From Macrostomum lignano (lineage: Eukaryota): a stretch of DNA of 64,000 nt. Shown piece after piece: positions 1 through 64,000 of the stretch (the stretch's first letter is position 1; every line of letters begins with the position of its first letter). The translations under genes and the position numbers were made by a program. The notes beneath the pieces were generated by a model, which saw only the letters and a list, made by a program, of their open reading frames with translations, was not told where the DNA came from and did not search any database. The DNA lies in assembly GCA_002269645.1 (NCBI GenBank), contig NIVC01003778.1, forward strand, positions 1-64,000, given 5' to 3'.

Positions 1-410
1 AAGGTCAAGCAACTTTCGACTTGAAATGCATTGTAAGAATGCTAGAGAAAAAACTGACTGGTTGAATTCTGATTCTGAAATAGATTGCATCATAACTGAA
101 TTGTAACTCCGACTTGAATTGAAAATGCAGTGTGGAAGCGTAGCACCAGACTTGATTTAAATTGCGTAACCATATTGTTAACTGATACTGACTGACTGAG
201 AAACTGATTATGTCATAACTGCCTCGTGTGATTTACTCTATGCTTGGATTTTAAAGTGTTGAATTATATAAGTGCAAAATTTGATGTTATCAAAACGATG
301 AGAACTAGCCTAGAGGTGAACAAACTGAACTGCCAAATGCAGCGACGATGGTTCGAATTTTTAGAGAGTTTTTTTAATTAAAGTTTTTTAACGCCAAGAA
401 AACTAAAAAA

Positions 411-601
411 TCATGGAAGCGTCATGTAAAAATTATAGAAGCGTCATGTAAAAATTATAGAAGCGTCATATAAACAATCATAGAAGCGTCATGTAAAAAT
501 CATAGAAGCGTCATGTAAACAATCATTGAAGCGTCATCTAAAAAGTCATAGAAGCGTCATGTAAATAGTCATGGAAGCGTCATGTAAACAGTCATAGAAG
601 C
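411..601. repeat. Degenerate 22-23-bp tandem repeat (CATAGAAGCGTCATGTAAAAAT), ~8 copies
   Basis: The GAAGCGTCAT core recurs every 22-23 nt. Confidence 0.85.
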
Positions 602-602
602 G

Positions 603-1928
603 AATTACAGTCGATCCTACATTGCTAGCCTGATCGTGCTACTTTTGGTTACGGCCTTGTGCATCTGCACAGTCGGATTCTTCGGTGTAGAGTCTAACAA
701 ATACCTGAGGATAAAGTGCAGCAAATCGACAAATGAGGTAGCATCGACGCCTTACGGACTACTTAGCACTTTAATCTGCTGGATTACTTTCTCGCTTTTT
801 TGTCTAGTGAGCACAGCTTTGGGCCTAGCTCGAAAGGAGATCTGGAGGTAAGCATGATAATAGAGATATCATTACTCACATATTACATTTTCGGGCAGAT
901 TACCTCAGCAGTTATGGCATCTGCCTCTCGTGCCTGTGCATGTATTTTTATGCTGCTCAAGGGTTAGCAAAATTAGCATAACGGCTTGCTCCTCGCTGGC
1001 TGCCGGTTTACTGTCACTTTTTCGATTTGCTGCAGTGCCCGAAGCCAGCTCCTGCAAGCAAACTGATGCGTGATGCAAACTTCTGTTTATTTAGGTACAA
1101 GCTCGGCTATCCCGCTTGGCCAAGAAGAAGCTACTCGGATCTAATTTCCTGGTTGGCCCCATTAATTTTGGCGCTGCCAGTCTCGTGTTTTTTGTACTGG
1201 CTTCATCTAAATACAACTACAAGCTGCAATATGTTTGGCACCATGATCTATGCAACAAGTGGATGCTGCACCATTTTGCTGGTACTCTCCAGTCTAGCTT
1301 TCATTCTCTGCTACTTGCAAATGTGTTGGCCGATAACAACTATCACAACTAGCTTCTACAACAGCATTGGCACTTTCACATTATTCTCACTTGTCTACAT
1401 CATACTGACGGCTATTTTCACGCGATTGTTTCAAGCTAGTTCGACGTTCGCCGCGGCGCAAGCTGCTGCCAGTAGTAATTCTTCGGACAGCAGCAACACA
1501 TTCTTCAGAGCTTATTACACCACCTTCTTGGTGTCACTGAACATCATTGATCGACGGTATTCAGGCCGGGCGAAGACAGAGCTGACCTGAGCCTGCTGCA
1601 TATGGCCTACATTCTTGCGGTACCTGTATTGTTTATCAACTTTGTTGTCGGAATTTTATCTTCAGTGGTGAATCGAGTCACGGAGAACAGTGTTGAGCAC
1701 CGCTACTGGCTAATGCTTACTGTTGCGGAGTACTTCGAGCGAACCTTTGTCGTGCTCTTCCGACTGAGAACTGCGCTGTTCGGACGGAAAAAGCTCACTT
1801 TGACTGTGTGCAAGCCTTTAAGTCCGGACAGCAAGCTCATCGCGTTCAATAATTACACTCTCGACTCGGTTTGGCCGCCATGCGGACAGACAGAAGTCTG
1901 CGAACTCGAGTCTACAGAAGAAATTTGA
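603..1928 (+). pseudogene. Divergent 7TM GPCR-like gene with two frame breaks (pseudogene, assembly indels, or tiny introns)
   Basis: Seven hydrophobic segments in GPCR order: TM1 (VLLLVTALCICTVGFFGVESN), TM2, a 51-nt GT-AG intron at 848-898, TM3-like ACSSLAAGLLSLFRFAAV, TM4 ISWLAPLILALP, TM5, TM6 (ORF 1027-1590) and TM7-like AYILAVPVLFINFVVGILSS (ORF 1602-1928). The frame changes near 1070-1095 and 1555-1580. No ATG start was found. Confidence 0.5.
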
Positions 1929-4861
1929 TGCTTTATTGTGCTTGACGTGTCAAACATTTCGAGAAATCTTGAAACTATGACGTATCTGAGCGCTGATACT
2001 CCGAGCTTGTTTATAGACGACTAAGATAGAAGGACGTTCCCCTTGTCTGTCATTACAGAGGTCTCATTAGTGTATTAATAGACTGTTTTTGCACAGGGTA
2101 TGGTATAGACTCCTCCCTTTTTTATTGGGTAGAAATATTTCATAGCAAAAAATTTTTTTCCATGGAGCTTGAATTTTACAAAGAATATTGACATCAATCC
2201 AAGGACAGCTATAAAATTAGGATAAGGCACTCGGTTTCATCTAGAACGTTGTGGCTTCAGTGTCTGAGATTCTTTGTCTTTTGTTTTAAACTTGATGAAT
2301 AGAAACAAATGTTTTAACTCATTACAATATTTTATACTAACTGCGGATTCTCTATGGTTCTGAATGTTTGTCTCTAACCTTTGCCAATCACTGTACTGTA
2401 TACCGATTCCGATAACAAATATTTGTATCTAATCGATGGTTGAACTGAATGTCGCATGACAACGCTTACGCGTTACCTTTAATTACCTTGGCGCAACGAA
2501 GTGTGTTGCTACTAGAGATAGAAGTCTTCAGTACGTATTTTTGAGGTCGCAGGGACGTCACAAAGACGAATCGATTCCATTATAAGATCAAACGTACAGA
2601 TAAAATAGCCTCAAAGCATTATTGATTCTCTATGTTTTTAAATATCTGATAATAAAATGAGTGCATTCGTCTCTGGGACGTCCCTTCAACATCAGAAAGC
2701 TTTCTAAAGACGTCTCACCCGCACAGCAATTGCACGTCGGCGTCGTCGAACAATGGGTTCGTCAGCGGACGTCGGAATGTTGCTTAATGGTAACTTTGGT
2801 CTGTAATCTTCGGGATTCGATAGCGCCATACAATCGTCTATCTCTATAGATTTTCGACAACTAGCTAATTCACTTCGTTTTACGTTAAACATTTTTCTTA
2901 TCGTTAAATCTTTCGCACAATTTTAACAAACGTCAATATACTACTAGCATATCGTCTAGTATCATGCATCAGGATCATACTTTTTTGAGAGTAGTTCTAG
3001 CTTCTGTCAGAAATCTGTTTGCATTGCTCTGGACAAAAATACGAGATCTACTGATTTACTGAGCTAGTTGCTATTTGCCCAAAATTAATGAACCATGCCC
3101 AATAAAACTGACTATGTAGCCATATAACAGTTGTCAAAGTTTCTGCCCATGCGATCCAAGGTACGCAGAAAGCATTGACTTAAGCTTCATGGTGCAGTGT
3201 AGAGTTTGTTAAGTTGCTATCAGTTTGATTAAATGCAAGTCTAGCTAAGCAAATATACGTAACTCCGACTAATTATCTACCGAATGAATATTTAGGGGCA
3301 CACACTCATAGAAGCAATTTTCTATTTCGCGTTATTGGCTTAGATAAAACATTCTCCGATTTAATCATGCACGGTAACAATCGTCAAGTGCAACGCATCT
3401 GATTATAGTTCCTATTATTTGCAAATCATCAGTATAGCTTTCTTTGATTGACAGCTAGCGGCTGCCGTCATAAAGCTTAATTTACACACGGGATGGACAA
3501 TAGAAAAAATATTCGCTGGTGGCTTTTTTGGTTTTGCTATTTTGCAACGCAACCAGCCCGTGAGGCAATTCTGCTCATTCCGCTGACCCCTGAGCACCTT
3601 CAATACAAGCTGTACATGTACAGCGGCCCTGACTCTCTAATCATCAGGCATGCATGTGATGGGGTTTCAAAATATTAATTTTTAAAGCGTATGCCATCGT
3701 TTACGAGAACGCTTACTTCAAATACGTATTGCTAGCTATAGCTATATTAGTAGGAAGGTAGAATTTAGCATTTGCATTTGCATTTTGCATATTTTAGTCT
3801 TTATATAGCAGTTATATTAGAATTAACATATATTTATGCGCACTCTAATTAAGGAAGTTACACGCATGCATGGAAAAACTGAATTGCAAATTCAGCCAAC
3901 AATGAGTGCGCAAACTACTTTCCAGGATAAGTAGAGTAATTCAGTCATTGATAAAAAATTATCTCGTGGTTTAAAATAACAACAGAGCGAGTAATTAGTT
4001 CGTACATGTAACAGCTGTATATTAATTATGAAAAATTTCGACACCAAGACTCAAGCTGATTAAGAATATCATCGAAACTGAAAGAGTAGTGAAAAAAAGA
4101 TTAATAATATGGTAGCTCGTAATATTGCAATAAATTAACAAAATAGTATACAGTATATGGAAACTAAATGTGTCTGATTTTGTGTTTTTTTCAGCTGCGT
4201 TACTGTTTTTAGGCGGTTTAAATGGTAATGCAAGTTTTTCAAATTTGAAAAAATAAATTGTACATCGAATATCATTACTTAGAGAATACTTCGACAAACC
4301 TGAAAGACAGTGGTAGTGTGATTAAACATACTATCATTCTTACATGTAGCTAATTAAATGTACGTAAGTCATTACGACATGCTCCATGCAGAATATATAA
4401 ATAAAAATGAGCAACTTTTAGTAACAACACATTGCATATAACCATGAGTATAGCCAAAAAATCATAAAATACTCAGCACGATGCTTTTGATTTGTTTATA
4501 CATGTACATGTACGAGTACATGTATCTTTAATGGCTTGATATTTTTTATTAATTGCAACTTTTATTATTTAAAAAATATTTTATATTTTGAAACTATCAG
4601 CATATTTACGTTTATTTATTTACTTAGCTACCTTAAAACGTTTTCCTTATTATAAGCTCATAAATTTTTGCGACAACGCGATCGACACAGCTGGAAACCG
4701 CGTTAAATCACTCAAACTAAAACAAATATCTCACAGTGTATGAAACAACTACAGTATATTAGTTGCCAGAAAAATATTAATACATTATTAGACAGTGCAA
4801 GTCATTATTAGAGCTATGTATGCATAGATGGAAATAAGAATCCTAAAAATGAAGCTCTCGA

Positions 4862-22197
<17,336 letters not shown>

Positions 22198-22231
22198 CTG
22201 AGTGTTGATCAGATGGAACTAAAGTTAGGAA

Positions 22232-22797
22232 TGCAGGTAGTGAGGTGGGTGTGTTCGGTCAGGGAGTGAGGTGGGTGTGTTCGGGGCAGGGAGTGAGGTG
22301 GGTGTGTTTAGGCATGGAGTGAGGTGGATGCATTCGGGCAGGGAGTGAGGTGGGTGTATTCGGGCAGGGAGTGAGATGGGTGTGTTTGGGCAGGGAGTGA
22401 GGTGGGTGTGTTCGGGCAAGGAGTGAGGTGGGTGTGTTCGGGCAGGGAGTGAGGTGGGTGTGTTTGGGCATGGAGTGAGGTGGATGCATTCGGGCAGGGA
22501 GTGAGGTGGGTGTATTCGGGCAGGGAGTGAGATGGGTGTGTTCGGGCAGGGAGTGAGGTGGGTGTGTTCGGGCAGGGAGTGAGATGGGTGTGTTCGGGCA
22601 GGGAGTGAGATGGGTGTGTTCGGGCAGGGAGTGAGATGGATGTGTTCGGTCAGGGAGTGAGGTGGGTGTGTTCGGGCAGGAAGTGAGGTGGGTGTGTTCG
22701 GGCAAGGAGTGAGGTGGGTGTGTTCGGTCAGGGAGTGAGGTGGGTGTGTTCTGGCAGGGAGTGAGGTGGGTGTGTTCGGGCAGGGAGTGAGGTGAGC
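22232..22797. repeat. 26-bp G-rich minisatellite (GGGAGTGAGGTGGGTGTGTTCGGGCA), ~21 copies
   Basis: Direct inspection. Confidence 0.95.
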
Positions 22798-23034
22798 GAG
22801 TAAATAAAATTTGAAGGTTTTAAATATTTATTTACCGTACAATGAAATGAATTGCTGGTATCTAGATGGAGTTCAGCAAACTCGTTGAAATGAATGAGAT
22901 ATACTGTGTTTATAGTTCCTAGAATTACTACGAATTTTATCGAAAGAATCTAATTTACACGCAAGCATTATTTGGATTCAAAAGTGCACAGAATGCTAGC
23001 TCTCAATATATATTCCTAAACCTCATTGAATCAC

Positions 23035-23120
23035 CTTGACCCATCGCTTTCTCCAGCTGCCGTGTCCCTGCTCGACCAAGCAAACAAATTGACCCGCAGT
23101 CGTTCGCTTATAAGATTGAG
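23035..23120 (-). CDS. Possible additional exon of the EGF/LamG gene (QSYKRTTAGQFVCLVEQGHGSWRKRWVK, Ig-strand-like)
   Basis: Bounded by CTCCAG and GTGATT, phase 1 to 0. It joins the EGF exon only through an alternative acceptor at 22186. Other frames are possible. Confidence 0.3.
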
Positions 23121-23344
23121 CTGGAGACTACTCAAGCTAAAATTTCTATCAAAGAGAAATATAGAGGCATAAGCTTTACAAGTAGGATTAATGCCTTTCT
23201 GCATCCTTAAAATATCCTGTTGGTCAGGGACGGACGGACACCAAAAATACATTGCGATCCAGGCCTACATAAGACTATGGGTTTGAAAAAATAATTTATT
23301 ATGCCAACGCCAGCTACGTAGTTAAGCTAGTATGGTACAAAGGA

Positions 23345-23553
23345 GGCCCCAGCTACAGAGGGGGCGCCAGCTACAGAGGGGGCGCCAGCTACAGAGGGGA
23401 CGCCAGCTACAGAGGGGGCGCCAGCTACAGAGGGGGCGCCAGCTACAGAGGGGGCGCCAGCTACAGAGGGGGCGCCAGCTACAGAGGGGGCGCCAGCTAC
23501 AGAGGGGGCGCCAGCTACAGAGGGGGCGCCAGCTACAGAGGGGGCGCCAGCTA
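23345..23553. repeat. 18-bp minisatellite (GCCAGCTACAGAGGGGGC), ~12 copies
   Basis: Direct inspection. Confidence 0.95.
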
Positions 23554-23920
23554 CCAAATAGCACCAATGCGAAAAGGAGAGATGACCTGCCTGAGCAGAG
23601 TAGACTTGAACAATCGCACTCACAAATCTGAACTCTTTAGCAAAGCTACGAGTAAAAGCTTTCTATCAGCCACGCATAGGTGGTCATATTTCATCTCAGC
23701 GCAGAATTAGCAATATATTAGCAATTCATTGTTTCCAGTTGTACATGTGCATCTATACTAATTAATCTATAGACTAGATAAAACTATTTTAATAAAGTCT
23801 ACTCTGTGTAGGCCATCCATTTTAATTATCCTGCTAGTATATCTAGATTTTTTAAAGCAAGCGGGACTAAAATGATGCATTACTGTTTTGGGAATAACTA
23901 AGGTAATTACTTTCAAAGGT

Positions 23921-24618
23921 ATGCTCATATCTGCTACAATAGTGTGCTCATATCTGTTACAATAGTGTGCTCATATCTGTTACAATAGTGTGCTCATATC
24001 TGCTACAATAGTGTGCTCATATCTGCTACAATAGTGTGCTCATATCTGTTACAATAGTGTGCTCATATCTGTTACAATAGTGTGCTCATATCTGCTACAA
24101 TAGTGTGCTCATATCTGTTACAATAGTGTGCTCATATCTGTTACAATAGTGTGCTCATATCTGCTACAATAGTGTGCTCATATCTGTTACAATAGTGTGC
24201 TCATATCTGTTACAATAGTGTGCTCATATCTGCTACAATAGTGTGCTCATATCTGCTACAATAGTGTGCTCATATCTGTTACAATAGTGTGCTCATATCT
24301 GCTACAATAGTGTTCTCATATCTATTACAATAGTGTGCTCATATCTGCTACAATAGTGTGCTCATATCTGTTACAATTGTGTGCTCATATCTGTTACAAT
24401 TGTGTGCTCATATCGGTTACAATTGTGTGCTCATATCTGTTACAATAGTGTGCTCATATCTGTTACAATAGTGTGCTCATATCTGTTACAATTGTGTGCT
24501 CATATCTGTTACAATAGTGTGCTCATATCTGTTACAATAGTGTGCTCATATCTGTTACAATAGTGTGCTCATATCTGTTACAATAGTGTGCTCATATCTG
24601 TTACAATAGTGTGCTCAT
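23921..24618. repeat. 23-bp minisatellite (TGTGCTCATATCTGTTACAATAG), ~30 copies
   Basis: Direct inspection. Confidence 0.96.
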
Positions 24619-24687
24619 ACGCTCGTATCTGCTGCTATCTATCTAGAATTACAATAACAATTAGAACACGAAAAGTGAGCTGCTCAC

Positions 24688-24772
24688 CCGACTTCATTAG
24701 ATTCACTTGCGTTGTTCCCGAACTTAGCAGAAGCAGAATCGCTTCCAATAGGGTTAAAATATCAGACAACAT
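24688..24772 (-). CDS. Putative first coding exon (signal-peptide-like) of the EGF/LamG gene
   Basis: ATG at 24772 encodes MLSDILTLLEAILLLLSSGTTQVNLMKS, then G|GTGAGC, a phase-1 donor compatible with the acceptors at 22197 or 23120. A hydrophobic N-terminus is expected for this protein class. Confidence 0.45.
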
Positions 24773-24919
24773 TTTCTTTGTCAGTTGTTTTCGAATGTTC
24801 AATTTGGTTCGAAGTTGGTTTCCCCGAAAAGAGTAATGCGTTCAGCATTTCAGGTATTCTTTTTTATAAAACTGGCGGCCCGATAGGTAGACCCCACTAT
24901 ATAGAATTCTGAAATCCGC

Positions 24920-24958
24920 AATCTGATTGGCTGACCGAACCAACTAGCCAATCAGATT
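24920..24958. promoter_or_regulatory. Inverted pair of CCAAT-box-containing 13-bp arms
   Basis: AATCTGATTGGCT-N13-AGCCAATCAGATT, ~150 nt upstream of the putative first exon. Confidence 0.35.
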
Positions 24959-25794
24959 CGTCCGACAGGATCATCATTGAGACTGCATAATGTCCCATAC
25001 AGAGCCTGTCCAATTCAATTGGAAATCGCGACTGGAGCCTCACAATGCCCTCGAGGGGAAGTGGGTACCCATCAGAGTTCTCGATGTCAAACCTCGAATG
25101 TAAACCTGTCAGTTGTTTTGTCATACGTAGTAAGGCCGAGGGGCTCATTTGCATATTTCAGCAGGCTCATTAGCAGTTGACTTCTACATGTGCATGTGTA
25201 TACACGAACTCTGTAACGCACCAATGATTTTTGTTTTAATTAGCGTCAGAAAAGCATGTGACTATTCATTGTGGTAAATATAGTATAGCTATGCGGCAGT
25301 ACTGAGCAAGGCCAAAATATTAATACATTAGTAGTTTTGAATTCCAACATGTAATAAATTGGTACACATTTCTATAGAAATATTCGTAACATGCTTCTTT
25401 CTCTATTTACACATTTTAGTCATACTCTTTTTACTTCGCATTCTATTTTCCCTACTGCTTCTACCTATTGATACTATTTCTCTACTCCTCACCCTACTAC
25501 CCCTCGACCACACTATTTAGTGTCTCCCGGCCATCCCATAGAATCGTTGCGTTCGAACAATGCGCTGTTAAAAAAATTTTAAAGCTTAAAAAAGTTTTTT
25601 AGACAAAAAGCTTTTCTTTAAAACAATGCAGATTTGTAAAAGCGTATCTAGCTTTTTGTAAATATCTGCTTTCTGCATTGTCACTGATTCAAAAGTACAT
25701 GGCCAGGTAGAACATCACCTGCTTCTGCTACTCTAAGGGTATAAGGCGCTATAAAAACGACTTTGTTACTTTGTACTTTTAGATATTGTTATCA

Positions 25795-28700
25795 CAGGGG
25801 CGCCCACCAAGAGGCAGGGGCGCCCACCAAGAGACAGGAGCGCACACCAAGAGACAGGGGCGCCCAACAAGAGACAGCAGCGCACACCAAGAGACAGGGG
25901 CGCCCACCGAGAGACAGGAGCGCACACCAAGAGGCAGGGGCTCCCAACAAGAGACAGGAGCGCCCAACAAGAGACAGGAGCGCCCAACAAGAGACAGGAG
26001 CGCCCAACAAGAGACAGGAGCGCCCAGCAAGAGACAGGAGCGCCCACCAAGAGACAGGGGCGCCCAACAAGAGACAGGAGCGCCCAGCAAGAGACAGGAG
26101 CGCCCACCAAGAGACAGGGGCGCCCACCAAGAGACAGGGGCGCACACAAAGAGACAGGGGCGCCCAACAAGAGACAGGAGCGCACATCAAGAGACAGGAG
26201 CGCCCACCAAGAGACAGGGGCGCCCACCAAGAGACAGGGGCGCCCAACAAGAGACAGGGGCGCCCAACAAGAGACAGGAGCGCACACCAAGAGACAGGAG
26301 CGCACACCAAGAGGCAGGGGCTCCCAACAAGAGACAGGAGTGCACAACAAGAGACAGGAGCGCACACCAAGAGACAGGGGCGCCCACCAAGAGACAGGGG
26401 CGCACACCAAGAGACAGGGGCGCCCACCAAGAGACAGGGGCGCCCAACAAGAGACAGGGGCGCCCAACAAGAGACAGGAGCGCACAACAAGAGACAGGGG
26501 CGCCCACCAAGAGACAGGGGCGCCCAACAAGAGACAGGAGCGCACACCAAGAGACAGGAGCGCACACCAAGAGGCAGGGGCTCCCAACAAGAGACAGGAG
26601 TGCACAACAAGAGACAGGAGCGCACACCAAGAGACAGGAGCGCACACCAAGAGACAGGAGCGCACAACAAGAGACAGGAGCGCACACCAAGAGACAGGAG
26701 CGCACACCAAGAGACAGGGGCGCCCAACAAGAGACAGCAGCGCACACCAAGAGACAGGAGCGCACACCAAGAGGCAGGGGCTCCCAACAAGAGACAGGAG
26801 CGCACAACAAGAGACAGGAGCGCACACCAAGAGACAGGAGCGCACAACAAGAGACAGGAGCGCACAACAAGAGACAGGAGCGCACACCAAGAGACAGGAG
26901 CGCCCAACAAGAGACAGGAGCGCCCAACAAGAGACAGGAGCGCCCAGCAAGAGACAGGAGCGCCCACCAAGAGACAGGGGCGCCCAACAAGAGACAGGAG
27001 CGCCCAGCAAGAGACAGGAGCGCCCAACAAGAGACAGGAGCGCCCAGCAAGAGACAGGAGCGCCCACCAAGAGACAGGGGCGCCCAACAAGAGACAGGAG
27101 CGCACACAAAGAGACAGGGGCGCCCAACAAGAGACAGGAGCGCACATCAAGAGACAGGAGCGCCCACCAAGAGACAGGGGCGCCCACCAAGAGACAGGGG
27201 CGCCCAACAAGAGACAGGGGCGCCCAACAAGAGACAGGAGCGCACAACAAGAGACAGGAGCGCACACCAAGAGACAGGAGCGCACAACAAGAGACAGGAG
27301 CGCACACCAAGAGACAGGAGCGCACACCAAGAGACAGGGGCGCCCAACAAGAGACAGCAGCGCACACCAAGAGACAGGGGCGCACACCAAGAGGCAGGGG
27401 CTCCCAACAAGAGACAGGAGCGCACAACAAGAGACAGGAGCGCACAACAAGAGACAGGAGCGCACAACAAGAGACAGGAGCGCACACCAAGAGACAGGAG
27501 CGCCCAACAAGAGACAGGAGCGCCCAACAAGAGACAGGAGCGCCCAGCAAGAGACAGGAGCGCCCACCAAGAGACAGGGGCGCCCAGCAAGAGACAGGAG
27601 CGCCCAACAAGAGACAGGAGCATCCAGCAAGAGACAGGAGCGCCCACCAAGAGACAGGGGCGCCCAACAAGAGACAGGAGCGCCCAGCAAGAGACAGGAG
27701 CGCCCACCAAGAGACAGGGGCGCCCAACAAGAGACAGGAGCGCCCACCAAGAGACAGGGGCGCCCAACAAGAGACAGGAGCGCCCAGCAAGAGACAGGAG
27801 CGCCCACCAAGAGACAGGAGCGCACACCAAGAGACAGGGGCGCCCAACAAGAGACAGCAGCGCACACCAAGAGACAGGAGCGCCCACCAAGAGACAGGAG
27901 CGCGCACCAAGAGGCAGGGGCTCCCAACAAGAGACAGGAGCGCACAACAAGAGACAGGAGCGCACACCAAGAGACAGGAGCGCACACCAAGAGACAGGGG
28001 CGCCCAACAAGAGACAGCAGCGCACACCAAGAGACAGGGGCGCACACCAAGAGGCAGGGGCTCCCAACAAGAGACAGGAGCGCACAACAAGAGACAGGAG
28101 CGCACAACAAGAGACAGGAGCGCACAACAAGAGACAGGAGCGCACACCAAGAGACAGGAGCGCCCAACAAGAGACAGGAGCGCCCAACAAGAGACAGGAG
28201 CGCCCAGCAAGAGACAGGAGCGCCCACCAAGAGACAGGGGCGCCCAGCAAGAGACAGGAGCGCCCAACAAGAGACAGGAGCATCCAGCAAGAGACAGGAG
28301 CGCCCACCAAGAGACAGGGGCGCCCAACAAGAGACAGGAGCGCCCAGCAAGAGACAGGAGCGCCCACCAAGAGACAGGGGCGCCCAACAAGAGACAGGAG
28401 CGCCCACCAAGAGACAGGGGCGCCCAACAAGAGACAGGAGCGCCCAGCAAGAGACAGGAGCGCCCACCAAGAGACAGGAGCGCACACCAAGAGACAGGGG
28501 CGCCCAACAAGAGACAGCAGCGCACACCAAGAGACAGGAGCGCCCACCAAGAGACAGGAGCGCACACCAAGAGGCAGGGGCTCCCAACAAGAGACAGGAG
28601 CGCACAACAAGAGACAGGAGCGCACACCAAGAGACAGGAGCGCACAACAAGAGACAGGAGCGCACACCAAGAGACAGGAGCGCACACCAAGAGACAGGAG

Positions 28701-28882
28701 CGCACAACAAGAGACAGGAGCGCACACCAAGAGACAGGAGCGCACACCAAGAGACAGGAGCGCACACCAAGAGACAGGAGCGCACAACAAGAGACAGGAG
28801 CGCACAACAAGAGACAGGAGCGCACACCAAGAGACAGGAGCGCACACCAAGAGACAGGAGCGCACAACAAGAGACAGGAGCG
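25795..28882. repeat. 20-bp satellite (CGCMCAMCAAGAGACAGGRG), ~154 copies, no indels
   Basis: The 20-bp register is kept across 3.1 kb. It is the source of the >1000-aa pseudo-ORFs. Confidence 0.98.
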
Positions 28883-29034
28883 CTCTCTAGAACACCAAAT
28901 AATTGGCGCTCCTTAGGGTGCGGTTTTAACTATTTACCCTTTACCCCTCTAATTTCAATTCCCTAGATAGATACGCTCGTAAAAAGACGCTGAAGAGTCA
29001 GAGACTCTTAGCGCTCACACGCCCGCAAAAAAGT

Positions 29035-29600
29035 TCAGAGGGGCAGGAAGTGGCCTCGCCTCAAGCGGGTGAGGTGGATGGCCTGAAGGTCACTAACAAA
29101 AGTCTTTAGAAGCGTCTCAGTGCGCGCATGTCCGCAACGATATGGGTCGCACGGCGGGTTGAGCACGACACCTGCGAAGGGGCTCATTTCCCCGGCCCCG
29201 CGTAGCACATGGCCGAGAGGTCGCTGTCTCCGCGCTCTAAGGATGGAGCTCACTGGCGGGACGCCGGAGCGAGCAGCGAGCGCGCGGTTTGACAGCCTTT
29301 CAGGGTAGCGGAGGTCGAGGGCAAACCGCAGCAAAGCTCTGAAGGTGGCGTCGAGAGCCTGGTTGCGAGATTCCGTGACCGGCAGAGATTCGAAACCGTA
29401 ATGGAATATCGGCTCCACGGCAGCTCGGAAAATCCTGATTATAGTAGTAGTTATAGCTGTCTGTACACCCAGATGTCGTCGGCAAAAGCGAGGGCAGCCA
29501 CTCTCAGGGTAACGCGAGCTGCGGCGCCGAGCGACAACGAAGCCATCGTCTTCAGAGAGAGTGCGGCGCAGGACATAGACATCGGACATCAATTCCCTAA
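29035..29600 (-). mobile_element. Non-LTR retrotransposon (RTE-like LINE) ORF2 C-terminal fragment
   Basis: IRIFRAAVEPIFHYGFESL..LDATFRALLRFAL..LSNRAL..SILRARRQRPLGHVLR matches the post-RT region of RTE-type elements. The catalytic RT core is absent. Confidence 0.75.
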
Positions 29601-31241
29601 TTAAGACTAATTGCATGTAGGTACATGTATTACCGTATGTCACACGCTAAATGAAGCTTCTAGTTCCTACTACATTCCAAACTTGTAAGTTATGAAAATT
29701 AATAAAAAAACAAAAGGTAGCGAAACACAAATGTATGTCAATATAAATGTCTCTACCGGTACAGCTATACGATGTCGGCGACGTCGCTGACAAACTCGTA
29801 TAAGTACTTTTGCATTACACTAGCTGCTGACGGATAGATTAGACAGGTTGTTAGCGAAAATTGGCGCTTGACTGCGAGAAAGACGTCATACGTCCACACT
29901 GAACGTCGGGTGTGTAAGGTCCATGTAAAAGTACATTGTTCGCAACGTTGATTAGAAGTCTGGAAAATCGACCAGCGGATAAAGACCGCATGACTATAAC
30001 GTACTGATCACGTCAACTAAAAAGGTGTTTCACCCGTGAAAAAGGTGAAGAACTCGCCAGTCGTGCTGGAGTGGAGATATGTACATACCTAATTATTTAT
30101 ACTACTACTTTACATGCAGTATATTGTAATCAAATCAAATAATCAAATCAAAAAAATCAAATAAAATAAAATAACCTGCATGTTTTAATCAATTAGATTG
30201 ATCTGCATGTTGATACGTCTGCATCGTGCAGCCTCACAAACTACTTAAGTGTAGTCTACTAAAAGTAGTTCATGTGCAGCCTATATTCAAGAACGATCAA
30301 ACATGTAAATAAGGATCTCGGTTTTACACGTTCACATTCATGCACTGCAAATGTACGCGTTGCATACATTTATTGTAACGCACGTAGAGATAGCGCCGCA
30401 CATTAAAAAATTGAAGGACAGTTTGATAGCATCCGTCTGTTAACGAATGCTGAAAGTCTTTTGATTCGGAGTGAGTAGCAACGTATATGAAAGAAAATTT
30501 CTACTTGTAATGTTAATGGCCTATGGCAACTAAACTCGGCAGTATGTTCGTTAAAACAAAAATAGTACATTTAAATGCATTATTTAAAGAAATTAGAACT
30601 TGTTTGTTGCCTAAAAAATAAGATAGCATTTTTTTCCCACACATAAAGAAAAAAACAACTTTAGCTATGTTTTTACCGCACTAAATTGACTTTCCTCTCG
30701 TGTTTTTTGTATAATATAATTACCAACAACCTGTGCCTAGGATTCATACGTATGCCTTTTAGAGGAATTAATATTTATATGTTTACACAAATTATTTTAG
30801 GTCAAAATTAAATGTTCTCTTAAATTTACATGTGTATTTTTTGTGCGCCCAAATTTGTACGCCGAAAATTGGCACGAATTCGTATGCAGAATGTGTAGTC
30901 ACTGTATACTGCTGTAGCCAGTGTAGGCCTATACCAACTTTGACTCTTTGAGACTCTGAGACTGAGTCTCTGAGACTAATGATGTTAGTCATTTTTAACA
31001 TTTGTACACTGGAAATTTCTAGCATACATGTAACTTTCCTAAGTGTGGCCTTTGTGCTTTAAAATATAAAATACCATACTCTATACTGATATGGCAGTCC
31101 TTAACTGGAATTATCCTTGGACTTTTTCTTTTTAATAGGCCTATGCTTTTGCATTTTTAGTCTGACAGCCCTAAAAATCTGTTTTGGGGCAATATGACCC
31201 TTGACCAAATTAAAAGCTAAAATCATTTTTATAAACAATAC

Positions 31242-31528
31242 CATACATGCGCAACAGTCGGCCGAGTCGGCCGATCCGGCCGACCGATTTGGCGGCCAAC
31301 CAAGGAAGTCGCAAAAATGCCGACCCGAAAAAACAGAGTAGTAGTACTAAGTAGCTGACGAGGCTTTATAATACAGTCATAGTTACTCCTGCCGTTTACC
31401 CAAAGTTGCGTTAATTTTGCTTTCGAGTTTTTTTACATGTAAGTGGCATTTTTGGCCAAAAACTACGTCGCATTTTTGTTAAAACTAAGTCGCACGGCCG
31501 ACCGAATTTTGGAGGTTGCGCATGTATG
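31242..31528. mobile_element. hAT-type MITE, 287 bp, perfect 14-bp TIR and 8-bp TSD
   Basis: TIRs CATACATGCGCAAC (31242-31255) and GTTGCGCATGTATG (31515-31528). AACAATAC is duplicated at 31234-31241 and 31529-31536. Subterminal TCGGCCGA repeats. Confidence 0.92.
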
Positions 31529-31624
31529 AACAATACCTAACCAAGGCATATAGCTATATTGGCTTAAATTCATTTTAGAAAAATTATAATATAATCTTAA
31601 AAAGTCTAGGGCCTGCACAATAAG

Positions 31625-33551
31625 CAGTGTTGGGCACCATTAATAAAAATCTTAATTCTTAATTTTGTTAAGTTGACTAAAAGTTAATTGATAACAGATA
31701 ATTGTTAATAAGCATTAATCCATTAAAATTAACACAGAAAATATAGAAATCTAGCACTTTTTTACAAAACACACTTTACAATGCACTGTCTTTGCTTTTC
31801 CATCTTTTTAGTGAAACATGGAGGTCATCTAAGTGATTTGCAAGCTTAAAAGTGATAAATATTAATTTAAAAAACTTGTACATATTATAATACTAAAAGT
31901 AAGCATAGGCCTACTATAAAAGAATTAACTTATTCATTTGAAACTTGAAGCTAAATAGGATACAAATACAAATACAAATACAAAGGTTGTTTTAGTAGCA
32001 TTAGTAGGCATAGCAGAAAGTTACAAAAGATTGAGAAAGAAATGAATAAAATCAATCGATGCTCACGGACAAGCAATAACGTTCACAATTGTAATTCATT
32101 ATTAAAGTTCATTTATCTGTTAGTTCAAAAAATCCTAACGGCAGTCTAATAATGTTAATGAAAAATCTTAATGCTTATTCTTAGTCAATTAGTTCACTAG
32201 ATAGCCAATAGGTTTATAGAACAAAGTTATTAGATTGCAATAATTTTGAAATGTTATAAAAAGACCAAAGCCAAGATGCTTAGTAAAATTCCTATAAATA
32301 TTCAATTTAATTTAATACTTAAAACTTAAGCATTGATCTCTATTTTTTAATGCAAAACTCTATTCGAATACAATTTCAGATCCAGCAGATGTGCAGCATA
32401 AGGTTAATAAATATTATGCTTAGGCATAATAAATCTTATATATAAATCTAATTAATTTTACAATCAATAGTATAGCTTGGCACCCAGGGTCCAGATTGTG
32501 TAGTACTAGTATACATAGGAACAAGAATCCTATATCAGGTAAATGTAGGCCAGTATACACCAAAAAACAAAAAAGCCCTAAAATGTAAGCCAAAAATTCT
32601 TCCTAAAAAGTCATTTAGTTTTCATAAGTTGAGTTTCCTAAGAAAGGCTTTTGTATGAAAAGTCTTTAAAATATTATAAATATCTTCATTTTAAACAAAC
32701 TTAAATTATACCTATAGAAAGAATGATGAAAAGTGTTTGTTTTTATTGTTATAAAAATAAAGTAAAGAATAACAATTTTTAACCATAATTAGTGTAGGTA
32801 AAACTTTTGTTTTAAAAGAATATACTATAAAAAGTAGGCATATTATAAGCAACTTTATTTTTTATATCATTTTTTAAAAGTTAAACTGAAGTTGAGAAAT
32901 TTTTATTGTAGCTCTTGATTCTTAAATATTGAGTTAAGTCAAGTAGTTAATAAGAATAAATAGCAGTAAATGTCTTTCAAATGTTTCATTATATTTACAT
33001 TTTATGTTTTTAAATTATATATTTATGTTTATAGGTTATAGCATATAAATTTTACATAAGCATTGCATATAAGTATCACTTTGATTCATTTTCCTTTCTA
33101 ATCTTTTTTAACTTTCTACTGCACTTGCTAGTGCTATCGAATGAAATTTCCTGTTCATATTTTATTAGTAATTAATTAGCTTTCTAGTTTAAAATAAATA
33201 AGTTAGTTATTTTATTTATCTATTCTTAGTAATATTTTTATACACATATTTACTTTTAATTTGTTTCTTTTTAGCTTGTAAATTGCTTGGATGACCTCTC
33301 TTTTTTGGCTAAAAAGATGTTAAATGCAGACAGTGGTATTATGAAGTTTGCTTTGAAAAGAAGGGCAAAATTCCCATACTTTCTATGTTAACATTAATGT
33401 ATTAATGCTTATTAATGATTATCAGTAACTTTTAGTCAACTTAAATGAAATTGAGAGTTAACAAGTTAAGATTCTTTGTTTTAATGCTAATGCTTTTGCT
33501 CTTAATGTAAGTTAAGGTTTTCATTAACAGTGGCTATTATTACTCAACTTG
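31625..33551. mobile_element. Degenerate ~1.9-kb AT-rich non-autonomous DNA transposon (hAT-like)
   Basis: Inverted subterminal matches: 31668-31685 vs 33427-33444 (18 bp) and 31705-31719 vs 33401-33415 (15 bp). Ends are CAGTGTTGGG and TACTCAACTTG. No TSD. Confidence 0.5.
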
Positions 33552-33974
33552 ATCTTAGGTTAAAACTTTGCTTTGTTTTGGATTCTAAAACCTCATGCTA
33601 ATATATAATACCTAATACCTAACCTAATAGCTCATGATAAACCCTAACCCACTAGACAATAAAAACTGTGCAAACACCATAATAATGCTTGTGGAACTAA
33701 ACTATACATTCTTAAAAATGAATATTCTATTTACACAATGGTTTATTTTTATGCTGAAGACAGATTTTTGGTCCAATATGCCTATCTTCAGAAAGATTGT
33801 GTTTAGAAATTGATTGTTGCTTAATTAACTTATTCTGTATTTGACCAGATCTAAGATCACAATCAATAGTAATTGTATTTTGATCATTCTAATTCATGAA
33901 ACCAATCAGATATTACAGACAATATCAGTTATGCCTGCAGAGATTCAAAAACTAAAAAGCCACTCGCTATAAAA

Positions 33975-35582
33975 ATGACTGAAGCACATTCTCTGCTAGA
34001 GATACAGCGCACAGCTGCCGCTGAAGCTGAAGCTAAATTAGTAGAAATAGATAGTCAACTGGAGAAATATTCTGCACTGGAGAAGCGCCTTGCTGAAGTT
34101 TCAAGCAGATTTCGCTCTGAACAATTATTAACATTGTCGCCTGGTTGCTTAGCTAAAGGCACAGTGCTGCACTGTTGCGAAGTTACTATTCGACTTGGCT
34201 GTGACTATTATGCTGAGACTTCTGCAGTGAATGCATTGAAAATTGTTCAACTAAGATGCGATCGATTGAGAGCTAGCAGGAATTTGTTTCTGGTGCGTTC
34301 ATCTCTTTGTTTCTTTTGTAATTTAGGGTTTAAAATAGCAAGCACTAGTTACTGCTAATATTAAATTCTTGGTCATCAGATCTGACTGAGTCATTCCTCT
34401 TGAAAATGGTAGATTTGGGCTGATATTGGGCAATGATGGCACCTCATTTGCACCTGACTTGTCCCGATGGGCTGAGTCCTAGCTCCTAACTCTCACTTCA
34501 CCTTAAATTACATGTGTGCCATTTAAAAGTGGCCGGGTGATTCTGAAAACTGATCATGCCGCACAGGGAGCCCGAGAATTTCCAGAAGACAGATGTAGCT
34601 CATAGATAAACCCATGTATGTAAATATAAATAAATAACATACAAGTATTTAATATGCAGTTACCATCGAAACGTTTTGATCGGGTAAATCTTTTATTAAG
34701 ACACTAAGCGTTGGGGGGGGGGGCAATGCAGAAAAAATCTGCCTCATAGCAAAATGACAAATCTTGGCGGGCAATTCTCATGGACCCCGCCATACATGCA
34801 TACTATTCTGACCCTTAACTAGAATGCAGTGAAAACTCAGACATGTTAACTCAAGCGTAAACAATTAACAACACAAAACGCAGGCTCGCCAATCTAGCGC
34901 GATGGAGAACTGTCGCCTACTAGAAGATCTAGGCGCCACAGAAGCTGGCGGCGATATTCGAGAACAGTGGACAAATGAATCTGAAGCCGATTGGGCTATC
35001 AAGCATCGTCAGGCAGTTCGACAACAGAAAATTGAAGAGCGAGAACAGCGAGTGAAAGATTGCGAAGCAACCGGTGCAGTTGATGATGCTAAAATTTGGG
35101 CCCGTCTCGACGAACTTGAGCTTCAAGAAGCGCTCGAAGAACAAGGATTAACAGACACGCCGATTAGTAAGTTGAAGTCAAGCAAGTCGGTTAGTTTCGC
35201 CCAGCCAGACGAGAATGATAGTCGGACTTACCGGCCTAGCGAGCCGCCTAATGCTGAAGCTATGCGTCAGAGGACAATCAATTTTAGACACAGTAGAGCA
35301 AGACTTGGTCAGACTAAAGCTGCCGACTGTGATGATGTTGACTCCACTGGCGATTGCAGCGAAGCGTCAGTCGCGCCGCTGTACACTAGTCCAGCCGATA
35401 TTGGTGCTCCTGAGCGGCTGAAACGACAAGCCTTAAGTCAGAGTCAAGCGCCGGCAGTTAAAGATCGAGTTGTTGAAGCCAATATTGCCACTGCTGCTAA
35501 TGCTCATCAATCAATTTCCGAATCCAATAGCCAACGCCCAATGTCGAAATTTCGACAGCAACGTTTGTTAGGGAAACGTTGA
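33975..35582 (+). CDS. URI1: Unconventional prefoldin RPB5 interactor (URI1/RMP/Bud27-like), 2 exons, ~338 aa
   Basis: Exon 33975-34292 has a prefoldin-alpha-like GCLAKGTVLHCCEVTIRLGCDYYAETS and a GTGCGT donor. Exon 34884-35582 has DIRE..KHRQA, WARLDELELQE and a C-terminal MSKFRQQR motif. AATAAA at 35705. Confidence 0.82.
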
Positions 35583-36151
35583 ACTGAGTGTAATTGACTG
35601 AATTGATTTATTTTTGTCTGTTAGCTACTGAATCCGTTGTATTTATGTAATTATTGGAGCGCATTTTAAGACGATTGAAACAATTTCTTCCTTGTTTGTT
35701 ATTAAATAAATGTTAAGGTGATTGTGTTTACTTTTTGAAAGATTTTCTTAGTTACTCTTTGTATCAATATTTTCCGCGATATAGCGTAAAAAAGATAATA
35801 GTGCAACTTGTAATGACTCATGAGTCAGGCAGTGTTTGTGGCGTTCAAGAAATAAGGTGTTCATCCTCCAAGTAGGGTGAGACAATATTTGTATGTTTGG
35901 AAGCGATCTGATTGCAACGTGCACAAGAGCTGCGTGCCTTACGTACATAAGTTGAGTAGCTACATGTACTTACTAATACAATGTACAAGCTTGCACTGGC
36001 CAGAGTGGCATTACACAACTTTACTAATAGCTCGTTTTAGTTGTAGCACACTGCATTTTTTAGTTTATTGAAGTTTGTCCTGTATTATTAAATAGTTTTG
36101 TAACTAACTGTACGAATTTATCAAATCGATTCTTTCTGACGATGCATTCAA

Positions 36152-38218
36152 ATGGAGCTTAATGTGCCCTATCAAAAGTTACAGGAGAGATTTGGAGACA
36201 ACGACTTTGTTAAAGCTTTAAACGAAGGCTACTGCACTCTGTCGGATGGCTTCCTTACTAGAGAAGTTCGTTTTGTGCTTCAGAAATGCTTGACTGCGGA
36301 ATTTCTCAACAGCCTCAATGAGCTAGACTTTAGCGATAGTTTCACTGCCGCCTTCATCTTTCAGCAGGACTGGCGTATAGGCGATTTTTTTGACAAGTTT
36401 AATTCCGAATTGAAAGCGTACTTCGACAAAGAAAGTACCATACTGTCCGGTATTAATCAAGACGGTGCCGAGAGCGAGGTGAGACTCTACGAAGTTGAAG
36501 ATCGGTATCATCGGTTGTCGAAGGAGTTTTCTAAGTACTATAGTCAAGAATTGGATGGAAGATGGAATTTTTTAAAACTAATTAACAATGTTTTCAAGTT
36601 CGAATCTCAGCTGTTAAATTCAAGTCGCGACGAATTGCAAAGTCGATCAGCCAAGAAGAGGCATGTCTCATCCGCTCTGTCCAGCGATTCGAAAAGTCTT
36701 GTAGCTAGCAAGGTTGCTCGGCTGTGCGAGCCTTGTATGGTTGGCAGAGGCCCACAGCTAGAAAAAACGTTGGGTTACTTGAAAACTGTTTGCCTCACGC
36801 CAGACCGAGCTCAAAAGCAGATTGATGGAGTGTCAACTCTTGTAAATGAATTTCTTGCTTTGTCTCATCGCGTTTCTGCTATCAACAATTGCTTGGATTA
36901 TCAGAATCTGTTAGAACTGGAGAAGAAAGCTCCATTAGAGCTTGTTTATCGGACCTGCTCACAGTTTGAGCAAAGTGGTATGCTTAAAAAGCTTGCAGAC
37001 CCGATGAAGAAATTGCTACACAACTCCTTAGTGATTGAGGAACATGCTCGAGTCGTCCGAGTCGGGTCTAGCACTGCTGGTAAATACTTAAAGCTCCGCG
37101 TGCGACCACTCTTTGCCAAGTTCTTCCAAGTCGTACTAGGCGTTGAACGCGACGGTGATTTGCGCATCGCTGTATTGTCTGCTAAGACTGCGCATAACTT
37201 TGAAGACTTGTCGATGGAGGCCTTGTGCAATGCGGAGCAGTTAACTAAAAATCTACTGGGTTCCAGCTCAATTGACTGGGATGGAAATACTGCCAAACTG
37301 TCGCTTCGCTTCGAAAATCGGCCGCAGTCATCTAGCAGCGAATCAAAGCCTACTCAGGCCTTTGTACTTTGCGTATTTTTCTTGACGCAACCAAACCCAG
37401 GTGGACTGTTGCCGGAGCAAACAGTCGTCTCGTGCTTGTCCAAGCCAATCGTTTTCATTACGAACGACATCCAGCGCTCGGAGGCTACGGCCGCTATTGA
37501 ATGGTACGCTTCGGATCGTCCAGTCTACCCAATAGTTGCCGGAGCTCCCAAGCCGCTGACGCTTGATGAAGTAGTTTATCTAATCCAAAATTACATCCTT
37601 CGAAAAACTAAGCATCAAATCAATGCTGATAGTATTGCGTACTTCCGTGAAAAATGCCGTCTATTGTTATCAGCCGGCGATAGAGTAGTATTTAAAGATT
37701 TTATTAAAAAACCTATCATTGGAAGTGTGAGCAGTGGTGAGATCAAGCCTCGGTCACTGTGGGAATTCGCATTCTGTTGCGTGAATTTTGTCTTAAATAG
37801 CAAATATCTGTGCAAGGCGATGTTCTCTAACGGACTCGTGTATGGATTTGTAACGCGAGACAAAGCCGATGAACTCCTGAGATCGAATCCGCACCACCCG
37901 AACTCGCTTGCTCTGTTACGGTTCTCAGAGACCATGGCAACCGTTACCGTGGCGATATGGCGTAACGGTGAAACAATGCACGAAGTGCCAAAGCCGAAGA
38001 AGCATTTTGACAATACTTCGGTGCCTGAGTTTTGTTACACTCCGATTCAACAAGAAAGCGTGCTCAAATATGACGGCACGTTCGCTACCCCGCATGAGCT
38101 GAGCTCGTACTTTCCAAAGGATAGCTATATACCTGGCTACGTTGCGATCAGCAGAGACATGGACTTATTAAGCCTTTGCAGCGGTGAAATACCTGACGAT
38201 TATATTTTTAGTACTTGA
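36152..38218 (+). CDS. STAT: Divergent STAT-family transcription factor, single exon, 688 aa
   Basis: DNA-binding-domain motifs LVIEEHARVV..LRVRPL and SKPIVFITNDIQ..AAIEWY (compare STAT SLPVVVISNVSQ..SILWY), linker LWEF, SH2 GLVYGFVTRDKADELL..ALLRFSE (Arg590), and tail PGYV (Tyr663). Confidence 0.85.
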   Translation: MELNVPYQKLQERFGDNDFVKALNEGYCTLSDGFLTREVRFVLQKCLTAEFLNSLNELDFSDSFTAAFIFQQDWRIGDFFDKFNSELKAYFDKESTILSGINQDGAESEVRLYEVEDRYHRLSKEFSKYYSQELDGRWNFLKLINNVFKFESQLLNSSRDELQSRSAKKRHVSSALSSDSKSLVASKVARLCEPCMVGRGPQLEKTLGYLKTVCLTPDRAQKQIDGVSTLVNEFLALSHRVSAINNCLDYQNLLELEKKAPLELVYRTCSQFEQSGMLKKLADPMKKLLHNSLVIEEHARVVRVGSSTAGKYLKLRVRPLFAKFFQVVLGVERDGDLRIAVLSAKTAHNFEDLSMEALCNAEQLTKNLLGSSSIDWDGNTAKLSLRFENRPQSSSSESKPTQAFVLCVFFLTQPNPGGLLPEQTVVSCLSKPIVFITNDIQRSEATAAIEWYASDRPVYPIVAGAPKPLTLDEVVYLIQNYILRKTKHQINADSIAYFREKCRLLLSAGDRVVFKDFIKKPIIGSVSSGEIKPRSLWEFAFCCVNFVLNSKYLCKAMFSNGLVYGFVTRDKADELLRSNPHHPNSLALLRFSETMATVTVAIWRNGETMHEVPKPKKHFDNTSVPEFCYTPIQQESVLKYDGTFATPHELSSYFPKDSYIPGYVAISRDMDLLSLCSGEIPDDYIFST

Positions 38219-38865
38219 CTTGGCTTATCAACAATGTTTAATCGTTTTAGTAAGCCTATTTTCGTATGAAAATTGTTTTACGAGCGTAAAAGGGTTTTGT
38301 AAATCGCATTGATGAGAACACTTAAAAGTTGTGCATTTCTCTGCCTATATCTGCTCACAACCAAATTAACTCCAAGTCAGTTCAGAGCATACAATTGTTG
38401 ACTCTTCGGGGTTTTTAATATATTATTTTCTACGTATCAAGCGAACTCAGTCTACTAGCAAACTCAGTCACAGAAGATGTCTAATTAAATAGCGTAGTAT
38501 TTTTAACGCCGCTGCATTAACTCTGCGAATGTACTTTGTCTTAGTTGGTTATGACTTTAGCATCTAAATAATTGGTTTCACGTCTTAACAGAGTCTAAAT
38601 ACGATTTTAATTTCATGAGTAAAACTACGAGTATTTCGATTTATTAAAAAACGGGCAAAAATAGAACCATTAAACTGTTATTCAATTTCCTTTTTCCAAC
38701 AAAACCGAAGTGCAACTCTTTGTAATGTACTTTGCATGATGCATCATCACACTCTACTAATTTCTCATAATCGTTCAAAACTGCCGTTGTGCCGTGGAAC
38801 GGAGATCATGCTATTGTAAATGTATTAAACTTGGCTCCTATTTTAAATTTCTTTATGCTGCTTTT

Positions 38866-39060
38866 CTAATCACGAATATCATCTTCTAATCACGAGTATC
38901 ATCTAATCACGAATATCATCTTCTAATCACGAATATCATCTTCTAATCACGAATATTATTTAATCACGAATATCATCTTCTTATCACGAAAATTATTTAA
39001 TCACGAAGATACGGCTCGTAATTTTCTAATCACACGATTTTCTAATAACGAATATAACCA
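38866..39060. repeat. ~18-21-bp degenerate repeat (TCTAATCACGAATATCATCT)
   Basis: About 9 copies of the TAATCACGAA core. Confidence 0.8.
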
Positions 39061-39519
39061 TTTAATTTTCTAATCGCAAATATAAAATCCTAAATACGTT
39101 TTTTTATATTGGTTCACGCTTCGCAAAAAACTGAAAAAGTTTTAACTTAATCCGATTGCCCAGTTAACTTATGCCCCTCCACTTGTAAACTGATTGGTGC
39201 TTTACAACTTTTTTGAATTATACTTAAAAAAACTATTACCAGGGATTAATAAGATTCTTATCGTTCTTATCGACTTTCGTATCTAAGAGTTGTTTTATTT
39301 TAATATATTCAATTCTAATTACGACATATGACATACGATGCGAGTGATACTTTATGCCTGCTACCTGTCGTTGGTGAAATTTTCTTGCGTTTTCTAAAAG
39401 TTTTTTGTTACATTCTCAGGAGTTATTTAATTGAAGCAGTTTAGACTAAATTTTTACGAGCTAGTATATTGGAAGTGCTCGGGGTTAGGGTTTCGGTATA
39501 ACTTAATACTGCCCCTTAT

Positions 39520-41300
39520 CACAGTTCCCCCTTCTCCAGTGCCCCCCCCCCCAGTCTCCATAGTTCCCCCTTCTTCAGTGCCCCCCAGTCTCCACAGTTC
39601 CCCCTTCTCCAGTACCCCCCCCCCCAGTCTCCACAGTTCCCCCTTCTCCGGTGCCCCCCCCCCCAGTCTCCACAGTTCCCCCTTCTTCAGTGCCCCCCAG
39701 TCTCCACAGTTCCCCCTTCTCCAGTACCCCCCCCCAGTCTCCACAGTTCCCCCTTCTCCGGTGCCCCCCCAGTCTCCACAGTTCCCCTTCTTCAGTGCCC
39801 CCCAGTCTCCACAGTTCCCCCTTCTCCAGTACCCCCCCCAGTCTCCACAGTTCCCCCTTCTCCGGTGCCCCCCCCAGTCTCCACAGTTCCCCCTTCTCCG
39901 GTGCCCCCCAGTCTCCACAGTTCCCCCTTCTCCGGTGCCCCCCCCCCCAGTCTCCACAGTTCCCCCTTCTCCGGTGCCCCCCCCAGTCTCCACAGTTCCC
40001 CCTTCTCCGGTGCCCCCCAGTCTCCACAGTTCCCCTTCTCCAGTGCCCCCCTCCAGTCTCCACAGTTCCCCCTTCTCCAGTACCCCCCCCCAGTCTCCAC
40101 AGTTCCCCCTTCTCCGGTGCCCCCCCCCCAGTCTCCACAGTTCCCCCTTCTCCGGTGCCCCCCCCAGTCTCCACAGTTCCCCTTCTCCGGTGCCCCCCTC
40201 CAGTCTCCACAGTTCCCCCTTCTCCAGTGCCCCCCTCCAGTCTCCACAGTTCCCCCTTCTCCAGTGCCCCCCCCAGTCTCCACAGTTCCCCCTTCTCCGG
40301 TGCCCCCCAGTCTCCACAGTTCCCCCTTCTCCGGTGCCCCCCAGTCTCCACCCCCCCCCCCAGTCTCCACAGTTCCCCCTTCTCCGGTGCCCCCTCCAGT
40401 CTCCACAGTTCCCCTTCTCCAGTGCCCCCTCCAGTCTCCACAGTTCCCCCTTCTCCAGTACCCCCCCCCAGTCTCCACAGTTCCCCTTCTCCGGTGCCCC
40501 CCCCAGTCTCCACAGTTCCCCCTTCTCCGGTGCCCCCCCCCCCAGTCTCCACAGTTCCCCCTTCTCCGGTGCCCCCTCCAGTCTCCACAGTTCCCCCTTC
40601 TCCAGTGCCCCCCTCCAGTCTCCACAGTTCCCCCTTCTCCAGTGCCCCCCCCCCCCAGTCTCCACAGTTCCCCCTTCTCCGGTGCCCCCCAGTCTCCACA
40701 GTTCCCCCTTCTCCGGTGCCCCCCAGTCTCCACCCCCCCCCCCAGTCTCCACAGTTCCCCCTTCTCCGGTGCCCCTCCAGTCTCCACAGTTCCCCTTCTC
40801 CAGTGCCCCCCCCAGTCTCCACAGTTCCCCCTTCTCCAGTGCCCCCCTCCAGTCTCCACAGTTCCCCTTCTCCAGTGCCCCCAGTCTCCACAGTTCCCCC
40901 TTCTCCGGTGCCCCCCCAGTCTCCACCCCCCAGTCTCCACAGTTCCCCCTTCTCCAGTGCCCCCCCCCCAGTCTCCACAGTTCCCCCTTCTCCGGTGCCC
41001 CCCCAGTCTCCACAGTTCCCCCTTCTCCGGTGCCCCCCCCAGTCTCCACCCCCCCCCCTAGTCTCCACAGTTCCCCCTTCTCCAGGGCTCTTCTCTTCAC
41101 AGTGCCCCCGTCTCCCCAATGCTCTTCTCTTCGCAGTGCCCCCTTCTCTAGTGCTCTTCTCTTCACAGTGCCCCTTTCGTCACAGTGCCCCTTTCTTCAC
41201 AGTGCCCCCTTCTCTAGAGCCGCCTTCTCCACAGTTCCCCTTTTTTACAGTGCCCCGTCTCCTAAATGCCCCCTTCTCCTCATGGCCCCCTTAGACACAG
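39520..41300. repeat. C-rich ~33-37-bp minisatellite (CnAGTCTCCACAGTTCCCCCTTCTCCRGTGC) with variable C-runs, decaying at its 3' end
   Basis: Direct inspection. It gives the Pro-rich and Gly-rich pseudo-ORFs. Confidence 0.95.
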
Positions 41301-41398
41301 TGCCACATTCTCCCCAATGCCTCCTTTCCGCAGTTGTTTGCAAAGACGAAGCCAAATGCCAAATGACACTATTTATTTTTTCTATCAAATTTCATGCC

Positions 41399-41851
41399 AT
41401 GGAGCGAGTTGCCTACATGCCGTTTCAAGTGACCTCGGATCACGGCGACACGCGTCGCGAAGAGTATCTAATGTCAACACTGCGCATCAGCGATCAAGAT
41501 CCTGCACTGTTTAATTGTTCCTTTAGAGGTCGGCCGATCAGCGGTAAGACTATTCGAGAATTACCCCACGGATGCGTGGGTCATCTAGTCACCCTGCTGC
41601 CCAGACCCAGCGATGCCGAGGTCGTTATTGACGACAACAAAAGCGACGGTCGACAAGTTCGCGTTGAAGAGACCTTTTCTAGCATGTCTGTGTGCAGTCT
41701 GGGCAGCAGGCACCATCACACGGACAAATTGTCCCAGGCTATTACCAGCTGGATGAAGCTTAGCCGCCTGATTCACGATCCCATTGATAAAGACAGTGTG
41801 AATGCTACCACTGCTAATGATGATACTACTGAGAATGACAATGCTAAGTAG
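41399..41851 (+). CDS. RNASEH2C: Ribonuclease H2 subunit C-like, single exon, ~150 aa
   Basis: VAYMPFQV..G..EY; CSFRGRPISG..LPHGCVG; F..D....AI..W..L...IHDP follow the RNase H2C pattern. The ORF track fuses it to the upstream repeat, so the start codon is uncertain (41363, 41399 or later). Confidence 0.72.
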   Translation: MERVAYMPFQVTSDHGDTRREEYLMSTLRISDQDPALFNCSFRGRPISGKTIRELPHGCVGHLVTLLPRPSDAEVVIDDNKSDGRQVRVEETFSSMSVCSLGSRHHHTDKLSQAITSWMKLSRLIHDPIDKDSVNATTANDDTTENDNAK

Positions 41852-42442
41852 TTCAATTAATAAGAACTCTTACCTAAACTAATGCATGATGATAAATGAC
41901 TTTAACTTCAGCGTTACCGTTGCAATCTCTGTAAATTTGTTTCTCCATTGCTGTACTTTAAAAAGTCAATTATGTTCTATATAAATCGTTAAAAAATCAA
42001 ATCATCTCATAACGGTTTTGTTTTAACTTTCCCATTATAATATTTTACACGGGCATAGTTGCATTTGAAAATTGATAACTAATCCATCAGTACATTGTGA
42101 AACTTGCATTTTTCTATAATGTTGCTTTTTATCGAATGATCTGTTGGTCAGTTAAACGTATTCTGTTTAGCTTTTTTTTTCGTTTGCCACATGTTAGGTT
42201 AAGCTATAGGATTAACCATTTAGTTTAGGATAGGCATTAATAATGTGTGAGTCTGACCCTTAGGGCACAAAGAGTGTCCATCCCTGACAATTAGAAAGTC
42301 AGGGTCGTTGCACACACTGTGTGAGCGTGTGTATGCCAGCGCTGGTTGTTGTTGGACGCAACAGTCTTGTAAATGTTTAGATATTTATTATCTTATTTAT
42401 ACTGCTTTGCAAACACATTCATGCCATTGTTCCAGCCTAATA

Positions 42443-43949
42443 ATGTATCAGCGTCTCTATCGATCCGTCCGATTTCTCTCTGGACTCGCCGTTCAACGGC
42501 AGCAGCAGTTGTCTGCTATCAGCAATTTGAGTGGCATTTCTAGAAGCTCTCAACTTTGTAGTCATCGATTGATGTCGTCTACTTCTTCGGAGGCCGACGC
42601 TGGCGCTCCTGGAGTCGGTGGCGAGGCTGATGACGCCCAGAAGCTGGAGCAGCAGCAGCAGGAGGTTGCGGCTCTGGCTAAACGTTGCTCGGAATTACAA
42701 ACGGCTATGGATCAGCTGCAGGTGAAGCTTATTTAATTGTTTTTATTGAATTGAATTAAAATTCATGAGAGTCAGGGCCGCCGTGCGAGTGTGCGTCCCT
42801 GTGCGGGCGTGTGTCTGTGTAAATATTCTTGCTTCAATACGTTTCAGGGCCATATTAAACACTGTTGCAGTGTATTCTACTTCTGCAGAGTAGTAGTATT
42901 AGAACATTTTTAAAAATAGTTTGTTTCGTAATCGTATCTAACTTTGAACAGGACAAGTACGTTCGCGCTCTAGCCGAAAGTGAGAACACCAGGCGTCGAT
43001 TGACTAGACAAGCCGAAGAGGCTCGGATATTTGGTATCTCCGCATTCTGCAAGGATCTCCTCGACGTTGCCGACGTTCTGGCTAAGGCGAACGAGACCGC
43101 GCCACCTGAGGCAGATCCCACTCTGGTGGAGGGTCTGCGCATGACTGAGGCCCAGCTCAAACAGGTGAGTACCTGGCTGACTTTGTGGAGTACCTTTGTT
43201 CTTGTGTCCTTAATCGGTTATGATCGTGTCCTTGGTTGGTTGTGAGATTGTGTCCTTGGTTGGTTGTGAGATTGTGTCCTTGGTTAGCTGTGAGATTGTG
43301 TCCTTGGTTGGTTGTGAGATTGTGTCCTTGGTTAGCTGTGAGATTGTGTCCTTAGTTGGTTGTGAGATTGTGTCCTTATAGTTGGTTTTGAGATCGTGTC
43401 CTTAGTTGATTGCGAGATCGTGCCCTTAGTTGGTTTTGAGATCGTGTCCTTGGTTAGTTGTGAGATTGTGTCCTTGGTTGGTTGTGAGATTGTGTCCTTG
43501 GTTGGTTGTGAGATTGTGTCCTTGGTTAGCTGTGAGATTGTGTCCTTAGTTGGTTGTGAGATTGTGTCCTTAGTTGATTGCGAGATCGTGCCCTTAGTTG
43601 GTTTTGAGATCGTGTCCTTAGTTGGTTATGAGATCGTGTCCTTGATTGGTTATGAGATCGTATCCTTAGTTTGAGATCGTGCCCTTAGTTTGTTATGAGA
43701 TCGTGTCCTTGATTAGTTATAAGATCGTGTCATTCCTGGCCACTTCAGGTGTTCCGACGTCACAAGCTTGAGCCAATAAAACCCGACGTTGGCGAGAAGT
43801 TCGACCCGAATCAGCACGAGGCCCTATTCGAAGTGCCCGTTGCCGAGAATTGCCAACCAGGCACTGTTGCCGTAGTTACAAAGGTTGGCTACCGTCTGCA
43901 CGAGAGAACCCTTCGTCCAGCTCTTGTTGGCGTGGTCAAATACACCTGA
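42443..43949 (+). CDS. GRPEL1: Mitochondrial GrpE nucleotide-exchange factor, 3 exons, 230 aa
   Basis: Exons 42443-42721 (Arg/Ser-rich presequence), 42952-43164 (DKYVRALAESENTRRR..FCKDLLDVAD..EGLRMTE) and 43749-43949 (FDPNQHEAL..PGTV..GYRLHERTLRPALVGV). All are phase 0 GT-AG. AATAAA at 44041. Confidence 0.95.
43215..43732. repeat. 24-bp minisatellite (GAGATTGTGTCCTTGGTTGGTTGT) filling GrpE intron 2
   Basis: About 21 copies. Confidence 0.93.
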
Positions 43950-45150
43950 ACATTTTAGTTACACCAATAGTTCTAACGGGGTGTTTTGATCGTATATATT
44001 ATATAGTGTTTGCAATTAATCTGTGCTGGGCTATTTGTTAAATAAATGAGCTTTTATAAAAACCGTGTGGGAGGAGTATTGATCAAGCACCCTGTCTATT
44101 TAGCTTTTCTTTAGGTAAGAACTTAAGTCTAAAGAGTAACTTTTGTCTTTGCATTACTACTAGGTACTGACTATGCACCCCTCTGATTCAGTAGTATCGT
44201 TCGAATGACGGAAGATAAGAAAGTTGCGCTTCTTTGCCATCTCATTGTACGATCCACTTGCAACTTATACGCCTTTCGTTGTGTACTGATCGATATATTC
44301 AGTCTGTTCTGCATACGATTGTCAAGGTCGTTTTGCCGGTTATCCTTTATTTTTAATAGCTAATAATAGGATTTGCATTTGCTCTTGTATGGAACATAAA
44401 TGTTACTTTGAGCAAATAAACTGAAGCAGCAACGTACGTAAGAAAAAGACTTACTTAAGTTGCTTCTCGTGAAGTTATTTGATTGTAACTGCAACGAATC
44501 AGTTTTGGTTGTTTAACATTTTTCTTCATTTTAATTGAATAAATAAACTACTTGACGGCTTGACAGGCACAATATGATTTAAATGTACTGCAACAAATAC
44601 AAATAACCTGAAAATGAAGGAATGATTGCTCAGAATCTCATGTAAGCTCTTTCATGTACAATGTTCAATGCATGTTAGAGTACATACATCGTGCATCTCG
44701 TCTCTTGGTACATCTTTGACTTTTTCTGAGCTTTCACAATTTTTATTCCCTTAATGGTTTAATTGACGTTTTGATACTACAAAAGTATACAGGCTTTTTC
44801 ATTAAAACCCGAAATACCCCAAGTTGGCAATGATTAAGATTTGTTAACGGAGAGTTACATATTCAGCTGAAAATAGCATTAAATACCCATGTAAACAGAA
44901 AATTAAGACTGCAGACAGTTGTTTCGTCAATAATTATAATATGCCAGTACGAGCTACTATATAATTAAGGTATTTATGAAGGACAATTTACGTACAAGAG
45001 CAACAAGCTTTTTGCTGTTGAAAGCTAGCTATTCCCTAAAACTGGGGTTGTTGCTTCGCCGTTTGAATTGAACGTGCGTGGGCATGCAGACCCAAATCTA
45101 AAAATAACATTTTTACACGCCTCAAGTAGGCGTGTTGCTTTCGCATAAGA

Positions 45151-45236
45151 CCACGTCAGCCTTAGGGAATTCCTAACGGAATCACCCAATAGTGTCATGG
45201 CAACTGTCTTGCGCCGACCAATAGAAAGCGACCACA
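45151..45236 (+). promoter_or_regulatory. UPR promoter module: UPRE (CCACGTCA, 45151-45158) and ERSE-like CCAAT-N9-CCACA (45218-45236)
   Basis: Exact reverse complement of TGACGTGG, and exact 9-nt ERSE spacing, 150-230 nt upstream of the GRP94 ATG. Further CCAAT boxes at 45186 and 45269. Confidence 0.7.
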
Positions 45237-45383
45237 TCTAATTGCGTCTTACTAATCTGCTTTCCGCGCCAATTTAAACACGAACGCAAGAAAACTTTCT
45301 TTTAAACTGTCTTTCTGACTAGTTAATTATATTATAATAAAGTTCTCATTTTGTGTTTCCTGGCTACAGAAGCATCTTTCACA

Positions 45384-48300
45384 ATGCAGAGAGGATACTT
45401 CTACTTTGCATTTACCTTGCTGCTTGTCTTTGGTAAGTGAACCGCTGCTCATTTAATTAGAAATATATCAATTGTAAATTGTATTGACATTGCAAAAATG
45501 GTTTCCTGTTGCCTGTTGGTTGGGTCGGGTTTCTTCATTGCTAAAAATTTCTGTGATGTGCTCTGCAGCTGTTTTTTGTCAAATAGGCCTAGCTATTTTC
45601 ATAAAACATAATGTTTGCATTAATTAGTTAGCTTAGTAGCTCTTTAAGAATCAGATTTTTTATTTTAATTTCTAATACTGTCTTTGACTCTTAAATTCTC
45701 ATAATTGCCTTCTATTGTCAGACATTGACAACAAAAGCCAGTGACAATTTTAGGAAACAGGAGGCCAAAGGGCATGCTATTATAAGATGTGGCCAAAAAT
45801 TCTATATCTTTGATGGCATGCCTCTTTTGATTATCTAGTTATAGGTTGCTGCTTTCATTTTTATTCATACCTTGTCTTAAGCAAAGCTATTATACTAGCT
45901 AATCTAAACTAATTGATTTTGAAAGTGTTTAGTTTAAAAATGATTTAAAAAATAGTTTAAAAAATCTTTTTTGGCTTGGCTAGACAAATAAAAGTCTAAA
46001 AATATGGCTTTCTTTTAAAACTATCAGTATAAAAGTTATCAATTTTTATAACTTATCCTTGGCCTGCCACATTTTATATTGGCTAGATTAAGCAAGTTGC
46101 CTAGTAGTTGCACATATATACTAATACATATGATTTATATAAATGGTTTATATACTCAGCAATATTGAAAAGTCACTATTCTATATGCCAATAAGCAATT
46201 TGTCTTGGACTAGTCTGTAATAAAAGATGCAAAAAAAACTCAAGGGTAGCTTTAATCTAATCAACCCTTTTGCATACTTATCTCCCATTCCTATTTCATT
46301 TCTTTATCCAAGTCTATTGCAACATAGCTAAGTTGTGTCACTTGCAAATATTGGAAGACTTGACCTGCATTCTCAAAACAACAAAAGTGGCAACTATAAA
46401 TATAATCTTCCATGATAGCAACTTTTTAATAATGTTGCTAAGTATATAATAACAAAGTAATGTTTGTTTTCCATTTTCAATATATATGAAGCCAAGCAAT
46501 AATACAATTCTGTCCTAATCTGCTTTCTTACCTTGGATTTCACCTGCAGGCATCCTGTCCTCGCTGGTGCCCCCGGCCCAGTCGTCGCAGCAATCTGACG
46601 ATGCCAGCAAAGTGACGGAGCCAACTGGTAGCGACAAAGTTGGCTCCAAAACTGACGACCGCGTGGTCGAACGCGAGGAGCAGGCCATCAAGCTCGATGG
46701 TCTCAACGCTGCTCAAGTTAAAGAGCTTCGCGAAAAGGCCGAGAAGTTCACCTTCCAGGCTGAGGTTGATCGAATGATGAAGCTAATTATCAATTCGCTC
46801 TACAAGAACAAGGAGATCTTCCTTCGCGAGCTCATCTCCAATGCTAGCGATGCCCTGGATAAGATCCGCTTCCTGTCTCTCACTAACAAGGAGGTCCTGT
46901 CTGCTACCGACGACCTCAGCATCCGCATCAAGGCCGATAAGGACGCGAAGACTTTGCACGTGATTGACACCGGCATCGGCATGACCAAGGAGGATTTAGT
47001 GAAGAATCTGGGCACAATTGCCAAGTCGGGCACATCGGAATTCTTTAATAAATTCAACGAGGCCAAGTCTCAGACTGAGATGACGGATTTGATTGGCCAG
47101 TTTGGTGTTGGATTTTACAGCGCCTTCCTTGTCGCAGATCGGGTCACCGTCATTACTAAGAATAACGACGACAAGCAGTACATCTGGGAGTCCGATGCCA
47201 GCAGCTTCTCTATTAATGAGGATCCTAGGTGAGAAAATGACTTTAGAGTTATCTTTCAAAGAATTTAAAGGATTTCTAGGCCAATTTAAATGTTTAATAG
47301 TCAATTAGACTAGGTAGTAGAGATTTGTAACAGCCCACTCAGATAAGTAAGAAAGCGGTAAACTTCAAAGGGCCAGATTGAGAACCTAACATATAATTGC
47401 GGGCCAGAGGAGGGGAGAGAGGTAATAGAGAAGATAGATGGGAGGAGAGCTGAGGGAGAGGAAAGGAGTGAGAATAGAAGAGAAGGAGAGGAGAGAAGAA
47501 GAGAAGAGAGAAAAAAGAAGGGGAGGAGAGAGAAGAGAGAAGACTGGAGAGGAGAGGAAAAAAAAAGAGGATATTAGAGAGAAGGGAGCTGAGAAGAGAC
47601 AAACCTTGAGCAGGCCGGATTGCTATTGTGAAGTTTCAATGGACCCGAAGACCGGATAGAGAGGCTTTGCGGGGGGGGAGTTTTCCGACCCCCTGCTCTA
47701 AATCCTACAACTGCAGGCAAATCACCCGCTTTGCAGAGGCAACACGCTGAAGCGGGGCACCGAGATCATTCTGCACATGAAAGATGAGGGCCTGGACTGG
47801 CTGGAGCCCAGCAGCCTGCGCGATCTCATTGTGAAGTACTCGCAGTTCATCAACTTCCCAATCTACGTGTGGGAGAGTCGCACCGAGACAGTTGAAGAGG
47901 CGGCCGAGAAGTCCGAGGAGAAGAAGGAGAAGAAAGACGAGGACGCCACAGTAGAGGAGGAGAAAGAGAAAGCCGAGCCGAAGAAGGTTGAGAAGACTGT
48001 GTGGGACTGGCGCCTGGTGAACGAGAACAAGCCCATCTGGACCAGGAAGCCTGCCGAGATCACTGACAGCGAGTACAACCAGTTCTTCAAGTCCTTCACC
48101 AAGGCTAGCGAGGATCCTCTGGCCAAGACTCACTTTGTTGCCGAAGGCGAGGTCACATTCAAGAGCATCTTATTCGTCCCTAAGACTGCCGACTTTGACG
48201 CCTGGTCGAACTTTGGCAAGAAAACTGACAACATCAAGATGTACGTTCGACGAGTGTTTATCACCGACAACTTCGAAGAGATGATGCCAAAGTATCTCAG

Positions 48301-50665
48301 CTTCATCAAGGGCATTGTTGATTCGGACGATTTGCCATTGAACGTCAGCCGAGAGACTCTGCAGCAGCACAAGCTACTTAAAGTAATCAAGAAGAAACTG
48401 GTTCGCAAAGCTCTCGACATGATTAAGAAAATCGAGCCGGAAAAGTACAAGGAGTTCTGGAAGGAGTACTCTACTAACATCAAGGTTGGCATCACGGATG
48501 ACGCCGCTAACAGGACTCGGCTGTCTAAGCTGCTGATGTTCTGGTCCTCGAACAATGACAAAGAGCAGGTGTCTCTGGCCGACTACGTGAGCAGGATGAA
48601 GGAGAAGCAGGAGAACATCTACTTCATCTCTGGACAGTCTCGCAAAGAAGTTGAAACTTCGCCGTTTGTTGAGAAGCTACTGAAACGCGGCTACGAAGTC
48701 CTGTACCTGCTGGAGCCGATCGACCAGTACGCCATCCAGTCCCTGCCCGAGTTCGAGGGCAAGAAGTTCCAGAATGCCGCCAAGGACGGCTTGAAGATTG
48801 GCGAAGAGACCGCCGAGGTCAAGGAGCGACGCGAGGCCATGGTGAAGGACTTTGAGCCGTTGACCAAATGGCTGCAGGAGACCGCTTTGAAGGACAAGAT
48901 TGAGAAGGCTCAGATCTCCGACAGATTGGCTTCCTCCCCGTGCGCTCTGGTGGCCTCCCAGTACGGCTGGGACGCCGCTATGGATCGGGTGATGCGAGCT
49001 CAAGCCTACCAGAAGGCTGGCGATCCGTCTCAGGTATAAGTTCAGATTGGGATTAGCGGTTTGCTCGTATGTTATGGGCCATTGAATTTCAAAAAACCTT
49101 TCTTGATGCTCAAAATATCAAAATGCTCAAATGTCCGATTGACACACAGGGCTCAAAAATCCCATTGACTCAGTGCTCAAATATCCCATTGACTCAGTGC
49201 TCAAATATCCCATTGACTCAGTGCTCAACTATCCCATTGACTCAGTGCTCAAATATTCCATTGACACACAGGGCTCAAATATCCCCATTGACACAGTGCT
49301 CAATATCTCATTGACACAGTGCTTAAATATCCCCATTGACACAGTGCTCAAATATCCCCATTGACACAATGCTCAAATATCCCATTGACACACAGGGCTC
49401 AAATATCCCCATTGACACAGTGCTCAAATATCCGATTGACACACAGGGCTCAAATATCCCATTGACTCAGTGCTGATATGACTCAGTGCTCAAATATCCC
49501 ATTGACTCAGTGCTCAATATCTCATTGACACAGTGCTTAAATATCCCCATTGACTCAGTGCTCAATATCTCATTGACACAGTGCTCAAATATCCCCATTG
49601 ACACAATGCTCAAATATCCCATTGACACACAGTGTTCAAATATCCCCATTGACACAGTGCTCAAATATCCGATTGACACACAGGGCTCAAATATCCCATT
49701 GACTCAGTGCTCAAATATCCCATTGATTCAGTGCTCAAATATCCCATTGACACACAGGGCTCAAATATCCCCATTGACACAGTGCTCAAATATTCCATTG
49801 ACTCAGTGCTCAAATATCCCATTGACTCAGTGCTCAAATATCCCATTGATTCAGTGCTCAAATATCCCATTGACACACAGGGCTCAAATATCCCCATTGA
49901 CACAGTGCTCAAATATTCCATTGACTCAGTGCTCAAATATCCCATTGACTCAGTGCTCAAATATCCCATTGACTCAGTGCTCAAATATCCCATTGACTCA
50001 GTGCTCAAATATCCCTTTGACACAGTGCTCAAATATCCCATTGACTCAGTGCTCAAATATCCCATTGACTCAGTGCTCAAATATCCCATTGACACAGTGT
50101 TAAAACATTCGATTTAGTTCCTAAAAAGTAAAGGCATTGGGATAGTACTGTATAAGGTACTCAATTAGTCCCTGCCACCACTCATCAACTCTACATCACA
50201 CCCTCAAACAGGTGCACTTCGCCTCCCAGAAGAAGATTCTGGAGATCAACCCGCGCCATCCGCTCATCAAAGAGCTCAAACGTCGCAGCGCCGATTCCCC
50301 AGACGACAAAACCGCCAACCAGCTGGCCACCATCCTGTACGAGGCCGCCACCCTGCGCAGCGGCTACGCCCTGGAGGACTCGTCAGGCTTCGCTGAACGT
50401 CTCGAAGCCATGCTGCGTCGTTCGGTGAACATTCCCGAGTCGGAGACAGTCGAAGAGGACGACCTGGACGGCGCTGCCGCTTCCGCACCGTCGACAGACG
50501 AGACGGCGAAAAAGACGGACGAATCTGCGGCGGTGAGTGTTTGAAATTTCTTCTATATGACGAAAGATATTTTAGTCTTGTGAATTTGGATCATATTTTA
50601 ATTCATTGCCACACACTTATTTTTCTCCTACATACATTTTTATATTTCAGAAAACTGAGTTGTAA
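45384..50665 (+). CDS. HSP90B1: Endoplasmin / GRP94 (ER Hsp90), 5 exons, C-terminal KTEL
   Basis: Exons 45384-45432 (signal peptide), 46550-47228 ([51 protein letters not shown]), 47737-49033, 50212-50532 ([10 protein letters not shown]) and 50651-50665 (KTEL-stop). Phases 1, 2, 0, 0 are consistent. Confidence 0.97.
47355..47695. mobile_element. hAT/Charlie-type MITE copy 2 with GA-rich core, in HSP90B1 intron 2
   Basis: Shares AAGGGCCAGA, GCGGGCCAGAGG, AGAGAGAAG.GAGCTGAGAAGAGACA, CCGGATAGAGAGGCTT and AGTTT.CCGACCCCCTG with 14838-15144. The 5' TIR is not evident. Confidence 0.6.
49128..50098. repeat. ~24-bp minisatellite (CAGTGCTCAAATATCCCATTGACT) filling HSP90B1 intron 3
   Basis: About 40 copies with interspersed variants. 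Confidence 0.95.
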
Positions 50666-52744
50666 AATGAATGAAACAAAGAACTGAAAACATTTATTAG
50701 TAAATCAAAATCTTTATAATATTAAAGTTCTATATTTGAGTTGCTCCGGTAATGTTAGACTAAAAACATACAGTAATTTTATTTATTAATAATCAGTTGC
50801 AATATGCCCGCACCCTGTGTAACTGAACACTTCACCAAAATCGTTTCATGGTTCACTTATTTTCCTAGCTATACTTTGTAGTTTGAATTTGTTCAAATTT
50901 TCTCTCTTTTATGTTGTTTTACTGTTGCCACGTTTTCTTCTGCTGTGTGTTTGCGTGTGTGTGCGTTTTTTGTGTTTCCTTTCTAGCGTCAGTGTTTTCC
51001 CTCACCTTTGTTCGATTGAAAGCCCGATTTTTTGTCCTGGTGCATTTTGCCGCGCTGTCTTACATAATAATATATACTTAAGTCTATTCAATATGTCCTT
51101 AAATTGTTTGCCAATTGATGGATTTTATTTGAAAAATAAAACACAAGCTAACTACTGAGGCGGGTACTGTCGCCTGAACATTAAACCATTGTTCAGAGAG
51201 AGAACTGCTGGGAAATTTCTTGCCTCCTTCATCGAATAAGGAAAACTTGAGAATTATTTGATTTGATTTGAAGACGCACGAATGAGATTCCACGTTTGCC
51301 AATTTTAGTAAATAGCGCGTTCCTATACTAACCTCTGCCGCCTCCTCCCTTCATTTATATTCGTAGAGACTTATGACTAACATACCGATAATTAATCACC
51401 TTTGAGCAGCCAGCGTCTTTATTTCAGTTATTTTTATTTTTGTTTTTTTGCTTGCGTTTTTCCTCTAACCTCTACCTAACTCTTCACGACACCCCCTAAT
51501 GGATGCTTTAAAAGCCGTGTCGTTTAGTTATAAATTTCGCTCATCTATTTAATGTGTCGTTTTTGCATTCGTTGGAATTCGAATCGAAAAGAAAATTATA
51601 TACGTGCCCTGAATAGGTATGCTACTAGCAGATGTCCAAATTTAATCAGTTAATTATATTAAAATATTGCATGATTGACTTTATTTGTTGTCTTTCTTAA
51701 TTTTTATCTTTTTAGTCTTCTCTTATTTATTGAACGTTGTCAACCCATATTAACCCTTATCCTGCTAGTTCCTTGTTTAACAATTTGGCTCCAAAAATTA
51801 AGCAGACTAATACCGATAACCTTAAATTTGAATTACCTACCTCACCTATGCTCTGTATATCACTCAGTCCTCAGAAACCTTTCAAAAGAATTTATTAAAC
51901 TGCATGCTTGGCAAGGTTCCCTATAATGCATGATATCGATTGCTTTTCAGCAATGCAGCAAAAAAACCTTGCCAACATCTGGTAAGCGAGAAGTTCCCTA
52001 ACTGACCAGTGAATAATACTGTGTATTTAATGTCTGAGCAAATTGCAGCGCTGGCATGACATGAGAATTCACCGCGTGTTTGCAAATACTAATCGGGTTT
52101 TAATTCCTCTCTGTGTAGATAAGGATTGGACTTATTGATTTCCCATGGCTTTGGCTTGGTTGTCGCATGCATGCAAGCACGAGATTTTTCCTGCACCCTG
52201 AGTGAGCAACTTAAGAACAAAAATTCTCGTTTTAATTGTCCATCTACTACATGTAAGCGCTACTATTAGTAATACATTGCAGATGCTAATGCAGAAACAA
52301 ACTTTTGTTGCATTTGTAAACAAGACCGTCTCCTGAAATGACCCCGTTAAGTTTCCCAGAATGTATGCTAGGAATTGTACTCTAGGAAAGTTACACTACA
52401 TGCAATTCTTTATGACGAAATGTAGCGATTGCAAGGAAGTTGTTCGATGAAGCTTTCATTTGTTGCGCTAATTGAACAGCCTTGAAAGCTGTGTGTGTTT
52501 TGTGTTTGTGTACACATCCATTGAAAGACATAGCGACTGCTGGAATACGGTAGTCACCCATGTAGTGCAATTTCCAAGTAATCTTGGCCTTACATCAAAG
52601 TAGTGCGTTATCTTCTACCAGAGCTACATGTAGGGGCGTCGCCACCGGAGGAACATGGGCCTAGGGGGGGGGGGACATCCCCCCAGTTAAAGCTATATGG
52701 GAGTGACATGCAAACGCTTTATCCCCCCTCACGAGTGTCTTCGG

Positions 52745-53820
52745 CGCCAAAATGAGTGTCTGCAGCACCAAAATGAGTGTCTGCAGTGCCAAAATGAGTG
52801 TCTGCAGTGCCAAAATGAGTGTCTGCAGTGCCAAAATGAGTGTCTGCAGCACCAAAATGAGTGTCTGCAGTGCCAAAATGAGTGTCTGCAGTGCCAAAAT
52901 GAGTGTCTGCAGTGCCAAAATGAGTGTCTGCAGCACCAAAATGAGTGTCTGCAGTACCAAAATGAGTGTCTGCAGTGCCAAAATGAGTGTCTGCAGTGCC
53001 AAAATGAGTGTCTGCAGCACCAAAATGAGTGTCTGCAGTGCCAAAATGAGTGTCTGCAGTGCCAAAATGAGTGTCTGCAGTGCCAAAATGAGTGTCTGCA
53101 GTGCCAAAATGAGTGTCTGCAGTACCAAAATGAGTGTCTGCAGTACCAAAATGAGTGTCTGCAGTGCCAAAATGAGTGTCTGCAGCGCCAAAATGAGTGT
53201 CTGCAGCACCAAAATGAGTGTCTGCAGCGCCAAAATGAGTGTCTGCAGCGCCAAAATGAGTGTCTGCAGCACCAAAATGAGTGTCTGCAGCGCCAAAATG
53301 AGTGTCTGCAGTGCCAAAATGAGTGTCTGCAGCACCAAAATGAGTGTCTGCAATGCCAAAATGAGTGTCTGCAGTGCCAAAATGAGTGTCTGCAGCCCCA
53401 AAATGAGTGTCTGCAGTGCCAAAATGAGTGTCTGCAGTGCCAAAATGAGTGTCTGCAGCCCCAAAATGAGTGTCTGCAGCCCCAAAATGAGTGTCTGCAG
53501 CACCAAAATGAGTGTCAGCAGTGCCAAAATGAGTGTCTGCAGCACCAAAATGAGTGTCTGCAATGCCAAAATGAGTGTCTGCAGTGCCAAAATGAGTGTC
53601 TGCAGCCCCAAAATGAGTGTCTGCAGTGCCAAAATGAGTGTCTGCAGTGCCAAAATGAGTGTCTGCAGCCCCAAAATGAGTGTCTGCAGCCCCAAAATGA
53701 GTGTCTGCAGCACCAAAATGAGTGTCTGCAGTGCCAAAATGAGTGTCTGCAGCACCAAAATGAGTGTCTGCAGTGCCAAAATGAGTGTCTGCAGTGCCAA
53801 AATGAGTGTCTGCAGCGCCG
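52745..53820. repeat. 21-bp minisatellite (CCAAAATGAGTGTCTGCAGTG), ~51 copies
   Basis: Direct inspection; gives the QNECLQC pseudo-ORF. Confidence 0.97.
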
Positions 53821-54319
53821 AAGTGAATGTCTGCGATTTAACACGTCAGAAGATGAGCTTAGAAGGCTGTTACCGCCGGATGTGTGCCAGAAGCTTTACT
53901 GCAGTAGCTGCAGCTTAGATGATAAAGTACGTTCACGGAATGGCACACAAGATGAATTTAGACAGTGCATGGGCGTTTGCTGTTTAGCGTGTACTGATGG
54001 TGCTCAACAAGGAACAAGGAAGTATCAACTAACGTTCACTCGTTGCATGCATGTTTCTCTTGTGTTGTCATTTTTTAATTTCTAAAAATGCATTTCAATC
54101 CTGTACCTATATGATGCATTAGATCTATAAAGGAGTTTTTACCATAGAAACAATCAATTCTACACGCTCAATCCATGCAATAGAAATTATGGATGTTATG
54201 ATCTTTGATCGATATTCATAATCTGCAAAAACACAAGAGACAGGAACAGTTTGGTAGATTGTGTAAATAGTTTACATATACATGTACCTTGCCGAGTGCA
54301 GCCATGAGGCATTCAAGCA

Positions 54320-54570
54320 ACGTTTGGTTTTAAAGCAGTGCAAATCCACAAACCAATATTTGTTGTCGCTCGAGGTTGGCCCCAGGTAGCGTACCCGCGG
54401 TCTCTGATAAAGAAAGGGCAGTGACAGTGACAGACAAAGTGCTGAGCATCTTCATTGTTGTATTCGCAAAAAGGGCAAAGTTCAATCTTTAAATCGCCTC
54501 GGAGGAAGCCGCGCCTGGCGACCGGTAAAGGTCATGACATGGCAAGGACTCGAATATCCTTCCGGTTTTG
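54320..54570 (-). mobile_element. Decayed LINE ORF2 3' end with CCHC zinc knuckle
   Basis: A minus frame reads RKDIRVLAMS*PLPVARRGFLRGDLKIELCPFCEYNNEDAQHFVCHCHCPFFIRDR, i.e. C-X2-C-X8-H-X2-4-C, with an in-frame stop. Confidence 0.55.
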
Positions 54571-54702
54571 GTTTAGAAGGACGGTGACAATGGTGACAAT
54601 ACAGGGATACAAGATTTATCAGCTGAATCTCAGATATGCAGCATTTCAACAGACAATACACGCATTGTTTTTCTGCTTGGTTGACGTCCTGGTCCTGAGT
54701 CA

Positions 54703-57700
54703 CTCTCTCCAGTCACTGTTTCTTCCCTCCCCAGTCACTGTTTCTTCCCTCTCCAGTCACTGTTTCTTCCCTCTCCAGTCACTGTCTCTTCCCTCTCCAG
54801 TCACTGTTTCTTCCCTCTCCAGTCACTGTTTCTTCCCTCTCCAGTCACTGTTTCTTCCCTCTCCAGTCACTGTTTCTTCCCTCTCCAGTCACTGTTTCTT
54901 CCCTCTCCAGTCACTGTTTCTTCCCTCTCCAGTCACTGTCTTCTCCCTCCAGTCACTGTTTCTCCCTCCCAGTCACTGTTTCTTCCTTCTCCAGTCACTG
55001 TTCTTCCCTCTCCAGTCACTGTTTCTTCCTTCTCCAGTCACTGTTTCTTTCCCTCCAGTCACTGTTTCTCCCTCTCCAGTCACTGTTTTTCCTTCTCCAG
55101 TCACTGTTCTTCTTTCTCCAGTCACTGTTTCTCCCTCCAGTCACTGTTTCTTCCTTCTCCAGTCACTGTTTCTCCCCTCTCCAGTCACTGTTTCTTCCCT
55201 CTCCAGTCACTGTTTCTTCCCTTTCCAGTCACTGTTTCTTCCTTGTCCAGTCACTGTTTCTTCCTTCTCCAGTCACTGTTTCTTCCTTCTCCAGTCACTG
55301 TTTCTTCCTTCTCCAGTCACTGTTTCTCCCCTCTCCAGTCACTGTTTCTTCCCTGTCCAGTCACTGTTTCTTCCTTCTCCAGTCACTGTTTCTTCCTTCT
55401 CCAGTCACTGTTTCTTCCTTCTCCAGTCACTGTTTCTTCCTTCTCCAGTCACTGTTTCTCCCCTCTCCAGTCACTGTTTCTTCCCTCTCCAGTCACTGTT
55501 TCTTCCCTCTCCAGTCACTGTTTCTTCCCTCTCCAGTCACTGTTTCTTCCCTCTCCAGTCACTGTTTCTTCCCTCTCCAGTCACTGTTTCTTCCTTCTCC
55601 AGTCACTGTTTCTTCCTTCTCCAGTCACTGTTTCTTCCCTCTCCAGTCACTGTTTCTTCCCTCCCCAGTCACTGTTTCTCCCCTCCCCAGTCACTGTTTC
55701 TTCCTTCTCCAGTCACTGTTTCTTCCCTTCCAGTCACTGTTTCTTCCTCTCCAGTCACTGTTTCTCCTCTCCAGTCACTGTTTCTCCCTCTCCAGTCACT
55801 GTTTCTTCCCTGTCCAGTCACTGTTTCTTCCCTTCTCCAGTCACTGTTTCTTCCTTCTCAGTCACTGTTTCTCCCTCTCCAGTCACTGTTTCTTCCCTCT
55901 CCAGTCACTGTTTCTTCCTTCTCAGTCACTGTTTCTCCCTCCCAGTCACTGTTTCTTCCTTCTCCAGTCACTGTTTCTTCCCTGTCCAGTCACTGTTCTT
56001 CCTTCTCCAGTCACTGTTTCTCCTTCTCCAGTCACTGTTTCTTCCTTCTCCAGTCACTGTTTTTCCTTCTTCAGTCACTGTTTCTTCCCTCCAGTCACTG
56101 TTTCTTCCCTCCCAGTCACTGTTTCTCCCTCCCAGTCACTGTTTTTCCTCCATTCATTGTTTCTCCTCTCCAGTCACTGTTTCTTCCCTCTCCAGTCACT
56201 GTTTCTTCCCTCTCCAGTCACTGTTTCTCCCCTCCCAGTCACTGTTTCTTCCTTCTCCAGTCACTGTTTCTTCCTTCTCCAGTCACTGTTTCTTCCTTCT
56301 CCAGTCACTGTTTCTTCCTTCTCCAGTCACTGTTTCTCCCCTCTCCAGTCACTGTTTCTTCCCTGTCCAGTCACTGTTTCTTCCTTCTCCAGTCACTGTT
56401 TCTTCCTTCTCCAGTCACTGTTTCTTCCTTCTCCAGTCACTGTTTCTTCCTTCTCCAGTCACTGTTTCTTCCTTCTCCAGTCACTGTTTCTCCCCTCTCC
56501 AGTCACTGTTTCTTCCTTCTCCAGTCACTGTTTCTTCCTTCTCCAGTCACTGTTTCTTCCTTCTCCAGTCACTGTTTCTTCCTTCTCCAGTCACTGTTTC
56601 TTCCTTCTCGAGTCACTGTTTCTTCCTTCTCCAGTCACTGTTTCTCCCCTCCCCAGTCACTGTTTCTTCCTTCTCCAGTCACTGTTTCTCCCCTCTCCAG
56701 TCACTGTTTCTTCCTCTCCAGTCACTGTTTCTTCCCTCTCCAGTCACTGTTTCTTCCTCTAGTCACTGTTTCTTCCTTCTCCAGTCACTGTTCTTCTTCT
56801 CCAGTCACTGTTTCTCTTCTCCAGTCACTGTTTCTTCCCTGTCCAGTCACTGTTTCTTCCCGTCCAGTCACTGTTTCTTCCTTCTCCAGTCACTGTTTTC
56901 TTCCTCTCCAGTCACTGTTTCTTTCCTCTCCAGTCACTGTTTCTTCTTCTCTCAGTCACTGTTTCTTCCCTCTCAGTCACTGTTTCTTCCCTCTCCAGTC
57001 ACTGTTTCTTCCTTTCTCCAGTCACTGTTCTTCCTCTCAGTCACTGTTTCTTCCTCTCCAGTCACTGTTTCTTCCCCCCAGTCACTGTTTCTCCCTCCCC
57101 AGTCACTGTTTTCCTTCTCCAGTCATTGTTTCTCCTCTCCAGTCACTGTTTCTCCCCTCTCCAGTCACTGTTTCTCCCCTCTCCAGTCACTGTTTCTCCC
57201 CTCCCAAGTCACTGTTTCTTCCCTGTCCAGTCACTGTTTCTTCCTTCTCCAGTCACTGTTTCTTCCTTCTCCAGTCACTGTTTCTCCCCTCTCCAGTCAC
57301 TGTTTCTTCCCTCTCCAGTCACTGTTTCTTCCTTCTCCAGTCACTGTTCTTCCTTCTCCAGTCACTGTTTCTCCTCTCCAGTCACTGTTTTTCCCTTCCA
57401 GTCACTGTTTCTTCCTCTCCAGTCACTGTTTCTTCTTCTCCAGTCACTGTTTCTTCCCTCTCCAGTCACTGTTTCTTCCTTCTCAGTCACTGTTTCTTCC
57501 TCTCCAGTCACTGTTTCTTCCTTCTCCAGTCACTGTTTCTTCCTTCTCCAGTCACTGTTTCTTCCTTCTCCATTGTTTCTCCCTCTCCAGTCACTGTTTC
57601 TCCCCTCCAGTCACTGTTTCTCCCCTCTCCAGTCACTGTTTCTTCCTCTCCCAGTCACTGTTTCTCCTCTCTCAGTCACTGTTCTTCCCTCTCCAGTCAC

Positions 57701-60700
57701 TGTTTCTTCCCTCTCCAGTCACTGTTTCTTCCCTCTCCAGTCACTGTTTCTTCCTCTCCAGTCACTGTTTCTTCCTTCTCAGTCACTGTTTCTTCCCTCT
57801 CCAGTCACTGTTTCTCTCCTCCCAGTCACTGTTTCTCCCCTCCCAGTCACTGTTTCTTCCTTCCAGTCATTGTTTCTCCCCTCCTCAGTCACTGTTTCTC
57901 CCCTCTCAGTCACTGTTTCTCCCTCTCCAGTCACTGTTTCTTCCTTCCTCCCAGTCACTGTTTCTTCCTTCCAGTCACTGTTTCTTCCTTCTCCAGTCAC
58001 TGTTTCTTCCTCTCCAGTCACTGTTTCTCCCTCTCCAGTCACTGTTTCTCCCTCTCCAGTCACTGTTTCTTCCTTCTCCAGTCACTGTTTCTTCCTTCTC
58101 CAGTCACTGTTTCTCCCCTCTCCAGTCACTGTTTCTTCCCTTCCAGTCACTGTTTCTTCCTCTCCAGTCACTGTTTCTTCCTTCTCCAGTCACTGTTTCT
58201 TCCTTCTCCAGTCACTTTCTCCTTCTCAGTCACTGTTTCTTCCCTCTCCAGTCACTGTTTCTTCCCTCCCAGTCACTGTTTCTCCTCCCAGTCACTGTTT
58301 CTTCTTCTCCAGTCATTGTTTCTCCCCTCTCCAGTCACTGTTTCTCCCTCTCCAGTCACTGTTTCTCCCTCTCCAGTCACTGTTTCTCTCCCAGTCACTG
58401 TTTCTCCCCTCTCCAGTCACTGTTTCTTCCTTCTCTCAGTCACTGTTTCTTCCCTCTCCAGTCACTGTTTCTTCCTTCTCCAGTCACTGTTTCTTCCCTT
58501 CCAGTCACTGTTTCTTCCTTCCCAGTCACTGTTTCTCCCTCCCCAGTCACTGTTTCCCCTCCTCCAGTCACTGTTTCTTCTTCTCCAGTCACTTTCTCCC
58601 CTCTCCAGTCACTTTCTTCCCTGTCCAGTCACTGTTCTTCCTTCTCCAGTCACTGTTTCTCCCCTCTCCAGTCACTGTTTCTTCCTCTCCAGTCACTGTT
58701 TCTTTCTTCTCCAGTCACTGTTTCTCCCCTCCCCAGTCACTGTTTCTTCCTTCTCCAGTCACTTTCTTCCTTCTCCAGTCACTGTTTCTCCTCTCCAGTC
58801 ACTTTTCTTCCTTCTCCAGTCACTGTTTCTTCCTCTCCAGTCACTGTTTCTTCCCTGTCCAGTCACTGTTTCTTCCTTCTCCAGTCACTGTTTCTTCCTT
58901 TCTCCAGTCACTGTTTCTTCCTCTCCAGTCACTGTTTCTTCCTTCTCCAGTCACTGTTTCTCCCCTCTCCAGTCACTGTTTCTTCCCTGTCCAGTCACTG
59001 TTTCTTCCTTCTCCAGTCACTGTTTCTTCCTTCTCCAGTCACTGTTTCTCCCCTCTCCAGTCACTGTTTCTTCCTCTCCAGTCACTGTTTCTTCCTCTCC
59101 AGTCACTGTTTCTTCCTTCTCCAGTCACTGTTTCTTCCTCCCAGTCACTGTTTCTTCCTCTCCAGTCACTGTTTCTTCCTTCTCCAGTCACTGTTTCTTC
59201 CTTCTTTCAGTCACTGTTCTCTCCCTCCAGTCACTGTTTCTTCCTTCTCCAGTCACTGTTTCTCCCCTCCCAGTCACTGTTTCTCCCCTCCCAGTCACTG
59301 TTTCTCCCCTCCCAGTCACTGTTTCTTCCTTCTCCAGTCACTGTTTCTCCCCTCCCCAGTCACTGTCTCTTCCTTCTCCAGTCACTGTCTCTTCCTTCTC
59401 CAGTCACTGTCTCTCCCCTCCCCAGTCACTGTTTCTTCCTTCTCCAGTCACTGTCTCTTCCTTCTCCAGTCACTGTTTCTTCCTTCTCCAGTCACTGTTT
59501 CTTCCTTCTCCAGTCACTGTTTCTTCCTTCTCAGTCACTGTTTCTCCCCTCCCAGTCACTGTTTCTTCCTTCCAGTCACTGTTTCTTCCCCTCTCCAGTC
59601 ACTGTTTCTCCTTCTCCAGTCACTGTTTCTTCCTCTCCAGTCACTGTTTCTTCCTTCTCAGTCACTGTTTCTCCCTCCAGTCACTGTTTCTTCCTTCCCA
59701 GTCACTCTCCCAGTCACTGTTTCTTCCTTCTCCAGTCACTGTTCTTCCTCTCCAGTCACTGTTTCTCCCCTCCCCAGTCACTGTTCTTCCTTCTCCAGTC
59801 ACTGTTTCTTCCTTCTCCAGTCACTGTTTCTCCCCTCCCCAGTCACTGTTTCTTCCTTCTCCAGTCACTGTTTCTTCCTTCTCCAGTCACTGTTTCTTCC
59901 TTCTCCAGTCACTGTTTCTTCCTTCTCCAGTCACTGTTTCTTCCTTCTCCAGTCACTGTTTCTCCCCTCCCAGTCACTGTTTCTTCCTTCCAGTCACTGT
60001 TTCTTCCCTCCAGTCACTGTTTCTTCCTTCTCCCAGTCACTGTTTCTTCCTTCTCCAGTCACTGTCTTCCTTCTCCAGTCACTGTTCTTCCCTCCCAGTC
60101 ACTGTTTCTTCCCTCCAGTCACTGTTTCTCCCTCTCCAGTCACTGTTTCTTCCTTCTCCAGTCACTGTCTCTCCCCTCCAGTCACTGTTTCTTCCCTCTC
60201 CAGTCACTGTTTCTTTCCCCTCTCCAGTCACTGTTTCTTCCTTCCCAGTCACTGTTTCTCCCCTCTCCAGTCACTGTTTCTTCCTTCTCCAGTCACTGTT
60301 TCTTCCTTCTCCAGTCACTGTTTCTTCCTTCTCCAGTCACTGTTTCTTCCTTCTCCAGTCACTGTTTCTCCCCTCCTCAGTCACTGTTTCTTCCTTCTCC
60401 AGTCACTGTTTCTTCCTCTCCAGTCACTGTTTCTTCCTTCTCCAGTCACTGTTTCTTCCTTCTCCAGTCACTGTTTCTTCCTCTCCAGTCACTGTTTCTT
60501 CCTTCTCCAGTCACTGTTTCTCTTCCTCTCCAGTCACTGTTTCTCCCTCCCAGTCACTGTCTTCCTTCTCCAGTCACTGTCTCTTCCTTCTCCAGTCACT
60601 GTTTCTCCCTCCCCAGTCACTGTTTCTTCCCTCCCAGTCACTGTTTCTTCCCTCTCCAGTCACTGTTTCTCCCTCTCCAGTCACTGTTTCTTCCCTCCCA

Positions 60701-63700
60701 GTCACTGTTTCTTCTTCTCCAGTCACTGTTTCTCCTCTCCAGTCACTGTTTCTCCCTCCAGTCACTGTTTCTTCCTTCTCCAGTCACTGTTTCTCCCCTC
60801 TCCAGTCACTGTTTCTTCCCTCCAGTCACTGTTTCTTCCTTCTCCAGTCACTGTTTCTCCTTCTCCAGTCACTGTTTCTCCCTCCAGTCACTGTTTCTTC
60901 CTTCTCCAGTCACTGTTTCTTCCTTCTCCAGTCACTGTTTCTCCCCTCCCCAGTCACTGTTTCTTCCTTCTCCAGTCACTGTTTCTCCCCTCCCCAGTCA
61001 CTGTCTTCTTCCTTCTCCAGTCACTGTTCTTCCTTCTCCAGTCACTGTTTCTTCCCTCCCTCAGTCACTGTTTTCCTCCCAGTCACTGTTTCTTCCTTCT
61101 CCAGTCACTGTTTCTCCCTCCCCAGTCACTGTTTCTCCTCCTCCAGTCACTGTTTCTTCCTTCTCCAGTCACTGTCTCTCCCCTCCCCAGTCACTGTTTC
61201 TTCCTTCCCAGTCACTGTCTCTTCCTTCTCCAGTCACTGTTTCTCCCCTCCCCAGTCACTGTTTCTCCCCTCCCCAGTCACTGTCTCTTCCTTCTCCAGT
61301 CACTGTTTCTCCCCTCCCCAGTCACTGTTTCTCCCCTCCCCAGTCACTGTTCTCCTTCTCCAGTCACTGTTTCTTCCCCCCAGTCACTGTTTCCCCTCCC
61401 CAGTCACTGTCTCTTCCTTCTCCAGTCACTGTCTCTTCCTTCTCCAGTCACTGTCTCTCCCCTCCCCAGTCACTGTTTCTTCCTTCTCCAGTCACTGTTT
61501 CTTCCTTCTCCAGTCACTGTTTCTCCCTCCCAGTCACTGTTTCTCCCTCCCCAGTCACTGTTTCTTCCTTCTCCAGTCACTGTTTCTCCCTCCAGTCACT
61601 GTTTTCCCTCCAGTCACTGTTTCTTCCTTCTCCAGTCACTGTTTCTCCCCTCCCAGTCACTGTTTCTTCCCTCCAGTCACTGTTTCTCCTTCTCCAGTCA
61701 CTGTTTCTTCCTTCTCCAGTCACTGTTTCTCCCCTCCCCAGTCACTGTTTCTTCCTTCTCCAGTCACTGTTTCTCCCTCCCAGTCACTGTTTCTTCCTTC
61801 TCCAGTCACTGTTTCTTCCCTCTCCAGTCACTGTTTCTTCCTTCTCCAGTCACTGTTTCTTCCTTCTCCAGTCACTGTTTCTTCCTTCTCCAGTCACTGT
61901 TCTCCCTCCAGTCACTGTTTCTCTCCAGTCACTGTTTCTTCCTCTCCAGTCACTGTTTCTTCCTTCCTCAGTCACTGTTTCTCCTCCCCAGTCACTGTTT
62001 CTTCCTTCTCCAGTCACTGTTTCTCCTTCTCCAGTCACTGTTTCTTCCTTCTCCAGTCACTGTTTCTTCCTTCTCCAGTCACTGTTTCTTCCTTCTCCAG
62101 TCACTGTTTCTTCCTTCTCCAGTCACTGTTTCTTCCTTCTCCAGTCACTGTTTCTTCCTTCTCCAGTCACTGTTTCTTCCTTCTCCAGTCACTGTTTCTT
62201 CCTTCTCCAGTCACTGTTTCTTCCTTCTCCAGTCACTGTTTCTTCCTTCTCCAGTCACTGTTTCTTCCTTCTCCAGTCACTGTTTCTTCCTTCTCCAGTC
62301 ACTGTTTCTTCCTTCTCCAGTCACTGTTTCTCCCCTCCCCAGTCACTGTTTCTTCCTTCTCCAGTCACTGTTTCTTCCCCTCCAGTCACTGTTTCTCCTT
62401 CCCAGTCACTGTTTCTTCCTTCTCCAGTCACTGTTCTTCTTCTCCAGTCACTGTTTCTCCCCTCCAGTCACTGTTCTTCCTTCTCCAGTCACTGTTTCTT
62501 CCTTCTCCAGTCACTGTTTCTCCCTCCCAGTCACTGTTTCTTCCTTCTCCAGTCACTGTTCTTCCTTCCCAGTCACTGTTTCTTCTCTCCAGTCACTGTT
62601 TCTTCCCTCTCCAGTCACTGTTCTTCCTTCTCCAGTCACTGTTTCTCCTCCCAGTCACTGTTTCTTCCCTCCAGTCACTGTTTCTTCCTTCTCCAGTCAC
62701 TGTTTCTCCCTCCAGTCACTGTTTCTTCCTCCAGTCACTGTTTCTCCCTCCCAGTCACTGTTTCTTCCTTCTCCAGTCACTGTTTCTCCCCTCCAGTCAC
62801 TGTCTCTTCCTTCTCCAGTCACTGTCTCTTCCTTCTCCAGTCACTGTCTCTCCCTCCCAGTCACTGTTTCTTCCTTCTCCAGTCACTGTTTCTTCCTTCT
62901 CCAGTCACTGTTTCTTCCTTCTCCAGTCACTGTTTCTCCCCTCCCCAGTCACTGTTTCTTCCTTCTCCAGTCACTGTTTCTCCCCTCCCCAGTCACTGTC
63001 TCTTCCTTCTCCAGTCACTGTCTCTTCCTTCTCCAGTCACTGTTCTCCCTCCCCAGTCACTGTTTCTCCCTGTCCAGTCACTGTCTCTTCCTTCTCCAGT
63101 CACTGTTTCTCCCCTCCCAGTCACTGTTTCTCCCCTCCCAGTCACTGTTTCTCCCCTCCCAGTCACTGTTTCTTCCTTCTCCAGTCACTGTTTCTCCCTC
63201 CCAGTCACTGCTCTTCCTTCTCCAGTCACTGTTTCTCCCCTCCAGTCACTGTTTCTCCCTCCAGTCACTGTTTCTCCCTCCCCAGTCACTGTCTCTTCCT
63301 TCTCCAGTCACTGTCTCTTCCTTCTCCAGTCACTGTCTCTCCCCTCCCCAGTCACTGTTTCTTCCTTCTCCAGTCACTGTTTCTTCCTTCTCCAGTCACT
63401 GTTTCTTCCTTCTCCAGTCACTGTTTCTCCCCTCCCCAGTCACTGTTTCTTCCTTCTCCAGTCACTGTTTCTCCCCTCCCCAGTCACTGTCTCTTCCTTC
63501 TCCAGTCACTGTCTCTTCCTTCTCCAGTCACTGTCTCTCCCCTCCCCAGTCACTGTTTCTTCCCTGTCCAGTCACTGTCTCTTCCTTCTCCAGTCACTGT
63601 CTCTCCCCTCCCCAGTCACTGTTTCTCCCTCCCAGTCACTGTCTCTTCCTTCTCCAGTCACTGTTTCTCCCCTCCCCAGTCACTGTTTCTCCCCTCCCCA

Positions 63701-64000
63701 GTCACTGTCTCTCCCTCCCCAGTCACTGTTTCTTCCCTGTCCAGTCACTGTCTCTTCCTTCTCCAGTCACTGTTTCTCCCCTCCCCAGTCACTGTTTCTC
63801 CCCTCCCCAGTCACTGTCTCTTCCTTCTCCAGTCACTGTTTCTCCCCTCCCAGTCACTGTTTCTCCCCTCCCAGTCACTGTTTCTCCCCTCCCAGTCACT
63901 GTCTCTTCCTTCTCCAGTCACTGTCTCTTCCTTCTCCAGTCACTGTCTCTCCCCTCCCCAGTCACTGTTTCTCCCCTCCCCAGTCACTGTTTCTCCCCTC
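54703..64000. repeat. >9.3-kb pyrimidine-rich ~22-bp satellite (CCAGTCACTGTTTCTTCCTTCT), runs off the window
   Basis: The CAGTCACTGT core is nearly invariant, with a variable C/T linker; over 400 copies. Confidence 0.98.

What the first reader, a model, noticed from the sequence alone, without database searches (positions are those of the whole stretch)
36152..38218. Intronless, highly divergent STAT with intact SH2 arginine and tail tyrosine but almost no transactivation tail
It keeps the DNA-contacting N..Q motif (ITNDIQ), the SH2 LLRFSE and GY663V. Yet it is only loosely alignable elsewhere, ends 25 aa after the tyrosine, and has no introns in 2067 nt, whereas animal STAT genes are normally many-exon. 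It may be a retroposed or lineage-specific STAT acting as a dominant-negative, repressive or JAK-independent factor. Embedded among housekeeping genes, it is the most unusual protein in the window.
Basis: partly seen in the sequence, partly recalled or inferred. Interest (0 to 1): 0.7.

Follow-up and report, generated by a model that had tools for sequence, protein, structure and literature searches.

The report
Cryptic single-exon STAT gene in a flatworm
This is a real, expressed and selectively maintained STAT-type transcription factor gene of the flatworm Macrostomum lignano, so divergent that standard domain searches miss it, and it is one of at least three such paralogues in that genome.

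Summary
The 688-aa ORF at 36152-38218 (+) and all three motifs are exactly as described. That result is a sensitivity failure. An exhaustive phmmer scan retrieves two Pfam-validated STATs (E 2e-5, 2e-4). A profile built only from this protein and two M. lignano paralogues hits STAT5B at 8e-22, STAT3/6 at 1e-13 and STAT1 at 8e-11, collinear through the DNA-binding, linker and SH2 domains. The STAT N-domain is not detectable. The window is M. lignano DNA, syntenic with NIVC01000027.1. The CDS has one exon, and so does the CDS of paralogue Mlig018849, in a genome averaging 4.9 introns per gene. dN/dS against the assembly copies is 0.09 (P about 1e-5). All three paralogues keep the SH2 arginine, a GYV tyrosine and an acidic tail. 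The best reading is a tyrosine-phosphorylation-activated, probably JAK-independent STAT. Retroposition is possible but unproven, and nothing supports a dominant-negative role. It is a new member of a known kind and of moderate interest.

The parts
36152..38218 (+). Single-exon CDS of a divergent STAT-family protein (688 aa plus stop). It is 99% identical to M. lignano BOX15_Mlig027911g1.
36152..36940 (+). Residues 1 to about 263: predicted all-helical N-terminal region in the position of the STAT N-domain plus coiled coil. Homology to either is not demonstrated.
   Evidence: Secondary structure of low-confidence models. hhalign probability 1% and no STAT N-domain hit in PDB. PDB alignments begin only at profile position about 270-280.
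36941..37516 (+). Residues about 264-455 (boundaries approximate): last coiled-coil helix and the STAT DNA-binding domain, including KLRVRPL (314-320), which aligns with STAT5 TVRLLV and STAT3 KVRLLV.
   Evidence: Profile-to-PDB alignments
37457..37474 (+). ITNDIQ (residues 436-441), aligned with STAT3 ISNICQ. By my own knowledge of the STAT3-DNA structure these are the DNA-contacting Asn and Gln. P432, I436 and Q441 are invariant in the 7-sequence alignment.
37517..37816 (+). Residues about 456-555: STAT linker domain.
   Evidence: Collinear alignment to STAT3 and STAT5 linker. pLDDT is 60-77 in the alignment-based model.
37817..38071 (+). Residues about 556-640: SH2 domain (GLVYGFVTRDKADELL ... 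LLRFSE ... VTVAIW).
   Evidence: Pfam SH2 at 15.8 bits, E 0.015, below the gathering score. STAT3 and STAT5 alignments.
37913..37930 (+). LLRFSE (588-593). R590 is the phosphotyrosine-binding arginine position. L589, R590, F591 and S592 are invariant across the three paralogues and two conventional STATs.
38138..38140 (+). Codon of Y663 in PGYVAISRD, the candidate activating phosphorylation site, 73 residues after R590. GYV is conserved in all three paralogues.
38141..38215 (+). 25-aa C-terminal tail VAISRDMDLLSLCSGEIPDDYIFST (5 acidic, 1 basic), a candidate minimal activation or docking motif.
   Evidence: The function is inferred.
36136..36139 (+). CTGA: T36137 is A in both assembly copies. 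That single difference removes an acceptor-like TTTCAG ending 13 nt before the ATG and creates the in-frame TGA.

Best explanation
The ORF encodes a functional but extremely diverged STAT-family transcription factor of Macrostomum lignano. It is one of at least three old paralogues (about 25-29% identical to each other), and for two of them the coding sequence was checked and is a single exon. Shown: homology to the STAT core (end of coiled coil, DNA-binding domain, linker, SH2), conservation of the SH2 arginine and of a GYV tyrosine 73-85 residues after it in all three paralogues, purifying selection, and synteny with an annotated transcript-derived gene. Inferred: it works as STATs do. A tyrosine kinase phosphorylates Y663. 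Two molecules, or two different paralogues, pair through reciprocal SH2-phosphotyrosine contacts. The dimer binds palindromic GAS-like DNA through the Ig-like domain that carries N438 and Q441, and the short acidic tail recruits co-activators. Because surveys report no JAK in flatworms, the kinase is probably a receptor or Src-type tyrosine kinase, as is assumed for the JAK-less nematode STATs.
For: The window protein alone retrieves P0004 and P0005 at E 1.8e-5 and 2.2e-4 from 1.84e9 proteins. Both pass Pfam cut-offs for STAT_int, STAT_linker or STAT_bind. The C-terminal 259 aa hit only STAT3 and STAT5B in PDB, and the STAT3 match (E 0.012) is collinear. A profile of the three M. lignano paralogues alone gives STAT5B 7.8e-22, STAT5A 2e-20, STAT3 1.3e-13, STAT6 2.9e-13, STAT1 8.4e-11, STAT2 5e-6 and Dictyostelium STATa 0.02. 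Foldseek on the alignment-based model puts STAT chains in the top 15, with E down to 2.8e-11. R590 and its neighbours are invariant, and GYV plus an acidic tail occur in all paralogues. Against the two assembly copies the CDS has 12 synonymous and 4 nonsynonymous differences, giving dN/dS 0.093 and binomial P 1e-5, while the flanks diverge 2-7% against 0.8% in the CDS. The public gene model comes from a transcriptome-based annotation. JAK is reported absent or not detected in flatworms.
Against: Pfam gives no hit on the whole protein, and SH2 is below threshold on a fragment. No similarity to the STAT N-domain or to most of the coiled coil was found. Both AF2 models are of low confidence (pLDDT 33.5 and 46.5), Foldseek TM-scores are only about 0.2, and the alignment given to AF2 contained two conventional STATs, so that check is not independent. 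Phosphorylation, dimerisation, DNA binding and transcriptional activity are all untested. Absence of JAK in M. lignano was not checked here, and one of the two papers contradicts itself on this point.
Confidence: 0.72

Rival explanations
1. It is a retrogene-derived STAT that acts as a dominant-negative or repressor because it lacks a transactivation domain, like the vertebrate STAT beta isoforms.
For: The CDS is uninterrupted in a genome with 4.9 introns per gene, and the neighbours have introns. Its tail of 25 aa is the shortest of the three paralogues, against 77 and 46 aa.
Against: Paralogue Mlig018849 is also single-exon, so the intronless state predates an ancient duplication and says nothing specific about this copy. 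No intron-bearing parent gene turned up, and no poly(A) remnant follows the 3' end. The tail is acidic and hydrophobic, not absent, and may share an IP.D motif with the paralogue's C-terminus. By my own knowledge, some functional non-vertebrate STATs, such as Dictyostelium STATa, have equally short or shorter tails.
Confidence: 0.12
2. It is a STAT-derived protein that has lost canonical signalling, for example an unphosphorylated scaffold or chromatin-associated factor that uses the SH2 domain only to dock on other phosphoproteins.
For: Divergence is extreme: Pfam fails and the N-domain is unrecognisable. Literature reports no JAK in the phylum.
Against: The exact residues needed for reciprocal SH2-phosphotyrosine dimerisation (R590, GYV at the right spacing) and the DNA-loop motif are conserved across three paralogues that are otherwise only about 25% identical. 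Such conservation is hard to explain without the canonical mechanism.
Confidence: 0.12
3. It is a non-functional or spurious ORF: a pseudogene, a repeat artefact or a transposon gene.
For: The window is full of minisatellites that create long artefactual ORFs, and the protein has no Pfam hit.
Against: No tandem repeat lies in 36152-38218. dN/dS is 0.09 with P 1e-5. The syntenic position is conserved on two further contigs. Homology to STATs is significant.
Confidence: 0.02

Closest known systems
STAT5/STAT6-type STATs (vertebrate STAT5A/B and STAT6; mollusc 'STAT5B' KAL4218751.1)
   Same: The DNA-binding, linker and SH2 domains are collinear, and these are the best profile hits (STAT5B E 7.8e-22). 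The GYV tyrosine motif and the Arg-to-Tyr spacing of 73 residues resemble STAT5 (DGYV) and STAT6. Those comparison values come from my own knowledge, not from a tool.
   Different: Identity is about 15-19%. There is no detectable STAT_int domain or STAT_alpha coiled coil. The tail after the tyrosine is 25 aa rather than about 100 aa. The CDS is a single exon. No JAK is reported in the phylum.
Nematode STATs (C. elegans STA-1 and STA-2), which work without a JAK
   Same: These are divergent STATs in a lineage where a JAK homologue is absent (stated in PMC13203501), so another kinase must act upstream.
   Different: There is no evidence of a specific relationship. No nematode protein was retrieved at E<=0.001. 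The comparison concerns mechanism only.
Planarian stat5 (Schmidtea mediterranea), up-regulated in the dsRNA response (PMC8797187)
   Same: It is a flatworm STAT homologue, which shows that the phylum retains STATs.
   Different: It was not retrieved by the exhaustive single-sequence search, so it is either absent from that library or no closer than mollusc STATs. Orthology is untested.
Vertebrate STAT beta isoforms (STAT1beta, STAT3beta)
   Same: They have a short C-terminus after the phosphotyrosine.
   Different: Those isoforms arise by alternative splicing of a long-tailed gene, whereas here the short tail is the gene's only encoded end, and it is acidic.

Membership tests
STAT transcription factors | STAT-type DNA-binding domain (Pfam STAT_bind, Ig-like barrel) | tested here: met
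   Pfam itself gives no hit. The paralogue-only profile aligns through the whole DNA-binding domain of STAT5, STAT3, STAT6 and STAT1 at E 1e-11 to 1e-21. Conventional STATs P0005 (STAT_bind 2.4e-6) and P0004 are retrieved by the single sequence.
STAT transcription factors | Linker domain between the DNA-binding domain and SH2 (Pfam STAT_linker) | tested here: met
   The window sequence itself aligns collinearly to the STAT3 linker, and the profile aligns to the STAT5 and STAT3 linkers. There is no direct Pfam hit.
STAT transcription factors | C-terminal SH2 domain with the phosphotyrosine-binding arginine | tested here: met
   LLRFSE has R590, which is invariant in 7 sequences. Pfam SH2 scores 15.8 bits (E 0.015), below the 21-bit cut-off. 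The region is aligned to the STAT3 and STAT5 SH2.
STAT transcription factors | Single conserved tyrosine C-terminal to SH2 that is phosphorylated on activation | tested here: inconclusive
   The residue is present: Y663 in GYV, conserved in three paralogues 73-85 residues after the Arg. Phosphorylation itself cannot be tested with these tools.
STAT transcription factors | N-terminal interaction domain (Pfam STAT_int) | tested here: inconclusive
   There is no Pfam hit. hhalign against the P0004 N-domain gives probability 1.1%, and the N-terminal profile finds no STAT in PDB. The only hints are paralogue P0003 at STAT_int E 0.0025, below threshold, and the STAT3 N-domain 4zia at E 0.36. A helical region of the right length is present.
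STAT transcription factors | Four-helix coiled-coil domain (Pfam STAT_alpha) | tested here: inconclusive
   Only the last helix is covered by the PDB alignments, which start at profile position about 270. Residues 60-290 are predicted helical in low-confidence models.
STAT transcription factors | Activation by a JAK kinase | not tested
Literature reports JAK absent or not detected in flatworms.
Processed retrogene | Intronless copy of an intron-containing parent gene, with a poly(A) remnant or target-site duplications | tested here: inconclusive
   The CDS is single-exon. No parent gene was found among 1.84e9 representatives. The paralogue is also single-exon. No A-tract follows the 3' end. 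Acceptor-like sites 13 nt before the ATG in L001 and L003 suggest 5' (trans-)splicing.

The most novel reading that the evidence does not exclude
Macrostomum, and perhaps flatworms more widely, may have replaced the conventional multi-exon STAT with a fast-evolving, retrogene-derived family of three or more single-exon STATs. On this reading the family has shed the recognisable N-domain, is driven by non-JAK tyrosine kinases, and can form mixed dimers among paralogues. That would be a rewired STAT module, possibly tied to regeneration or to the antiviral dsRNA response seen for planarian stat5.
Probability: 0.2. Interest if true: 0.55.

Novelty: new member of a known kind. Interest (0 to 1): 0.4.

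Why it matters
[quoted passage not shown] This locus shows that statement reflects search sensitivity and not true absence. An early-branching, transgenesis-capable flatworm carries at least three STAT-like genes, annotated only as 'hypothetical' or 'SH2 domain-containing'. If JAK is truly absent, M. lignano offers a tractable system (RNAi and transgenesis exist) to ask which kinases drive STATs without JAK, and whether STAT signalling contributes to regeneration or innate immunity in flatworms. For annotation practice, it is a clean example where Pfam thresholds fail but a profile of within-genome paralogues succeeds.

Tried and rejected
1. Pfam on the whole protein and on five pieces found only a sub-threshold SH2.
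2. phmmer of the whole protein against PDB gave nothing at E<=1. Only the C-terminal half gave weak STAT3 hits.
3. Single-sequence AF2 was unusable at pLDDT 33.5. AF2 with a 7-sequence alignment was still poor at pLDDT 46.5, so no residue-level structural claims are made.
4. The word-indexed homologue search was used three times: with the protein, with alignment A1, and with the core of P0004. Each run returned only the query's own cluster. I could therefore not collect a broad STAT alignment, build a phylogeny or search for JAK.
5. The N-domain tests were negative.
6. The third paralogue's locus (P0008) is not on record, so its exon structure is unknown.
7. Literature searches for the gene ids or for a described M. 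lignano STAT found nothing.
8. Considered and rejected: a repeat-derived spurious ORF (no tandem repeat there); a pseudogene (dN/dS 0.09); a missing upstream coding exon in the window copy (in-frame TGA 4 codons upstream and no upstream ATG).
9. In the assembly copies the frame is open for 16 codons across an acceptor-like site, so an upstream coding exon there cannot be formally excluded without RNA data.

Full report
OBSERVATION. The + strand ORF at 36152-38218 is real. It is 688 codons long, starts at ATG and has no internal stop. The protein ends 25 residues after Y663. In the window an in-frame TGA lies four codons upstream of the ATG, and there is no upstream in-frame ATG.

SOURCE AND CONTEXT. 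[quoted passage not shown] That gene sits on two contigs of assembly GCA_002269645.1. The window is collinear with contig NIVC01000027.1 over about 20 kb. The gene order is a prefoldin-domain gene, this gene, RNase H2 subunit C, GrpE and an HSP90-family gene. Much of the rest of the window is minisatellite DNA, which produces long spurious ORFs. No tandem repeat touches the gene.

IS IT A STAT? Pfam returns no family for the whole protein even at E<=1. On fragments only SH2 appears, at 15.8 bits, below the 21-bit cut-off. Whole-protein phmmer against PDB is also empty. Three more sensitive and mutually consistent lines show this is a sensitivity problem.

(i) The C-terminal 259 residues alone hit only STAT3 (E 0.012) and STAT5B among 177,635 PDB sequences. 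The STAT3 alignment is collinear. PIVFITNDIQRSEATAAIEWY pairs with [21 protein letters not shown], and GLVYGFVTRDKADELL...LLRFSE pairs with GYIMGFISKERERAIL...LLRFSE.

(ii) An exhaustive phmmer scan of 1.84 billion representatives finds five proteins. These are the gene itself, two other M. lignano proteins (E 6e-8 and 3e-6), and two long proteins at E 1.8e-5 and 2.2e-4. The last two pass Pfam's curated cut-offs for STAT_int, STAT_linker or STAT_bind. One of them is annotated as STAT5B of the bivalve Mactra antiquata.

(iii) I built a profile from the window protein and the two M. lignano relatives only, none of which Pfam recognises. It hits STAT5B at 7.8e-22, STAT5A at 2e-20, STAT3 at 1.3e-13, STAT6 at 2.9e-13, STAT1 at 8.4e-11, STAT2 at 5e-6 and Dictyostelium STATa at 0.02. 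The 19 best hits are all STATs. The alignments run unbroken from the last coiled-coil helix through the DNA-binding domain and linker into the SH2 domain.

As a non-independent consistency check, Foldseek on an AF2 model puts STAT chains in the first 15 places (E down to 2.8e-11). TM-scores are only about 0.2 because the model is poor, with mean pLDDT 46.5 and 60-77 only in the linker and SH2.

WHAT IS NOT SHOWN. The first 260 or so residues have no detectable similarity to the STAT N-domain or to most of the coiled coil. hhalign probability is 1%, and the N-terminal profile finds no STAT N-domain in PDB. The region is predicted to be helical and is about the right length, with roughly 290 residues before the DNA-binding domain. 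Membership in the STAT family therefore rests on the core, and the N-terminal features remain inconclusive.

PARALOGUES. The two closest relatives are from the same genome. One is Mlig018849 (P0006, 738 aa annotated, 740 aa from its ATG). The other is UniProt A0A1I8GXG3/A0A1I8HF71 (P0008/P0003, about 625 aa, named 'SH2 domain-containing protein'). They are 23-29% identical to the window protein over their full length, and tblastn of P0006 against the window gives E 4e-40. All three keep P-[IV]-x-F-I-T-[NH]-D-x-Q, G-L-[VI]-[YF]-G-F, LLRFSET and a GYV tyrosine 73-85 residues after the SH2 arginine. Net-acidic tails of 25, 77 and 46 residues follow. The gene is therefore not a sole orthologue. 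It belongs to an old, lineage-restricted STAT-like family. No orthologue outside M. lignano was retrievable by single-sequence search.

GENE STRUCTURE. The annotated gene spans exactly 2,073 nt for 690 codons plus stop. Paralogue Mlig018849 spans 2,217 nt for 738 codons plus stop, so both have single-exon CDSs. The neighbouring prefoldin, GrpE and HSP90 genes have introns, and M. lignano genes average 4.9 introns (PMC5730564). The intronless state is therefore atypical for this genome, but it is shared by paralogues that diverged long ago. It was probably acquired once, before the duplications, by retroposition or by intron loss.

I found no parent gene and no poly(A) remnant. Both the assembly copy and the paralogue have an acceptor-like YnCAG ending exactly 13 nt before the ATG. 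Given that 39% of M. lignano genes are trans-spliced, this is most simply read as a spliced-leader or 5'-UTR acceptor. In the window copy one T-for-A difference at 36137 abolishes this site and creates the upstream TGA.

IS IT FUNCTIONAL? Against the two identical assembly copies the window CDS has 16 differences in 2,067 nt, of which 12 are synonymous and 4 nonsynonymous. That gives dN/dS 0.093 and P about 1e-5 under neutrality. The flanks are 2-7% diverged against 0.8% in the CDS. The public gene model comes from a transcriptome-based annotation, which implies expression, although I did not see reads.

MECHANISM. Steps shown: a conserved STAT core, an SH2 arginine, a tail tyrosine and purifying selection. 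Steps inferred: phosphorylation of Y663, reciprocal SH2-phosphotyrosine dimerisation (possibly between paralogues), binding of GAS-like palindromes through the loop carrying N438 and Q441, and co-activator recruitment by the short acidic-hydrophobic tail (5 acidic and 1 basic residue in 25). Two papers report JAK as absent or not detected in flatworms (PMC4557010; PMC13203501, which contradicts itself in one sentence). The upstream kinase is therefore probably not a JAK, as is assumed for the JAK-less nematode STATs. Nothing supports a dominant-negative or repressor role. By my own knowledge, some functional non-vertebrate STATs, such as Dictyostelium STATa, have equally short or shorter tails.

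COMPARISON AND NOVELTY. By E-value order and the GYV motif, the closest known proteins are STAT5/6-type STATs. A planarian 'stat5' has been reported as a dsRNA-response gene (PMC8797187), so a flatworm STAT is not in itself new. [quoted passage not shown] I found no paper describing M. lignano STATs or these gene ids.

VERDICT. This is a new, cryptic member of a known family, in fact a small family of them. Its unusual but not unprecedented features are a single-exon CDS, an unrecognisable N-terminus, a short tail and a probable lack of JAK. Interest is moderate at 0.4.

Noticed in passing
window 54705-64000; 25794-28883; 39520-41279; 7502-8508; 17363-18143; 49124-50099; 52733-53834: The window is packed with minisatellites, for example a 22-bp unit x434 filling the last 9.3 kb, a 20-bp unit x154, and a C-rich 34-36-bp array just downstream of the STAT-like gene. 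They account for most long ORFs in several frames and for the extreme GC and AT skews.
   Followed up: partly
window 36136-36139: A single T (window) versus A (both assembly copies) at 36137 converts an acceptor-like TTTCAG ending 13 nt before the ATG into TTTCTG, and at the same time converts AGA into an in-frame TGA. The window copy may therefore use a different 5' (trans-)splice site.
   Followed up: partly
L003 5940-5997 (paralogue Mlig018849 on NIVC01002768.1): The paralogue also has an acceptor-like CAG ending exactly 13 nt before its ATG, with a GTAAGT donor-like site 32 nt upstream. This may be a mini-intron or a trans-splice site in the leader. The annotated protein starts two codons after the real ATG, which reads MECQSG....
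   Followed up: partly
L004 202-2937 (JGI metagenome 3300036281, contig Ga0373523_00230): P0004, the conventional STAT closest to the window protein, is an uninterrupted 911-aa ORF on a 4.3-kb environmental contig of unknown organism. It retrieved only itself in the word-indexed search.
   Followed up: partly
P0008 / P0003 (UniProt A0A1I8GXG3 / A0A1I8HF71): The third M. lignano paralogue lacks about 50 residues of the linker domain that the other two have. This could be a real deletion or a gene-model artefact, and its locus was not retrievable.
   Followed up: no
window 33975-35582 (+) and 46567-49039 (+); roughly 41400-44000 by synteny with L001: The neighbours are a prefoldin-domain gene in at least two exons and an HSP90-family gene in several exons. 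By collinearity with L001, RNase H2 subunit C and GrpE lie between the STAT-like gene and HSP90. A 24-bp tandem array (43222-43731) falls within the span where GrpE maps by collinearity with L001.
   Followed up: partly
PMC13203501, sections 3.4 and 4: The paper says in one sentence that JAK 'was detected in ... Platyhelminthes' and in another that it 'was not detected in ... Platyhelminthes'. Its statement that STAT is not detected in Platyhelminthes conflicts with this locus and with planarian stat5 in PMC8797187.
   Followed up: no
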